Notes under the pieces: generated by a model
Databases searched by the model: none
What the model was told of the DNA's origin: nothing
Seen by the model: the letters and a program-made list of their open reading frames with translations, nothing else
Made by a program: the position numbers and the translations under genes
Shown: positions 1 through 64,000 of the stretch, one piece after another
How the letters are laid out: each line of letters begins with the position of its first letter
How positions within the stretch are numbered: the first letter of the stretch is position 1
Origin: a virus
Length of the DNA stretch: 64,000 bases
UHGV virus genome: UHGV-0371537
Reading direction: 5' to 3' (one strand)

Positions 1-346
1 GCCCCATGATAGAACCAAACTGGCCGTCGCGGTCAAAGTACGGGATGTTGTTCGTGCCTGGGAACCCCTGAGCCATGTTCACGATAGTGCCGCTCATGTT
101 CTCACCACCAGACTTGTAGTTGGTCCGGGCGGCGGCGAACATACCAAGGCGGTCAACGATCTCCTCCTTGTTGTACTCAAGAGCAGCAAAGAGGATCTTG
201 CGCTGGCTCGGCTTGAGGCTGTCAATCAGCTGAGGGATTTGACGGATGCTGTTGACCACAGAAAACTGCTTATGGTCAGTGTTGACAAAGTCCGTTACAG
301 TAATGCTCTTGGCAACCATCTTACCCACGATAACCTCCCACTTCAT
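1..346 (-). CDS. gp52: DNA topoisomerase II medium subunit (GyrA-like), N-terminal part; gene runs off the window start
   Basis: Hand translation of the minus strand from ATG near 346 gives MKWEVIVGKMVAKSITVTDF...IRQIPQLIDSLKPSQRKILFAAL, matching the conserved N-terminal IP-x-MIDG-x-KP-x-QR region of T4 gp52 / GyrA. Absent from the ORF track because it is truncated by the window edge. Confidence 0.7.
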   Translation of the reverse strand, partial: MKWEVIVGKMVAKSITVTDFVNTDHKQFSVVNSIRQIPQLIDSLKPSQRKILFAALEYNKEEIVDRLGMFAAARTNYKSGGENMSGTIVNMAQGFPGTNNIPYFDRDGQFGSIMG

Positions 347-770
347 ACGGGTCGACAATGTAGTCTACAATCCAAGTTTCAAGTTTTACCGCCAGAGGAG
401 ATTTGTCGTCTTCATCCAGGGTGTAATATCTTTTGCCAGTACCCTTCAGTGGGTCATGTATGACAACTTTGTCGCCTCGGGTATCCATAATGATCTGATG
501 CAATATCCCTGGCGTTGCTGGACTTGGCACGCAAAGAAGGTAGACATAATCATGATAGATGGTGGCAGTTTGGTTGACTCCCTTCCCACACAAGAATGGA
601 ACCCCTTCCATACAAAGAACGTCACCAATCGTGGTTTCCCAATTTGAGAAACTTTCATGCCATGTTTCAGCAACCTCGGCGACCGGGCGATCAAGCAACA
701 TCGCCAGACACGTTGACATACACGTGTCCTTTGTTGGCTGCATCTGATGAGTTAGCGGATATTCCATCAT
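321..770 (-). CDS. small papain-fold (C39-like) cysteine peptidase domain protein
   Basis: 149-aa ORF with Q..DTCMSTCLAMLL (Gln/Cys, C39-like DCG-x-ACLAM) and a downstream HQIIMD...VVIHDP His/Asp-Pro block; start overlaps the gp39 stop and the stop overlaps the gp52 start. Confidence 0.45.
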   Translation of the reverse strand: MMEYPLTHQMQPTKDTCMSTCLAMLLDRPVAEVAETWHESFSNWETTIGDVLCMEGVPFLCGKGVNQTATIYHDYVYLLCVPSPATPGILHQIIMDTRGDKVVIHDPLKGTGKRYYTLDEDDKSPLAVKLETWIVDYIVDPYEVGGYRG

Positions 771-2680
771 TCATCCTCAGTTTCAAACAGACAAACATCG
801 CTGAACCAGGTTTTGCGATAATCGGCGGCCTCATCACCGAAGCCATTCTTCAGTGACTGTTTGTAGCCGTCGTCCAGCGTGACCGTCGTAGTATACGCAT
901 CCAGGTTGTTTAGAATACGTTTGAAGTCTTCAGTGCTGTTACCGCCCAGACCTTTCAGATATTTCTTCTTCGTGATCTTCTTGGCATCAGGAGTCTTCAG
1001 GAATTCCTCATACTCGGCGTTGTTCATGAACTCATGCATCACCTTACCACACCACACACGCATATAAGGGGTGCGCAGGAGTTTCAGCCTGCCCTGACGG
1101 ACGTACTCTGGCCAGTAAGTGCAATACAAGGTGATCAGCAAGCCACGGATGTGAATGCCGTCATCGTCCGCATCGGTAGCCACAACAGTCTGTGGGTAGC
1201 GGCTGATGTCAAGGGGCTGACCGGGTACTGCGCCGCCATGGATGGTGCACAGGTTCTTGAACTCTTCGTTCGCCATCACTTTTGAGCGCGGTGCGTTCAG
1301 GCAGTTGATGAACTTACCACGAAGCGGGAACAACCCGATCTTTTTGGTGTCACGGGCGTTCAGGATAGGGTTGGAGGCGCTATCACCCTCAGTCAGCAAC
1401 AGGGAGCAGCCACTGCGGTCACCACGGGCGGTCGCCGGGTAATACTTCTCAATCTCACGGTAATCGCGCTTGCTGATATCCTTCTTGGCCTTTTCAAACT
1501 CGGCATCATCCTGGTCGTTGCGCAGAGCCGCCAGTTCTTTGCTCAGGCCAGCTGCAACGAACTCCAGCGCCTTGCGGATGAGTTTGTCGCTGGGCTTGTA
1601 GGATGTGCCAAACTGACTAACAGGAGTCGTCATACGCTCCTTGGTCTGGCTATCAAAGCGCGGGTTGTTGATGTCGGCAGCGATAAACAAGGACATGTGG
1701 TTCTTGATCATTGCTGGCTTCAGTTCGGTCTTGAACTTCTTAACCAGCTGAGGACGAATCGCAGCCACGATCTGGTCGGCCACATAATCAACATGAGGAC
1801 CACCGATGTGGGTGGCGATTGAGTTCACGTATGATGCGTGCATGAACGTACCGGATGAAGGGGCTACAGCAACAGACCAGTCCCCGGTTTCATCGACAGC
1901 GGAGCCAGCGTGGAAGTAATCAACAAAATGGCCGAAGCGGTCAATGCGGATCTGCTTACCATTAAGCACAACCTTCAGGCGCGGGTTACACGCCGCGACT
2001 TCGAATGCACGACGGTAGATCATGAGCAGGTTGTTCTGGTCAAGCCCTTTGACGCCCAGGCGAGCATAGTCAGGGATCCAGGCGATGGTGGTGCCGAACT
2101 CTTTCGGTGTATTGCTGATGACCGGATTAGACTTCTTGCTCATGTTGTCTTCAAACAGCTGGGCATAAGACTTCTTGCCGTCACTGGTAGCAACACGGAA
2201 CCACTTTGAGAACACGTTGACGAGGGACGCCCCTTCGCCATTCTGACCGCCGGACTTCTGGTTGTTGTACTCCTCGTCCTCATCGTTGAAGTTACTACCC
2301 GCATAGAGCGAGCCAAACAACATCTCAGGGAGCCACTCATTGGTGACGCCATGCTTGACCACAGGGATACCCCCGTTGTCAGCAACGATGATTTGACCGT
2401 TCATCGGGGAAACCGTGACAGTGATTTCCGTCAGGGATTTACCCTCAGGCGTCTTGCTGTGGTCAACACAGTTGGTGATGATTTCATCAAACTGTTTGAT
2501 CAGCGCCGGGGAATATTCGAAGTTGTCACGAAAGATGACTTGGTCTTTGGTTGGGTCGTACACCCACACCGTACCAACAGACGAACGGATGCTGCCCAGA
2601 TGACGCTCTGGGCGAAGTAGGATATGCTCAACGTGGGTGAGCTTCTTGTACTTGCGTTCAATATCAATTTTATTGGACAT
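767..2680 (-). CDS. gp39: DNA topoisomerase II large subunit (GyrB-like ATPase plus Toprim), single unsplit ORF
   Basis: 637-aa ORF with GHKL ATPase N-terminus (HILLRPERHLGS), and LLLTEGDSA and VATDADDDGIHI Toprim motifs; T2/T6-type unsplit architecture. Confidence 0.9.
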   Translation of the reverse strand: MSNKIDIERKYKKLTHVEHILLRPERHLGSIRSSVGTVWVYDPTKDQVIFRDNFEYSPALIKQFDEIITNCVDHSKTPEGKSLTEITVTVSPMNGQIIVADNGGIPVVKHGVTNEWLPEMLFGSLYAGSNFNDEDEEYNNQKSGGQNGEGASLVNVFSKWFRVATSDGKKSYAQLFEDNMSKKSNPVISNTPKEFGTTIAWIPDYARLGVKGLDQNNLLMIYRRAFEVAACNPRLKVVLNGKQIRIDRFGHFVDYFHAGSAVDETGDWSVAVAPSSGTFMHASYVNSIATHIGGPHVDYVADQIVAAIRPQLVKKFKTELKPAMIKNHMSLFIAADINNPRFDSQTKERMTTPVSQFGTSYKPSDKLIRKALEFVAAGLSKELAALRNDQDDAEFEKAKKDISKRDYREIEKYYPATARGDRSGCSLLLTEGDSASNPILNARDTKKIGLFPLRGKFINCLNAPRSKVMANEEFKNLCTIHGGAVPGQPLDISRYPQTVVATDADDDGIHIRGLLITLYCTYWPEYVRQGRLKLLRTPYMRVWCGKVMHEFMNNAEYEEFLKTPDAKKITKKKYLKGLGGNSTEDFKRILNNLDAYTTTVTLDDGYKQSLKNGFGDEAADYRKTWFSDVCLFETEDE

Positions 2681-2729
2681 CTGCCTATCCCGTCAATGGT
2701 AAACACACAAGATTATGTATGGGGTTGGC

Positions 2730-3314
2730 TTATAGACCAAATTTGCTGCGCCACTTTTCAACTTTGTGGTTGAATGCTTGCTCCACTTTAATGCGCGTGG
2801 CCATCAAGGAGGAACCACGGATCGCCCCTTCCCCACATCCCATGCGTGCAACATGCGTGATCAGATTATTGATGAGTTTATCCAATCTGTCTTGACTGCG
2901 ATAAGGCTGGTTGCACAACCGGATAATCCGGCCATGATAATGATGGATAAGGTTCAGATGCTTTTGAGGATCACGATCAATCAGACGGAACCAGTCTTCT
3001 TCCAACTGTTTAGAAGAAATATCGTTCACCATCGCCATGCGGGTGATGACCGAATCGATCATTTCGGCCTTGTTCAGAGAGCCGCGCATTTGGACGTCGT
3101 CATAATCCATGACATACAGGAGGTCGATAGCAGAGATGATGACGTCGGCAACTTCGCCATTCAGAGGTTCTGATGGCATACCGATACCATGAAACACATC
3201 AGACAGTTCACAAATCTCTTCACCTAATTTATTCAGGACAAACACAGGCGAGCGGTCTGGGGTATGAGCAGTGCAGTCATAGGAAGTGTCGATGACGGTG
3301 TGTAGAAATTTCAT
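2730..3314 (-). CDS. MazG-like nucleotide pyrophosphohydrolase domain protein (putative)
   Basis: 194 aa; N-terminal EEICELSDVFHG ... EVADVIISAIDL resembles the MazG EExxE...ExxD metal-binding helices. Confidence 0.45.
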   Translation of the reverse strand: MKFLHTVIDTSYDCTAHTPDRSPVFVLNKLGEEICELSDVFHGIGMPSEPLNGEVADVIISAIDLLYVMDYDDVQMRGSLNKAEMIDSVITRMAMVNDISSKQLEEDWFRLIDRDPQKHLNLIHHYHGRIIRLCNQPYRSQDRLDKLINNLITHVARMGCGEGAIRGSSLMATRIKVEQAFNHKVEKWRSKFGL

Positions 3315-3814
3315 TTCAAAGTTCCTTGTATGCGGAGACGGTTAATGTGGTCTATGATAAAGTCCATAGAGTTTTGAAAACTATATTTCCCGTTCCGAAC
3401 GTATGCATGGATCAGTGGGAGTCGACTGTATGCCAATCTGATTTTCAACAGGTCAGGCATTGTCTGGAGTTTCACGCTGGTCGCAAACAGAATATCACGC
3501 TTGAATTCTTCGGTAGACGGATCCAGGACAACAATCCGGGTAGCCGCCAACTCCTGACCATACTGCTTGGCTTCGTAGCCGTCGAGCAGACGCAGGTTGT
3601 CATCCCTATACTTCAGCCAATACCAGTAGCCCTCCATGGAGTTAAACACGCCATGCTCATAGGTAGTCACTGGGTGATGGGTAAAATGCGAGAGGAAGCG
3701 CCCGAGTTCCGTCTGGCTCCGGCTGTAGATGTTGAAGTGATTCTTACCCTCTGTTTCAGGGGTCATCTTGTTCTGTGGAACACTCATTAACAGCATCATG
3801 ATGTAGTTTCTCAA
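3311..3814 (-). CDS. hypothetical protein
   Basis: 167-aa ORF, same strand and tightly packed with neighbours; no motif recognised. Confidence 0.5.
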   Translation of the reverse strand: MRNYIMMLLMSVPQNKMTPETEGKNHFNIYSRSQTELGRFLSHFTHHPVTTYEHGVFNSMEGYWYWLKYRDDNLRLLDGYEAKQYGQELAATRIVVLDPSTEEFKRDILFATSVKLQTMPDLLKIRLAYSRLPLIHAYVRNGKYSFQNSMDFIIDHINRLRIQGTLK

Positions 3815-3841
3815 ATCAAAGTATTGCTGTGTGTAGTGAAA

Positions 3842-4039
3842 TTACTTCTTCATACAGCCCATATAACTGCAGGCCAAGCCGATAGCGGCGAATACGATGG
3901 CAAGGACAAATCGGGTGATCTGCATTTGTGATATTGTGAGCAGCCCGATCACGTTTTCGATCGTCAGGAAGAAACACACTCCAGCGACGATACCTAATTT
4001 GAACGAATTCCGTTCTTTGTTGATCTTGAACCTGTACAT
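3842..4039 (-). CDS. small membrane protein (two predicted TM helices)
   Basis: 65-aa ORF with two hydrophobic stretches (LGIVAGVCFFLTIENVIGLL, FVLAIVFAAIGLACSY). Confidence 0.4.
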   Translation of the reverse strand: MYRFKINKERNSFKLGIVAGVCFFLTIENVIGLLTISQMQITRFVLAIVFAAIGLACSYMGCMKK

Positions 4040-4084
4040 ATGTGCCTCCTGGTTGAAGCGGGGAGTTTCCTCCCCTGTAACTAT

Positions 4085-4564
4085 CTAGCCCAGAAACACT
4101 ACTAAAGTCAAACTAGTTTGCAGACCTGGGTTACTTTGGATGATACTCCAGACTTTAGATTGATATGCCGGATCATGCAAAGAGTCTGATACGACCAGGA
4201 CTTTCGGATTTCTGCCGATAAGCACATCACCCTTTTCAAACTGAAATGTGGTGAACGCGTTGTTCATGCCCACTTCTTCACGATTCAAAGTGAGTTTGAT
4301 CGTCTCCTCTTTCGCGAACATAGCTATGACTTCGAGTCCAGTTTCTTCCAAGAATTGTTTTGAAAGAATATGTTTCAGGGCTGTGGAGTGGCCTGTCTGG
4401 CGCAGAAATCGATGATAGATCGCATCGTCACGCCGTAAAAAATCAATTTTTGATTTACCACGACGAAATTCAACAACTTCAAAAGCATCAAGGATCATCT
4501 GAGTGATGAGTTCGATATGTGGGGTGATGGCGATGTTCACATCACGTTTAACCATAGATTTCAT
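4085..4564 (-). CDS. hypothetical protein
   Basis: 159-aa ORF followed by an intergenic hairpin. Confidence 0.5.
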   Translation of the reverse strand: MKSMVKRDVNIAITPHIELITQMILDAFEVVEFRRGKSKIDFLRRDDAIYHRFLRQTGHSTALKHILSKQFLEETGLEVIAMFAKEETIKLTLNREEVGMNNAFTTFQFEKGDVLIGRNPKVLVVSDSLHDPAYQSKVWSIIQSNPGLQTSLTLVVFLG

Positions 4565-4633
4565 TTGGTGTATCCTCAGTTAGGTTCCGCTCATGGGGAA
4601 CGGGTCCATTATACACCGAATGCCGGAAATGAA

Positions 4634-4653
4634 AAAGAGGCCGGAGCCTCTTT
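4634..4653 (-). terminator. terminator hairpin
   Basis: AAAGAGGC-CGGA-GCCTCTTT followed by a T-run on the minus strand. Confidence 0.5.
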
Positions 4654-4681
4654 TAGTCTTCATATTTACCTGTCCTGAAGT

Positions 4682-4882
4682 TCACTTTCGTGCATTCTTC
4701 AGGTCGAGGTCTTTGAAGATATTCCCAAAGATCTTTTGGAATGGGGTCTGCTCTTGTTCTTCCTCAAGATCCTTGGGTTTCTTGACAGGCTCCTTCACCA
4801 TACCACCTTCGGGTTTCCCCACATCGGTGGTAGTGGTGCCAGGGGCTGCCGAGTCTTCAAGAAAGTCCTGGAAGCCCTTCAT
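4682..4882 (-). CDS. hypothetical small acidic protein
   Basis: 66-aa ORF directly downstream of the Ig-like gene (stop/start nearly abutting); a terminator hairpin follows. Confidence 0.35.
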   Translation of the reverse strand: MKGFQDFLEDSAAPGTTTTDVGKPEGGMVKEPVKKPKDLEEEQEQTPFQKIFGNIFKDLDLKNARK

Positions 4883-4884
4883 GA

Positions 4885-5706
4885 TTAGACCACAGCCATT
4901 TCACAACGGGCGGAGGTCACAGAATGGCCATCGGCGTCTTCGACAACACACCAGTATTCACCTTCATCAGCAGCGTCGACTGCAGTGATGACCAGGTTAG
5001 CGGTAGCGGCGGTCGCGTTGGTGCCAGCATCGATAACCACACCTTCACCACCAGGGACATCAGAGAAATACCACACGTAAGTGTAAGGTGTGGTGCCACC
5101 AGAAGCCACAACACTGAAGGTAGCGTCCTGGCCAGCCGTTACGTCTTGGGAAGCCGCGAGGTCTGTAGACAACGCGAGCAGACCAGCCACTGTAATGACA
5201 GTAGAGTCTGTGTGACCGCCTTCGATGGTAACACCGTACACAGTCACAGAACCAGAAGCCAGCAGCTTGAATTTGCCGCCGCCAATGTGAACGGCTTTGG
5301 TCAGATCACCGGAGTACCAGTTCACGCCCTGATATGTGGCATTCTCTGGAGCTACGGTGGCCAACAGTTCAACAATCTGGCCGATTTCGCCGCTTGCTGT
5401 TGCCGGAGTGATGGTCAGTCCAGTGGTCAGTACAGCACTTGGGTCGTGGATTTCGTAAGAGATCTCGAAGCCAACAGGCTTTGTTGGATCCACTTTGGTC
5501 ACACCGTCGGCCTGCAGGTTACTGCGGGTCAGCAGAGCGTCCAGGCCTTTACATTCTGTCAGCACTTCGTCAGGATCTTGGTTCAGGCTGGTCTTCTCCC
5601 AACCCTTGGCAGTGCCTGTAACAACATGCAGGCGTTCAGTTTCCGGTTTGTTGCGAACAACTTCCGGGGCGACTAATACAGTGATCGTTGGCATGGTTTC
5701 CTCCAC
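4885..5706 (-). CDS. Ig-like domain protein (Big_2 / I-set-like), possible capsid or virion decoration protein
   Basis: 273 aa, Thr/Ala/Gly-rich beta-sandwich-like sequence with an I-set-like EGEYWCVVEDADGHSVTS strand motif and TPYTYVWYF. Confidence 0.6.
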   Translation of the reverse strand: MEETMPTITVLVAPEVVRNKPETERLHVVTGTAKGWEKTSLNQDPDEVLTECKGLDALLTRSNLQADGVTKVDPTKPVGFEISYEIHDPSAVLTTGLTITPATASGEIGQIVELLATVAPENATYQGVNWYSGDLTKAVHIGGGKFKLLASGSVTVYGVTIEGGHTDSTVITVAGLLALSTDLAASQDVTAGQDATFSVVASGGTTPYTYVWYFSDVPGGEGVVIDAGTNATAATANLVITAVDAADEGEYWCVVEDADGHSVTSARCEMAVV

Positions 5707-6065
5707 TCATCCAAATCGTTGTTCAGAGCCATCATCAGCTCATTATCTGGTTCATATGAACCGGAACATAAATCATCGCGCCATACGCCGATCGTCAACA
5801 AAGCAGCCTTGAGGCGAGGACGCTGGGTTTCATCTGTTTTCAACACCAACATTCTACAAGCAGCTTCTGCCTCGAACGTGTTGAACACAGTAATCAATTG
5901 ATTAAGAATCAGCCGTGGACTCTTGCCAGGCACAAATCTCTTCAATGATTGATTAATTAGCGAAATCCGCTGTATGTCCACCAACACCTCATCCCATGAG
6001 ACAGAATCAACAATGTAATGCCTCAGAGCATAGTCCATCAGATTGCTTTCGTCAACGATAGCCAT
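5673..6065 (-). CDS. hypothetical protein
   Basis: 130-aa ORF. Confidence 0.4.
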   Translation of the reverse strand: MAIVDESNLMDYALRHYIVDSVSWDEVLVDIQRISLINQSLKRFVPGKSPRLILNQLITVFNTFEAEAACRMLVLKTDETQRPRLKAALLTIGVWRDDLCSGSYEPDNELMMALNNDLDEWRKPCQRSLY

Positions 6066-6095
6066 ATAGAATAAGTTCAGCTGTTGTACACTGGC

Positions 6096-6521
6096 TTATT
6101 TAATCTGCAATTTTTCGATGAGTTGCGCGATCAATGTAATACGGTCTTCAGCAGTGATGCCCAAGGGTGCACCCAACAGCTTCAGATCGTCAACACCCAA
6201 GAGATTCAGAGTCTCTACAGTGATGTTAGTCTCGACCACAGCCCCGGTTTCAAACGGTTTACCGAACTTGTCGCGACCATAACGCTTGAGGGTAGAGGCC
6301 AGCCCCGGAAGCTCCTGAAGGAGTTCCTTCGTACCGTCTTGGTATTTACACACCCATCCGTAGCCGCCAGCGTATACGACGCCTCCGTCTCCCCCCGTAG
6401 GGATGTTGTCGACAGCGCGTTGCAGATACGTTGGAAGAATTCCTTCCTCCTTCGCCTGGATAGCATCAACCGGGGCTTCGGTTTTGGTTTCAACTTTCTT
6501 GACTTCTGGTTTCTTGGCCAT
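6096..6521 (-). CDS. hypothetical protein
   Basis: 141-aa ORF with Lys/Glu-rich N-terminus. Confidence 0.5.
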   Translation of the reverse strand: MAKKPEVKKVETKTEAPVDAIQAKEEGILPTYLQRAVDNIPTGGDGGVVYAGGYGWVCKYQDGTKELLQELPGLASTLKRYGRDKFGKPFETGAVVETNITVETLNLLGVDDLKLLGAPLGITAEDRITLIAQLIEKLQIK

Positions 6522-6795
6522 GTTCGGTTCTCCTATAGACTGTTATGTATTTACCACAGCAATTGCAGCAGTATACATGCATTGCATACCCGTCATCAGT
6601 AAAGTCACAAGCACCACAACGACAAAACAATTTCACGAACTGATCGCCCTGTACTTCGCGTGGTGGAAAGTTCTTGTGGGAGTATTCCCTGGTCTCCCCT
6701 TCGAACTGGAAGGAGTCAACCAGGAACTTGTCTGTCACTCGATGTGGGCCAAATGCTTGTCGGGCATATTTGAAGTAGACGTCGGTGGTTAACAT
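6490..6795 (-). CDS. hypothetical Cys-rich protein (possible zinc-binding)
   Basis: 101 aa with CRCGACDF...CCNCCGKY cysteine clusters. Confidence 0.4.
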   Translation of the reverse strand: MLTTDVYFKYARQAFGPHRVTDKFLVDSFQFEGETREYSHKNFPPREVQGDQFVKLFCRCGACDFTDDGYAMHVYCCNCCGKYITVYRRTEHGQETRSQES

Positions 6796-6846
6796 ATCGA
6801 CCTCAAAGAAAAGGAGGCCGAAGCCCCCTTGTAAGTTTACTGAAGA

Positions 6847-8412
6847 TTACTTGTACAGGCCTGTCACGTCAATCGACTTGTGCTGGCGGTTGTACTCAGC
6901 CGTGTAATCGTCCATCACCATGTATTCACAGCATCGGATTTTGCTGGAGCCATAATCGTTGGTGATAGACACGATGTCACGCGGGTTCAGCTTACAGCGA
7001 ACGACACGCTGTCCCACAGAACCGAAACACTCCTTCAGGTAGGCCAGGGAGCACACATGCAGACCGTATGAACACAGGTCGGAGTTGTTGTCGTTCACGA
7101 ATGAGCGAGCCATCCGCACGATGGTGCCAGGCGCGTTGCTGATCGTGTTGCTGTGCTTGTCCATGTAGTTGCCGCGCACCGATTTGTAGAGGATGATGTC
7201 ACCATCGTCGTCAATTTCGATGTCGGAGTACGCCATGAACTCATAGATGCGCCCGGACTGAACCAGAGCAGCCGACGGGTTCTGGAACATTTTGTCCATA
7301 AACTTCGCCATGCGGTCCAGGTTCTTGAAGTCACCCTTCAGCATCAGCGCCAGTACGCGCTTGGCAATCGAGGTTCCAGTGATGTCATGACCAGACCAAC
7401 GAACGCGATTGTCGGTCACTTCCACCAGACCAGCAGCATACTTCGCGATGGCATCACGAGGCCGCATCAACGAGTAGGCCAGCTTCACGTCTTTGTCTTT
7501 GATCGCCTGTACGATGCGGTCATATGCTGGATGTGAAGTGGTGATCGTTTCCGGCTTGCCATCAATCGCGATTACGACACTGTCCGGCAGAATCAGAATC
7601 TGGTGTTCGTTCAGGAACACGTCCAGGTCTTTCGCGCCGAAGTCCTGCTTGGTCTTCTTGTCATCAGCCACTTCTTCAACGTCTTTGACAGCGACGGTGA
7701 ATTCCACAGAAGACAGAGCCAGGCGCAGGGTGCGACCGAGGATGGCATCGAAGTAACCAACACGGCGACGGGCATCTAAGGATCCACGGATAGGATAGGT
7801 TTCCCCGTCAACCACAACGCCGATTTCAACGTTGCTTGGAACTTTGTCCGCACCTTCCGACAGCGCGACAGAAATTTCTGCCATTTTACCGATAGCTTCA
7901 ACGCCGAAAGCACGGCTGTTGCCTTCCACTGCAGTCAGTTCAGACTTTTCAAAGAAAGCCCCTGTAAAATTGCCGCCGTCGGTGAGACACAGATACTTGT
8001 TGTGGTTCGGTAGATATGCCCCAACATACCATTCTGAGCCATCTTTGTCTTTGGCTGTTCCACCCGGCTGGACTTCGAATACTTCCTGCTCTTCCGGTTT
8101 GATAGGAGAGATCACAGTTACCTTGTTTTCCTCCTCGGTAATGCGGACCAACAGAGCTCGAGCAATGGTCTTGGCGGACACACCGTACACCTTGGCCAGG
8201 AATGCATTGCTGGCATTACCTGTCGCCGAATCCCTTTGGATATTAGCGATCTGGTCTGTTGTCAGAGATTTCAGCGATAACGGGTTGACACCGAGTTCCG
8301 TGTCTGCAACACGTTGTACAGTCGAGCGGGGTATGCCCAACAGAGTAGCAATTGCGCTCTGGCTCATGCCGTCCTTCAAATACTTGAGGATCTTTTCGTC
8401 AATCTTGTTCAT
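6847..8412 (-). CDS. rIIB: rIIB protein
   Basis: C-terminal region (HSNTISNAPGTIVRMARSFVNDNNSDLCSYGLHVCSLAYLKECFGSVGQRVVRCKLNPRDIVSI) aligns with the T4 rIIB C-terminus as I recall it; N-terminal HTH (MSQSAIATLLGIPRSTVQRV). Start moved to the internal ATG (MNKIDEK) 32 nt downstream of the rIIA stop. Confidence 0.85.
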   Translation of the reverse strand: MNKIDEKILKYLKDGMSQSAIATLLGIPRSTVQRVADTELGVNPLSLKSLTTDQIANIQRDSATGNASNAFLAKVYGVSAKTIARALLVRITEEENKVTVISPIKPEEQEVFEVQPGGTAKDKDGSEWYVGAYLPNHNKYLCLTDGGNFTGAFFEKSELTAVEGNSRAFGVEAIGKMAEISVALSEGADKVPSNVEIGVVVDGETYPIRGSLDARRRVGYFDAILGRTLRLALSSVEFTVAVKDVEEVADDKKTKQDFGAKDLDVFLNEHQILILPDSVVIAIDGKPETITTSHPAYDRIVQAIKDKDVKLAYSLMRPRDAIAKYAAGLVEVTDNRVRWSGHDITGTSIAKRVLALMLKGDFKNLDRMAKFMDKMFQNPSAALVQSGRIYEFMAYSDIEIDDDGDIILYKSVRGNYMDKHSNTISNAPGTIVRMARSFVNDNNSDLCSYGLHVCSLAYLKECFGSVGQRVVRCKLNPRDIVSITNDYGSSKIRCCEYMVMDDYTAEYNRQHKSIDVTGLYK

Positions 8413-8443
8413 CTTGTAGTTCCCACGTTGGTTAACAGGGTTA

Positions 8444-11200
8444 TTATGCCCTGATAATGGAATTTGAAATAACGTCCAAGTAATCCGAAGAATTTTCAAT
8501 CGGGTTCAGGGCGCTTGGTTTGTAGTTCTCTTTCAAGAACCGGACAACACGATGTCGCTCAATAGTCATTCGGTTATCTCGTCTTGCTTTCTTCGTTGGC
8601 GTGCGCAGAATATCAAACGGCGTAAATCCGTGAGACCGCAATACATCTGAAGCATAGCCAAAGATCTGCAGCATCTGGTGTTCTGAACGGAAGATCTTTT
8701 CGTCACGCTCGTTCGCGTACAAATTCACGTTAAGAGAACTTATCGTGTCCTGGAAATGGCTGAAGCGGCGCTTGTCATGGACCGACACCGGGGCTTTCGC
8801 CAGGCTTTGGTAATGACGTACAGTCTGCTCATCCAAGATACCGTCTACAACTTTCATTAACTTGTTGTAACGACTGACCAATTTGCCATAACGATCATCT
8901 TCAACATCACCAAACGCCTGATGAACCAGATGGCTCCCGTATTTTAATCGATCCGTCCCAAGGCGCATGCGACGATGTGATTTCAATATGCGCTGGGCGC
9001 TATCACGCTCCATCATCGGCTTCACGTTTTCCAACATGATCTTCAGAATCTCATCAATCGGAATGAAGACCTCTGGGAACTTCTTCATCATTGGCACGGA
9101 TTTACGACGAGCCAAGAAGATTCGGTTGTGAACGTTCAACATATCGCTGATGTACACTGGCTTGCCTTCATCGTCGACACTGACTGCGTGTTCATATAGA
9201 GATTTACGAATACCCCGCGCCGTCGCCGTCGTCAACGTTCTGTCCATCACCTGATGGATACACTCATGGCCAGACACCTCAATGTAGACGATGCGCTCGC
9301 CCTTGTTGATAATATCTGAGATCTGGTCGCCCGTCAGTTCTTCTTGCAGGCAGATATCGAAGTTGCTGGACGTGAACGGAAACAGGCCAGGGTCTTTGGT
9401 GACCGGAGGCGTGACATATGTCAGTTCGTTCATGAACTTAACTTCAGCAGGCTCCAGCACCGCACTCAGCCAATCGACGAACTTGTCAGCGAAGCACAGA
9501 TAATCAACCGTCGTTTCTTCTTTGCCAATCCAAGTTTCAAAGAAATCATAGAGAGCCTGAGCATTCTTGAACGCAGGGTTGTCCTTAGATTGGTTGCGCT
9601 TGGTGACATAGGATGTGTTCGGCTTGGCCACGATGACCATCGTCCCTGTATCTTTCAGCTGTTTGATCTTCAGATTACGGGCACGAACACTGTCTTCGAT
9701 CACCACAGTAACATGCTGTCCGCGATCGATCCACTTCTGGATTTCTGAAATGGTCAAAGTACCGGACTCACCCCAGTCATAGAAGATCTCCATGGAGAAC
9801 GGTGACGACAGTTCATTGAACGGCGCTGTATGGTCATAGTCACGGTCGATCTCAACAGGCAGCGGGTAACGATAATATGAATCGTGGAAGCGCTTGTCCG
9901 CCGGATATTCCTTTTCAACCATCTTACGGAAGCCACTACCGAACATTTCGCTCAGTTTTGCCTTCTCCATATACAGGGCAAGAGGACCACGATTACACGC
10001 CAGCTCCAGGTCGCGCATCTTTTCTGTCAGGATTGCATTGGCGGTTCCCTTAAACTCCTCAGAGAGCGTCTCGCGGGTGAATTCGTCATACGACAGGTCT
10101 TCACGCGACGGCGGTACGTTCAGCGAGCCGAGTTCAAAGAATGTATAGGAGCACGGGAACTTGCTCATGATAGAGGCAGTTTCCGGGTCCAGCTGGTCCA
10201 GGTCAATCGGGTATGACACACCGCCCATCACAGCATAATGGGTGTTACCCTGACCTTTCGGCTGAATGTACGTGTTGTTGACCTTGAAGTCATAGCTGAT
10301 GTCTTCCCAGCCGAAGCGGTATGAAGCGTTCTCAACAATTGGGCGGTGTTCAGGGCGCATGACGCGGCCAAGACGAACCAGCTCGTCAGAGAAAGCAGAG
10401 AAGCGAGCGTTCTTCACCGGGATCTTCACCGTCATGCCGTTGAATTCATCGGTGTCTTCTGGTTTAGGATCACGAGTTTCAAGATCTTTGGTGATCAGGT
10501 CAACCGTTGGGATGCGCTTGGCGTTCAGATACATCAGGAAGCGATGAAGTTTGCCGTCCATGCGACTTTCCACCGTGAACGAATCTGATACCGCAAATGG
10601 TGATTTGGAGCCAAGGCCGAATGCCCCGATCTGGTCATCGTCTTCTTCCTTGGTACTATGGAAGAGTGTCGTGTACAGGCCTGGGGCGCGGATGATCTCG
10701 CCATCTTCACGGCGGAAGACAAGTACCCCATTGTAGAAGCCTGGGACGCCAATGACTTCAGCTGAGTCGGGAATCTCGTCTTCCTTCACGACCATGTTGC
10801 CTTCCAACAGCACTTCATCTTCCTGAGCCGGGATAGCCTCGCCAATGATCTTCTCAAGCGGCAGGCCGATACCATAATCACGGATTTCCAGCCATGGTTC
10901 GAAGTCATCAGGTAGATGTACGACAACCTGCTTACCCTTCGGTGCCAGGTATTTGCTATGGCGGGCAGGAGGCGGAGTGAGAGGCGCGTAGTGGGATGCG
11001 ATCATGCGATGCATACGATCACGCATGCCATGGGAGTCGATGGCGTTACAGACGGTTTCACGCAGGGCTGCAGCCTCTTTATAACGATACAATGATGAGA
11101 ACAGAGTCTCAAACATCTTATCGTTCATCTTCACGTTGAACGCCTGCCCCTGAATGGAAGACGACGAGCGGATAAAGTGCTCGGACTTGCGCATTTTCAT
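8444..11200 (-). CDS. rIIA: rIIA protein (GHKL-type ATPase N-terminal domain)
   Basis: 918 aa; N-terminal LRETVCNAIDSHG resembles the rIIA / histidine-kinase-like N-box; immediately upstream of rIIB as in T4-like phages. Confidence 0.85.
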   Translation of the reverse strand: MKMRKSEHFIRSSSSIQGQAFNVKMNDKMFETLFSSLYRYKEAAALRETVCNAIDSHGMRDRMHRMIASHYAPLTPPPARHSKYLAPKGKQVVVHLPDDFEPWLEIRDYGIGLPLEKIIGEAIPAQEDEVLLEGNMVVKEDEIPDSAEVIGVPGFYNGVLVFRREDGEIIRAPGLYTTLFHSTKEEDDDQIGAFGLGSKSPFAVSDSFTVESRMDGKLHRFLMYLNAKRIPTVDLITKDLETRDPKPEDTDEFNGMTVKIPVKNARFSAFSDELVRLGRVMRPEHRPIVENASYRFGWEDISYDFKVNNTYIQPKGQGNTHYAVMGGVSYPIDLDQLDPETASIMSKFPCSYTFFELGSLNVPPSREDLSYDEFTRETLSEEFKGTANAILTEKMRDLELACNRGPLALYMEKAKLSEMFGSGFRKMVEKEYPADKRFHDSYYRYPLPVEIDRDYDHTAPFNELSSPFSMEIFYDWGESGTLTISEIQKWIDRGQHVTVVIEDSVRARNLKIKQLKDTGTMVIVAKPNTSYVTKRNQSKDNPAFKNAQALYDFFETWIGKEETTVDYLCFADKFVDWLSAVLEPAEVKFMNELTYVTPPVTKDPGLFPFTSSNFDICLQEELTGDQISDIINKGERIVYIEVSGHECIHQVMDRTLTTATARGIRKSLYEHAVSVDDEGKPVYISDMLNVHNRIFLARRKSVPMMKKFPEVFIPIDEILKIMLENVKPMMERDSAQRILKSHRRMRLGTDRLKYGSHLVHQAFGDVEDDRYGKLVSRYNKLMKVVDGILDEQTVRHYQSLAKAPVSVHDKRRFSHFQDTISSLNVNLYANERDEKIFRSEHQMLQIFGYASDVLRSHGFTPFDILRTPTKKARRDNRMTIERHRVVRFLKENYKPSALNPIENSSDYLDVISNSIIRA

Positions 11201-11275
11201 AATATAGAAATCCTATCAATGTCAAAGGGAAACATATTGGTTGAGTGGGTATAATACGGTGGGAGTCTTCAATTG

Positions 11276-11299
11276 AAAAAGCCCTCAGCAGAGGGCTTT
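11276..11299 (-). terminator. terminator hairpin between the ORF at 11307-11651 and rIIA
   Basis: AAAGCCCTCTGCTGAGGGCTTTTT on the minus strand. Confidence 0.55.
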
Positions 11300-11306
11300 G
11301 TTCAGA

Positions 11307-11651
11307 TCAGTCTTCGGTTGCGAATCTGGCCTGGAAGTCGAATGTTGGCCGCTGGGCACCTGGCTCAAGAGTTTCCTCAAGATAACCAACGACCGTACGA
11401 GTCACAGACACTGGCTTCGAGCGGGGGTTCGGCGTTGCCAACGCAATGATAGAAGACTGCTCTTCTTCCATCCGCGTGTAATCTACATTGAAGTGATAAC
11501 GGCTACCGAATGCCGCCACTTCGACTTCGACGATTTGTAGATTGCTCAAAGCAGTGCTGCTCAGGGTTCCCACGTTCAACTGCGAGCGTAGATGCTCAAC
11601 GATGTTGGAGTACACATACTGTGGGGTGATCAGCTGTTCAATAGAACTCAT
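11307..11651 (-). CDS. hypothetical protein
   Basis: 114-aa ORF followed by a strong hairpin with a T-run. Confidence 0.45.
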   Translation of the reverse strand: MSSIEQLITPQYVYSNIVEHLRSQLNVGTLSSTALSNLQIVEVEVAAFGSRYHFNVDYTRMEEEQSSIIALATPNPRSKPVSVTRTVVGYLEETLEPGAQRPTFDFQARFATED

Positions 11652-11806
11652 GACATATCCTCTACTTTTCGGGTTCGGTTTTACTTAATCGAGCGACCTC
11701 TGCTCGAAGGAAGAGGATTTCATCGGCCATCATCTTACCTTCTTCGAACATCACCCATGATCTGGCTAACTTGGGATTGCCAACGGACAAATCCTTCAGG
11801 CGCTCC

Positions 11807-12010
11807 TCACTTACGTTTGCGCTTGTTCTTTCCATTGGTCTTCGCCTTCTTCTTGCGGGTTACAGATGGACGACCATGTCCGGCGGTGCCAGGACCACTG
11901 TTGACGTAGCGACTTTCATCCCAGAAATCACCACGGTGTTGGGCAACCTGAACGCTCTCTGACAACGCCAGAGCCGCAGCCACAACAACTGAAGACATCT
12001 TCGGCTTCAT
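11807..12010 (-). CDS. hypothetical small secreted protein (signal-peptide-like N-terminus, basic C-terminus)
   Basis: 67 aa, MKPKMSSVVVAAALALS hydrophobic N-terminus, KKKAKTNGKNKRKRK tail. Confidence 0.3.
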   Translation of the reverse strand: MKPKMSSVVVAAALALSESVQVAQHRGDFWDESRYVNSGPGTAGHGRPSVTRKKKAKTNGKNKRKRK

Positions 12011-12462
12011 TTCGTTTCCCCCTTGGCGGCATAGGACAGCGCCTGAACAATCATCACAGCCAGATCGATCGGTGAGTAGGTGCTGTTCAGATCTTCGCGA
12101 ACGCTCTGCTCGATTTCATAATCAGACTGAACTTCAGGACAGTTCTTTTCCTGGCGACGGCGTTCTGCGTTGATCATATCGCGCAGGAGCAGGTCGGTGA
12201 AGGAGTACTCATCAAAGTTCTCCAGATAATTCTGAATCCCCGTGGATACAGGGGCTGGCTCCGTCTCTCGCGCTCCTGTATCTTTCAGGGCGGCAACAGT
12301 GGCGTTAGCTGATACCATACAGTTGGGCAGGAACAGAAGATCAACTGTTTCTCCTGACTCTGAAGTCGGGTTCTTGCCCAGCACCTTGTACAGGGTCTTC
12401 AGGGTGCTGTCGAAGGTCAGAACGGTCTGCGCCAGTTCTTCATAAGTTGGTTTGGTGGTCAT
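12007..12462 (-). CDS. hypothetical protein
   Basis: 151-aa ORF; its stop overlaps the start of the preceding ORF. Confidence 0.5.
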   Translation of the reverse strand: MTTKPTYEELAQTVLTFDSTLKTLYKVLGKNPTSESGETVDLLFLPNCMVSANATVAALKDTGARETEPAPVSTGIQNYLENFDEYSFTDLLLRDMINAERRRQEKNCPEVQSDYEIEQSVREDLNSTYSPIDLAVMIVQALSYAAKGETK

Positions 12463-12839
12463 CAGCGTTTGCTCCGGCGTTTGTTCTTCATTTTAGTGGC
12501 CTGACGTTTGTGAGCAGCGGCTCCACGCAGGCGTGTGGGTTCTTGATAGCGGCGGTCGGCGTAAAATTCACGCATGCTGGCCTCGGCTGGTAATTCTCTT
12601 TCATCCAGTCGTTTCAGCTTGGCGATCAATTCCTTGGTGTCTGGCATCTGTTGTAGCTCGTCACAGATGATCATGCGTTCACCCGATTCACTTCGACGCT
12701 TCGGGATATCATCGGGAGTGATGTGCACAACCTCAACTCCTGGCAGCTTCTCTTCCAGTAGAACTTTGATCAACCGAGAGCCCAGTCCGGCTCCAACAAT
12801 CGCAATCTTTCTTGGCTTGTCTGTCATGTTCTTGTCCAT
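12462..12839 (-). CDS. hypothetical protein (Gly-rich IAIVGAGLGS N-terminus, basic C-terminus)
   Basis: 125-aa ORF preceded by a hairpin and a recurring TTATTGAA motif. Confidence 0.5.
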   Translation of the reverse strand: MDKNMTDKPRKIAIVGAGLGSRLIKVLLEEKLPGVEVVHITPDDIPKRRSESGERMIICDELQQMPDTKELIAKLKRLDERELPAEASMREFYADRRYQEPTRLRGAAAHKRQATKMKNKRRSKR

Positions 12840-12845
12840 GAAAAA

Positions 12846-12878
12846 GGGGATAGAGCAATAATACCCTATCCCCTTTTA
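12846..12878 (-). terminator. hairpin with flanking T-runs (terminator or attenuator) inside the early gene run
   Basis: GGGGATAGAGCAATAATACCCTATCCCC with TTTT on both sides; adjacent to the recurring TTATTGAAGAACG motif. Confidence 0.45.
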
Positions 12879-12896
12879 TTGAAGAACGATTAGTCT

Positions 12897-13304
12897 TCAG
12901 ATTCGACCGCCAATTTTTTCGCCGCGCATGTCCAGAACCGGTTTGCCTCCGACCGCCATCACATAGATGGTGTTGATTGTCTCGAACCAAGACAGTGCAT
13001 CAACACCTTCAGTGTACGGCGTCACCGGAATAGAGGTCTTGATCTCTTTACCCTTCGTGTTCGGATGTTCTGTGACTTGTAGGAACGCACAATTGCCACT
13101 TGGGTGGATAATGCCCTCTTCGAACAGCACGATCTTCTTGCGAGGGTGATTGGCTTCACCCAGGCACACCACCAGATGATGGATCATCTCGGGGCGGGTA
13201 ATCAACGTGTCGTCTTTGATGATCCCTTGCTTGATAGCAGAGATCACTATTTCGTCCACCAGAGCCTGCTGTTGACAAATGGACAGCGTATGTTCTAGTT
13301 TCAT
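12897..13304 (-). CDS. hypothetical protein
   Basis: 135-aa ORF. Confidence 0.5.
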   Translation of the reverse strand: MKLEHTLSICQQQALVDEIVISAIKQGIIKDDTLITRPEMIHHLVVCLGEANHPRKKIVLFEEGIIHPSGNCAFLQVTEHPNTKGKEIKTSIPVTPYTEGVDALSWFETINTIYVMAVGGKPVLDMRGEKIGGRI

Positions 13305-13308
13305 GGCA

Positions 13309-13878
13309 TCAGCCTTTGAAGTTGATCGGTTTCTGAACCCCAGCGTCGAACGCGGCCTGGGTACGGGTATCGCTCACAACTTGACAGGTCTTGTCAAGAT
13401 CGATGCGCGGGTAGCCAAACATGCCAGCGATCAACGAACCAGGGAACTGAGCCAGCTTGGTTTCGTACATTGCGCAGATATCCAGCTTCTTGGTCTGGCT
13501 GATGCGGAATTCATCACGCCCAGAACTGATCACCACCTGGATCTCTTTGTACAGGCTGGAATCGAACTGAATGTTCTGCTCCTGGATCCACTGCATAACA
13601 GCCTTGGAACCATCAGCGCCATAACGCCCTTCGAACGTGCCTTTGATCACTTCCTTCAGGCCGTCTTTGTACATGTCAGGAATCTGCGCCGTCTCCTGAA
13701 CTTTGAGCGTGTAGTTGCTCAGGTAGTTCTCTGAGTCTTTGTTGAACTTCTTGACCTGCTGTTCGGTGCGGTTGAAGTCGTTGAAGTAGCTGATGACTGT
13801 GCCGATGCCGACAATCACCATACCCAGCAAAGCCAAACCAACGATCCAACCTGTTGCAATACCCTTAGATTGAGACAT
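13309..13878 (-). CDS. LemA-family membrane protein
   Basis: 189 aa, single N-terminal TM helix (WIVGLALLGMVIVGIGTVISYF) followed by a soluble helical domain; size and topology typical of LemA. Confidence 0.6.
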   Translation of the reverse strand: MSQSKGIATGWIVGLALLGMVIVGIGTVISYFNDFNRTEQQVKKFNKDSENYLSNYTLKVQETAQIPDMYKDGLKEVIKGTFEGRYGADGSKAVMQWIQEQNIQFDSSLYKEIQVVISSGRDEFRISQTKKLDICAMYETKLAQFPGSLIAGMFGYPRIDLDKTCQVVSDTRTQAAFDAGVQKPINFKG

Positions 13879-13896
13879 TCTTACTTCCTCTTTTGA

Positions 13897-15012
13897 TTAA
13901 AAATTAAACGGATAACGACGACGGCCACCATTGTACTCCATTCGCTGCAATATGAAAATTGCGGTGAACGGCAGACAGCCCAGCAGAACAACAACCACAA
14001 CTTCCCAGGTCTTGAGTTCCCGCCACTTCAGGTACTCCATTTCCTTCATCTCAACGCGGTTGTAGCCTTTGGTGATGTTGGCGACAACGTCTGTCATGAC
14101 GCCGATACCCATATCATGCCCAGTCAGGTCCATACCGTTGCGGGAGTGAAGTTCACGGTTGTGCATACCATCGGCGAAGGAGGTGCTCTTGCCCCAATTG
14201 ATCTTCAGATCTTTGCTGATGTCGGTCACGACGATAACGTCGTTCTTTTTACCGCCATCCCAAGCATAGACCAAGCCCTGGAAGTATTCAACTGGCTGGC
14301 CGGAAGTCACAACCCAGACGATGTTCACCTGCTTGGCCGCGCCCAGCTTCTTCAGAACATCATTCAGGTAGTCGTTCCAGTATGTGGTTGGCAAAGCCAG
14401 ACCAGACACGTTCAGGACACGAGTGACGCGATAGTAGTCATAGACCTCAGGGTACTTGGGAATCTTGTCTTTGAAGCGCTCAGCAAACTGCTGGTCTGAG
14501 CGGGAGAACAGAGAGTCCTTGTTGCCCAGAACATAGTTCATATAGGAGTGCTCACGGGCGGCTGGCTCACCAATCTGAACCTGCGCCCAGCGCGGCGGCT
14601 GGCCAAGACCACGGCGGTCAATGCGGTCAATCGTCAGATTACCAACAGTCGTCAGCACATCCCAGTCCACGTCGTATGAATGCTCATAGCAGGTGCTGCA
14701 ATGGCGGGTACGGGTACAGGACTTGCTGCTACCGGAGCCGGAACACGATGTGGTGTAGTAGCAGTTGCACTGATACGAGTGCTCACAGCTCACCTTGTTC
14801 CGCTCTTTGCCAGTGACGTACCCGTTCAAGATCTCAACATCCCCTGAACTGCCGAGGGAGAACGCAGCATAAGCCCCGACCTGAATCAGACAGGACAGCA
14901 CCACCACAATCGCCGTCGCAATCAGAGTCTCTTTCGGCTCATGGGTCTTGCGGTGGTAGACCACAAACAGGACAGCCAGGATCAGTGGTACACCAAACAG
15001 GAGGTAGATCAT
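13897..15012 (-). CDS. membrane protein with Cys-rich extracytoplasmic region, partner of the LemA-like gene
   Basis: 371 aa, two N-terminal TM helices, Cys cluster (CEHSYQCNCYYTTSCSGSGSSKSCTRTRHCSTCYEH) and a C-terminal TM helix; lies 19 nt upstream of the LemA-like gene. Confidence 0.6.
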   Translation of the reverse strand: MIYLLFGVPLILAVLFVVYHRKTHEPKETLIATAIVVVLSCLIQVGAYAAFSLGSSGDVEILNGYVTGKERNKVSCEHSYQCNCYYTTSCSGSGSSKSCTRTRHCSTCYEHSYDVDWDVLTTVGNLTIDRIDRRGLGQPPRWAQVQIGEPAAREHSYMNYVLGNKDSLFSRSDQQFAERFKDKIPKYPEVYDYYRVTRVLNVSGLALPTTYWNDYLNDVLKKLGAAKQVNIVWVVTSGQPVEYFQGLVYAWDGGKKNDVIVVTDISKDLKINWGKSTSFADGMHNRELHSRNGMDLTGHDMGIGVMTDVVANITKGYNRVEMKEMEYLKWRELKTWEVVVVVLLGCLPFTAIFILQRMEYNGGRRRYPFNF

Positions 15013-15395
15013 AACACACCATCCACGAGTTGTGCCTTGGTCATCCCAAGGAGTTGATCTTTGTGCTCAGGCTTGGCACCGTTCTTTAACAACAGATCCC
15101 AACGCTCTTCATGGTACTGTGGGTCCAGCGCTTCATCAAATGTGATGTGATGGCGGAACATAACAGTTGCCACTGAATGGACGCAGTGAGCGATTGCGCG
15201 CTTCAGAGTGCGTTCTGGCGTAATGTGCTTTTTATATTCAATGCCCATCAGATCCAATTCTTTGAAAAGATAGGAGAATGACAGGGCGCCTTGTGAATGC
15301 AGCACGACGATAGTGGCTTTCTTAGGGTGGAGTGTACCATCCGTTTCTTTCATGAACAGATCGTACAGGTACTGTTTGTATTCGGTCTGTGTCAT
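15009..15395 (-). CDS. hypothetical protein
   Basis: 128-aa ORF with overlapping start/stop with neighbours. Confidence 0.5.
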   Translation of the reverse strand: MTQTEYKQYLYDLFMKETDGTLHPKKATIVVLHSQGALSFSYLFKELDLMGIEYKKHITPERTLKRAIAHCVHSVATVMFRHHITFDEALDPQYHEERWDLLLKNGAKPEHKDQLLGMTKAQLVDGVL

Positions 15396-15604
15396 TTAGA
15401 TTCACCCATGACGATAACGGAAGCGCCATTACGGAAGCACCCATATTCAGGTGGAAGACCTTCGCGAACTTTCTGTGCGAACGCTTCAGAAACCACCAGA
15501 CGGCCAACCAGAGGGTCTTTTTGTTTCGGAGTGAACTCAAAGTAATCACCAAAAGTCGCTTCCATATCCAGTAGGGACATATCTTCAATTCGTTGCATTG
15601 CCAT
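15392..15604 (-). CDS. hypothetical protein
   Basis: 70-aa ORF. Confidence 0.4.
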   Translation of the reverse strand: MAMQRIEDMSLLDMEATFGDYFEFTPKQKDPLVGRLVVSEAFAQKVREGLPPEYGCFRNGASVIVMGESK

Positions 15605-15623
15605 GATGTATTTCCTTGCAAAA

Positions 15624-15660
15624 GAAAGGGGAACGGGCTAATATTAACCCATTCCCCTTT
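15624..15660 (-). terminator. hairpin with T-run (terminator or attenuator)
   Basis: GGGGAACGGG-N-CCCATTCCCC followed by TTTATTGAAGAACG. Confidence 0.45.
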
Positions 15661-15685
15661 ATTGAAGAACGCAATCGCAATCAGA

Positions 15686-15853
15686 TTACTTTTTCTTCAG
15701 CTCATCCAGTTTGGCTTCGATTTGTTCCAGGATGTCTTTACCCTTCTGAACAATCACTTCACCGTCTTGCGCGTGTTTGCGGAAGACCAGAGCACCTGCG
15801 ATGAATCCAACAACCACACCCGGAAGTGCGTAGACCAACAGATCTTGTAACAT
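15686..15853 (-). CDS. small single-TM protein (about 56 aa), below the ORF-track length cutoff
   Basis: Hand translation: MLQDLLVYALPGVVVGFIAGALVFRKHAQDGEVIVQKGKDILEQIEAKLDELKKK; GAGGA Shine-Dalgarno-like sequence about 8 nt upstream; a TATAAATA element about 35 nt upstream. Confidence 0.3.
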   Translation of the reverse strand: MLQDLLVYALPGVVVGFIAGALVFRKHAQDGEVIVQKGKDILEQIEAKLDELKKK

Positions 15854-15889
15854 GATAATATCCTCACTTTATAGGCGAGGATATTTATA

Positions 15890-17116
15890 TCAGCGTTTCA
15901 AGAGTGCCATGAGGTTGACGCTGTTGGACTTCGGTTTATCAATCTTCGGTTTACCCAATTCTCGATACACCTGGTCAGGCTCCCAGCGCGTACCCTTTTG
16001 CAGATGCCAGATATGTAGAGGAACGCCAGTCTCAAAGAACACAGGCATCTTCCACTTCTGGACGCCTGGAACGTGCCCTGCAGGAGCCTTTTCGCACAAC
16101 AGGGTATCTGGTAGCCAGAGTGAACGGGCTTCCCAGAGCGCTGCACAGGAGTACTCCGGCCAGATGCGTTCCATGTAGTCGATCTCATCCCAGGTACGCT
16201 CGGCATCCCACCCAATGTAACGGGTATTCTTCTCACGGAAGAACTTCTTCAACCAACAAGCGCCCGAGGTTTCAAAGTTCAGGCGGTTGATGAACGTCAG
16301 GTGCCCAAACTCGGCCACGCAATCCTGGAACGCCTGCTCAAGGTCAGCCTCAAGGATGTCACACTCTTCATCCGTGATAGGGCAGCCATTTATCTTTTTC
16401 TTCCCGTGTTTGGTCACCCAATCGTCGCGGTTGGACAAGAACGCCGCGCCGTTACGGTTGGACTCACTGCCATCACGGTCACGCAACATGAAACCAGGGA
16501 CGTCGATATCCCACATGTTACCGAAGACCATGTTCAGGGCTTCCAGAAAGTTCCAGGCGCTGAGGCGGCCGAAGTATTTCCAGGACATCGCCGTGTCCCA
16601 CAACTTAGTGAACTGGTCGCCTTGGGGCTTGGTCTCCAACATCGGTCGGAATGCTTCCATCTGGGAGCGCCCAGCCAGCCAGTCAATGTAGGACTGAACA
16701 CATGGTATCATCTTCGACTTGCGATAGCGACAGTCAGTATCGAAACGCATGCGATCAAAGTTCAGGTTGTACCAGTCACAAAAGCACTGCATCTCTTCTT
16801 TAGACTGAGGAGGCACAGGGAACTCACTGTAGATCGTCCATGGACCGATGGCGTTATAACAGCAGCCCCAAAGGAACGACATCCAGATCTTGCGCTCGAT
16901 CTTCTCAAGCTGCGTGATGCCTTCAGTGACTTCAATCGCGTAGTCCATCAGGCGCATCTGCTGGTTGTGCTCTTCGGTGTAAGACAGCGCCTCCACCCAA
17001 GCCTTGAGCAGGTACATGCGATTCTCAGGCTTACGATAATCAACAGCCAGGTCAATCGGGTACTTCCATTCAGCCGGAGGCGTATAGCCTGATGGCATTT
17101 TAGAAATATGAATCAT
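15890..17116 (-). CDS. hypothetical Trp/Cys-rich protein; candidate DNA-base-modification enzyme (aGPT-Pplase-like?), assignment uncertain
   Basis: 408-aa ORF in the same operon-like run as a P-loop kinase; no catalytic motif recognised by eye. Confidence 0.55.
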   Translation of the reverse strand: MIHISKMPSGYTPPAEWKYPIDLAVDYRKPENRMYLLKAWVEALSYTEEHNQQMRLMDYAIEVTEGITQLEKIERKIWMSFLWGCCYNAIGPWTIYSEFPVPPQSKEEMQCFCDWYNLNFDRMRFDTDCRYRKSKMIPCVQSYIDWLAGRSQMEAFRPMLETKPQGDQFTKLWDTAMSWKYFGRLSAWNFLEALNMVFGNMWDIDVPGFMLRDRDGSESNRNGAAFLSNRDDWVTKHGKKKINGCPITDEECDILEADLEQAFQDCVAEFGHLTFINRLNFETSGACWLKKFFREKNTRYIGWDAERTWDEIDYMERIWPEYSCAALWEARSLWLPDTLLCEKAPAGHVPGVQKWKMPVFFETGVPLHIWHLQKGTRWEPDQVYRELGKPKIDKPKSNSVNLMALLKR

Positions 17117-17298
17117 TCAATTTTACTCCCGAGTTCGACACGGAACGCCAGATAGAAGAAAGTGGCGATCGATATAGGACAAATCACCAGGAAGGGGCGC
17201 TGCTCAACCCCTTCTGTGACCATGACGCCGACGAGCGATACCGTGAAGATAACGAACATCAGCATCATGAAGATAAAATCAACCGACCTGATCTTCAT
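17113..17298 (-). CDS. small membrane protein
   Basis: 61-aa hydrophobic ORF. Confidence 0.3.
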   Translation of the reverse strand: MKIRSVDFIFMMLMFVIFTVSLVGVMVTEGVEQRPFLVICPISIATFFYLAFRVELGSKIE

Positions 17299-17638
17299 CT
17301 TTCGCTTCCTCTTCAGGAGCCAGCTGAATGTCTTCTGGTTTCACGAACCCCATCGGACGTTCCCACATATCGATAAAGCGACGGTCGGCGGTCACGAACC
17401 ACAGACGGGCTGCGGTGTGTGTCTTACCTGAGATGAACATTTGGGCGTTGGCCTGAGTGCGGAATGGAGCCGCCTGTAGCCACTGGCCGAAGTCTTTGGA
17501 CGACGGGTTGGCATTCAGCTGGAACTGAGGGATCACGCAGTTCTTTTCAGGAATCAGGCGCACAGCAGTAATGTGCTTGGCGTTTCCGGTGTAGTCAATC
17601 GCAACAGCCACAGCATCGCGAGGGATTTGAATTTTCAT
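17279..17638 (-). CDS. hypothetical protein
   Basis: Start moved to the internal ATG (MKIQIPRDAV...) that overlaps the upstream ORF stop. Confidence 0.4.
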   Translation of the reverse strand: MKIQIPRDAVAVAIDYTGNAKHITAVRLIPEKNCVIPQFQLNANPSSKDFGQWLQAAPFRTQANAQMFISGKTHTAARLWFVTADRRFIDMWERPMGFVKPEDIQLAPEEEAKDEDQVG

Positions 17639-17838
17639 TTTGGTTCCTTGAATATTTTGTAACCAGCAGCGCCGATAGACATCACCGCGCCAATACAGTA
17701 CATCACAGTCACGTTCAACTTCTCTGAGGTTGTTAAGTCCAGAGGGGTGAAATGATAGGCTAGGGCAGCGCACATTGAAACGGCTACCATAATCAGGCCG
17801 ATGAACAACAGATAATTAGACAACCGCTTCATGATCAC
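17635..17838 (-). CDS. small membrane protein (two TM helices)
   Basis: 67 aa, LLFIGLIMVAVSMCAALAY and VMYCIGAVMSIGAAGY hydrophobic segments. Confidence 0.4.
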   Translation of the reverse strand: MIMKRLSNYLLFIGLIMVAVSMCAALAYHFTPLDLTTSEKLNVTVMYCIGAVMSIGAAGYKIFKEPK

Positions 17839-18749
17839 CCCTTCTTCATCAGGTCAAGGAGAGAGCGCGACGCTGCCTTCGGTGCTTCTGTCTGGGCACT
17901 CGCCTTGGTTTTAGTTTTGGATGCCTTCTGCGGCTTCTCAGGCACTCTGTGCGCCAAAGGATCCTCACCACCGACCTCACGGGTCATTGGGTCGGTCTCA
18001 CAGAAAGCATAGAAGTCTTTGCTGTAAAACCCATACGCTCGAGTTTCGTCCAATTGATGGTGGATAGCATTACCAACCACCCACAAAGGAGCATCGAACG
18101 GAAGGATAGCCACTTCTGAATTTGTCGGTGATTTGAACTCCTGAGTGTTGGTTTCCGGTGCTTTATACAGAATGTCCTGCCCGCTGTAGTTGTCAACCAC
18201 AGGGGTGAAGCCCAGCGCCAGCATTTCGGCCTTCGACTTCTCAAACTCCTTGGAGTAAGATTCGTTGCGAGACCAGCCGGAGTCCCCTGCTTCTTTACCA
18301 GAGCGACCACGGATGCGGGCATCGTACTGATAGCGGTCGGGGTACGCAAAGTACAGCAGCGCCAATGATTCAATCGGATAGTTCTTGAACATCCACTCAG
18401 GACGCCATTTGTCCGACAGCATGAGGGGTTCGCCCTCACACACCAGGGTGTAACCCTGAGCCAGCCAGCCTTTGACCAGGTCACGAGCGATATCACCCGA
18501 GCCTGTGGCAGCATGAATGGCGTCCATGGAAGTCCAGGAAGCCAGGCCGGATTTGTTGGACACAGTGTACTGGCCGACGAAGATCAACTTCAGCTCTTCG
18601 AATTTCAGGCCAAACGGGCGCGTCTTGTCACCAATGGTGTAGGTGAGTTCGGTAGGCTCCAGCTTAGTGCGCAGCCATTCGATGAACTGAACCACTCTCG
18701 TACCCTTGCCCGTGGCCGAGGTGCCTTTCACTACAATTATTTTAGCCAT
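17835..18749 (-). CDS. P-loop kinase (Walker A GTSATGKGT); candidate nucleotide or DNA kinase
   Basis: 304 aa with N-terminal Walker A motif IIVVKGTSATGKGT; no resemblance to T4 dNMP kinase or Pnk in my recollection. Confidence 0.6.
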   Translation of the reverse strand: MAKIIVVKGTSATGKGTRVVQFIEWLRTKLEPTELTYTIGDKTRPFGLKFEELKLIFVGQYTVSNKSGLASWTSMDAIHAATGSGDIARDLVKGWLAQGYTLVCEGEPLMLSDKWRPEWMFKNYPIESLALLYFAYPDRYQYDARIRGRSGKEAGDSGWSRNESYSKEFEKSKAEMLALGFTPVVDNYSGQDILYKAPETNTQEFKSPTNSEVAILPFDAPLWVVGNAIHHQLDETRAYGFYSKDFYAFCETDPMTREVGGEDPLAHRVPEKPQKASKTKTKASAQTEAPKAASRSLLDLMKKG

Positions 18750-19427
18750 TTAATATTCTCCAACCGAGACATGTTTTAGCCCTACCTTTCAAGAGATTCG
18801 TTATATTACCGGAAGGGAGGCCATATTGAAGTTCCATATCGCATCTTCTTAACTCAACAATGCGACCATCTTTGTGCTGCCATTTGTAAATCGTTTCATC
18901 GCGGCCAGGACCAATGTCTATCAGGCCAAGAGCATGCAGCCTCTTCCTAGTTTCCCCTCCACGCGTTTGAGATTCAGAGGAAGGTCTTGGTGGTTTGGGG
19001 ATCTTCCCTTCTGACATCAATTTGCTTATGATCTTACCCTTTCTGGCTTGTGCTTCAGGGGTGAGTCTTGGTGGAGGTTTAATCTTACCTTCAGCGATCA
19101 AACGTTTGCGGGTTGCGGCGCTCTTTGCGGATGACTCTGGCGTGGCCAATGGAGGCTCCCACCACCGACGACCATATTGTAGCACCACCCAGAGTCAAGG
19201 ATCTCCTGACAGACCAGTTCAGACTCTATCTCAAGGATAACTGATTCCTTCCCTCGGAACAGAACTTCAAACGTGAACTGGTCTTCACCATATTTCTTGA
19301 ACGCTCGTTGTAATGCAATGCTCCCCTGACCACACTTATGCTCAGCCAACCGCCTATCCGGTTCTGAAGTGACACCGATATAGAATTTATGATTGACGAG
19401 ATTCGTGATCAGGTAGAGCGACAGCAT
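18742..19427 (-). pseudogene. GIY-YIG homing endonuclease (Seg-like), disrupted by a frameshift into two ORFs (19098..19427 GIY-YIG domain; 18742..19188 NUMOD3-like repeats plus C-terminal DNA-binding region)
   Basis: ORF 19098..19427 carries LYLITNLVNHKFYIGVT...RRLAEHK (GIY-YIG); ORF 18742..19188 in another frame carries repeated GKI-x-x-PP / GKIISKL NUMOD3-like motifs; the two overlap by about 90 nt. Confidence 0.55.
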
Positions 19428-19732
19428 TACACAGCATCCTCAATACGCCAGCTCACGCCGCCCATCCATGGTGCCCAGAATACAGCAACCTGTGGGCGGC
19501 CATTCTCTTCAAACTTCACTTTATACTGGTCGTCGAAGTTATAGAAGATTTCATCCGCTTCAGAGCGCTGGCCGTTCTCCACCAGTGCTTCATGGAGAGC
19601 CTTGGCTGCGCCGATCGGAGTCGGAGTCTCCTGCTGGCGAATGAAGTTGTTGACATGGATAATCACGCCATCCATATCGCTATCACCGGAACGCTTGTCT
19701 GGGGTTTCCCCGAACTTATTCTGTTCTTGCAC
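19427..19732 (-). CDS. hypothetical protein
   Basis: 101-aa ORF. Confidence 0.45.
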   Translation of the reverse strand: MQEQNKFGETPDKRSGDSDMDGVIIHVNNFIRQQETPTPIGAAKALHEALVENGQRSEADEIFYNFDDQYKVKFEENGRPQVAVFWAPWMGGVSWRIEDAV

Positions 19733-19741
19733 GATGTCCTC

Positions 19742-20521
19742 CTATCGGACGTATTGATAATGACGAATCAGGCGATTTGCCACTTCAACAATATTGTGAT
19801 TCAGAGAGTGGAAGTGGTTCTGGCCTTCTACTGGTTTAATATAAAGCATATCTTCCGAGTTCGAAAGATCCAGTTTTTCATAATTGCCCTGAGGAACAAA
19901 GATGACGAAGATGTTGTTCAGGCCGCACGGCTCGACATACTTCGGATTGTCGTCAATCAGGACATCGCCAGCCAGCAGATGCTTTTCGTCGGTGCTGACG
20001 AACCCGTTGAAGATGCCAGGGAACTTATCGTAGACAAACTGGCGTTTGCTGCGCTCATGCTCCGGCTCACATTTAGACACCGCAACGAATTCAACATTGT
20101 CGAAATCTTCAAGCAGAATCTTCTTCAGATTCACCAGGAATTCAAAAGCGCCAGGAAGCGGGTTCATCTTGGTATACAGATCAGGGCGACGCCACCAGTC
20201 CATAGGATCACGCCCTGTGGGAGCATACATCCATTTCCCAGCGAGGTACACGCGGCGTATCAACCACGCCGGATGTGCACGTTCGCGCATCAGGATAGCC
20301 AGGTCGCCAGCATGAGCCATATAGCACTCTTTGGTGATCGGCTGGAACTGGAAGGACTTTTGGTCGCCAGTTGCGAGAGCCGCCGCAGCGATGTTCTCTT
20401 CGTTGAACCACTGAACCCAAGGGGACAGGCTATCAACCAACGTCAGGTCAACATCCACCAGAACACGATACAGACCGCCGACCTTTGATTTCATATCATA
20501 GATACAAACCAGATTGTTCAT
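19742..20521 (-). CDS. HAD-superfamily phosphatase / nucleotidase (putative)
   Basis: HAD motif I VLVDVDLTLVDS near the N-terminus; start set at the ATG (MNNLV) that overlaps the upstream stop in an ATGA arrangement. Confidence 0.6.
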   Translation of the reverse strand: MNNLVCIYDMKSKVGGLYRVLVDVDLTLVDSLSPWVQWFNEENIAAAALATGDQKSFQFQPITKECYMAHAGDLAILMRERAHPAWLIRRVYLAGKWMYAPTGRDPMDWWRRPDLYTKMNPLPGAFEFLVNLKKILLEDFDNVEFVAVSKCEPEHERSKRQFVYDKFPGIFNGFVSTDEKHLLAGDVLIDDNPKYVEPCGLNNIFVIFVPQGNYEKLDLSNSEDMLYIKPVEGQNHFHSLNHNIVEVANRLIRHYQYVR

Positions 20522-20868
20522 TTGTCTTCCTCCACTTTGTCGTAACCAGTGGCAACACACTGCTCTTCAGTGCAATCAGCGTACAGAACAACAGACGCCT
20601 GCTTCACATAGGTGGTGCAGTGGTAGGTTTCGTCTTCCTGAATGGAATCGTCATAGTTGCAGACCGTCTGCAGAGGTCCAGGGGTGGTGTTGTCCAGCGC
20701 TGCATGAGCCTTGATGGTATCTTCCATCTTGGATACAGCTTGTTCGTTGGTGAACGTCGGCGCGTCAAGGTCTACAGTAGACGCAACGTCCAGAAGGGTA
20801 GAGCATGCGGTGGTAGAGAAAGCCAGAGCGCACACCAGAAGAATCTTATTGAGTTTCATTTCAATCAC
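20518..20868 (-). CDS. small secreted protein or lipoprotein
   Basis: 116 aa with signal-peptide-like N-terminus MKLNKILLVCALAFSTTACS. Confidence 0.5.
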   Translation of the reverse strand: MIEMKLNKILLVCALAFSTTACSTLLDVASTVDLDAPTFTNEQAVSKMEDTIKAHAALDNTTPGPLQTVCNYDDSIQEDETYHCTTYVKQASVVLYADCTEEQCVATGYDKVEEDK

Positions 20869-20921
20869 CTGTTTGTCAAAGGGTTAACAGGGGGAATTAT
20901 ATCCCCCTTTGGTTTATTGAA

Positions 20922-23921
20922 TCAACCTTTCTTCTTTTGCATCATGGCAAGAAGGTTCACACGGCGCTTGTGTGACCAGCCGACCACGTCAAGGATAGAC
21001 TGAATCGGATCAATGAAGGACTTCTCAAAGGCCGCCTGATAATCTACCCATTTGCCCAGACCAAGCTCCTCAGGGAAGAACTCAGGATATGCAAAGTAGT
21101 TCTGCCCAAACGGGTTGCCCGGCTTCAACAACACCATCTGCACCTTATCACCCGACTCAATCATCGGTAGACCCAGTTCTTCGTTCTTCTCGACCAGACG
21201 GTTGTAGCCAACACAAGCCTTGGCAGCGAAGTGAGCACCGGAGATAAACGAGCCGTCGGAGGCCACACACTTCTCTATGTCGGATACGCCGGATGCCTTG
21301 GCGATATCGTCTACGGAGAGTTTCATGTACTCCTCTTTGTAACCACTAATGAGAGTCTGTACTTCCTCTTCGGTGCCGAGTAGGATCTTCTCATAGCACT
21401 TGACAAGACGCTCACGACACCATTCCGGCGTGGTGGACTTACGGGCTTCCAGGCCTTTGAACTTAATCTTCGGCTTCTCGTACTTGATCCCCTCACTGTC
21501 GTACACAGCCATGGCATACATCTTCTTGGCTCGCCAGACAGCGGCTGACGCAATGACCTCTCGCTCCCACACCATGCGTTGTTCGAAGCCGTTCATGGTG
21601 TCACACAGAAGCTGTGCCCACTCATTGGTCTTCGGCTGGTAGTTGTCTTTGATCCATTGGTCGATATTATCAACCATAGCATGATGGTCAGTAACATCAG
21701 GCCACAACTGCTTAACAAGACGCTCAATGCAGATGTAGTTGGAGTCGGTATCACCTGCGATGACGAAGTCCTGGCCTGTTGTACCACACAGCTTGTTCAG
21801 ATAGTCATCAGTGTAACGCTTGTTCCACTTGTTGATCAGCTGACCGGATGTGGTGATGGCTTCGGCAATGTTGAGGTTGAAGTACTCTTTGAACCAGACG
21901 TTTGAGATCGCGCCATAACCTGCGTTCATCAAGATCTTCAGACCTTGCTGAAGGGTATCTTGAGCAACACCCAGGTCTTCCCACTTCTTCATCACTTCGG
22001 TCAGGGCATCAAGATCAATGTTCTTGTGCTCTTCATACCACTCTGGGTCATAGTAGCGAGACTTCATGGCAGACTCAAGATGGAAGTCGCCCTTCGACAT
22101 CTCTTTACACCAACCAGCCCACTGCTCGTATTTCAGACCCTTGGCTTTCTCCACTTTACGGTCGCTGTAGATACCGCGCATGATTTCAGACAGGAACGAC
22201 ATCTTCTCGTTGCTGAAGAACTGTACGTTCGGTGTGAAGGACACGTTGTAGCGGCGCAGGGTTTCAAAGCGGAACTCACCCAGAGCAACCAGTTCGTCAA
22301 CAACCTGCAGGCGTTCGTCAATCGCACGCAACAGCTTGTCGTGAAGGGCTTTCATCAACCGACGTTTGTGCATCGGCGTTGCCATGTTATTCATCTGAGC
22401 AGCCAGCTCTTCACACATCGCCTCAATGATTTCGCGGCGTTTGTGTTTGTCTTCAACGATGGTCTCTGGACCGAGGTTGTACTGCTGAATGATGTGAGGA
22501 TAAAGGGAGTTCAAGTCCTCTGAGAAGACCCAGAAGTAGATCCCTGGCGTGACCTCCATGACGTATGCGCCCTCAAAATCGGTCGGACCATCGTATACAC
22601 GCTGGATCTTAGGCACGATGCCCTTCTCATACAGACGATAGTAGCACATGGCCAGCCAGGGTGCCACTGTGCCAAGGCCGTCTTCATAGTTCGACTTGGT
22701 GCGGTACGCAAGGACGAACATCAGCTGGAGCAGACGCAGCTTCTGTTCGAGACGCCACACCAGCTTGACGTCCTTGATACCATATCGGGTGTGTTTGGCA
22801 TAGTCGTTGAAGTACAGGTCAAAGAGGGACTTGCTCTCACTGTAGTCCATCTTCTTCTCACCCAGCTCACAGTAAGCAATCCAATCAAGAGAGTAACGCT
22901 CACGGGTGGTGTACGTGTGCTTCTTGTAGATCTGCATGTAGTCGAGCATAGGACAGCCCACGAACTGATACGTCGTGATATCGCCCTTCTTATCGCGAAT
23001 GATACGCTTCTTGATGATACCCCAAGGACTGAGGCGCGATGTTTCGGCTTCACCCAGAACCTGGTTCATGCGCTCAACAAGATACGGGCTATCGAACGTT
23101 TCAATGTTCCAGCCTGTCCAGCCATCAAACTGACGCTGTGACCAGAAGTCAAGGAAAGATCGCAGCAGATCCTGCTCGGTGACAAACTCCTTGTACTCCA
23201 CCTCAAGTCCACCGATCTCCGCGTCTTCTGGATCGTATCTGAACTTCGCACGATCCTTCGCGCACGGCATACCCCACACCATGAACTTATTGGTCGCCAT
23301 GTCCTGAAGCTGGATGAGCGTGATGGGGAACGCTGCATTCATGTCCTGGGTGATCTTGCCATTGCTATCAATGATAGGGAACTGGTCGGTCACGTTGTTG
23401 CTGATAAAGGAACTGGGAAAGTGCTCACGGATGAAGTCATGGTTGGCCAGTACCTGCTGATGGAAGCGGCGGATGCGTGCCTCGCTACCTTTGAACGTCT
23501 GCTGCTCAATAGTCGGATGAGGGAATGGACCCTTGGTCATCTCCCCGTCTTTCCACCCAGCGGTGAACACTTCGATATCGAGGTTAGCAATATGGATGTT
23601 GGAGTAATCCGGCTCAATCTTTCCAGGGAAGCTGTGGGCGATGAACTGGTATGCATAATCGGTCTGCCCGTAAATGGCTGCACCCTGGACTTCCTTGTAC
23701 TCTTCAAGGTAGTTGTCAGCAGTGCGCATGTCAGGGAACTTCTTAGAGACCAGGGGTTCGTTGAGCAGGCCGACCTTTTCAACATTTGAATAATCAGCCG
23801 TGGGTAAATAGAGAGTGGGTTCGAATTTCTTTTTCAACAGACGGCGATTACCCATGTCATCTGCGATTCGAATCAACAGGTCATTGCCCCGGCGGGCAAC
23901 GTTCGTATAGAAGACGGTCAT
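20922..23921 (-). CDS. gp43: DNA polymerase, family B (T4 gp43-like), with 3'-5' exonuclease domain
   Basis: 999 aa; exo motif IANLDIEVF, pol motif A DLNSLYPHII, motif B KILMNAGYG, motif C VIAGDTDS. Confidence 0.92.
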   Translation of the reverse strand: MTVFYTNVARRGNDLLIRIADDMGNRRLLKKKFEPTLYLPTADYSNVEKVGLLNEPLVSKKFPDMRTADNYLEEYKEVQGAAIYGQTDYAYQFIAHSFPGKIEPDYSNIHIANLDIEVFTAGWKDGEMTKGPFPHPTIEQQTFKGSEARIRRFHQQVLANHDFIREHFPSSFISNNVTDQFPIIDSNGKITQDMNAAFPITLIQLQDMATNKFMVWGMPCAKDRAKFRYDPEDAEIGGLEVEYKEFVTEQDLLRSFLDFWSQRQFDGWTGWNIETFDSPYLVERMNQVLGEAETSRLSPWGIIKKRIIRDKKGDITTYQFVGCPMLDYMQIYKKHTYTTRERYSLDWIAYCELGEKKMDYSESKSLFDLYFNDYAKHTRYGIKDVKLVWRLEQKLRLLQLMFVLAYRTKSNYEDGLGTVAPWLAMCYYRLYEKGIVPKIQRVYDGPTDFEGAYVMEVTPGIYFWVFSEDLNSLYPHIIQQYNLGPETIVEDKHKRREIIEAMCEELAAQMNNMATPMHKRRLMKALHDKLLRAIDERLQVVDELVALGEFRFETLRRYNVSFTPNVQFFSNEKMSFLSEIMRGIYSDRKVEKAKGLKYEQWAGWCKEMSKGDFHLESAMKSRYYDPEWYEEHKNIDLDALTEVMKKWEDLGVAQDTLQQGLKILMNAGYGAISNVWFKEYFNLNIAEAITTSGQLINKWNKRYTDDYLNKLCGTTGQDFVIAGDTDSNYICIERLVKQLWPDVTDHHAMVDNIDQWIKDNYQPKTNEWAQLLCDTMNGFEQRMVWEREVIASAAVWRAKKMYAMAVYDSEGIKYEKPKIKFKGLEARKSTTPEWCRERLVKCYEKILLGTEEEVQTLISGYKEEYMKLSVDDIAKASGVSDIEKCVASDGSFISGAHFAAKACVGYNRLVEKNEELGLPMIESGDKVQMVLLKPGNPFGQNYFAYPEFFPEELGLGKWVDYQAAFEKSFIDPIQSILDVVGWSHKRRVNLLAMMQKKKG

Positions 23922-23982
23922 GTAATTCTCCAGGTTATCCGTGCCGTTAGCACGTGGGCATATTTAACCATAGAGCCATTCA

Positions 23983-24573
23983 TTGACCAAGGAGTTTATT
24001 ATGGCAATCCCCCTCGTTGGTATGATCCCAGGGGCGCTCAAGCAACTCTGGAACCTTGGGACTGATTTGATTCAATATAAGCGGGAAGTTGTGCAAGCCA
24101 AACACGATGTCAAGCTGGAGGCAATCAAGTCCTCCTCAGATTGGGAGCTGTCTAAGATCACCGAGGTCGGCGGATCTTGGAAAGATGAATTCTGGACTAT
24201 TGTGTTGGCTGTACCCGCTATCCTCGTCATGACTGCTCCGGTCGTGGAACTTATTTTGTTCCCCGGCGAGTATCATAAAGGGGATTTTATCAAAGCAGTA
24301 ATCGGTGGCCTCCAGGCGCTCGATACCGCACCTGAATGGTATACCTATTCATTATTGACAGCAATTAGTGCATCATTCGGTATCAAAGGCTACAACCACT
24401 ACAAAAGCAACGGGCGAAAAGCCCAGGCTGTGGATGCTCTCAAGCAATTTGGGGTCCGGGTCGTACAAAAAGATCCCACTGTTGTTACTCAGTCGGGTTC
24501 TCCCAATCTTGAGTCTGCTCCCCCAGCTGGGTCTACTTCGACCTCTGGCGCGTGGCCTGATCTGAAGAAATAA
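23983..24573 (+). CDS. membrane protein (N-terminal and internal TM helices)
   Basis: 196-aa ORF divergent from the polymerase gene; hydrophobic segments AIPLVGMIPGAL and FWTIVLAVPAILVMTAPVV; terminator hairpin downstream. Confidence 0.5.
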   Translation: MTKEFIMAIPLVGMIPGALKQLWNLGTDLIQYKREVVQAKHDVKLEAIKSSSDWELSKITEVGGSWKDEFWTIVLAVPAILVMTAPVVELILFPGEYHKGDFIKAVIGGLQALDTAPEWYTYSLLTAISASFGIKGYNHYKSNGRKAQAVDALKQFGVRVVQKDPTVVTQSGSPNLESAPPAGSTSTSGAWPDLKK

Positions 24574-24615
24574 GTTCAAGGGGAGGAAACTCCCCTTTCT
24601 TTTGGTGTTTAGGGA

Positions 24616-24828
24616 ATGAAAGTGGTAAACAAGAGATTGCTCGTCACCCAAGGCGGGGCGACGATAGTGCGCGGAAGGATCTATGAACAGACACAATTGG
24701 GCGGACACAAGACGCGCCTGACTGTCAAGGCTCCAGATGGCGGTTGGCCGACAAAGGTAATCGTCCCAGACGGTCTCATAGAACGAGGGTCGGCGACGTA
24801 CAAGGGAGCAGAGTTCAAAATTTATTAA
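24616..24828 (+). CDS. hypothetical small protein
   Basis: 70-aa ORF followed by a bidirectional terminator hairpin. Confidence 0.4.
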   Translation: MKVVNKRLLVTQGGATIVRGRIYEQTQLGGHKTRLTVKAPDGGWPTKVIVPDGLIERGSATYKGAEFKIY

Positions 24829-24865
24829 AATATTTATTGAAGAAAGGGGCTTAACGCCCCCTTTC

Positions 24866-25324
24866 TTATTCTTCCCAGAAGTCGTCATCGTCGCCGACGG
24901 CGGCCAGTTCCGTGTCCAGGTCTTCATCGGTGAACGGTGGCAGCACCCCATTCTGAATCAGATAGTCCATCTCATCGTCTTCCAGCTGCAGGTCAGTGGC
25001 AATATACAGCGCTCCGCTGCCCTCTTCGTCCGTTTCGATGCTGTATGAAGTGTATGACACCCCATTCACTGTAATGATGACAGACGTTGGATCCTCGGGA
25101 TCTACGTGAGCCTCGAACGGCACACCATCAATCGGCGCATCTTCCAGGAAAGTGGCGAGGGCTACTGCAGCACGGACAACATCAGTGCCTTCAACGCCTG
25201 CATAGATCTCTTCCGCGCCCGTCTCTTCACGATCAAACAGTTCAATCGTGATACCGTCTTGAACACCAGTCCATACAGGGATGTCATTGGTGTGTTCTGA
25301 TTCAAACAATTTGGAGGTTGGCAT
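24866..25324 (-). CDS. hypothetical acidic protein
   Basis: 152 aa, highly acidic (DEDLDTELAAVGDDDDFWEE); CTAAATA late-promoter-like element upstream. Confidence 0.5.
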   Translation of the reverse strand: MPTSKLFESEHTNDIPVWTGVQDGITIELFDREETGAEEIYAGVEGTDVVRAAVALATFLEDAPIDGVPFEAHVDPEDPTSVIITVNGVSYTSYSIETDEEGSGALYIATDLQLEDDEMDYLIQNGVLPPFTDEDLDTELAAVGDDDDFWEE

Positions 25325-25347
25325 GTTGGGTTCCTCAGTGGGTTAGC

Positions 25348-25365
25348 CATATGGGGTATTTAGGC
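25348..25365 (-). promoter_or_regulatory. late-promoter-like CTAAATACCCCATATGG upstream of the acidic protein gene
   Basis: Minus-strand reading GCCTAAATACCCCATATGGCTAAC about 30 nt upstream of the ATG at 25324. Confidence 0.45.
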
Positions 25366-25824
25366 TTCCCGCACTGCCAGGCCGGGTTTGTACAGAACGA
25401 TCTCACGAACCATAGGCAGACCAACACGGTCAAGAATGATCGTGGAGTCGTAGCCCTGGGAGATTAGCTCGGCGGCGTTCTCATGGATCTTACCCGGTTC
25501 GATACCAAGTTCACGCATAGCGTCTTCCCAGGCCGAAACATTATTAGAGTCGAGTTCGAGGGGCTTCTTAACACTGACGTTAAACACCAGAACATGGGGT
25601 TCACCGCTCTGGCGATAGCGAACGGCGTTCTCAGCATAGCGCTGCGCCTCTTCTTCGTTGCCTGTCAGATAGAACCCAGGTCCCATCGTACCGCAGTCAG
25701 TCTGGCCGAAGCGCTCAAAGTCGAAGACATCGAATTCTACGTTGGAGCCGTGAAAGAGGCGCATGTTACCGAACTTGGGTTCAGCCTCAGACGCCTCTTT
25801 AAGATATTCAAGAAAGGTTTTCAT
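25360..25824 (-). CDS. capsid-targeted mini protein with PARP-like (H-Y-E type) ADP-ribosyltransferase motifs
   Basis: N-terminus MKTFLEYLKE resembles the T4 internal-protein capsid targeting sequence (MKTYQEFIAE); downstream LFHGS, GPGFYLT and VREIVLY spaced like PARP H-G-S, G-x-G-I-Y-F and N-E-Y-I-V-Y; late-promoter-like CTAAATA plus inverted repeat immediately upstream. Confidence 0.6.
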   Translation of the reverse strand: MKTFLEYLKEASEAEPKFGNMRLFHGSNVEFDVFDFERFGQTDCGTMGPGFYLTGNEEEAQRYAENAVRYRQSGEPHVLVFNVSVKKPLELDSNNVSAWEDAMRELGIEPGKIHENAAELISQGYDSTIILDRVGLPMVREIVLYKPGLAVREA

Positions 25825-25826
25825 AG

Positions 25827-25857
25827 ATACCCCACACTGGTTGTATGGGGTATTTAG
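25827..25857 (-). promoter_or_regulatory. late-promoter-like CTAAATA plus 8-bp inverted repeat (ATACCCCA / TGGGGTAT) abutting the start codon of the PARP-like gene
   Basis: Minus-strand reading CTAAATACCCCATACAACCAGTGTGGGGTATCT-ATG. Confidence 0.5.
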
Positions 25858-25863
25858 GATGGA

Positions 25864-34871: not shown

Positions 34872-36650
34872 ATGGCCACACAAACAGTTCCCTCACTCGA
34901 TGTCAGAACATACGAGTTCCTTCTTAAGAAGCGAATGAAAGCAGACCCGACCTTCAAAGACTATGATTTTGAAGGTTCCGGCCTCAGTGCCATCATTCGC
35001 CTCTTGGCCTCGGATGCCAATGCCGTCGGGTTCATGCAGAACATGCTGAATGGCGAAAGCCATCTTCACTCTGCCCAACAGCGTTCCAACGTCGGTCTTG
35101 CGGCGGGGTTCCTTTCATACACCCCTGACAACTACAAGGCTGCGTTCCTGTATGCCAACGTAACAGTCACACCGTATGATCCAACAACTGCCCCTGAAAC
35201 GATCGTAATCGATCGACGTGCGATGTTTATTGGTGCAAAGGATGGCAAGTCATACAACTTCACTGTCGAAGCCCCGGCGAGTGCTACTTTGGTGGATGGG
35301 TCTTACAAGTTTGAAAACCTGAAACTGATCCAGGGCAACTGGCTGTACAAGTCATATGATGTCGAAGGAAGTGCGATCTCGTCTTATGTGATCCCTTCTT
35401 CAACTGTAGACATCAATCATATGGTGGTACAGGTGGCGGCTTCGGATACAGCCGATGAGACCAGCACGTACTCTCGTTATGTCAGCCCATTTGACCTGAG
35501 TCAATATGCTCAGCTCTACTTTGTGGAACTTGGCCTGGATGGGATGTACACCTTCGAATTTGGAGATGGGTACATCTGCAAACGTGTGGAAGATGGGAAC
35601 GTCATATATCTACAGTACCTGGAAACGTCTGGCGAAGATGGCAACGACATCACCTCTTTGTCTTCAGCTTCTTCCATCGGTGGATTCAACCTCGTGGATG
35701 TTGAACTGGTGTCCGAGCGTTCTTCCGGTGGTGCGCCACCAGAAAGTATCGAAGACACGAAACGCCTTGCTCCTCTGGCCTACCAGGCCGAGGGCGCGGC
35801 TGTAGCTGAGATGGATTACGCTGTTCTAACAGAACGCTTGTTCTCCAATGTGTCACGCGCCAAAGCATATGGCGGAGATACGCTCTCTCCTCCCGACTCC
35901 GGCTATGTCTACATTGCTGTCATCCCTACTACTGGTGAGTCACTTTCGGACGCGGAGAAGGCAGATATCGTGGCGACGTTAGATAAGTACAACGTTGGCA
36001 CCATCACACCAAAGATCGTCAACGCCGACATCACGTATATCGACGTGACAACAACGGTGTTCTGGGATTCAACATCTACAGCATACAACGAAGAGCAATT
36101 GAAAACCGTTGTTGTAAACGGGGTGCAAAACTGGGGCGCATCTAATCTTGAAGGGTTCGAAGAGTTGTTCGACAAAGAGCAACTGCAAGAAGCCATCACC
36201 AAGATGGATCGTTCTATCGCTTCCAACATCGCTTCGGTGAAATACAAACGTCACTTTAAACCAGATTACGGCGTTCTGGATAGTTTCACTTTCGATTTCG
36301 ACAGATCTATCGCTTCTGGTTCGGTGCGCATCAGTGGGTTTAAACCTCTTCCGGCTGAAGTTGATTTCACGTACTACATACGAGACGTCAATGGTGTGTT
36401 GAATATGTACAAGGTGAGCACCGCCGACACGACGAAAGAATATCTTGTACAGGCTGTGGGTACTGTAGACTATGTGAATGGTGTTGTGGAATTACAGCAG
36501 ATCACAGTTTCGAATTACAACGCCGAAGGAGTAACGATTGTGGTGTCTCCTGATGGACTGAACCAGAACCTACAGGCTGTGCAGAACCAGGTGCTCCGCA
36601 TCGGTGCAGTAACTGTCCTGCCGGAGGTGCGCTATGTCCAAAGATCTTAA
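34872..36650 (+). CDS. gp6: baseplate wedge protein (T4 gp6 / P2 gpJ-like)
   Basis: N-terminal FKDYDFEGSGLSAIIRLLA matches the T4 gp6 N-terminal region (FLDYDFEGSRLNVL) as I recall it; start set to the ATG preceded by GGAG (ORF track begins at an in-frame GTG at 34857). Confidence 0.8.
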   Translation: MATQTVPSLDVRTYEFLLKKRMKADPTFKDYDFEGSGLSAIIRLLASDANAVGFMQNMLNGESHLHSAQQRSNVGLAAGFLSYTPDNYKAAFLYANVTVTPYDPTTAPETIVIDRRAMFIGAKDGKSYNFTVEAPASATLVDGSYKFENLKLIQGNWLYKSYDVEGSAISSYVIPSSTVDINHMVVQVAASDTADETSTYSRYVSPFDLSQYAQLYFVELGLDGMYTFEFGDGYICKRVEDGNVIYLQYLETSGEDGNDITSLSSASSIGGFNLVDVELVSERSSGGAPPESIEDTKRLAPLAYQAEGAAVAEMDYAVLTERLFSNVSRAKAYGGDTLSPPDSGYVYIAVIPTTGESLSDAEKADIVATLDKYNVGTITPKIVNADITYIDVTTTVFWDSTSTAYNEEQLKTVVVNGVQNWGASNLEGFEELFDKEQLQEAITKMDRSIASNIASVKYKRHFKPDYGVLDSFTFDFDRSIASGSVRISGFKPLPAEVDFTYYIRDVNGVLNMYKVSTADTTKEYLVQAVGTVDYVNGVVELQQITVSNYNAEGVTIVVSPDGLNQNLQAVQNQVLRIGAVTVLPEVRYVQRS

Positions 36651-37488
36651 TAACGGCCACAACGGGGTAAAGTATGAGACTCCGTTGTTCTACCAGAACG
36701 AGTTCCCGGCGTTCATTGAGTTCATGGACACTTTCTTCAATTGGTTGTACCGCCAGCAGGGGTTCACTGAAGAAGAGATCTTGTCTTATCTTGCGGAGCC
36801 AGATGCTTGGGTGAACCCGAACACCGAAGATTCACCCCTTGAGCAGCTGATTGATATCAAGAAACGAAAGACTCCGGGAACCGAAGCCAAGGATTTCTTG
36901 GAAGACAAGTTCCTGACCCGCACGTTTGAAAACATGATGGCGCTTGATGCAGAAGAACTCTTGGACGCAGATGGTCGACCGCTCATATCTATGGAAGATA
37001 AGAATGAACGTATCGATGATTGGTATAGCGACTTCGGTTTCCAGAGAACGGTTGACAAGAACTTCCTTGAATTCGGACACTTTGTACCAGTGGGTTCAGA
37101 TTCACTTGTGACATCTGATGGAGACACGTTTTCTGTTTTCGTGGCCGGGGTTCGACGCCGAACCCTGGACCATGTTCGTTGGTTGAAGTTGCTGAAACAT
37201 ATCTACCGTATTCGTGGGACGAAGAAAGCTATCGAACTGTTCTTCTGGATTTACTTTGGATGTCCTGTGTCTGTATACTATCCAAAGGAAGAGATCGGCG
37301 GCCTGGATGATAACTTTGAATGTGATGGCGCAACCGGGATGCGTGATGACTATTACTATGATGAATTCACTTATGTGATAAGAGTTCCTGGCGACGTATC
37401 TGATTTTGAAGGCGTATTTGAACGCGTCTTCCGTCAGCATTTCCATCCTGCTGGGTTTACCGTATTCCTGGAAAGTTCAAGGAGTTAA
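36634..37488 (+). CDS. baseplate / tail-fibre-associated protein (P2 gpI-like position)
   Basis: 284-aa ORF overlapping the gp6 stop; assigned by position only. Confidence 0.45.
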   Translation: MSKDLNNGHNGVKYETPLFYQNEFPAFIEFMDTFFNWLYRQQGFTEEEILSYLAEPDAWVNPNTEDSPLEQLIDIKKRKTPGTEAKDFLEDKFLTRTFENMMALDAEELLDADGRPLISMEDKNERIDDWYSDFGFQRTVDKNFLEFGHFVPVGSDSLVTSDGDTFSVFVAGVRRRTLDHVRWLKLLKHIYRIRGTKKAIELFFWIYFGCPVSVYYPKEEIGGLDDNFECDGATGMRDDYYYDEFTYVIRVPGDVSDFEGVFERVFRQHFHPAGFTVFLESSRS

Positions 37489-37490
37489 AA

Positions 37491-38702
37491 ATGGCCGATT
37501 TCCTGAGTCAATATACAGGTCAGCAGATTGATGCAATACTTGGTTCTGTTGACGACAAAGTAAGTAAGAATGATGTTATCAACGATTTCGCCGTTGATGA
37601 CCCGTTGTTTCCTCCGTCAGCTCATTTGACATATGAGCTGAAGCGTTCTGTGGATAATATCTACGACATACTGGAAAACAAAGTGATCCGCACCGACGGT
37701 GGTGAACAAACTATCAACGGGCGGAAGACTTTTGCCGCAGAAATCCGAGCCAATGCTGGTGTCAGTATCCCTACGGGGAAGAAACTTACCATCACAGATG
37801 AGCCAGTTGATTCCACTGATGGCGTCAATCTGTCTATGCTGCGCAAGCACGGCGTGAGTGAAGACACTGCCGGGGTTAACTCTGGTCTGAAAATCGAGTT
37901 GTTACCTGGTGGCTACAACAAACTCACTTTCGATGGCACAAATCTGGCCACTTACTCTGGTACTGGTGTGCCAACTACCATGTTACTGGTGAGTGGAACC
38001 GACACTGTCAAGTACGACACATCTGCGTTTGTGACTTCTATCTTCAATGATACGCGTTTCAACGCTTATCTGAAGGTTGTTGATTATGATGCCGATATGT
38101 TGGATATCCAGTCTCAGTTCAACACTGTCAACACCACTCTGGCTGCGAAGGTCAACACGTCGACTTACAACTCCAAGATGTCTAGCCTGGACACCAGTAT
38201 ACTGGATCTGACGAACAACAAAGTGAACGTCAGTACGTATAACACGAAGATGGCGGCGTTGGACAGTTCCATCAGTGGCATTCAGAGTGATATCGGCACG
38301 ATCAATACCACGTTGTCTGGAAAGGTCAACACATCGACCTACAACGCCAAAATGACAAGCCTGGACGCCGACATTGCTGCCCGTGTGAAGATCGGGAAGA
38401 CCAACCCAAGCGGTATCACTGTCTCTGCTTCTGGGAACTCTGCGTTGCCCGACTTCGATTTGGTGAACCTTTGCCAGGTGTTGATCAGTGCACAATGGGG
38501 TACAGGCAACGTCGTGGATACGTACCGCGTGACGATCACCCGTGACGGGACTATCAAGTCTGAGCTGTTGGTACAGAAGTCCACTTCCGGTACGGTGACA
38601 TTCGCGGGTTCTGTAGTGTCTTCAAAACTTCGTTTGACGATAACAAATGCGAACACGACGACTGCTTGCTCCGTTGACTACAATCTAGTCGCTTCTTTCT
38701 AA
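37491..38702 (+). CDS. tail fibre protein with internal tandem repeats
   Basis: 403 aa; N-terminal tail-fibre-like segment (TDGGEQTINGRKTFAAEIRANAGVSIP); repeated KVNTSTYN-x-KM-x-SLD units. Confidence 0.6.
   Translation: MADFLSQYTGQQIDAILGSVDDKVSKNDVINDFAVDDPLFPPSAHLTYELKRSVDNIYDILENKVIRTDGGEQTINGRKTFAAEIRANAGVSIPTGKKLTITDEPVDSTDGVNLSMLRKHGVSEDTAGVNSGLKIELLPGGYNKLTFDGTNLATYSGTGVPTTMLLVSGTDTVKYDTSAFVTSIFNDTRFNAYLKVVDYDADMLDIQSQFNTVNTTLAAKVNTSTYNSKMSSLDTSILDLTNNKVNVSTYNTKMAALDSSISGIQSDIGTINTTLSGKVNTSTYNAKMTSLDADIAARVKIGKTNPSGITVSASGNSALPDFDLVNLCQVLISAQWGTGNVVDTYRVTITRDGTIKSELLVQKSTSGTVTFAGSVVSSKLRLTITNANTTTACSVDYNLVASF
38136..38361 (+). repeat. in-frame tandem repeats (about 25-aa units) inside the tail fibre gene
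   Basis: Peptide repeats AAKVNTSTYNSKMSSLDTSI / NNKVNVSTYNTKMAALDSSI / SGKVNTSTYNAKMTSLDADI. Confidence 0.5.
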
Positions 38703-38710
38703 AGTGAAAA

Positions 38711-38751
38711 CTAAATACCCCTAGATGAAACGAACACATTTAGGGGTATTT
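38711..38751 (+). promoter_or_regulatory. late-promoter-like CTAAATA followed by an 11-bp inverted repeat (AAATACCCCTA / TAGGGGTATTT) upstream of tailspike 4
   Basis: Read directly in sequence; the same module recurs upstream of other late genes. Confidence 0.5.
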
Positions 38752-38754
38752 GAA

Positions 38755-41736
38755 ATGGCTAATAAACCAACACAGCCTGTTTTCCCTCTCGGTCTGGCGG
38801 CTGAAGAGCAGTCTACTTTGGCTGGTGTCCTCAACACGGGTACGATTGAGCATGGACCAGATGCTGTCCTGACTTTACCAGAGGGTAATGCCAGCGCAGG
38901 ACTCCCGTCTTCCGTTCGCTACAATGCCGACTCCGACGAATTTGAGGGCTTCTATGAAAATGGTGGATGGTTGCCGCTGGGTGGCGGTGGTATCCGCTGG
39001 GAAGTCCTTCCGCATGCCTCTACGGCAACGCTCACTGAAGGGCGAGGCTATCTCATTAATAATACCACAGGGGCATCTACAGTGGTTCTCCCTTCCCCTA
39101 CGCGTATTGGGGATTCCGTTACTATTTGTGATGCTTATGGGAAATTTGCCACTTACCCATTGACCGTGTCTCCTTCTGGAAATAATTTGTATGGCTCCAC
39201 TGAAGACATGGCTATAACAACTGATAACGTATCAGCAACGTTCACTTGGTCTGGACCTGAACAAGGTTGGATTATTACATCCGGCGTCGGTCTTGGCCAA
39301 GGTCGTGTCTACAGTCGTGAAATCTTTACAAAAATTTTGGCGTCTGAAACAAGTTCTGTCGCTCTCAATACTCCACCAACAATTGTGGACGTGTATGCTG
39401 ACGGAAAACGTCTTGCGGAATCCAAATATTCACTAGATGGGAATGTAATCACTTTCAGTCCTTCTTTGCCAGCCAACACAGAACTTCAGGTGATTGAATA
39501 TACTCCTATTCAATTGGGTAATGTCAGTGGTTCTGGTTCTTCTACGATTACCTGGGTCTATAATGGGGGTTCAGCGATTGGTGGTGAAACCGAAATCACG
39601 TTGGACGTCGTTGTTGATGATGTTCCGGCCATTGATATAAACGGAAGTCGCCAGTATAAAAATCTGGGATTCACATTCGATCCATTAACCAGTAAAATCA
39701 CTCTTGCGCAAGAACTGGAACCAGAGGATGAAGTTGTTGTAATTATCAATGGAACACCAAACATCTATAATCAAATTGATTATACTTTGCGGGAAGTTGC
39801 TCGAGCAACCAATGTTAAAGATACAGAGGTCGTTTATTTTAGTGTTGGTGCTGCGTTAAGTGGGTATAAAGTTATTTATGACAAGGAGACGCAAAGGGCT
39901 TATCCCTTGCCTGCTGATATTGTCCCTGGTACTACTGCTGTCAGTCTTAGTTCTTCCGCTATACTTGTGCATTCTGCTGGTAGTGTTGATCTGGGCGCAT
40001 TAGCTGTATCTCGTGAAGAATATGTTACATTGTCTGGGACATTTGATTCTGGTGCTGTCATCAATGTTAAAAATGAATTACTCACCCATACTGATGGAAA
40101 GTATCGTTGGGATGGTACACTTCCTAAAACCGTTGCTCCTGGCTCAACTCTTATGACAACAGGCGGCGTTGGTGTTGGCGCATGGATTAGTGTTGGTGAT
40201 GCTTCATTGAAGTCAGAATTGGCTAAACCTACAGGAGCAGGTTTTTCAGGTTTTGATAAGTCAATTGATTACGAAACTGGTACTGTTGGCAATGCGCTTA
40301 AGAAAATTATAAATGTCAACCCGGATATGTATCCATCATTACAGGATGCGATTGATGCTGCGGCAGCTTTAACAGGTTTAGAACATGCACCAAGTAGTGC
40401 TGCTAACCATCCTGACTGGCTACAACCTAACACTGTAAGCAAAGTTATCAGGCTGAATGGGAAGAAATATCCTATCAGTACGACACTACACATTCACGGA
40501 GATGTTAGCATTGATGCTGGTTTCGGTGGGGTGTACCTCACCGATGACTTCGTTGCAGACTCCTCTGGCTATGCTGTTAAATGCGATAAAGGGACGGGTA
40601 ATCAATACGCTGGGCATATCAGCAACTTATTAATTGATGCCCGTGCAAAAACTGTTAATGGGTTTAAGATATCCGATGGCTATGCTAACAAGTTAGAAGG
40701 CATTTACGTAGCCAACGTTGATGGTCATGGCATCCATATTGCTGGCGGTATGGGTGTGCACCTATTGAAGTTTTATGCTGTTGGTGTATTAAAACCAACT
40801 AATCCGCTCAGCACAGCCCACATTGTTGAAGGTAGCGATCATCAGGTTAGCATGGGTGAAGGTCGTTATTTCCGATTTGGTACCTGGGTTCGTGGTGGTG
40901 GTAATAACAGAATTGGTAAGGTGCACAACTGGGGCATGTATGACGATACAGTCACCGACCAGAACTCAAGGATGAAATGCTGCTTTGTTGTACAGAACTC
41001 AATAAACAATTCCTTCAATCAATGTTTTGCAGATTCTCCATCAAAATGGGACTACACGAAAGCTAATTTAGATCCTGTAGATGGTTATATTAACGGCGGG
41101 ATTGGTTTTTTTATTGATGGTGGAGCCACCGGTAATACGTTCTCTCAATGCCAGACGTTTGTGAATATGAATGCGTTTAATGACGCAGGGTTATCTGCAT
41201 ATGCGGCATCACTAATGCCATTCGCCGTTGGCAGTATCAATTGCTCATTCATTGAGTGTGAAAACTCAAACTCACCAGCATGGGTGGCAAGACTGATAAC
41301 TCATATTTACTCTGTGGATCAGGCATTTACTAACATACTCGCAGCTAAGAATTTTGTTGGTATAGAGTATGATATGGTTTGCAATGGTACAATTTTCAGG
41401 AAAAATGTTGGAGTTCCTGTATTGGTAAGAAATTCAAAGTTCGAGACGCCAACAGCAAGTTATGCGCCTAACTTTTCAGACGCATCTTACATCGCAGCTA
41501 CAGTTACAGGAGATGTAACAATAACACCAGCAGTATTAACAAATACACTAATTGGTTATGTTGAGGTTCTTTTGGCTGTCTATTCAACAACATCTAAAAC
41601 AATAACATTTGGTGCAAATGTTATATTAGCAAGTAGTACCCCATCTTTGACAGCAGCTGGAACACAAGTTTTTAGGTTGTCAACAACTGATGGAGGAACG
41701 ACTTGGTTCTGTAAGTTCGAGAGTGCTTACCCGTAA
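38755..41736 (+). CDS. tailspike / tail fibre protein, paralogue 4 (extended N-terminal anchor region plus shared module plus distinct C-terminal domain)
   Basis: Contains the about 150-aa module shared by all four paralogues (VVYFSVGAALSGYKVIYDKETQRAYPLP...GKYRWDGTLPKTV...GAWISVG); Gly/Asn-rich C-terminal region; start set to the ATG after the inverted repeat (ORF track begins at 38725). Confidence 0.75.
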   Translation: MANKPTQPVFPLGLAAEEQSTLAGVLNTGTIEHGPDAVLTLPEGNASAGLPSSVRYNADSDEFEGFYENGGWLPLGGGGIRWEVLPHASTATLTEGRGYLINNTTGASTVVLPSPTRIGDSVTICDAYGKFATYPLTVSPSGNNLYGSTEDMAITTDNVSATFTWSGPEQGWIITSGVGLGQGRVYSREIFTKILASETSSVALNTPPTIVDVYADGKRLAESKYSLDGNVITFSPSLPANTELQVIEYTPIQLGNVSGSGSSTITWVYNGGSAIGGETEITLDVVVDDVPAIDINGSRQYKNLGFTFDPLTSKITLAQELEPEDEVVVIINGTPNIYNQIDYTLREVARATNVKDTEVVYFSVGAALSGYKVIYDKETQRAYPLPADIVPGTTAVSLSSSAILVHSAGSVDLGALAVSREEYVTLSGTFDSGAVINVKNELLTHTDGKYRWDGTLPKTVAPGSTLMTTGGVGVGAWISVGDASLKSELAKPTGAGFSGFDKSIDYETGTVGNALKKIINVNPDMYPSLQDAIDAAAALTGLEHAPSSAANHPDWLQPNTVSKVIRLNGKKYPISTTLHIHGDVSIDAGFGGVYLTDDFVADSSGYAVKCDKGTGNQYAGHISNLLIDARAKTVNGFKISDGYANKLEGIYVANVDGHGIHIAGGMGVHLLKFYAVGVLKPTNPLSTAHIVEGSDHQVSMGEGRYFRFGTWVRGGGNNRIGKVHNWGMYDDTVTDQNSRMKCCFVVQNSINNSFNQCFADSPSKWDYTKANLDPVDGYINGGIGFFIDGGATGNTFSQCQTFVNMNAFNDAGLSAYAASLMPFAVGSINCSFIECENSNSPAWVARLITHIYSVDQAFTNILAAKNFVGIEYDMVCNGTIFRKNVGVPVLVRNSKFETPTASYAPNFSDASYIAATVTGDVTITPAVLTNTLIGYVEVLLAVYSTTSKTITFGANVILASSTPSLTAAGTQVFRLSTTDGGTTWFCKFESAYP

Positions 41737-41798
41737 AACTAACCCCCTCTTCGGCAGGGTTCTTGTTATACCTTTGTTCATAAATTTATTAGTTCAGC

Positions 41799-41836
41799 CT
41801 AAATACCCCATATTGGTCATCCTTTATGGGGTATTA
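41799..41836 (+). promoter_or_regulatory. late-promoter-like CTAAATA plus inverted repeat (TACCCCATA / TATGGGGTA) upstream of tailspike 3
   Basis: Near-identical to the module at 44337-44373. Confidence 0.5.
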
Positions 41837-41838
41837 TC

Positions 41839-43788
41839 ATGATTTCTCAATTCAATCAACCACGCGGCTCCACTTCCATAGAAGTTAACAAACAATCTAT
41901 CGCTCGAAATTTCGGTGTCAAAGAAGACGAAGTCGTTTATTTCACTGCTGGTATTGATCTCAGTGGATTTAAAGTAATTTATAATGAGTCTACCCAACGG
42001 GCTTATTCTCTTCCTTCAGGTATTGTTTCAGGAACGACTGCTGTTAGTCTTAGTGCTAACGCTGTTCTTATGCACTCAGCTGGTTCTATAGACCTCGGAG
42101 AATTAGCCGTATCTCGTGAAGAATACGTTACATTGCCTGGGTCATTCACCTCGGGTGCTACGCTTAATGTTAAAAATGAATTGCTTACCCATACAACAGG
42201 CAAGTATCGCTGGGACGGGGAATTTCCTAAAACCGTTTCTGCAGGTTCTACCCCTGAATCTGCTGGTGGTGTTGGTCCTAGTGCGTGGGTTAGTGTTGGT
42301 GTTGCTTCTTTAAGAGCAGACCTGGAAAAACCAACAGGGGCAGGATTGATTGGATTTGGCTGTTCTCCATATATAAATAGAAATATTGGAGATGTTCTCC
42401 AGGATATACCAACGAACAAATATTTTGGTGCAAAGTGTGATGGCGTAACTGATGATACTGTAGCTAACCAAACTGCACTTGATTGGTCTGCTGACAATAA
42501 AAGAGATGTTATTTTTGTTGGAAAAAGCTGCATAACAAGCAGACTTGTACACAATTCAGGCTCCAGGGTAACACATCTTGGAGAGATCAAACCTCGTGAT
42601 TTTTCTGATGATGTTGTTATTGAGGTAAAGGACGATGCGTGGCGTGATCCTTACAATGATGGAATAACAGCAATCGATACTGGCGATAGAGTTCATATTG
42701 ATGGTCTATGTATTGCCCCTGACTCTGTAATAGATGCTGTTGGTATTCTTGGCACTGATGGAGTGGATCCGATCATATCAAGATTAAGAACATTCAACAT
42801 GAGAAGGGGAGGAATTAAGATTGTTAAGGGGTATGGATGGAACATATCAAACATTTCAATCATTGCACCTTTTGATCAAAATAACTCTCATGATTATGCA
42901 GGAATTAGGCATGAAACGTCAGATTCATTTTATTCTAGCGTTATAGTTTCAGGATATACTACTGGACTTGATATGCCTGGAAATGCTAATCAAGTATCAA
43001 AGGCCCACTGCTGGGGAATGTCATTACCAGATAGAACCACTCGTAATATGTTATTCGGCCTTAAAATGAGCGGTAGTGGTAATAACGTAGTGCAATTCTA
43101 TTCTGATTCTCCTAAAAAAATTGATAAAACACAAGCTGCAAGCATTACAAATGGTGGGATTGGCTATGTAATTTCTGGTTTTAACAACACATTTTTATCA
43201 CCTAGGAACCTATCTCATCAGGATTGTGGCTTGAAATATGGTAAGGTTTTTCTGATATCTGGTTCTGAGAATACCTTTATTAGCCCCTTAATAGGTGATT
43301 ATGACTACATTGAAGATGATGGATTTTTCACATTTACAGATTCGGCAAGCCCGCTAAACAACTATGTTTATGGTGGCAACATGCAATCTACATATTTGTA
43401 CCCAATTGCAAGTGGTAGCTATAAACCAACTGTAAACATCCCATGCACATACAGCTCTCAAATATATAACCATAATATCATTCAGAAAAATGTTATGGGA
43501 AGAGTTGTTATTACATGCAATATTACAAGTAATTCATCCGACGATCCATTCTATATACAACTGCCACCTTATCTATCAGCTGTATCTGGGATGGCAAGTG
43601 GATCAATAATTAACAACCTTACATCGTCAGTAAGAGCTGATAGCAACCTTTTTGCAGTCGAACCTTATGTTTCAAATGGTAAAATCTACTTCCGTAGATT
43701 ATTTAGATCTGGAGCTGCTGATGATATAAAGCAAAATATGCTTAACACAGGTAATGCTTTCTTTGATATATCAATAAATGCAAGATAA
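41839..43788 (+). CDS. tailspike protein, paralogue 3 (shared module at N-terminus plus distinct C-terminal domain)
   Basis: N-terminal region VVYFTAGIDLSGFKVIYNESTQRAYSLP...GKYRWDGEFPKTV homologous to the other three paralogues. Confidence 0.75.
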   Translation: MISQFNQPRGSTSIEVNKQSIARNFGVKEDEVVYFTAGIDLSGFKVIYNESTQRAYSLPSGIVSGTTAVSLSANAVLMHSAGSIDLGELAVSREEYVTLPGSFTSGATLNVKNELLTHTTGKYRWDGEFPKTVSAGSTPESAGGVGPSAWVSVGVASLRADLEKPTGAGLIGFGCSPYINRNIGDVLQDIPTNKYFGAKCDGVTDDTVANQTALDWSADNKRDVIFVGKSCITSRLVHNSGSRVTHLGEIKPRDFSDDVVIEVKDDAWRDPYNDGITAIDTGDRVHIDGLCIAPDSVIDAVGILGTDGVDPIISRLRTFNMRRGGIKIVKGYGWNISNISIIAPFDQNNSHDYAGIRHETSDSFYSSVIVSGYTTGLDMPGNANQVSKAHCWGMSLPDRTTRNMLFGLKMSGSGNNVVQFYSDSPKKIDKTQAASITNGGIGYVISGFNNTFLSPRNLSHQDCGLKYGKVFLISGSENTFISPLIGDYDYIEDDGFFTFTDSASPLNNYVYGGNMQSTYLYPIASGSYKPTVNIPCTYSSQIYNHNIIQKNVMGRVVITCNITSNSSDDPFYIQLPPYLSAVSGMASGSIINNLTSSVRADSNLFAVEPYVSNGKIYFRRLFRSGAADDIKQNMLNTGNAFFDISINAR

Positions 43789-43792
43789 ATAA

Positions 43793-43821
43793 GTAGAGCA
43801 GCAACATGATTGCTGCTCTAC
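43793..43821 (+). terminator. rho-independent terminator after tailspike 3
   Basis: GTAGAGCAGCAACATGATTGCTGCTCTAC hairpin followed by TTTCTC. Confidence 0.6.
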
Positions 43822-43849
43822 TTTCTCATACAACCTAATTGAAGTTAGT

Positions 43850-43977
43850 GGGTATATTACAGGAGGTAAAATATTCTTTAGAAGGTTATTCAGAAGCGGC
43901 TCTCCTGTTGATGTTCAGATAACAGATCTGATAACAGGTTATGCATCAATAGACTTGAGCTTTACTTGCCAGCTATA
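43850..43977 (+). pseudogene. remnant of a tailspike 3' end (second copy of the C-terminal about 40 codons)
   Basis: Translates to ...GGKIFFRRLFRSGSPVDVQITDLITGYASIDLSFTCQL*, homologous to the C-terminus of the upstream tailspike (...NGKIYFRRLFRSGAADDIKQNMLNTGNAFFDISINAR*). Confidence 0.5.
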
Positions 43978-43982
43978 AACAA

Positions 43983-44002
43983 AAACCCCGCTTCGGCGGG
44001 GT
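43983..44002 (+). terminator. terminator hairpin AACCCCGCTTCGGCGGGGTT (copy 1)
   Basis: Perfect GC-rich hairpin with TTCG loop; a second near-identical copy lies about 295 nt downstream. Confidence 0.55.
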
Positions 44003-44278
44003 TAGTTTTATCATCAGAATGGTATTGAATCACTGTTGGTAATAGTAGGCTCATTGCCTCTTGGTTGGTTTGGATGCTGTTCAGTATAACCGGTTCCAAC
44101 CAAACCAATGAGGCAGTGGGTAAGGGGGGTTTTTGTTGTACCCCAAACAATTCATTAGGTAGACTGTTTTAGTCAATTACGACTTAACTAACCTGAGAAA
44201 ATCCCTATGGGAAATGAACCAGATAACGTAACTCTAGCCAGACTCGAAGAGAGACTGAGAAACATTTTCGAAAACCAA

Positions 44279-44298
44279 AACCCCGCTTCGGCGGGGTT
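44279..44298 (+). terminator. terminator hairpin AACCCCGCTTCGGCGGGGTT (copy 2)
   Basis: Same hairpin as 43983-44002, followed by the conserved late-promoter cassette. Confidence 0.55.
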
Positions 44299-44336
44299 CT
44301 TATTATATCCATGTTCATAAATTTTATTAGTTCAGG

Positions 44337-44373
44337 CTAAATACCCCATATTGGCAAATCCTCTATGGGGTAT
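44337..44373 (+). promoter_or_regulatory. late-promoter-like CTAAATA plus inverted repeat upstream of tailspike 2
   Basis: CTAAATACCCCATATTGG-N-TATGGGGTAT, as upstream of tailspike 3. Confidence 0.5.
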
Positions 44374-44379
44374 CTTCAA

Positions 44380-47022
44380 ATGACCAGAAACGTCGAGAGC
44401 ATCTTTGGAGCGGTCGTAACAGCTCCGCACCAGATTCCATACACTTACACAGCAACGGGCGGAGAGAAGTTTATCTCCCTCCCGTTCTATCCTGTTACGG
44501 GCTTCATCACCATCAATGGGGGTGTTCAGGTTCCGACAGACAATTTCGAAATCGATGGTAACACTGTCAACCTGGGTCGAGCACTTGAGACCGGGGATGT
44601 TGTGTATTGCTTGTTTGACAAGATCCTGTCTCCAGAAGATTATGAAAACGGGATCCGCATCTACAAGTTCCAGACCGTTGGTAACGAGACCTCATTCACC
44701 CCAGACTTCACGACATATGGTGTGCAGTCTCTGTATGTTGACGGGAAGTTCCAGGTGCCGGACGTCAACTACACGTATTCCCCAACCAATGGTGTCGTTA
44801 ATTTCCTGACTGGATCTCCGGCGGCTGGTGTTTGGGTTGTTGCAGAAATGTCTGTGAAGCAGCCAAACATTTCCCCTCTCTTCGATAGAACAATTCAAGA
44901 AGTGGCCAGATCTGCGAAAGTTAAGGACTCGGATGTTGTTATCGCTGTATCCGGTGCTTCACTTTCTTCCAAGAAAGTCATCTTTGATAAAACTGCGCAA
45001 AGATGGTACTCGCTGTCAACCGGGTTGACTTCCACGGTGGTCAGTTTGGTTGATGGAATCCTCACTCACTCTTCAGGTACTGTTGATTTAGGTGCGCTGG
45101 CGGTTACTCGTGGCGAATATTTCACCATGTCTGAAACCTTCACAACCGGGTTCACAATCAGAGTGAAGAATGAGATCGTCAGCGACGGAACATATCTTTA
45201 TCGCTGGGCTGGTAGTTTGCCAAAAGTTGTTTCCGCTGGAACAACCGTGGACAACACCGGGGGTGTGAGTGCGAGTGCCTGGGTGAGATCAGATCAAAGA
45301 ACCATCAGCACCGTCAAGAGACAACTACAGCAATCCTACACGATGGCAGAATTAGTGGCCAAAACTGACATACAGTTGGGCGACTCTTTCCTTTGCTCGG
45401 ACAGGGCATATGGTGTTTATGACGTCGTTTCTTCGGTGGCTTACCCACCAAATGGTTATTCGAACGTAGTCAGCACAGTGAACTCCGGTTTGGTGTTCAG
45501 ACTGCGTGTGGTTGCTAACACAATCGATTTGGAGCAAATTGGTGGTAAGCCTCTCATCTGGGGAACCCAAGAAATCGACTGTAAACAGGCGTTGCAGGAA
45601 GCTTTCTATCTCTTGCTCGACTCCGAGAGCGCGACGGTTGATCTGAAGTCCAACAAATGGTTGCTGTCATCTTATGTGTTCAACGACGTCAAACAGCGCC
45701 GGAAAATTGTTGGTAACAACGCCATTATCTATGGGATGCCAGATGACGGTGTGACCAACTATGATTACCTGGTGAGTACTGCATGGAACTACCAAGACAT
45801 CGAAGGTGTTACGTTCGACTGTCAGTGGAACCCTCGTTATGCATGCTGTCTCCGTATCACTCATGGGTACGGACGATACGATGGCCTGACGATTCGTAAA
45901 GCTCGTTGCGCCATTCAGGTTGGTAAGAGCGAGGAAAGCCGGGTCAGCCTCAGCGAATTCATGTTCACACAACTTCGCACTGAAGAATGTGCGAAAGTCG
46001 CAATTGTTCACGGGCTTTATTCTGTGCTTAACATCAGCGATTCCATCGTGGCTTGCGGCGAGGGCGCTTTCTGGAAAACATATGACTGTACCGGGTTCAC
46101 CATCTATGGTGGTCGCGTATTCCTGATGAAATGTGGGGGCAACAGCAACGTCATCAACTTAGACAACCCTTATGTCTATTGCGCAAATACCACGGTTGCA
46201 GGCGCTCCATATATCGGTTCGTTCAACGCAGTGCAGTGCGACTTTGAATTCAGGACTCGCTTCTGCATCGTGAACGATACGACGACAGTTTATCAAGATT
46301 ACAACCAAGCAGTTGTTCTTGATTCTTGCCGAATTGGTGTATTCGCCAGCCTGGACTCTCGTGCGTTGAATTTCTTTGAAAGTAACGTCGGATACCGTGG
46401 GCAGCTCCGGATTAAGAACACAGATCTTCTGTTCGACACCACCGTGTCTCTGCCGCCGATCAAAGCTGGTGGGCATACCATCGTGGATATTGATTATGAT
46501 TCGATCTACATTCCTAACTTCAGGGGTCCAAAGATGGTCAGCTTCGCTGGTTATCCTCCGGTTCTTCCAGTCGGGATTGTGTTCCAGAACAACGTTGGGG
46601 CTGACACTCCTCTTTCTGGTAACCAGTTTGTGAACTTTTCTAACCCGATCATTGGCTTGGATTCTGATTCCTCTCTGCTTAGCAGCAACTGGAACTCGTC
46701 CACCAAGAAATTCGAATTGCCTCCTGGTGGCTTGAGTGATGTTACCGTCACTGTACGTCTGACATTGAAAGATCCTGCCACCGCCCCGGTGACAGCGTTG
46801 GTGGAATACAACAACGGCACAGCGATTGGACTTGCATTCGGGACAATCCCGGTTGGATCCAAAGATCTTTTGATCACTGGCAGGATCCGGGATCTTCGAG
46901 ATACAGCCCAGATATATTGTATCACGAGTTCTACAGCGGCGTACACCCTCAGCAATACCGGGGCATATGACTCTACTATGACAATTGAGGCCAGCATTCG
47001 GCCTCCGAAGACTAAAAGTTAA
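44380..47022 (+). CDS. tailspike protein, paralogue 2 (N-terminal extension plus shared module plus distinct C-terminal domain)
   Basis: Shared module VVIAVSGASLSSKKVIFDKTAQRWYSLS...GTYLYRWAGSLPKVV; start set to the ATG after the inverted repeat (ORF track begins at 44365). Confidence 0.75.
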   Translation: MTRNVESIFGAVVTAPHQIPYTYTATGGEKFISLPFYPVTGFITINGGVQVPTDNFEIDGNTVNLGRALETGDVVYCLFDKILSPEDYENGIRIYKFQTVGNETSFTPDFTTYGVQSLYVDGKFQVPDVNYTYSPTNGVVNFLTGSPAAGVWVVAEMSVKQPNISPLFDRTIQEVARSAKVKDSDVVIAVSGASLSSKKVIFDKTAQRWYSLSTGLTSTVVSLVDGILTHSSGTVDLGALAVTRGEYFTMSETFTTGFTIRVKNEIVSDGTYLYRWAGSLPKVVSAGTTVDNTGGVSASAWVRSDQRTISTVKRQLQQSYTMAELVAKTDIQLGDSFLCSDRAYGVYDVVSSVAYPPNGYSNVVSTVNSGLVFRLRVVANTIDLEQIGGKPLIWGTQEIDCKQALQEAFYLLLDSESATVDLKSNKWLLSSYVFNDVKQRRKIVGNNAIIYGMPDDGVTNYDYLVSTAWNYQDIEGVTFDCQWNPRYACCLRITHGYGRYDGLTIRKARCAIQVGKSEESRVSLSEFMFTQLRTEECAKVAIVHGLYSVLNISDSIVACGEGAFWKTYDCTGFTIYGGRVFLMKCGGNSNVINLDNPYVYCANTTVAGAPYIGSFNAVQCDFEFRTRFCIVNDTTTVYQDYNQAVVLDSCRIGVFASLDSRALNFFESNVGYRGQLRIKNTDLLFDTTVSLPPIKAGGHTIVDIDYDSIYIPNFRGPKMVSFAGYPPVLPVGIVFQNNVGADTPLSGNQFVNFSNPIIGLDSDSSLLSSNWNSSTKKFELPPGGLSDVTVTVRLTLKDPATAPVTALVEYNNGTAIGLAFGTIPVGSKDLLITGRIRDLRDTAQIYCITSSTAAYTLSNTGAYDSTMTIEASIRPPKTKS

Positions 47023-47079
47023 TTAACACAAGCCCTCTTCGGAGGGCTTTAACATGACTAAAACAACAGGAGATTCGTT

Positions 47080-49347
47080 ATGAATCCGCAATTTTCACAG
47101 CCGAAAGGCGCTGTCTCCAAAGAGACAAACAAAGACTCTATTGCACGCAAATTCGGTTGCAAGAAGTCTGAGGTTCTGTATGCCAAGACGGGCGCTGCCC
47201 TGACCGGTTACAAGGTGATCTATGATAAGGTCACTCAGCGCTCCTATGCTCTGCCTTCTAACCTGCCCGCTGGCGCTACCATCACCAGCTTGGCAGATGG
47301 TGTTCTTGTACATTCTGGCGGCACTGTAGACCTCGGAGCACTCGCTGTACTTCGGGAAGAGTTCGTAACTCTGGTTGAGAATTTCACTTCCGGGTTTACG
47401 ATTCGGGTCAAGAATGAAGTCGTGAGTGATGGAACGTACCTGTATCGTTGGGGTGGTTCGTTACCAAAGACCGTCAATGCTTCATCAACTGTTGCTGGGA
47501 CGGGTGGGATTTCTCCTAGTGCTTGGGTGGGCGTGGGAAACACTTCATTTTTGGGTGTTGACGGCGCAACATTAGTGGGGTATCAAAACCCTCGTTCAAC
47601 TGTGAACGAAACAATAAAATCCGCTCTTGATAAAATAAACATGAAAGTTATCTTTGCGGCGGATTGGGGTGTTAAAACTGATTCGTCTGATAACCAGGAT
47701 TCTTTGTGGTCCTTGGGTCAATATCTCTCTGCGTCTACGGAACCGCTGTACGTTGTATTTCCTAGGGGGATAAGTTTGGTCGGGTCACAGCAGTTTGCCG
47801 GGGCGTCTTCGCAAGGATATTCTTATCGACCCAACTATTTACGCCGCTCATGGGCGGACTTGTCCGCCGCTGGTTGGTTTTCCATCAGTGAGACTAATCA
47901 AAAGATCGTCTTAGACATGACCGGGTGGACTTTAAAACTGAACTCTGGATTCAAGCTCGGTTCATTTGATCCGATAACCGGAAATCCCGCACCCGATTCT
48001 CCATCAGAAGATTTAAATTTTATGGCGTCTTCTGGGTATATGATTAAGCTGTATCTCGCACCAAATGTGGAAATTTTGAATGGAACCACTGATGGTAACT
48101 TAACAGGTGCTATTTGGGGTGGTACTTATGGTCCAGCAGGGTATCAAGTCCCAGCATACAATATGTGGATTAATCAATCTGAAGGCGTTTACATATCTCG
48201 GCATACTTTTAAAAACTCTGCCGTTGACGGATTGTATCTTCAAGCCACAGGGAATAGAAATTTCCTAGACATTATCCCCAAAACCATTATCGACAACTGC
48301 ATCATAACAGACTGCGGTCGTAATTGTTATTCTCTCACTGGGGCTGCAAATGTTGAGATGAGAAACATCATTATAACCCGATCGGGTTCAAAGGCCAATG
48401 GCATTTCTACGCACGCAAGTGATCCGCAAGCAGGGGTGGACATTGAAGCGGAAGGTGGCAACCCATATAACATAACCTTCATTAATCCTAAGATCGTTGA
48501 TTGTGCTAAGAACGCTCTTATGACCGTGTCGGTGCCAGGAACTGTCAACGATGTGACTGTAGATGGAGGGGTTATTCACAGTTATTCAGAATTGGGCGCT
48601 GTGTTTAATTCAGGAAACTCTCGTAACATTAAATTCAAAAACGCCACTATAATTGGTGGGGTAATTGATTCTAAAAGCCCTGCAGAAATGGGTTTGGAAT
48701 GTTATTCATTCGAAAACTGCACGTTTGCAAACAGATATGGTAACACCTATGCAATGAATTATCTACTTTCTTTCCGAGTTAGTAAATTTGTTGGTAATAC
48801 CATTGATTTTAATATCCCCACCACTGGGGTAACAGCTCCGACCATCGTTATCAATGATCAAGATGGGGTTGCTAACGGTTACTCGTTAGAACGCTGTAAA
48901 CAGAATCGTATTATCCTGACCGGAAATGCTGCTAATATCACCTATGCCAACGGATTGGGGGGATTTAACTTTTTCCGCAATGCTGAAGTGTTTGTTGAAG
49001 CAGGGGGCATGACGGGAACAACGAAGATGTTGGTAGACACATGTTCTGCAGCGCCTGGAGGCATGCTTACAAATTCTGCTAACTTCAACTTTGGTGTCAC
49101 CATGACTAAAGATACAAGTCGGAATTTATGGTATGCTGCTAAACAATCTTATGTGGGTAGCGTACTGACAGCGGCTCCCACGGCGGCAGGCTCCCAGAAT
49201 GGAAGCCTGGATTTAGGGAGCGTGAATGGAAGATTTCGGACTGGATATTTCGATTCTGGGGTGATTGTCAGGGACGGAGTAACTGGTACGCATTATAGAG
49301 TGCGAGTTACCAGCGGTTCTCTGAATATTGTGGCGGATGAAAATTAA
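47080..49347 (+). CDS. tailspike protein, paralogue 1 (shared module at N-terminus plus beta-helix-like C-terminal domain)
   Basis: Shared module VLYAKTGAALTGYKVIYDKVTQRSYALP...GTYLYRWGGSLPKTV; Asn/Gly/Thr-rich C-terminal region. Confidence 0.75.
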   Translation: MNPQFSQPKGAVSKETNKDSIARKFGCKKSEVLYAKTGAALTGYKVIYDKVTQRSYALPSNLPAGATITSLADGVLVHSGGTVDLGALAVLREEFVTLVENFTSGFTIRVKNEVVSDGTYLYRWGGSLPKTVNASSTVAGTGGISPSAWVGVGNTSFLGVDGATLVGYQNPRSTVNETIKSALDKINMKVIFAADWGVKTDSSDNQDSLWSLGQYLSASTEPLYVVFPRGISLVGSQQFAGASSQGYSYRPNYLRRSWADLSAAGWFSISETNQKIVLDMTGWTLKLNSGFKLGSFDPITGNPAPDSPSEDLNFMASSGYMIKLYLAPNVEILNGTTDGNLTGAIWGGTYGPAGYQVPAYNMWINQSEGVYISRHTFKNSAVDGLYLQATGNRNFLDIIPKTIIDNCIITDCGRNCYSLTGAANVEMRNIIITRSGSKANGISTHASDPQAGVDIEAEGGNPYNITFINPKIVDCAKNALMTVSVPGTVNDVTVDGGVIHSYSELGAVFNSGNSRNIKFKNATIIGGVIDSKSPAEMGLECYSFENCTFANRYGNTYAMNYLLSFRVSKFVGNTIDFNIPTTGVTAPTIVINDQDGVANGYSLERCKQNRIILTGNAANITYANGLGGFNFFRNAEVFVEAGGMTGTTKMLVDTCSAAPGGMLTNSANFNFGVTMTKDTSRNLWYAAKQSYVGSVLTAAPTAAGSQNGSLDLGSVNGRFRTGYFDSGVIVRDGVTGTHYRVRVTSGSLNIVADEN

Positions 49348-49393
49348 ATGTGCTTAAGTTTTAGTTTAAGCTGATACCGTGACAACTGTAATA

Positions 49394-49416
49394 AAGCCCC
49401 TGAGTATGAGGGGCTT
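49394..49416 (+). terminator. rho-independent terminator after tailspike 1
   Basis: AAGCCCCTGAGTATGAGGGGCTT hairpin followed by ATTTCTTTC. Confidence 0.6.
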
Positions 49417-49445
49417 ATTTCTTTCTAATCCTCGGTTGGCTGTAT

Positions 49446-49454
49446 ACTAAATAT
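49446..49454 (+). promoter_or_regulatory. late-promoter-like ACTAAATAT upstream of the 1612-aa gene
   Basis: About 35 nt upstream of the ATG at 49488. Confidence 0.4.
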
Positions 49455-49487
49455 CTCTATAATGACACCTATCGATGGAGCATCAAA

Positions 49488-52400
49488 ATGCAAGAAATGA
49501 ATCTAAACCGTCGCCCATACTGGGATGACTGGAACCCTGAGAAGCGTTTTTCGCGCATCTTATTCCGTCCGGCTCCGATCAAAGTACAGACGCGCGAACT
49601 GAACCAGATGCAGACCATCTTCCAGGATCAGCTGGAGAAACTCGGGAATCATCTGTTCAAAGATGGCTCAATGGTTATCCCCGGTGGCCTGACGATCACC
49701 AACACAGCCGTATCGATGAAGTTCACTCTGGCTGGTGGCACTGAATTCACCGACCTTGAGAACATCGCAGAACTGTATGTTCTGGGTAAAGACAACAACG
49801 CCAAGGCGCGCGTACTGTCCCTGGAGCGCTATGTTTCGGAACCAGACACGATGTATGCCATCCTGGAGATGACAGAGAGCGGTTCATCTGACGGCTTTGG
49901 TGTCGGAGACAATCTGTACTTCAACACGTACGACGTGAACGATAACTTCATCCGTATCGGTTATGGCGTTGCTGCGACTGTCGGCGGTTCTATTGTCGCA
50001 CGTATGACCAAAGGCGTTTACTTCGTCCGTGGCATGTTCCTGGACGTTGAGCCAGCGACTCTGATCGTCGACAACGCATCCAACTCTACTTCACACCGTG
50101 TGGGGTTCAAAGTAACAGAGACCATCGTTACTGAAGTAGAAGACGAAAGTCTGTTCTCAAATGCTCAGGGGACTCCGAACTCTAAAGCCCCCGGCGCGCA
50201 CCGCTTCCGCGTGGATCTGGTGCTGTCTCGCTTCGGTTATGACGAAGAAGTGTCCGACTTCGTTGAACTGGCGAAAGTCAAAGACGGGCGCATTCAGTCC
50301 ATGGTGACCCAGTCCACTTACAACATCCTCGAAGACAGTATGGCTCAGCGCACCTATGAGACCAACGGGGATTACAACGTCTCCACTCATCAGATCGACC
50401 TGCGCGAACACCTGAAAGAGAACAACAACGGCGGCGTTTACACTCCGGGCGAAGGTGGTGATGCAAGCAAATTCGTGGCTGTCATGAAGCCGGGGATCTC
50501 CTATGTTCGTGGTCGTCGTATCGAGAACCTGGGCGAAGAACTGGTCACCATTGACAAGGCGCGGGACACCGATATCCTGAACAACAACCCTGTGGCTGTG
50601 GCGACGGGCAATTACCTCGTGTCCAAGAACTCCAAAGGGGTTCCAGTTATCTCTCGCACGATCCGTTACAAGTTCCTGAACGCCTCAAGCGCGACTCAGG
50701 CCACAGCACTGCTGATTTCAGCGGAGCGCTCTGGCGCCGAATTCCGTCTGTACATGCGTGATCTGGTTGTGACCGGAGATATGGGTACTGTCACCAAAGT
50801 TGCATACGAAGAAAGCGGTACAACAATGTTCTCTTGCGACCTGGAATCTAACCAGTTCAGCCAGAGTTCGGCGATTGACCTGATCTTCCCTCTGCCTGTG
50901 TTTGGGGTGAAGACCCTGGCACCTACTGGCACCATCGATATCAACTACACTGTCCTGCGTTCTAACAAAATCACGTTGAACGCTGCTGGTGCTGGCTCCA
51001 TCTCTGCTCCTTTGGGTTACAGCTTCAGCCCCGAATTCTCTCTGTATTCGGCGGCGAAGGCAGATGGAACTGCGGCTCAGTTCGATATCTCCTCCGGCCT
51101 GTCCCTGACGGGTACGCCAGTGGGTTCCGCTCTGCAGATCTCGCTGGGTGCTGGCTATGCCAACCAGTCCATCAACCTTCTGGCTCTGATGGTGCGCACC
51201 ACAGCAACGATCAAGACCAAGACTGCCACTGAAGTTACCGAGACTGTGACGTTCACGGCTGCGACCAGTGTGCAGCTTGGGAACCATGATGGGTACAAGC
51301 TGATCAGCGTGAAGAACGCAAGTGGTGCTGACGTCACTTCTAACTTCACTCTGGATGGTGGTCAGCGTGATGCTGCGTACTATCGTTCTAACCTGTTATC
51401 GGGCACTGGAGCCATTTCAGGGACGTTCACGGTGGTGTATCAGTATTTCGCTCACAGCTCTGGTGATTTCTTCACAGCGGATTCCTATTCCTCCATCGAT
51501 TACCCAGACATCCCGAACTATGTTTCATCCAGTTCCGGTACTGTGTATGGTCTGGCCGACAGCCTGGACTTCCGTCCTAAGATCACCGGCGGCGCTTCCG
51601 ACACCGACATGGTTCGCCCGAACACTGCTATCGTTCTGGATGCAGAGTATTATCTTCCGCGCATCGATGCTGTGTATCTGGCCGACAACGGCGTGTTCAA
51701 CGTTGCGCGTGGTGTGAGTTCCAACAACCTGGCTTCGCCTGCGATCCCAGACAACGGCATGCGTCTGTACGAATTGATGATCCCACCTTACACAGCGAAC
51801 ATCGACGACATTCAGATTCGTACCATCGACAACCGCCGTTACACGATGCGCGACATCGGTAAACTGGAGACCCGCATCTCCAACGTTGAGTATTACACCT
51901 CACTGTCTCAGCTGGAATCTTCAGCGATGACTCAGCAGGTGTTCGACCCAATTACTGGCAACCCGCGCTTCAAAAACGGCATCGCCGCTGATCCGTTCAA
52001 AGACTTCCGTCTGATTGACGACCTGTCTGCAGACTGGGTGGGTTCAATTGATACTGACAATGGACGCCTGCGCCCGTTTGTCCAGCAGAACGCGATTGAC
52101 CTGACGCCAGTCGGCTGGAACAATGTCCAGGACGGCATGGTCGTGTGTAACTACACCCGCGAGATCTCTGTACGCCAGGATTATGCGACCACGACTATCA
52201 ACGTGAACCCGTATGCAGTGTTCAACTGGGAAGGTTTCCTGAAACTCAACCCAACTACCGACTACTGGTTCGAGAACTACTATGTTGCTCCACGTGTGAT
52301 CAACGAAACGATCAACACACGCGGCGCGATCAAAGAAGGTTCTGTGTATGGCACATGGCGTACTGTGTCAGTGTCTGAACGTGTGTGGGAACCGCATGGT

Positions 52401-54326
52401 GCAGGCGGCGTTTGGTGGGGCTACCGCTACCGCACGACTGTGTCTACTCGTGACGTCACCACGTACACATACACCGACAAGACGACCACTACCCTGACTG
52501 GTGAGCAGATCGTTGAAACGCAGGTTATCCCTTACATGCGTAAGACGAACATCAACTTCGAAGCCACAGGCCTCCGCCCGTTTACTCGTGTGTATCCGTT
52601 CTTCTCTGGGCGTGATGTCAGTCCGTACTGTACTCCAAATGGCGGGACACTGGGCGGCGCGTTGAATACTGATGCCAACGGTAACATCAAAGGCGTGTTC
52701 GCGGTTCCTCAGAACGAGACTATCAAGTTTAACACGGGTGACAACGTCTTCCGTCTGACTGACAGCCCTGTGGACAGCAAGTCTGCTGATGATACCCTGA
52801 CCAATGCCGAGGCTGTTCATAAGTCCTTCGGTAAGAAACAGGGCATCCAGAAGACTTATGTCAACACTCGCGTCCTGGGATACACTGCGACCAAGTCTAC
52901 GGAAAACAAAACAGAGACGGTTGAAGTCGCGAAGTGGAAAGACCCAATTGCTCAATCCTTCATGGTTGCCACCAACATCGGAGGCGAATACATCGAAGGA
53001 ATTGAGGTGTTCTTCTCTACCAAGTCTCGCGATATTCCAATCACTCTGGAAATCCGTGAGATGAGCAATGGTCTACCAGCGACGACTGTGGTCACTCGTA
53101 AGACTTTGAATCCATCAGAAGTTTCCATCTCCACGGACTCTTCTGTGCCGACGATGTTCAAGTTTGATTACCCTGTGTATCTGCAGGCTCAGACTGAGTT
53201 CGCGATTGTTCTCCTGGCCAACACTCAGGACTACAACGCATACATCGCAGAGATGGGCAAAAAGAACTTACTGTCTAATGAGTTCATCGCCAAGCAGCCG
53301 TACACTGGTGTGTTCTTCACATCTTCCAACGGTACGACCTGGACTCCGAACCAGACTGCGGATATGAAGTTCCGTGTGTATCGCTGCAACTTCAGTGCTG
53401 GCGACAACATCGTAACATTTGATGCCAAAGTCGGTCCAAAAACTCGCCCTCTGGGTCTGAACGCTGTGAATTGCGTAAGTGGTTCTTCAACAGTTACAGT
53501 GTACGCTCCGGGTCATGGTTTGACAGCGGGTGAAAATGTAACGTTGTCCGGTCTGACTGGCGGCTGTGGGTTCACCCCAGAGCAGCTGAACATCCAGCAT
53601 ACTGTGACTGATGCGACTTTCACGACTTTCAAAGTTGTCCTCAGCTCGAATGCGGATTCCAACGGACAGATCGGCGGCGAAGCTGCTTCGTTCCTGGGTA
53701 ACTACCTGGTCGATATGTTCTATGCAAGTGTCACCAACTCAGCTCTGGAAGGTTCTGTGTTGAAACTGGAATACCGCTACCGAGATGCGACCTCCAACTC
53801 ATTCTCTGATTGGGCTGAGTTCGAATCCGATACGGACGCCCCATTACCGACGGAAGGTATCTACCGCCAGGTGGGCGACTTCCAGGTGCGGGCAACCATG
53901 ACGCGCAACGAAAGCAACGTGTACACGGCTCCGATGATCGATGGTGATGACTTCACTATCATCTTCAACACCTACGGTGTGGATCCGTTTGAAGACGTGT
54001 TCAGCTACGTGACCAAGGATATCGGCTTCGATAACCCTTGCACAACACTGAAACAGTACTTCGGTGCAATGCTGCCTTCTCAGTCTTCAATGACTGTGCA
54101 GGTCAAACTGTTGCGTGCAGGTCAGGAGATGGATGATGTGGCATGGGAAACTGTGACACCGACATCTCCTCTGGTCAACGACGGCTCTACGTTCTTTGAA
54201 TATGAGTACGACAAGACCGTGGACAGCACCAACCCGTTTGTTGGCCTGAAGATCCGCCTGCTGGTGAGAGGCAACCGTACAGCGCCGCCATCATTCAAAG
54301 ATTTCCGTTTGATTGCTCTGGCATAA
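49488..54326 (+). CDS. large virion structural protein (1612 aa), putative tail fibre or baseplate-associated
   Basis: Very long ORF between the tailspike block and the neck genes; Thr/Gly/Asn-rich beta-rich composition; no specific motif recognised. Confidence 0.6.
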   Translation: MQEMNLNRRPYWDDWNPEKRFSRILFRPAPIKVQTRELNQMQTIFQDQLEKLGNHLFKDGSMVIPGGLTITNTAVSMKFTLAGGTEFTDLENIAELYVLGKDNNAKARVLSLERYVSEPDTMYAILEMTESGSSDGFGVGDNLYFNTYDVNDNFIRIGYGVAATVGGSIVARMTKGVYFVRGMFLDVEPATLIVDNASNSTSHRVGFKVTETIVTEVEDESLFSNAQGTPNSKAPGAHRFRVDLVLSRFGYDEEVSDFVELAKVKDGRIQSMVTQSTYNILEDSMAQRTYETNGDYNVSTHQIDLREHLKENNNGGVYTPGEGGDASKFVAVMKPGISYVRGRRIENLGEELVTIDKARDTDILNNNPVAVATGNYLVSKNSKGVPVISRTIRYKFLNASSATQATALLISAERSGAEFRLYMRDLVVTGDMGTVTKVAYEESGTTMFSCDLESNQFSQSSAIDLIFPLPVFGVKTLAPTGTIDINYTVLRSNKITLNAAGAGSISAPLGYSFSPEFSLYSAAKADGTAAQFDISSGLSLTGTPVGSALQISLGAGYANQSINLLALMVRTTATIKTKTATEVTETVTFTAATSVQLGNHDGYKLISVKNASGADVTSNFTLDGGQRDAAYYRSNLLSGTGAISGTFTVVYQYFAHSSGDFFTADSYSSIDYPDIPNYVSSSSGTVYGLADSLDFRPKITGGASDTDMVRPNTAIVLDAEYYLPRIDAVYLADNGVFNVARGVSSNNLASPAIPDNGMRLYELMIPPYTANIDDIQIRTIDNRRYTMRDIGKLETRISNVEYYTSLSQLESSAMTQQVFDPITGNPRFKNGIAADPFKDFRLIDDLSADWVGSIDTDNGRLRPFVQQNAIDLTPVGWNNVQDGMVVCNYTREISVRQDYATTTINVNPYAVFNWEGFLKLNPTTDYWFENYYVAPRVINETINTRGAIKEGSVYGTWRTVSVSERVWEPHGAGGVWWGYRYRTTVSTRDVTTYTYTDKTTTTLTGEQIVETQVIPYMRKTNINFEATGLRPFTRVYPFFSGRDVSPYCTPNGGTLGGALNTDANGNIKGVFAVPQNETIKFNTGDNVFRLTDSPVDSKSADDTLTNAEAVHKSFGKKQGIQKTYVNTRVLGYTATKSTENKTETVEVAKWKDPIAQSFMVATNIGGEYIEGIEVFFSTKSRDIPITLEIREMSNGLPATTVVTRKTLNPSEVSISTDSSVPTMFKFDYPVYLQAQTEFAIVLLANTQDYNAYIAEMGKKNLLSNEFIAKQPYTGVFFTSSNGTTWTPNQTADMKFRVYRCNFSAGDNIVTFDAKVGPKTRPLGLNAVNCVSGSSTVTVYAPGHGLTAGENVTLSGLTGGCGFTPEQLNIQHTVTDATFTTFKVVLSSNADSNGQIGGEAASFLGNYLVDMFYASVTNSALEGSVLKLEYRYRDATSNSFSDWAEFESDTDAPLPTEGIYRQVGDFQVRATMTRNESNVYTAPMIDGDDFTIIFNTYGVDPFEDVFSYVTKDIGFDNPCTTLKQYFGAMLPSQSSMTVQVKLLRAGQEMDDVAWETVTPTSPLVNDGSTFFEYEYDKTVDSTNPFVGLKIRLLVRGNRTAPPSFKDFRLIALA

Positions 54327-54377
54327 GTAGTATTACCAAGGCGGGGGCAACCCCGTCCAACAACAGAGGATATTATC

Positions 54378-54629
54378 ATGCGTGGTGTAAAAGTACAGGG
54401 GCATGCATCGATGATGAGAAGTAGCTCTTGCCCTGGGGCTATCATCTGCACAGACAGTGCTGCTGGTTTAGCGGCTCTGAACGCCCGTCGAAATCAGGAA
54501 GAAAAGGACAGAATTATTGCAGCGCAGGCCGCGCAGATCGATCAACTGACGGCGACGGTACAACTCATGGCGGAGCACCTCGGGATTGAAATCCCTACAG
54601 GAGGCCAAGATGTCAACGTCGACGAATAA
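54378..54629 (+). CDS. hypothetical small protein
   Basis: 83-aa ORF overlapping the next gene. Confidence 0.3.
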   Translation: MRGVKVQGHASMMRSSSCPGAIICTDSAAGLAALNARRNQEEKDRIIAAQAAQIDQLTATVQLMAEHLGIEIPTGGQDVNVDE

Positions 54630-54948
54630 TATCATTGATGTCAAGTCCATCCTGACAGGAGTACTGACGGCGGCGATAGTCTCCGTGGGCTCTGTAGTTT
54701 GGATGATGGGTAAATTTGAAAACCGTCTTGACGTGGTTGAGCGAGATTCCACCAAAGTAGACCAAATTTTGACCAAGGTCAACGACATGAGCGAGAAGAT
54801 CGCTGTGCTGAACACAGACGTCAACTACGTCAAGCAGAATGTTGCTGAGCTAAAACTCAATAGCAGCAGTCTGTCCGACGACGTGCGCACTCTGCGGATC
54901 ACAGTCGCCGATCTCCAGAGCAACAAGGGGAACGTCAATGGCCGTTAA
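54610..54948 (+). CDS. small membrane-anchored coiled-coil protein
   Basis: Start set to the ATG preceded by GGAGG; TM helix ILTGVLTAAIVSVGSVVWMM followed by a heptad-like region. Confidence 0.45.
   Translation: MSTSTNNIIDVKSILTGVLTAAIVSVGSVVWMMGKFENRLDVVERDSTKVDQILTKVNDMSEKIAVLNTDVNYVKQNVAELKLNSSSLSDDVRTLRITVADLQSNKGNVNGR

Positions 54949-64000: not shown

Follow-up and report, generated by a model that had tools for sequence, protein, structure and literature searches.

A late promoter probably embedded in a ribosome-site-hiding RNA hairpin upstream of tailspike and ADP-ribosyltransferase genes of a ViI-like Ackermannviridae phage

The analysed stretch of viral DNA (64,000 nucleotides, hereafter the window) is a ViI-like Ackermannviridae genome segment, Agtrevirus/Limestonevirus-like. 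The heptamer CTAAATA occurs in it 11 times against 3.6 expected, a count reached in none of 100 shuffles, and for nine of the 11 boxes a long same-strand ORF begins 31–49 nt downstream (rough binomial p = 2.5e-16). Genes preceded in this way include those of gp6, the tailspikes, the neck, and the sheath. The sequence CTAAATACCCC is present in exactly five copies, at 38711, 41799, and 44337 on the plus strand, and at 25857 and 25363 on the minus strand.

The occurrence of CTAAATA before gp6, tailspike, neck, and sheath genes in the window, and before virion genes genome-wide in phage Ag3, supports its proposed role as a T4-like late-promoter core. As expected for gp55-dependent late promoters, a TATAAATA-like box with the TAAATA core is found before virion genes; homologs of gp55, gp33, and gp45 are encoded by Ackermannviridae (PMC3121705, PMC3184105) and are annotated in Ag3 as orf122, orf76, and orf165, respectively; none of the three genes falls within the window. 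According to the accessible parts of the literature, CTAAATAcCcc is an already listed regulatory motif of the Ackermannviridae (Adriaenssens et al. 2012, cited in PMC7283392, PMC9965104), both regarded as and employed as a late promoter, and all five CTAAATACCCC sites match it exactly. These same parts, which cover the later papers rather than the original 2012 description and include an Ackermannviridae review that is silent on promoters, mention neither a downstream complementary arm nor a hairpin.

The first-pass annotation assigned one common module to at least five genes and listed five. While CTAAATACCCC indeed precedes all five, the inverted repeat is present at four of these CCCC sites, namely, before the genes of tailspikes 4, 3, and 2 (TSP4, TSP3, TSP2) and of the ADP-ribosyltransferase (ART), with stems of 10–16 bp:

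38711..38757, plus strand, TSP4 leader module: box CTAAATA 38711–38717, ATG 38755
38712..38752, plus strand, TSP4 stem: 5′ arm 38712–38727, loop 38728–38736, 3′ arm 38737–38752; 16 bp, two G·U
41799..41841, plus strand, TSP3 leader module: box 41799–41805, ATG 41839
41802..41835, plus strand, TSP3 stem: 5′ arm AATACCCCATA 41802–41812, 3′ arm TATGGGGTATT 41825–41835; 11 bp
44337..44382, plus strand, TSP2 leader module: box 44337–44343, ATG 44380
44341..44373, plus strand, TSP2 stem: 5′ arm ATACCCCATA 44341–44350, 3′ arm TATGGGGTAT 44364–44373; 10 bp
25822..25857, minus strand, leader module of the ADP-ribosyltransferase (ART-PolyVal) gene: box 25857–25851, ATG 25824
25853..25827, minus strand, ART stem: 5′ arm ATACCCCATAC 25853–25843, 3′ arm GTGTGGGGTAT 25837–25827; 11 bp, one U·G

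The box overlaps the 5′ arm at every module, and the downstream arm, (U)AUGGGGUAU, is the sole Shine–Dalgarno-like element of the four leaders, ending 2–6 nt upstream of the ATG (in TSP4, GGGG at 38743–38746 lies inside the 3′ arm). The chance probability of finding GGGGTAT within 40 nt downstream of at least four of the five sites is 5e-9. Fold energies of the four leaders range from –17 to –21 kcal/mol, with z from –3.0 to –8.5: –21 kcal/mol and z –8.5 for TSP4 (CM match E 1e-6), –20.5 and –4.9 for TSP3 (E 1.5e-8), –17 and –3.0 for TSP2 (E 6e-9), and –17.9 and –4.3 for ART (E 3e-7), whose gene product matches Pfam PF18760 (2e-10). The preceding genes end close by: the stop codon at 38700–38702 is 8 nt upstream of the TSP4 box, no terminator being present between them, and that of the PLP-enzyme gene (25866–25864) is 6 nt upstream of the ART box.

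The remaining box leaders in the window are as follows:

25322..25363, minus strand, leader of the acidic-protein gene: box CTAAATACCCC 25363–25353, ATG 25324
34823..34877, plus strand, gp6 leader: box 34825–34831, AUG 34872
34831..34867, plus strand, gp6 hairpin: AUCUUCA/CACC 34831–34842 with GGUG/UGGAGAU 34856–34867, the 3′ side holding the GGAG Shine–Dalgarno sequence
34823..34877, plus strand, gp6 outer stem: 34823–34827 with 34873–34877, covering the AUG
31756..31793, minus strand, leader of the 213-aa endonuclease gene: box variant TTAAATA 31793–31787
31792..31758, minus strand, endonuclease stem: 5′ arm TAAATAGCATC 31792–31782, 3′ arm GGTGCTATTTA 31768–31758, extending to the A of the ATG (31758)
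49447..49490, plus strand, plain late box of the 1612-aa virion protein gene: ATG 49488, GGAG Shine–Dalgarno, no significant hairpin (z –0.53)
56703..56736, plus strand, plain late box of the gp14-like neck gene: ATG 56734, GAGGA Shine–Dalgarno, no local hairpin (z +0.98)
60978..61029, plus strand, plain late box of the tail sheath gene: ATG 61027, only weak UCUUUC/GAAGGA pairing (z +0.21)
55960..55966, plus strand, relic late box: remnant of the original gp14 leader

The acidic-protein box, which overlaps the ART stop codon, is followed by an unstructured leader (z +0.44) with a canonical GAGG Shine–Dalgarno sequence in place of the downstream arm, and this state, without an inverted repeat, is kept in eight relatives. 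It is a plain late-promoter leader, and since its CCCC comes without a hairpin, CCCC may have a role in the promoter itself as well, which weighs against the hairpin mechanism proposed below. Simpler CTAAATAT boxes were described before the gp6, 1612-aa, gp14-like, and sheath genes; all four are present, but gp6 is not simple, having a Shine–Dalgarno-sequestering hairpin (–17.5 kcal/mol, z –3.3) whose arms differ in sequence from the CCCC class and follow the same logic (UCUUC : GGAGA). The endonuclease leader also has a hairpin of this type (–12.3 kcal/mol, z –2.3; the gene matches phrog_15137, 8e-68). The gp14-like neck gene of Ag3, unlike that in the window, has both the box and a hairpin; the relic box was stranded by insertion of an antisense endonuclease gene (55960–56676, minus strand) into the original gp14 leader.

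All four strong hairpins and that of gp6 hold the Shine–Dalgarno sequence in the 3′ arm. Its mean probability of being unpaired is 0.00–0.21 in modeled read-through RNA vs. 0.34–0.46 in modeled late RNA, and, when 49 window genes are ranked, five of the seven most occluded ribosome sites belong to box leaders (Mann–Whitney p = 0.011). The 5′ arms are matched to their own partners (CCCC–GGGG, UCUUC–GGAGA, CCUUC–GAGGG, GCCC–GGGC): the mean duplex energy with the Shine–Dalgarno region of the same leader is –9.3 kcal/mol vs. –5.7 ± 0.66 for permuted partners, with none of 20000 permutations reaching this value. Such hairpins are found at six out of 28 TAAATA sites in the window and 10 out of 44 in Ag3, and at zero to four sites for each of ten control hexamers.

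The inverted repeat reported at TSP4, TSP3, TSP2, and ART proved to be real, and the alignments indicate that its pairing is maintained in evolution, under selection. Among 30 distinct modules from four genera, 94.2% of pair cells are paired vs. 84% in shuffled sets, with 33–57% in slid controls, and the covariation score is 0.25 vs. 0.066, matched by none of 500 shuffles; part of this set was gathered by a pattern fixing CCCC and GGGGTAT, hence the unbiased part consists of the inner pairs and homology-collected loci only. The inner pairs vary among AU, UA, CG, GC, GU, and UG. A pattern scan of IMG/VR is biased, since both arms are required for a hit and ordinary terminators are frequent among the hits; from it, only the variation of the inner stem was taken, along with leads. 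The endolysin and RuvC-like (Holliday-junction) resolvase genes of Ag3 and its relatives also have the box and a hairpin (–18 and –21 kcal/mol, z –5.5 and –4.9, respectively), with compensatory changes between genera, and the gp6 hairpin changes from UCUUC to UCUCC in Taipeivirus and to GCUCU:GGAGU in Miltonvirus. In the distant Vibrio members K388 and Kuja, CTAAATA precedes late genes, but no clear CCCC/GGGG hairpin is seen, and thus the hairpin design may be confined to enterobacterial genera.

Several other readings of the module were considered and rejected. Chance or simple duplication disagrees both with the box and arm statistics and with compensatory change across Agtrevirus, Limestonevirus, Kuttervirus, Taipeivirus, and Miltonvirus. 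An intrinsic terminator would be at odds with the lack of a U-tract, the ATG 2–6 nt downstream, and the terminator scan, which did not report these stems; a search of the window against Rfam gave no family match at the module that reached the gathering score and found only five tRNAs. An antisense promoter formed by the downstream arm is rejected as well, the bottom strand reading CAAATACCCC or ATAATACCCC, not the box.

The elements upstream of the modules are the following:

27821..27846, minus strand, early-type promoter motif TTCAAT-N14-TAAAAT: one mismatch to the family's motif of this type
44279..44298, plus strand, terminator-like hairpin AACCCCGCTTCGGCGGGGTT: about 40 nt upstream of the TSP2 box
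41741..41760, plus strand, degenerate copy of the terminator-like hairpin: upstream of the TSP3 box

The early-type motif (27846–27821) starts the operon 27780 > PLP enzyme > ART > acidic protein and is the presumed source of read-through RNA over the ART module. No terminator-like site was predicted on the minus strand from 27780 to 25857, and on the way from the gp6 promoter to the TSP4 box the terminator scan likewise gave none; with candidate upstream promoters and no predicted terminator before either module, read-through into ART and TSP4 is plausible.

The elements computed here, that is, the box, the hairpin, its conservation and covariation, the 3′-arm Shine–Dalgarno sequence as the only such element, and the specificity for TAAATA leaders, are likely to reflect a late promoter embedded in a ribosome-site-hiding RNA hairpin of the type known for T4 genes e, 49, soc, and I-TevI, where this mechanism has been experimentally shown (PMC3014915, PMC2988022). 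The module is thus probably a new example of a known T4 arrangement. The gp55-type late promoter, with CTAAATA as the Ackermannviridae version of TATAAATA, would be built into the 5′ strand of the hairpin, and the gene's Shine–Dalgarno sequence would form its 3′ strand. The first-pass annotation argued that the RNA would hold only the downstream arm; this does not apply to transcripts started further upstream, from the early-type promoter at ART or in the gp6 late operon at TSP4, which would carry both strands. In such long transcripts, a 10–16 bp stem (–17 to –21 kcal/mol) would hide the ribosome-binding site, while a transcript from the embedded box, starting about 6 nt past it, at or beyond CCCC, would miss the 5′ strand and be translatable. 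The predicted outcome is translation solely from the gene's own late promoter. The start about 6 nt after the box is an assumption carried over from T4, and where transcripts begin, that read-through RNA exists, and how translation is affected are inferred; a search of the literature on Ackermannviridae transcriptomes and transcription starts found no transcript 5′ ends or translation data.

Two features of the tailspike cluster count against this mechanism. The terminator-like hairpins upstream of TSP3 and TSP2 would lower read-through, and the sole upstream promoter seen for the tailspike genes, that of gp6, is itself late, so gating there would not yield early/late timing. In the TSP3 and TSP2 leaders, the terminator-like hairpin, the box, and the hairpin form a repeat unit of about 100 nt. 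It is conceivable, albeit rather doubtful, that the hairpin in the cluster is an insulator, not a timing device, each gene being self-contained, with a terminator and a late promoter of its own and a gated ribosome site, or, relatedly, that CTAAATACCCC/GGGGTAT is a portable promoter–hairpin cassette common to homing endonuclease genes of uncultured T4-like phages. Uncultured T4-like contigs have CTAAATACCCC-loop-GGGGTAT-ATG ahead of SegE-type GIY-YIG genes, and the non-Ackermann IMG/VR contigs bearing the module are T4-like myoviruses by PHROGs. Were the hairpin an insulator, each spike would be translated from its own promoter only, equalizing the four spikes for the branched complex, and whole tailspike cassettes would be exchangeable between phages with expression unchanged.

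The hairpin could also belong to the functional late mRNA, started at or before the box or from upstream late promoters, and act as a stabilizing or processing stem-loop or in translational coupling, being opened by ribosomes that complete the preceding gene. The positions of the upstream stop codons, which precede the TSP4 and ART boxes by only 6–8 nt and in the acidic-protein leader fall within the box, would suit this explanation, and the tailspike cluster is a single late co-directional block. However, the stems begin 10 nt past the stop codon, a distance at which a terminating ribosome would apparently disrupt the first pairs at most; hairpin-less boxes at the identical distance of 31–49 nt from the ATG of other late genes fit a promoter, not a structural RNA; and the 3′ arm, being always the Shine–Dalgarno sequence, fits repression over protection. 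We consider this explanation unlikely.

Action of the repeat as duplex DNA, either as an operator of a dimeric regulator at late promoters or as a cruciform aiding promoter opening, is less probable still. A protein bound to the upstream arm, which overlaps the box, would govern initiation, and a T4 precedent exists in I-TevI, which binds over its own late promoter and represses it. Nevertheless, the CCCC-to-GGGG spacing varies between 13 and 21 nt, as do stem (10–16 bp) and loop lengths, whereas operator half-sites would be evenly spaced. Of the 30 aligned modules, 11 carry G·U, at 11 pair cells altogether (in the wider set, 12 of 34 modules do), and these recurrent G·T and T·G positions interconvert with G–C and A–T in the sense-strand direction only, the same pairs being A·C mismatches on the opposite strand; moreover, the gp6, endolysin, resolvase, and endonuclease arms are unrelated in sequence, yet keep complementarity. 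Because of the covariation, the sense-strand-only wobbles, the variable spacing, and the identity of the 3′ arm with the Shine–Dalgarno sequence, an RNA hairpin is favored over a protein-binding DNA palindrome. DNA-level action, raised in the first-pass annotation, is not supported, and its other suggestion, a conserved translation-initiation region, is half right in that the downstream arm is the ribosome-binding site.

The least probable explanation is that the leader is mainly a homology patch for recombinational swap of tailspike cassettes with an incidental inverted repeat: the TSP3 and TSP2 leaders have about 100 nt in common, among them the terminator-like hairpin and the sequence of the loop, and these are near-identical across Kuttervirus, Agtrevirus, and Taipeivirus while the receptor-binding parts differ, but this leaves complementarity and covariation unexplained, as well as the recurrence of the design outside the tailspike genes (ART, orf174, endolysin, resolvase, endonucleases). 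A homology patch could co-exist with hairpin gating.

Occlusion of the ribosome site by a hairpin containing the late promoter would explain the odd "cCcc" tail of the published motif, which pairs with the GGGG ribosome-binding site in four of the five CCCC leaders of the window. Ackermannviridae tailspike genes are being swapped and added for phage retargeting (PMC9965104, PMC11414711), and constructs keeping or losing the 5′ arm, or read from a foreign upstream promoter, should differ greatly in expression.

Compared with the T4 late promoter, the likeness consists in a single –10-type box ahead of virion genes, with the factors encoded by Ackermannviridae, and likewise, to judge by eye from the leaders, in the lack of a conserved –35 element. 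The Ackermannviridae box differs from TATAAATA at the first two positions (C-TAAATA). T4 late promoters have an A/T-rich segment directly downstream of the box. The CCCC class is G/C-rich there, which counts against the proposed mechanism, and the plain boxes have TCTTC or TATTT.

The closest parallel is the leader of T4 gene e (lysozyme; PMC3014915), where, as here, the late box lies in the DNA of the 5′ strand and the helix sequesters the Shine–Dalgarno sequence and/or the AUG; the endolysin gene of Ag3 and its relatives has exactly the same layout. In T4, the long transcripts are silent and the late ones lack the 5′ strand, and the same is predicted here. The differences are the box ([C/T/G]TAAATA, not TATAAATA), the G/C-rich arm of the CCCC class with the Shine–Dalgarno sequence GGGG(U), and the clients, which include tailspikes and an ADP-ribosyltransferase. 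The hairpin-gated homing endonuclease genes I-TevI/II/III and segB of T4 and mobE of Aeh1 (PMC2988022) have a counterpart in the window endonuclease gene (31758, minus strand), which likewise has the box and a hairpin, but those genes encode mobile endonucleases, while the clients in this phage are mostly ordinary phage genes. T4 genes 49 (endonuclease VII) and soc are late genes with the ribosome site masked on longer transcripts; similarly, in Ackermannviridae a 14-bp stem that includes the box ends at the ATG of the RuvC-like resolvase gene, although RuvC-like resolvases and endonuclease VII are not homologous and the parallel is in regulation only. With endolysin and resolvase representing the functional classes of T4 e and 49, the ribosome-site-hiding trick of T4 would be in wide use in a second phage family.

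According to megablast, the window belongs to Ackermannviridae (ViI-like phages), its closest matches being Agtrevirus and Limestonevirus (e.g., Ag3, SKML-39, EspM4VN, vB_CECAV_050; ~91–95% identity where alignable), and its gp6 is 95.8% identical to gp6 of Dickeya phage LIMEstone1. The baseplate and four-tailspike cluster (TSP1–TSP4) occupies 34.8–49.3 kb. At 20–34 kb, the minus strand carries small genes, tRNA genes, and the gene for DNA polymerase; one gene in the midst of the tRNA genes, well away from the tailspikes, encodes a 449-aa protein resembling an adhesin or tail protein (29403–30752, minus strand; phrog_17426, 7e-151). The gene called PARP-like in the first-pass annotation matches Pfam ART-PolyVal, a family of ADP-ribosyltransferases (2e-10), and is referred to here as ART. 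ART (25360–25824, minus strand) is present in the window, Limestonevirus, and Miltonvirus; Ag3 and some contigs have lost most of it, and two late boxes ~90–100 nt apart remain there (142142–142242 in Ag3; 230–316 in IMG/VR locus L012). A late-expressed ART would be reminiscent of T4 Alt, a packaged enzyme.

The late-promoter core CTAAATA (the box) occurs 11 times in the window, compared to 3.6 expected, with 0 out of 100 shuffles reaching 11, and nine out of 11 boxes are followed on the same strand, at a distance of 31–49 nt, by the start codon of a long ORF (rough binomial probability 2.5e-16). The promoter part is already known: the EspM4VN paper lists CTAAATAcCcc among “two unique regulatory motifs” of these phages (PMC7283392), and PMC9965104 refers to 2012 work on this motif. 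The complementary downstream arm is not mentioned in the accessible family literature. There are exactly five CTAAATACCCC sites in the window, positioned where the first-pass annotation had placed them, and at four out of five of these CCCC boxes a complementary arm with GGGGTAT lies downstream; the chance of GGGGTAT within 40 nt at four or more of the five sites is 5e-9. The four modules, i.e., the box with its inverted repeat, have the following arms.

Arms of the inverted repeats in the window
TSP4: 5′ arm AAAUACCCCUAGAUG, 3′ arm CAUUUAGGGGUAUUU
TSP3: 5′ arm AAUACCCCAUA, 3′ arm UAUGGGGUAUU
TSP2: 5′ arm AUACCCCAUA, 3′ arm UAUGGGGUAU
ART gene (25824–25360, minus strand): 5′ arm AUACCCCAUAC, 3′ arm GUGUGGGGUAU

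As RNA, these modules fold with −17 to −21 kcal/mol (z from −3.0 to −8.5 relative to dinucleotide shuffles). The acidic-protein gene, the fifth one said to carry the same module, carries the box and CCCC, yet lacks both a partner arm and any structure (z +0.44); its Shine–Dalgarno sequence is a normal GAGG, and the pattern is the same in eight relatives. The module count is therefore four and not five. The original observation holds for four out of five genes, and it also applies to leaders not noticed before. CCCC, which in this one case has no partner, may also have a promoter role; T4 late promoters have an A/T-rich stretch after the box, and the CCCC class of the window departs from that.

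The downstream arm is the ribosome-binding site: the sole Shine–Dalgarno-like element in the four modules is GGGG(U) of the 3′ arm, 5–9 nt from ATG. In late genes with no repeat (acidic protein, 1612-aa protein, gp14, sheath), the sites are ordinary ones: GGAG, GAGG, or AAGGA. The gp6 box had been described as simple, but it is not, as AUCUUCA-CACC directly after the box pairs with GGUG-UGGAGAU, which holds the GGAG site, and the outer stem covers AUG (−17.5 kcal/mol, z −3.3). A scan for stems beginning in or next to TAAATA and ending at most 14 nt from a start codon yielded six out of 28 TAAATA sites in the window and 10 out of 44 in the complete Ag3 genome, with 0–4 sites for each of ten control hexamers. 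Another such leader in the window belongs to a 213-aa endonuclease gene (31758, minus strand): its box reads TTAAATA, and its stem of 11 bp extends to AUG. Among 49 window genes, box leaders make up five out of the seven whose Shine–Dalgarno sequence is most occluded. The 213-aa endonuclease gene (region 31756–31830, minus strand; phrog_15137, 8e-68) is situated directly downstream of an apparent 5′ half of a tRNA gene (GGTCCTGTAGCTCAGTGGTTAGAGCA) and upstream of complete tRNA genes, which suggests insertion in or beside a tRNA gene.

Modules were found in Kuttervirus, Agtrevirus, Limestonevirus, Taipeivirus, and Miltonvirus; the TSP4 locus set, obtained by homology retrieval, comprised 14 IMG/VR contigs and Dickeya phiD3, Klebsiella Magnus, and Serratia 2050H1. 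The changes in the stems are compensatory. In Taipeivirus, the TSP4 stem CCCCUAG-AUG:CAU-UUAGGGG is replaced by CCCCUAG:CUAGGGG (G·U to G–C), and in Miltonvirus by CCCCUAAUG:CAUUAGGGG; the ART stem CCCCAUAC:GUGUGGGG changes to GUAUGGGG in one lineage (U·G to U–A) and to CCCCAAUG:CAUUGGGG in Miltonvirus, with three pairs altered on both sides. In the alignment of 30 distinct modules, which are mutually related, 94.2% of cells are paired, compared to 84% in shuffles, and the covariation score is 0.25 vs. 0.066 (0 out of 500 shuffles); pairing falls to 33–57% if the partner is slid by 1–3 columns. As a part of the set came from a pattern scan fixing CCCC and GGGGTAT, only the inner pairs are unbiased, and at three inner pairs AU, UA, CG, GC, GU, and UG are all seen. 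In the within-genome control, binding of the 5′ segment of a leader to its own Shine–Dalgarno region is −9.3 kcal/mol, compared to −5.7 ± 0.66 kcal/mol for the regions of other leaders (0 out of 20000 permutations); the partners are CCCC/GGGG, UCUUC/GGAGA, CCUUC/GAGGG, and GCCC/GGGC. This control agrees with, and supports, selection on pairing.

The inverted repeat could be a protein-binding DNA palindrome, yet three observations favor a sense-strand RNA hairpin. A palindrome calls for a conserved distance between half-sites, whereas this distance (13–21 nt) and the stem length (10–16 bp) are both variable. There are many G·U and U·G positions, which swap with G–C or A–U; read from the opposite strand, these wobbles would become A·C mismatches. 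Finally, unrelated arm sequences are still complementary to their own ribosome site.

The complete Ag3 genome, put together from four annotated stretches, contains 19 CTAAATA sites, 14 of them just upstream of correctly oriented genes, both virion ones (gp48, gp6, TSP4, TSP2, TSP1, the 1612-aa structural protein, gp14, sheath, gp22) and others (uvsW, orf174, orf220, the acidic protein gene, the ART remnant). A covariance model derived from the modules, along with the hexamer scan, yielded further leaders with box and hairpin that lie beyond the range of the window.

Hairpin leaders in Ag3
orf174: AAAUACCCCCAU / AUGGGGGUAUUU, −18.7 kcal/mol, z −4.9
gp14: box and hairpin, −11.4 kcal/mol, z −2.9
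endolysin, box TTAAATA: AAAUACCUUCGCA / UGCGGAGGUAUUU, −18 kcal/mol, z −5.5
RuvC-like resolvase, box GTAAATA: GUAAAUAGCCCAUA / UAUGGGCUAUUUAC, end at AUG, −20.9 kcal/mol, z −4.9

The endolysin leader is kept in 17 IMG/VR relatives and the resolvase leader in 20, with wobble and compensatory changes; the Kuttervirus resolvase box is the canonical CTAAATA.

A 238-aa homing-endonuclease-like gene (55960–56676, minus strand; phrog_681, 2e-59) lies antisense within the Ag3-type gp14 leader; the insertion left a relic box in the window (55960, plus strand) and in Dickeya phiD3, where the relic also keeps the first gp14 codons, and gp14 now has a new plain box in both phages (56703, plus strand, in the window). 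An Aeh1p176-like small gene of the tRNA region (Ag3 137958, plus strand; L001 2598, minus strand, and relatives), absent from the window together with its leader, carries a CTAAATA box and, after it, an unrelated hairpin of 10 bp (ACCAGUUGUU / AACAACUGGU) covering part of the GGUGAG ribosome site.

The T4 late box is about one helical turn upstream of the transcript start; with this spacing, the late RNA would start ~6 nt after CTAAATA, at or past CCCC. The earlier suggestion, by which the downstream arm alone would be present in the RNA, holds for RNA from the embedded promoter, but not for transcripts started upstream. Modeled read-through RNAs, spanning both arms, keep the stem, with the probability of unpaired Shine–Dalgarno 0.00–0.21, compared to 0.34–0.46 (−3 to −5 kcal/mol) in modeled late RNAs, assumed to start ~6 nt after the box. 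A copy of the early-type motif of the family, TTCAAT-N14-TAAAAT (27846–27821, minus strand), heads the series 27780 > PLP enzyme > ART > acidic protein, and in between no terminator-like site is predicted. The TSP4 module begins 8 nt after the stop codon of the upstream gene with no terminator between, so a gp6-initiated RNA would have to cross it. Judging by this arrangement, upstream transcription across the ART and TSP4 modules is plausible.

Copies of the early-type motif TTCAAT-N14-TATAAT are found within strong terminator-like hairpins (12858–12883, 15641–15666, 20896–20921, 27821–27846, all minus strand), e.g., AAAAGGGGAUAGAGC...GCUCUAUCCCCUUUU at 12840–12875 (−29 kcal/mol, z −6), directly upstream of ATG. 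Early promoters, too, seem to be built into hairpins, as terminator–promoter units.

In the tailspike cluster, the upstream promoter is itself late, and hence gating there would provide no early/late timing. Terminator-like hairpins precede TSP2 (44279–44298) and TSP3 (a degenerate copy, 41741–41760), so that each spike gene has the appearance of a closed unit, made up of terminator, promoter, and putatively gated ribosome site; TSP1 has no box in the window and would be co-transcribed with TSP2. One speculative reason for this design is insulation, by which each spike would be expressed only from its own promoter and the cassettes would be portable between phages. The TSP3–TSP2 spacer (43791–44336) has ~550 extra bases, with a 15-bp perfect hairpin (43791–43823), two identical terminator-like hairpins (43984–44003, 44279–44298), and a minus-strand ORF of 62 aa that matches no family, and may be what is left of a cassette that was lost or exchanged.

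The unit CTAAATACCCC-loop-GGGGTAT-N-ATG, retrieved with a biased scan pattern, also precedes nuclease genes in uncultured non-Ackermannviridae IMG/VR contigs that are T4-like (tail sheath, clamp loader, ribonucleotide reductase): SegE-type GIY-YIG (L082, L140), NUMOD3 (L102), PDDEXK (L057), and DUF723 (L075); the L073 gene has no Pfam match and, by eye, a GIY-YIG-like N-terminus.

The family encodes proteins homologous to gp55, gp33, and gp45, which serve late transcription in T4. T4 genes e, 49, soc, I-TevI/II/III, segB, and Aeh1 mobE share a hairpin/late-promoter layout, where the ribosome site of long upstream-started transcripts is sequestered by an inhibitory helix, the late promoter lies within the DNA encoding the 5′ strand of the helix, and late transcripts, having no 5′ strand, are translated (PMC3014915; PMC2988022); for gene e, translation of the long and late transcripts differs ~100-fold (PMC3014915). 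For the inverted repeat, the best explanation is an RNA hairpin like those of T4 e, 49, and I-TevI, new to the accessible literature on Ackermannviridae, and the leaders probably are gated by the T4-type mechanism. The strongest circumstantial support for this reading comes from the endolysin and the junction resolvase, which are the functional classes of T4 e and 49, where early translation is harmful.

Follow-up and report, generated by a model that had tools for sequence, protein, structure and literature searches.

The branched arrangement of several tailspike proteins (TSPs) on one virion is a well described system and is not a discovery of this work (PMC10791037, PMC8432352, PMC10408124). 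A model of the branched complex and the proposal that the TD domain is a site of recombination are found in the same papers. CBA120, a Kuttervirus, is represented by several solved structures (Plattner et al. 2019; PDB 4oj5, 6w4q, 6nw9, 5w6h, 7rej), and its TSP2 has TD1 alone (PMC8432352). In AV101, TSP1-4 recognise E. coli O8, O82, O153 and O159, and the activity of TSP3 on O153 was shown experimentally; the same paper reports tsp2/tsp1 swaps among isolates (PMC10791037). G7C (Gamaleyavirus, gp63.1/gp66, PDB 4qnl) is a podovirus with two tailspikes, and the catalytic part of gp63.1 is an esterase and not a beta-helix depolymerase. A study of lytic coliphages, with little detail on Agtrevirus clusters, described three conserved DNA motifs (44, 95 and 20 nt) which flank the receptor-binding domains of RBP genes, motif three being a terminator of ~20 nt downstream of these genes (PMC10408124).

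The window analysed here, a stretch of 64,000 nucleotides from virus genome UHGV-0371537, carries a locus of this type, which leaves the current picture of the tailspike system unchanged. The new elements are the mix of receptor-binding domains and the scars of recombination, namely a four-domain combination absent from all phage records, a chimeric TSP2 and remnants of older cassettes in the tsp3-tsp2 spacer. The locus thus adds one previously unsampled combination. One of its domains, that of TSP2, is from a rare family and could be modelled with confidence. The junctions inside the module, the remnant of a replaced allele and the hitchhiking podovirus DNA make it an unusually clear natural record of domain swaps.

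Gene order and taxonomic position

The window possesses four adjacent tailspike genes on the + strand (Table 1). In this Ackermannviridae backbone they run tsp4-tsp3-tsp2-tsp1, with the baseplate wedge genes before them and vriC after them as in CBA120, and the same order from baseplate wedge to vriC is common to AV101, vB_CECAV_050, YX22 and ChubbyThor. The downstream protein of 1612 aa contains DUF4815 and aligns with the annotated VriC gene. The preliminary description, made from the letters alone, had reported four tandem products of 1003, 649, 885 and 755 aa, and all four ORFs were found where it had placed them. Two start codons need a small correction. For the first product the start at 38755 gives 993 aa, and 1003 aa is the length counted from an ATG further upstream, at 38725. 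In the alignment with the solved N-terminus of CBA120 TSP4, it is the 38755 start that coincides with residue 1. Similarly, alignment with the N-terminus of 6w4q indicates that TSP2 probably starts at 44380.

The window and flanking DNA is ~92% identical to Agtrevirus phages. A 25-kb sample (window positions 1-25000) matched P46FS4 and ChubbyThor with 92% identity over 95% of its length and AV101 with 90%, placing the phage in Agtrevirus by nucleotide similarity, a genus other than that of CBA120. GC content is ~50%, and falls to 0.39-0.41 over the receptor-binding domains of TSP4 and TSP3 compared with ~0.50 elsewhere. Taken together, the region is very probably the four-tailspike host-recognition cluster of an Agtrevirus (Ackermannviridae) phage, encoding the four subunits of the branched complex. 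It shares with AV101 a genus-level backbone (90% nt), gene order, flanking genes, the anchor, XD and TD modules, the family of the TSP3 receptor-binding domain and a G7C-derived flank fragment. It differs from AV101 in three of the four receptor-binding domains, which are unrelated to the AV101 ones, in a TSP2 with TD2, and in the position of the G7C-derived fragment, which lies downstream of tsp1 in AV101 and between tsp3 and tsp2 here, beside an AV101-type tsp3 remnant.

The motif CTAAATACCCC, which PMC7283392 gives among the regulatory motifs of an Ackermannviridae phage, occurs exactly 5 times in the window where 0.46 occurrences would be expected, and these include the copies upstream of tsp4, tsp3 and tsp2. 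A UUCG-loop hairpin follows each tsp gene; by description these hairpins, including the one after tsp2, correspond to motif three of PMC10408124. The same terminator hairpin is found after the tailspike gene of G7C.

Table 1. Coordinates of the features of the tailspike locus in the window
Feature	Position	Strand	Product, residues or remark
CTAAATACCCC motif	38711..38721	+	upstream of tsp4
tsp4	38755..41736	+	ORF, 993 aa
tsp4 anchor and XD1-XD3	~38755-39768
tsp4 TD1-TD2	39757-40191		module residues 335-479 (from ATG 38755)
tsp4 receptor-binding domain	40282-41733
Related hairpin	41741-41765
CTAAATACCCC identical copy	41799-41809		upstream of tsp3
tsp3	41839..43788	+	ORF, 649 aa
tsp3 TD1-TD2	41860-42294		module residues 8-152
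tsp3 receptor-binding domain	42361-43785
Older AV101-type tsp3 allele, 3'-end remnant	43831..43990	+	last ~47 codons and stop
G7C-like podovirus fragment	43984..44283	+	collinear with DNA just downstream of tailspike gp63.1
Related hairpin	43984-44003
Related hairpin	44279-44298
CTAAATACCCC identical copy	44337-44347		upstream of tsp2
tsp2	44365..47022	+	885 aa as ORF; probable start 44380, 880 aa
tsp2 XD1-XD2	~44380-44862
tsp2 TD1-TD2	44863-45288		module residues 167-308
tsp2 junction	near 45138
tsp2 receptor-binding domain	45322-47019
GC-rich UUCG-loop hairpin	47030..47049		after tsp2
tsp1	47080..49347	+	ORF, 755 aa
tsp1 TD1-TD2	47101-47532		module residues 8-151
tsp1 receptor-binding domain	47557-49344
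Related hairpin	49394-49416

Shared module and N-terminal anchors

Alignment of the four proteins distinguished a common module of ~145 aa with pairwise identity of 46-64% over 142-145 aa, close to the homologous segment of about 150 aa noticed earlier. Pfam PF18668 (Tail_spike_N) is present in all four, above the curated cut-off (E 2.8e-15 to 9.2e-24; E 9e-24 in TSP3; residues 417-482 in TSP4). The module also aligns with the N-terminal domains of CBA120 TSP1, TSP3 and TSP4 (4oj5, 6nw9/5w6f, 5w6h; E 1e-27 to 1e-83). It is the published TD1-TD2 tandem domain and not a stretch of low complexity. TSP3 residues 1-214 match CBA120 TSP3 (6nw9/5w6f) with E 8e-83, while TSP1 residues 1-179 match CBA120 TSP1 (4oj5) and G7C gp63.1 (4qnl) with E 1e-43 to 5e-46, the value of 5e-46 being that of gp63.1, which carries the same adaptor.

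The N-terminal extensions noticed in the other two proteins are published domains. TSP4 residues 1-338 match the CBA120 TSP4 N-terminal fragments 7rej/7rfo end to end (E 3e-195) and comprise the baseplate anchor and gp10-like XD1-XD3, and TSP2 residues 6-246 align with residues 1-243 of full-length CBA120 TSP2 (6w4q; E 3e-93), including its gp10-like XD domains. Backbone, synteny and the homology of anchor, XD and TD domains all agree with the ViI/CBA120-like branched architecture proposed in the preliminary description. If the complex is built like its homologue in CBA120, TSP4 would be fixed to the baseplate by XD1 and the ~80 residues at its N-terminus, and its XD2 would bind XD2 of TSP2, while the XD3 regions of TSP4 and TSP2 would be the docking sites for TD1 of TSP1 and of TSP3. 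Gene order, the homologies of the domains, the beta-helix of TSP2, the junctions and the spacer remnants are direct results of the analysis, whereas enzymatic activity, receptor identity and the joining of four trimers in one complex, the last by domain homology to CBA120, are inferred.

Receptor-binding domains and the composition of TSP2

Outside the module, identity between the proteins drops to 15-25% in forced alignment. The only detectable C-terminal similarity is a local match of 75 aa between TSP4 and TSP3 (33% identity, E 3e-7), so the earlier view of unrelated C-terminal regions holds apart from this segment. None of the four receptor-binding domains showed a sequence match to any CBA120 domain. 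Three of them had no PHROGs family, and the match of TSP3 is limited to its first ~70 residues. In phmmer searches against PDB with E up to 10, nothing was found for the TSP4, TSP3 and TSP1 domains. For the TSP4 domain, Pfam, PHROG and PDB all gave no match; its family profile matched solely the N-terminal adaptors of PDB chains, and hhalign found no relation to the TSP2 family (probability 0.6%).

Closer relatives are found on other phages. The TSP4 domain shows 99.8% protein identity to vB_CECAV_050 and 98% to YX22, and its relatives at 57-95% identity are in G7C-size contigs and in P22-like head-binding tailspikes of E. coli prophages. Its family is joined to Tail_spike_N, P22 Head_binding and T7-tail N-termini. 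For the TSP1 domain, identity is 57% with vB_Hercules_SET and 54% with tailspikes of the G7C-like phages E20 and F22, and no exact copy of the TSP1 protein was found in an assembly collection. The TSP3 domain is 54% identical to AV101 TSP3. Relatives of the TSP1, TSP2 and TSP4 domains are present in G7C-like phages or in contigs of G7C size, and the TSP2 family occurs on four different phage chassis.

By its alignments, TSP2 is a chimera, composed of a native XD1-XD2-TD1 part followed by TD2 and the receptor-binding domain of a TSP1-type gene. Compared with TSP1 of the Agtrevirus-like contig L004, protein identity is 93-100% from residue ~265, inside TD2, and 99% overall from TD2 on. This junction is at the anchor end, the place of motifs one and two in PMC10408124. 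Pfam detects no TD2 in TSP2 of AV101, vB_CECAV_050, YX22, L004 and ChubbyThor. The TD2-bearing TSP2 is a minority form. It was considered as a new variant and this was rejected, as 38 phage records align over 80% or more of the N-terminal 315 aa (Gloob, for example, through residue 309).

It is very improbable that this TSP2 is a recent recombinant unable to assemble or function, leaving the phage with three tailspikes. The absence of TD2 from CBA120 TSP2 (PMC8432352) and from the five Agtrevirus-type TSP2s would fit such a reading, and for this reason the fit of TSP2 into the complex is assumed. However, the ORF is intact, similar N-termini are present in the 38 records, tsp2/tsp1 swaps are known among isolates (PMC10791037) and, against L004, the domain has 144 synonymous and only 8 non-synonymous codon differences in 618 codons. 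With such strong purifying selection, the junction is old and not a fresh accident.

The TSP2 receptor-binding domain has a beta-helix depolymerase fold in a confident AlphaFold model (pLDDT 91), obtained after distant relatives from an exhaustive search were added to the alignment. An initial model from 9 close homologues (pLDDT 52, Foldseek TM ~0.3) was not relied on. The family is very small and uncharacterised, with 8 clusters among 5.8 billion proteins and 13 representatives among 1.84 billion, and has no member in isolated phages or in complete E. coli genomes. A comparison of the domain DNA with 5,426 such genomes, at the sensitivity of blastn, gave no match, and consequently no host O-type can be inferred from prophages. 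It is a speculative and quite unlikely proposal that this domain recognises a surface glycan of enterobacteria which is rare or so far untyped and cleaves it with a specificity not described before, and that the position of the domain on a TSP2 with TD2 alters the geometry or stoichiometry of the complex.

The preliminary description had expected beta-helix folds in the C-terminal domains. This is borne out by the TSP2 model, is consistent with a Beta_helix match (PF13229) exactly at the Pfam cut-off beside PF18668 in TSP1 and with the relationship of TSP3 to the active AV101 TSP3, and finds no fold match in TSP4. The blank result for TSP4 in all sequence methods used, along with the G7C gp63.1 esterase carried on the same TD1-TD2 adaptor (PMC10408124; 4qnl), leaves some room for at least one of the four domains being a non-enzymatic binder or another class of enzyme, such as the O-antigen deacetylase of G7C gp63.1. 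We consider this unlikely, since the evidence for TSP2, TSP1 and TSP3 (54% identical to a tailspike of experimental activity, PMC10791037) points to depolymerases, while TSP4 has a conserved core segment in common with TSP3 and P22-like prophage tailspikes as relatives. Under the preferred reading, each C-terminal domain would be a separate polysaccharide-specific module binding and depolymerising O- or K-antigen, so that the virion would carry four receptor specificities.

Spacer remnants and cassette exchange

The spacer between tsp3 and tsp2 preserves two pieces of foreign or replaced DNA. A remnant of an older tsp3 allele starts 43 nt past the present tsp3 stop codon and is 91.9% identical at nucleotide level to AV101 tsp3 (L001 7637-7796). 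It is followed by a podovirus fragment consisting of a UUCG-loop terminator hairpin, a spacer and the beginning (24 codons) of a gene resembling N4 gp63, truncated at a second terminator copy. Its identity is 97% with the sequence that follows tsp1 in AV101, compared with 93% for G7C and 85% for phi G17. Of the DNA downstream of the G7C tailspike gene, the window holds only this non-functional fragment. Another sharp boundary is found in tsp3, where a DNA identity of 95% to vB_CECAV_050 and YX22 spans all of tsp4 and the tsp3 module and breaks at 42315-42319, the end of the module.

Junctions at the module, relatives of the cassettes on other chassis and the spacer remnants agree with the modular host-range locus suggested earlier. 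TD1-TD2 very probably serves both as structural adaptor and as left-hand homology arm for recombination, and the conserved terminator hairpin after each gene as the right-hand arm. Module and hairpin would then flank the receptor-binding domain as an exchangeable cassette, moving among tsp positions, among Ackermannviridae phages and to or from G7C-like, T7-like and P22-like phages. The downstream hairpin as a recombination arm was considered as a new idea and set aside, being already motif three of PMC10408124.

The four genes could instead be local tandem duplicates which diverged in place, the module being their slowly evolving part and the C-terminal differences a result of fast divergence, with no imported cassettes. 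Their adjacency, the one homologous module in common and the weak C-terminal similarity of TSP4 and TSP3 are compatible with such an origin. It is largely refuted and has hardly any chance of being correct, as each receptor-binding domain is closer to those on other phage chassis than to members of its own cluster, and DNA identity to relatives breaks sharply at the module. The GC drop over two of the receptor-binding domains and the remnants of replaced cassettes in the spacer, podovirus DNA included, likewise argue for import of cassettes.

The tailspike locus and its shared module

The four tailspike genes, tsp4, tsp3, tsp2 and tsp1, are all located on the plus strand. Judging by where residue 1 of the solved homologous chains aligns, the true start of tsp4 is at 38755 and that of tsp2 probably at 44380. 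Four-way alignment of the products (TSP4-TSP1) revealed a single common block of ~145 aa, the TD1-TD2 tandem-domain module, with 46-64% pairwise identity, and nothing else in common. PF18668 (Tail_spike_N) was found by Pfam above the curated threshold in all four, and the block aligned with N-terminal domains of solved CBA120 (a Kuttervirus) TSP1, TSP3 and TSP4 and of gp63.1 of the podovirus G7C. Thus the homologous module reported in the preliminary description is real and not a low-complexity artefact. The C-terminal parts, described there as unrelated, showed only 15-25% pairwise identity in forced alignment, with one exception: TSP4 and TSP3 can be aligned locally over 75 aa (E 3e-7), the sole likeness between any of them. 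Tail_spike_N was not detected by Pfam in TSP4 and TSP3 of ChubbyThor (L010/L011) or of the Agtrevirus-like metagenomic contig L004, so the presence of the module in all four proteins is not universal within Agtrevirus.

Features of the tailspike locus, with positions in the window or residues of the product
Feature	Position	Strand	Remarks
PHROG 3838 protein gene	37491-38702		403 aa
Direct repeat within it	38106-38195 / 38280-38369		74% nt identity
tsp4 ORF	38725/38755-41736	+	1003/993 aa
tsp3 ORF	41839-43788	+	649 aa
tsp2 ORF	44365-47022	+	885 aa
tsp1 ORF	47080-49347	+	755 aa
Shared block, TSP4	residues 335-479		four-way alignment; 993-aa numbering
Shared block, TSP3	residues 8-152		four-way alignment
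Shared block, TSP2	residues 167-308		four-way alignment
Shared block, TSP1	residues 8-151		four-way alignment
tsp3-tsp2 spacer	43789-44364		576 nt; holds two remnants
AV101-type tsp3 3' end	43831-43990		160 nt; 92% nt identity to last ~47 codons and stop
G7C-like podovirus fragment	43984-44283		collinear with DNA immediately 3' of tailspike gp63.1
CTAAATACCCC region upstream of tsp4	38711-38754		
CTAAATACCCC region upstream of tsp3	41799-41838		
CTAAATACCCC region upstream of tsp2	44337-44379		
Further CTAAATACCCC copies	25353-25363, 25847-25857	-	

Positions 1-25000 share 90-92% DNA identity with the Agtrevirus phages P46FS4, ChubbyThor, SKML-39, MK-13 and AV101. The annotated order of baseplate wedge, PHROG 3838 protein, tsp4, tsp3, tsp2, tsp1 and vriC is the same in AV101, vB_CECAV_050, YX22 and ChubbyThor; the downstream 1612-aa protein is VriC and carries DUF4815. 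The N-terminal domains of all four TSPs match solved CBA120 chains. TSP4 residues 1-338 match N-terminal fragments of CBA120 TSP4 (7rej/7rfo, E 3e-195), and TSP2 residues 6-246 match full-length CBA120 TSP2 (6w4q, E 3e-93). In such systems the TSPs have TD1-TD2 in common, the complex is hinged through the XD domains of TSP2 and TSP4 and attached to the baseplate by TSP4, and the differing C-terminal domains are each specific for particular O-antigens (PMC8432352, PMC10791037). As the literature describes exactly such a system, the branched multi-tailspike apparatus proposed earlier is correct and agrees with gene order and homology; both observation and interpretation hold. The locus is a textbook case of the branched tailspike loci of Ackermannviridae, of already known architecture, and the four TSPs would assemble as in CBA120. 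The PHROG 3838 protein preceding tsp4 is of unknown function and variously annotated as tail fiber or baseplate connector; its direct repeat encodes NTSTYN.KM.SLD-type heptad-like repeats.

Cassette exchange and the chimeric TSP2

Exchange of receptor-binding domains (cassettes) at the shared module is shown directly by comparison at the sequence level. Identity of 95% to vB_CECAV_050/YX22 extends from upstream of tsp4, across all of tsp4, to 42315-42319, the end of TD2 of tsp3. Judged from its alignments, TSP2 is chimeric. The XD part has 83% DNA identity to other TSP2 genes, and from nt ~45138 (residue ~258, the TD2 start) tsp2 tracks tsp1 of L004 with 91% nt identity. At the protein level the two agree at 93-100% per 30-codon window from residue ~265, and at 99% in the receptor-binding domain. 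Between 45168-47019 and L004 10333-12184, 152 of 618 codons differ, 144 synonymously and 8 non-synonymously, which indicates that a domain moved between tsp positions has been under long, strong purifying selection ever since its two copies separated. TD2 was not found by Pfam in five other Agtrevirus TSP2s. A TD2-bearing TSP2 was considered as a new form and ruled out, since 38 phage records (e.g. Gloob) cover at least 80% of the TSP2 N-terminal region and an exchange of domains between tsp2 and tsp1 has been described before (PMC10791037); it is a minority form.

The TSP2 receptor-binding domain represents a rare family. It had no match among 50,697 phage records nor, at the DNA level, in complete E. 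coli genomes; a set of 5.8 billion proteins yielded only 8 clusters, and one of 1.84 billion only 13 representatives. The beta-helix depolymerase fold expected for the C-terminal domains was confidently predicted for TSP2, with Foldseek in agreement. In the model a C1q/TNF-like jelly roll follows the beta-helix in the last ~140 residues, with target TM ~0.7 to C1q globular heads (Foldseek; 46700-47019, residues ~780-885). Five distant family members match pectate-lyase-like PF12708, and one distant member has a P22 head-binding N-terminus. The family was also seen on three contigs, T7-like (43.6 kb), N4-like (74 kb) and podovirus-like (58.5 kb, there behind Calx-beta domains), and on an Ackermannviridae TSP1.

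Receptor-binding domains of TSP4, TSP3 and TSP1

The TSP4 domain shares 99.8% protein identity with vB_CECAV_050 and 96-98% with YX22, vB_SalM-ps4 and BME3. Relatives with 57-95% identity were found on G7C-size contigs, among the P22-type Head_binding tailspikes that E. coli prophages encode, and in Enterobacter and Proteus; no fold could be assigned by any sequence method tried. The TSP3 domain has 54% identity to AV101 TSP3, which degrades E. coli O153 (PMC10791037). For the TSP1 domain, identity is 57% with vB_Hercules_SET and 54% with the tailspikes of two G7C-like phages, E20 and F22, and TSP1 matches Pfam Beta_helix exactly at the cut-off. GC content falls to 0.39-0.41 at 40001-44000, over the TSP4 and TSP3 domains, compared to ~0.50 elsewhere, consistent with foreign origin.

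Recombination remnants and expression signals

The AV101-type remnant in the tsp3-tsp2 spacer begins 43 nt past the present tsp3 stop codon and appears to be a leftover of receptor-binding-domain replacement. The podovirus fragment spans a UUCG-loop terminator and a spacer, followed by the initial 24 codons of an N4 gp63-like gene (MGNEPDNVTLARLEERLRNIFENQ), and is broken off at a second terminator copy. AV101 carries the same fragment 3' of tsp1 (L001 12864-13095), whereas here it lies between tsp3 and tsp2; matches were also found in A221, PC3 and PH4. This points to the Agtrevirus lineage having acquired a tailspike cassette with its 3' flank from a G7C-like podovirus, and to a later replacement of the cassette's domain. 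At most 41% of the locus is covered by any one phage record, which makes this set of four domains a new combination. Together with the rare TSP2 family, the chimeric TSP2 and the recombination remnants including podovirus DNA, it is of local interest only, illustrating mechanisms already proposed in the literature and revealing no new one.

Related hairpins are present 3' of every tsp gene and fit the description of 'motif three', a terminator for which a role as a downstream site of recombination has been proposed (PMC10408124). The window contains five copies of CTAAATACCCC, where 0.46 would be expected. Three of them lie 34-44 nt before the starts of tsp4, tsp3 and tsp2; a complementary GGGGTAT follows each of these just 5' of the ATG, and the two could form a hairpin taking in the Shine-Dalgarno-like GGGG. 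tsp1 is without CTAAATACCCC; it instead has an AGGAG ribosome-binding site and comes directly after the tsp2 terminator. PMC7283392 lists CTAAATACCCC among the regulatory motifs of EspM4VN, an Agtrevirus-related phage.

Follow-up and report, generated by a model that had tools for sequence, protein, structure and literature searches.

Which E. coli and Salmonella a biocontrol or typing phage can infect depends on the receptor-binding modules of its tailspikes. The question raised here is why the gap between tailspike 3 and tailspike 2 in an Agtrevirus-like phage (Ackermannviridae) spans 591 nt, when relatives with minimal gaps have about 100 nt consisting of a terminator and a CTAAATACCCC promoter cassette. 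The two genes belong to a four-tailspike cluster in UHGV virus genome UHGV-0371537, of which a stretch of 64,000 nt, hereafter the window, was analyzed. An earlier note on this DNA had read the gap as a footprint of tailspike module exchange, and that reading is upheld; the four elements it described are all present in the sequence, with slightly corrected coordinates. It had missed the hairpin at 43791-43823, the acyltransferase gene end at 43826-43836, and the truncated gp63 frame at 44207-44278.

The gap reaches its length because four layers are stacked between the tailspike 3 stop codon (43786-43788) and the tailspike 2 start (44380) (Table 1). These layers probably represent 3′ flanks that travelled with successive receptor-binding modules from a prophage to a podovirus to a myovirus and came to rest atop the ordinary 100-nt cassette.

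Table 1. Features of the tailspike 3 region and the gap that follows it (window coordinates)
Feature	Position	Strand	Description
Resident cassette, copy 1 (tailspike 4-tailspike 3)	41735-41838	+	terminator 41741-41761; CTAAATACCCC 41799-41809; inverted repeat ATACCCCATA...TATGGGGTAT just before ATG
Tailspike 3 gene	41839-43788	+	649 aa; chimera of Agtrevirus-type anchor and E. coli prophage-type RBD
Shared block	42341-44280	+	1.94 kb in common with Gamaleyavirus (G7C-like, N4-like podovirus) metagenome contig L018; ~98% identity
Layer 1	43789-43836		prophage tailspike 3′ flank: terminator hairpin and convergent acyltransferase stop codon
Hairpin of layer 1	43791-43823		perfect 14-bp stem, 5-nt loop; -21.5 kcal/mol, z = -7.0
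Acyltransferase gene end	43826-43836	-	stop codon, the two V codons ahead of it and 2 nt of the K codon before those; TCATACAACCT on + strand
Junction C	43831-43836		6-nt microhomology CAACCT; prophage flank / older allele
Layer 2, tailspike remnant	43832-43978	+	non-coding 3′ remnant of AV101-TSP3-type allele; 48 codons and stop, NLIEVSGYITGGKIFFRRLFRSGSPVDVQITDLITGYASIDLSFTCQL
Junction B	43978-43984		7-nt microhomology AACAAAA; AV101-type allele stop region / Gamaleyavirus terminator region
Layer 3	43979-44279		G7C-like podovirus DNA normally 3′ of gp63.1, ending in first 24 gp63 codons
Gamaleyavirus-type terminator hairpin	43984-44003	+	AACCCCGCTTCGGCGGGGTT, first of two; terminator-like; -16.1 kcal/mol
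Long imperfect hairpin	44049-44121	+	in variable part of Gamaleyavirus flank; -39.7 kcal/mol, z = -2.4 (modest)
Conserved region upstream of gp63, with gp63′	44123-44279	+	Gamaleyavirus; 94% nt identity to G7C; candidate 3′ homology arm
gp63′ (truncated gp63 frame)	44207-44278	+	24 codons, MGNEPDNVTLARLEERLRNIFENQ; 100% aa identity to gp63 of G7C and phiG17
Junction A	44277-44283		gp63 codon 24 / 5′ base of resident terminator; 3-6 nt microhomology (AAA or AAACCC by donor allele)
Layer 4, resident cassette, copy 2	44279-44379	+	terminator 44279-44298; CTAAATACCCC 44337-44347; inverted repeat 44341-44373

Identity of the layers

The N-terminal anchor of tailspike 3 extends to about 42315, is the part matched by PHROG tail-spike families, and shares 82-89% nucleotide identity with the TSP3 genes of many Ackermannviridae, with similarity ending at about 42315-42359. 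The motif that marks the end of the anchor (family D2, 42265-42299) occurs in all four tailspikes of the window. The receptor-binding module, which opens at about 42316 with the ...PTGAGLIGFG linker, is 90% identical at the amino acid and 88% at the nucleotide level to P22-like prophage tailspikes and 93% identical in nucleotides to a 704-aa prophage tailspike, and it is a patchwork of two prophage allele types. Because these prophages, at 88-93% identity, are not the true donors and the RBD is itself a patchwork, the 5′ joint of the prophage-derived module cannot be placed. The stretch at 42316-42350 (ADLEKPTGAGLIGFG) was considered as a 5′ relic of an AV101-type allele and set aside, as the 704-aa prophage tailspike carries the identical linker with the present RBD type. 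The best match to the module among 50,697 phage records reaches only 54.6% amino acid identity, leaving it with no close phage counterpart, and among 5,426 complete E. coli genomes just 4 have prophages with the present RBD, NZ_CM129040 and NZ_AP021890 being two of them. This combination suggests that the phage, through tailspike 3, probably recognizes an O-antigen outside those covered by characterized Ackermannviridae.

The first layer identifies the kind of genome from which the module came. In donor-type prophages, its hairpin is the bidirectional terminator between the tailspike gene and a convergent O-antigen acyltransferase gene, and the 11 nt of coding sequence retained here are the end of that gene: the corresponding CDS in prophage L009 ends in ...KVV and a stop at that very point. 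Aligned without gaps from 43800, the window and L009 are identical through 43836. The hairpin sequence is unchanged in L009 and has an inverted loop in L018, and an exact-pattern scan of IMG/VR for it gave 0 matches. Tailspike 3 is now predicted to be terminated by this hairpin.

The second layer begins 43 nt after the tailspike 3 stop codon, in the frame counted from 43790. It lacks an in-frame start codon and is absent from the list of open reading frames. The earlier note had described a fragment of about 40 codons after about 60 nt; the fragment exists, with its length corrected to 48 codons plus a stop and its spacing to 43 nt. Its similarity to the resident C-terminus is significant at the protein level (47% identity over 47 aa, BLASTP E = 3e-12), with an alignment score of 107 that lies above all of 1000 shuffles (28.8 ± 4.4, maximum 51). 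The remnant is nevertheless not a diverged copy of that C-terminus, as had been proposed, since it is far closer to another allele: it matches the tailspike of the E. coli TST3 prophage at 140 of 147 nt (95%) and AV101 TSP3 at 136 of 147 (92.5%). Full-length versions of this allele, all ending in ...IDLSFTCQL and a stop, are found in AV101 TSP3, EcoIv28_Lewi, the TST3 prophage, and the N4-like contig L022.

The third layer is podovirus DNA. From 43978 to 44279 it is 85% identical to phiG17, and in both phiG17 and G7C such DNA lies directly 3′ of the tailspike gene and runs into gp63. Its first 146 nt (43978-44123) are lineage-variable Gamaleyavirus sequence (phiG17 85%, PhAPEC7 77%) that is absent from A221 and PC3. 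The two near-identical hairpins reported at about 43983 and 44279 are confirmed: both are terminator-like, with AACCCCGCTTCGGCGGGGTT identical at 20 of 20 positions in 43984-44003 and 44279-44298. The former, however, is not a duplicate of the resident cassette but the native terminator of the G7C-like flank. The same type of element is also located 3′ of tailspike genes in G7C, phiG17, PhAPEC7, LPST10, and Lewi, and the shared element exceeds 20 nt, amounting to a two-hairpin unit of about 100 nt. The long imperfect hairpin sits where relatives carry the second terminator-like hairpin, and no Rfam family reaches threshold for it. Full-length gp63 (phrog_5211) has about 110 aa and a hydrophobic segment at its C-terminus, and its gene precedes those for holin and muramidase. 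gp63′ matches only positions 1-27 of 112 in phrog_5211 (E = 0.0023), its frame runs into a terminator after 24 codons, and no lysis genes follow; it is thus a gene fragment and not a member of that family. A fragment with the identical end is present in A221 and PC3.

Of the whole gap, only the fourth layer (query positions 485-591) has matches in most of 129 phage records. It is conserved across Agtrevirus and Kuttervirus and constitutes the entire gap, at 97-103 nt, in Agtrevirus vB_CECAV_050 and Kuttervirus SFP10. The resemblance previously noted between the stretch from the second hairpin to tailspike 2 and the cassette upstream of tailspike 3 is borne out, with 91 of 111 columns identical (82%) between 44269-44379 and 41732-41838 and CTAAATACCCC in both. 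The terminator at 44279-44298 consists of a G+C-rich hairpin followed by a T-rich tract (-15.3 kcal/mol) and recurs in the cassettes of SFP10, PC3, and AV101, while that of copy 1 is degenerate and folds weakly (-6.5 kcal/mol); a 102-nt gap identical to copy 1 is found in YX22 and vB_CECAV_050. Five exact copies of CTAAATACCCC occur in the window against 0.46 expected, three of them just upstream of the tailspike 4, 3, and 2 starts. They correspond to the late-type promoter motif CTAAATAcCcc of Ackermannviridae, located 30-45 nt 5′ of the tailspike start codon, and qualify as putative promoters; a motif of this type has been reported as an Ackermannviridae regulatory motif (PMC7283392).

The surviving function of the gap is predicted to be regulatory. 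The two CCCCGCTTCGGCGGGG hairpins would back up termination of tailspike 3, and the predicted CTAAATACCCC cassette would restart transcription for tailspike 2. The stubs of gp63 and of the acyltransferase gene, like the tailspike remnant, are probably dead DNA. A sigma-70 promoter scan returned fewer matches than in shuffled sequence and none inside the gap. An Rfam 15 search of 41000-45000 at E ≤ 1 returned only sub-threshold chance matches (17-27 bits against thresholds of 45-100), and a 62-aa minus-strand ORF at 43962-44150 has no PHROG match.

Joints and a block shared with a podovirus

The three joints between the layers, each of which can be read directly, show 3-7 nt of microhomology. 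At junction C, identity to prophage L009 stops at 43836 and identity to the AV101-like allele (L011, L002) begins at 43831. At junction B, the window is identical to L011 and L002 through TAAACAAAA and to phiG17 from AACAAAAACCCC. Junction A is common to the window, A221, and PC3. Because the alleles upstream of it in A221 and PC3 are different ones, both this joint and the gp63 fragment predate the present allele. Large variation at these junctions, whose absence the earlier note had named among its refuting outcomes, is seen when the gaps of related genomes are compared. Among Agtrevirus-like genomes, the same stack has so far been seen in this window only. In IMG/VR, searches for exact matches to patterns across junctions B and C gave 0 each, and an 18-nt pattern across junction A gave two, neither of them related to the tailspike region.

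Of these three joints, a number too small for statistics, A and B lie at the 5′ bases of two hairpins and C lies in non-homologous DNA. This distribution qualifies the earlier suggestion that the cassettes act as recombination linkers. The cassette is a real repeated unit, but neither of the younger joints falls within it: junction B borders the Gamaleyavirus-type terminator (43984) that came with the import, and the resident terminator is bordered by the oldest joint, A, alone.

The block shared with L018 spans the RBD and all imported flank layers. L018 is a 70-kb contig (SRR29134275) with an intact 110-aa gp63 and is 94% identical to G7C over 5.1 kb. By segment, the window matches it at 1422 of 1449 positions in the coding part, 143 of 148 in the remnant, and 121 of 122 and 153 of 154 in the flank. 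Outside the block, identity is 58-72% in the upstream anchors and about 35% after 44280. Because the match of about 98% is to a contig with an intact gp63, the remnant most likely originated in a podovirus and came in along with the receptor-binding module. The fragment is thus what a displaced allele leaves, as the earlier note held, although the displacement probably did not take place in this genome, as the remnant and the younger joints are about 98% identical in the Gamaleyavirus contig (97-100% at the joints themselves). Import of a ready-made composite is favored on these comparisons over displacement at this locus.

A parallel case is offered by AV101. Its TSP3 and the gap that follows are 93.8% identical over 2146 nt to another N4-like contig, and within this stretch lie the start of a divergent gp63 and some 230 nt of prophage 3′ flank, of which about 200 nt belong to the acyltransferase gene. 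PC3 TSP3 (849 aa) was considered as a direct copy of G7C gp63.1 (851 aa) and rejected, the similarity being limited to the 144-aa anchor.

Proposed history and competing explanations

The order of events can be inferred from which piece interrupts which, and both the direction of the transfers and the use of these homologies for crossing over are likewise read from the arrangement. Three steps would account for it: (i) an AV101-type module entered the gp63.1 tailspike slot of a G7C-like podovirus (Gamaleyavirus) and would have been fused to the podovirus terminator at AACAAAA (junction B); (ii) a related module from an E. coli prophage overwrote most of it, the incoming DNA bringing along the bidirectional terminator plus 11 nt from the end of the convergent O-antigen acyltransferase gene, so that microhomology joining over 6 nt (junction C) would have stranded the last 48 codons of the old allele; and (iii) the whole composite may then have moved into the tailspike 3 slot of an Agtrevirus-like myovirus. 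In this last step, the left crossover would lie at the anchor/RBD boundary near 42340, in the PTGAGLIGFG linker, and the right end inside the gp63 fragment, which had presumably become attached to the resident terminator in an earlier capture (junction A). Sites at which the window can be told apart from A221 and PC3 end at about 44203, so placement of the right crossover inside the gp63 fragment, over 76 nt that hold no markers, is suggested and not pinned to a base.

All three replacements were initially placed in the Agtrevirus lineage, a placement revised once a protein search found L018 with the identical composite. A version of it survives as a rather unlikely alternative, in which the same layers and joints were assembled in the Agtrevirus lineage, with an AV101-type allele occupying the tailspike 3 slot ahead of the older gp63 fragment and being overwritten there by the prophage module, and the finished block was later exported to an L018-like podovirus. 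A homologous double crossover is symmetrical and works both ways, so an Agtrevirus may have been where the composite arose; AV101 itself shows that an AV101-type allele can occupy the slot, and junction A and the gp63 fragment predate the present allele, as A221 and PC3 attest. Against this order of events, 43978-44123 is lineage-variable Gamaleyavirus sequence that A221 and PC3 do not have, and in the AV101 case the prophage flank is already found in an N4-like genome beside an intact-looking gp63. Assembly in a podovirus, followed by import into the myovirus, is the direction that these observations favor.

The remaining explanations do without the transfers or add a function to their products. 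Mis-joined variants can yield duplicated gene ends, so a mixed population with two tailspike 3 alleles might have collapsed into a chimeric contig; yet the joints share 6-7 nt, far below assembler k-mer sizes, and junctions B and C recur at 97-100% identity in the independent data set that contains L018 (SRR29134275), which makes an artefact very improbable. Local tandem duplication of the tailspike 3 3′ end with later divergence is suggested by the homology of the two C-termini and their spacing of 190 nt. It is refuted by the 92-95% nucleotide identity of the remnant to full-length alleles elsewhere and by the prophage-derived DNA, with the stop codon of a foreign gene, that separates remnant and gene. 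Retention of the extra DNA for a function, whether through a 37-codon gp63′ ORF, through a small RNA encoded at the long hairpin, or through use of the remnant as a spare C-terminal cassette, is highly unlikely, even though gp63′ keeps its ATG and upstream region intact in the window, A221, and PC3 and the 44049-44121 hairpin is stable. gp63′ does not have the C-terminal hydrophobic stretch (GKWVWAGAGAIIGVLAAA) of the full 110-aa protein and reads into the terminator, its copy after AV101 TSP1 is frameshifted, and truncation falls at another codon in the copy between AV101 TSP3 and TSP2. The remnant, flanked by a terminator on each side, lacks a start codon, the z-score of the long hairpin is only -2.4 with no Rfam family at threshold, and relatives with minimal gaps manage without any such DNA.

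Relation to known module exchange

Exchange of tailspike modules is well established. In SP6, K1-5, and K1E phages, tailspike genes are exchanged as cassettes between conserved flanking or intergenic sequences, and in P22 and Det7, one RBD fold lies behind different anchor domains in a podovirus and a myovirus. Such cases are known from protein similarity or cassette synteny and not from stacked non-coding remnants. Similarity between the Det7 and P22 tailspikes is also mentioned in a review (PMC11721090).

Both module swapping and a conserved terminator as a hot spot have been published, and what is new here is a record of the route at nucleotide resolution. An earlier study (Virol J 2023;20:174, PMC10408124) proposed two motifs as hot spots of recombination between genera, one of 44 nt at the anchor end and one of 20 nt in the terminator (“motif three”). 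The window carries the anchor-end motif in all four of its tailspikes and AACCCCGCTTCGGCGGGGTT twice, the latter fitting the description of “motif three.” While the motifs in that study were proposed from conservation, the actual joints are readable here: of the three 3′ joints, A and B touch a terminator at its 5′ base, and the latest exchange probably has its right boundary in the gp63 fragment and not at a terminator. G7C-like coliphages swap the C-termini of gp63.1 and gp66 with prophage-like sources, in exchanges bounded by a terminator stem-loop (10.1101/542787). The locus described here shares with them conserved N-termini, unrelated C-termini, swapped parts that best match prophage proteins, and a terminator-like stem-loop boundary. 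It differs in that podoviruses were compared with one another in that work, while here a myovirus of another family is linked to the same slot at 98% identity, and in that a retained stop codon of the acyltransferase gene pins down the prophage origin.

The authors who described AV101 found by BLASTp that Agtrevirus RBDs resemble those of prophages and of distant virulent phages, and placed recombination near the end of the N-terminal domain (PMC10791037). The remnant in the window is of the type of AV101 TSP3, which recognizes the O153 antigen. For the terms searched, intergenic DNA or remnants are not mentioned in PMC10791037 or the review PMC11721090, terminators and promoters are not mentioned in the review, and G7C appears in PMC10791037 only in the reference list. 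To the extent covered by these terms, the podovirus intermediate and the gp63 and acyltransferase stubs, both of which are present in AV101 itself, are not described in either source.

More tentatively, the DNA behind tailspike genes might serve as an ordered travel log of module transfers, with the gp63 stub as a dedicated 3′ homology arm. Each transfer would then drag along from a few to a few hundred bases of the donor’s downstream gene, and the acyltransferase, old-allele, and gp63 stubs would record passage from a temperate prophage through an N4-like podovirus to an Ackermannviridae myovirus. Were the gp63 stub, which is fixed in E. coli Agtreviruses, such an arm, the tailspike 3 slot would be a docking site for ready-made Gamaleyavirus modules, and host-range jumps between the two virus families would be frequent and predictable. 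The locus illustrates base by base how a module can reach a large lytic myovirus carrying bits of each former neighbor, and where protein similarity by itself leaves the source of a module in doubt, gap content could help to trace it. The natural crossover sites, with the PTGAGLIGFG linker region as the left one and either the terminator base or the gp63 stub as the right one, may be useful for engineering chimeric tailspikes.

Ordinary inter-tailspike cassettes

The gap between tailspikes 3 and 2 is a real, well-resolved recombination scar, and every element that the earlier note described for it is present in the sequence. The type of event is ordinary and already known; the detail of its documentation is unusual. 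The gap lies within an Ackermannviridae cluster of four tailspike ORFs arranged in the order tailspike 4, 3, 2, 1, as in annotated relatives. The baseplate region adjoining the cluster is ~88% identical to those of the Agtreviruses SKML-39, SW16-7, and Ag3, making the phage Agtrevirus-like. For both the gap and the tailspike-3 region, no phage record reaches 80% coverage.

The gaps between tailspikes 4 and 3 and between tailspikes 3 and 2 span 97-103 nt in the Agtrevirus vB_CECAV_050 and the Kuttervirus SFP10 and contain only a terminator hairpin, a spacer of ~35 nt, a CTAAATACCCC motif, and an inverted repeat that stops right ahead of the ATG. The window gap matches 129 phage records, nearly all in its last 100 nt only, and together with the short gaps of the relatives this indicates that it is enlarged by ~490 nt of extra DNA. 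Enlarged gaps that differ in content also occur in Ag3 and in several E. coli Agtreviruses (AV101, A221, PC3, and YX22). The noted repetition of the cassette upstream of tailspikes 2 and 3 is confirmed (44269-44379 vs 41732-41838, 82%), as is the near-identity of the two gap hairpins, which agree at 20/20 positions and are both terminator-like.

CTAAATACCCC is a reported regulatory motif of Ackermannviridae (PMC7283392) with five copies in the window vs 0.46 expected, three of which precede tailspikes 4, 3, and 2. After four of the five copies, an inverted repeat (ATACCCC...GGGGTAT) ends 2-6 nt before the start codon; these sites have no obvious Shine-Dalgarno sequence, their loops vary from gene to gene, and the repeat may serve in promoter-proximal or translational control. 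In the fifth copy (25353-25363, minus strand), the inverted repeat is absent and GAGGAA precedes the ATG. The first ATG of the 1003-aa tailspike-4 ORF (38725) lies inside an inverted-repeat loop, 4 nt past the promoter motif; judging from the arrangement at tailspikes 3 and 2, the true start may instead be the ATG at 38756 (GGGGTATTTGAAATG). Tailspike 4 is followed by a degenerate terminator (41741-41761, AACCCCCTCTTCGGCAGGGTT) whose folding energy of −6.5 kcal/mol is not better than that of shuffled sequences; tailspikes 4 and 3 may therefore share a transcript, in contrast to the tailspike 3-2 pair. An internal 300-nt segment of tailspike 4 (39813-40112) is 74% identical to the tailspike 3 anchor region (41916-42215), and the G7C tailspike gp63.1 matches both, which fits the repeated anchor-like domains known from the branched tailspike complex.

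Layers of the enlarged gap

Features of the tailspike cluster, the gap, and related loci
Feature	Coordinates	Remarks
Tailspike ORFs 4, 3, 2, 1	38725-41736, 41839-43788, 44380-47022, 47080-49347	Ackermannviridae cluster
Layer 1, prophage flank	43789-43836	
Prophage hairpin	43791-43823	perfect 14-bp stem, −21.5 kcal/mol
Junction C (layers 1/2)	43831-43836	overlap CAACCT
Layer 2, remnant of another tailspike allele	43832-43978	reads NLIEVSGYITGGKIFFRRLFRSGSPVDVQITDLITGYASIDLSFTCQL, then stop
Junction B (layers 2/3)	43978-43984	AACAAAA
Layer 3, podovirus flank	43979-44279	DNA normally after gp63.1 in G7C-like, N4-related podoviruses
First and second terminator-like hairpins	43984-44003, 44279-44298	
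Junction A (layers 3/4)	44277-44283	5′ base of second hairpin
Layer 4, resident cassette	44279-44379	
CTAAATACCCC plus inverted repeat	38713-38751, 41801-41835, 44341-44373, 25822-25855	last on minus strand
Recurrent TATATAGA piece	L002 3899-4201; L005 8397-8847; L006 7907-8224, 10451-10901; L007 7002-7353, 11989-12289	after several tailspike genes of AV101, A221, PC3, and YX22

Phage genomes contain no close counterpart of the tailspike 3 receptor-binding domain (RBD); AV101 and EcoIv28_Lewi come nearest, at ~54% aa identity. The RBD is 88% nt/90% aa identical to P22-like prophage tailspikes from four complete E. coli genomes, and a 704-aa prophage tailspike with another N-terminus matches it at 93% nt identity. 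Downstream of the tailspike, these prophages have a hairpin and then a convergently oriented acyltransferase gene. Both the hairpin and TCATACAACCT are retained in the window; TCATACAACCT covers the stop codon of the acyltransferase gene together with its two final codons and 2 nt of the codon before them. The window equals the P22-like prophage L009 through 43836 (ungapped comparison shown from 43800). The RBD (42319-43830) is a patchwork, with some 100-nt stretches 100% identical to the 704-aa prophage tailspike and others 96-99% to L009.

The remnant in layer 2 has no in-frame start codon. Its noted similarity to the end of tailspike 3 holds (47% identity over the last 47 residues, E = 3e-12; alignment score 107 vs 28.8 ± 4.4 for shuffles). 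From 43831 on, however, the sequence is that of a different allele, matching the tailspike of the E. coli TST3 prophage at 140/147 positions and AV101 TSP3 at 136/147; the latter recognises the O153 antigen (PMC10791037). The remnant is thus not, as had been proposed, a diverged second copy of the tailspike 3 C-terminus, and it clearly did not arise by local duplication. AV101 TSP3 is homologous to the resident tailspike 3 along its whole length (62% aa), which accounts for the resemblance.

Layer 3 begins directly past the remnant stop codon and matches phiG17 (85% over 302 nt) as well as G7C and its relatives (91-97% over the last 157 nt). It consists of AACCCCGCTTCGGCGGGGTT as the terminator, a variable part that includes a long hairpin, the conserved gp63 upstream region, and the first 24 gp63 codons, whose protein is identical to those of G7C and phiG17 and spans positions 1-27 of 112 in phrog_5211. 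The truncated state of gp63, a core gene of N4-like phages, shows that the flank originated in a podovirus. The terminator and a second hairpin form a ~100-nt unit (43978-44081) that recurs at 70-76% identity a short way downstream of the tail-fibre gene of the Salmonella siphovirus LPST10 (Skatevirus; L017 1501-1613) and after the ORF following the tailspike gene in the 48-kb phage Lewi (L003 5937-6046). The post-tailspike linker thus exceeds the published 20-nt motif in both length and distribution.

Origin and direction of transfer

The 70-kb Gamaleyavirus metagenome contig L018, retrieved by a protein search, encodes a tailspike of 650 aa that matches at 89% across its entire length. The gp63 of the contig is intact, and from this gene through the portal gene L018 agrees with G7C at 94%. 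Across the tailspike anchor, window and contig are 58-72% identical; identity rises to ~98-100% at ~42340, is held through gp63 codon 24, and then drops to ~35%. This block includes the RBD, prophage hairpin, acyltransferase stub, remnant, terminator, and long hairpin. Although chimeric joints could stem from misassembly, junctions B and C recur in this independent data set, which excludes an assembly artefact and makes the composite older than the last transfer. Import from podovirus into myovirus is favoured over the reverse direction, since homologues of the variable 146-nt stretch (43978-44123) occur in the Gamaleyaviruses phiG17 and PhAPEC7 but are missing from A221 and PC3. Both A221 and PC3 have an identical junction A with unrelated alleles and flanks upstream of it, and the gp63 stub therefore predates the allele now present. 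Up to ~44203, every informative site in the window is of the L018 type, and a homologous right-hand crossover could lie within the 76 marker-free nt that follow.

Several smaller differences separate the two copies. RBD identity falls to 87-93% at 42961-43140. The 5-nt loop of the 14-bp hairpin (43805-43809 vs L018 7970-7974) is inverted between otherwise identical copies: the window shares CATGA with prophage L009, against TCATG in L018, a flip that recombination inside a perfect stem would be expected to produce. Four of the five remnant differences are packed into 16 nt (43939-43954) and change the encoded GYAS (TST3 prophage type; AV101 GHAS) to GNAT (the type of Lewi and the N4-like contig L022), which suggests that the non-coding remnant underwent gene conversion by a full-length allele.

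The proposal that the cassettes act as recombination linkers stands in part, with two joints at hairpin bases and one elsewhere. The idea is already in print: two motifs common to Gamaleya- and Kutterviruses, one of 44 nt at the anchor end and the other a 20-nt terminator motif, have been proposed as recombination hot spots (PMC10408124), and modular swapping, prophage-like sources, and a terminator stem-loop boundary are described for the G7C group (bioRxiv 10.1101/542787). Receptor-binding module exchange and similarity to prophage proteins are likewise established for Ackermannviridae (PMC10791037, PMC11721090). Term searches of these four sources found no stacked non-coding stubs, podovirus intermediate for Agtrevirus modules, or gp63 stub bounding a near-identical inter-family block.

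Enlarged gaps in other Agtreviruses

AV101 TSP3 and its gap match L022 at 93.8% over 2146 nt. The match takes in ~230 nt of 3′ flank from a prophage, ~200 nt of which belong to the acyltransferase gene, and a divergent gp63 start, which AV101 cuts at a different codon. AV101 TSP1 has G7C-like DNA on both sides (left, 87%; right, 93.5% with a frameshifted gp63 start). Taken with the window, these cases indicate that the route from prophage through N4-like podovirus to Agtrevirus was probably used at least twice independently, and gp63 stubs were captured at three different positions.

Foreign DNA starting TATATAGA(G/A)TTTA(C/G)TGT, with TTGCATTACCCTAATTGATA next in most copies, recurs after several tailspike genes of AV101, A221, PC3, and YX22 and looks like the 3′ end of an opposite-strand gene from a further donor type. 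The tailspike 3-2 gap of Shigella phage Ag3 is 200 nt long (L014, record 125498-125697) and contains, just ahead of the cassette, an open frame ending in QLANIVATLINDISLGKFVIR and a stop codon, which looks like another stranded C-terminal remnant.
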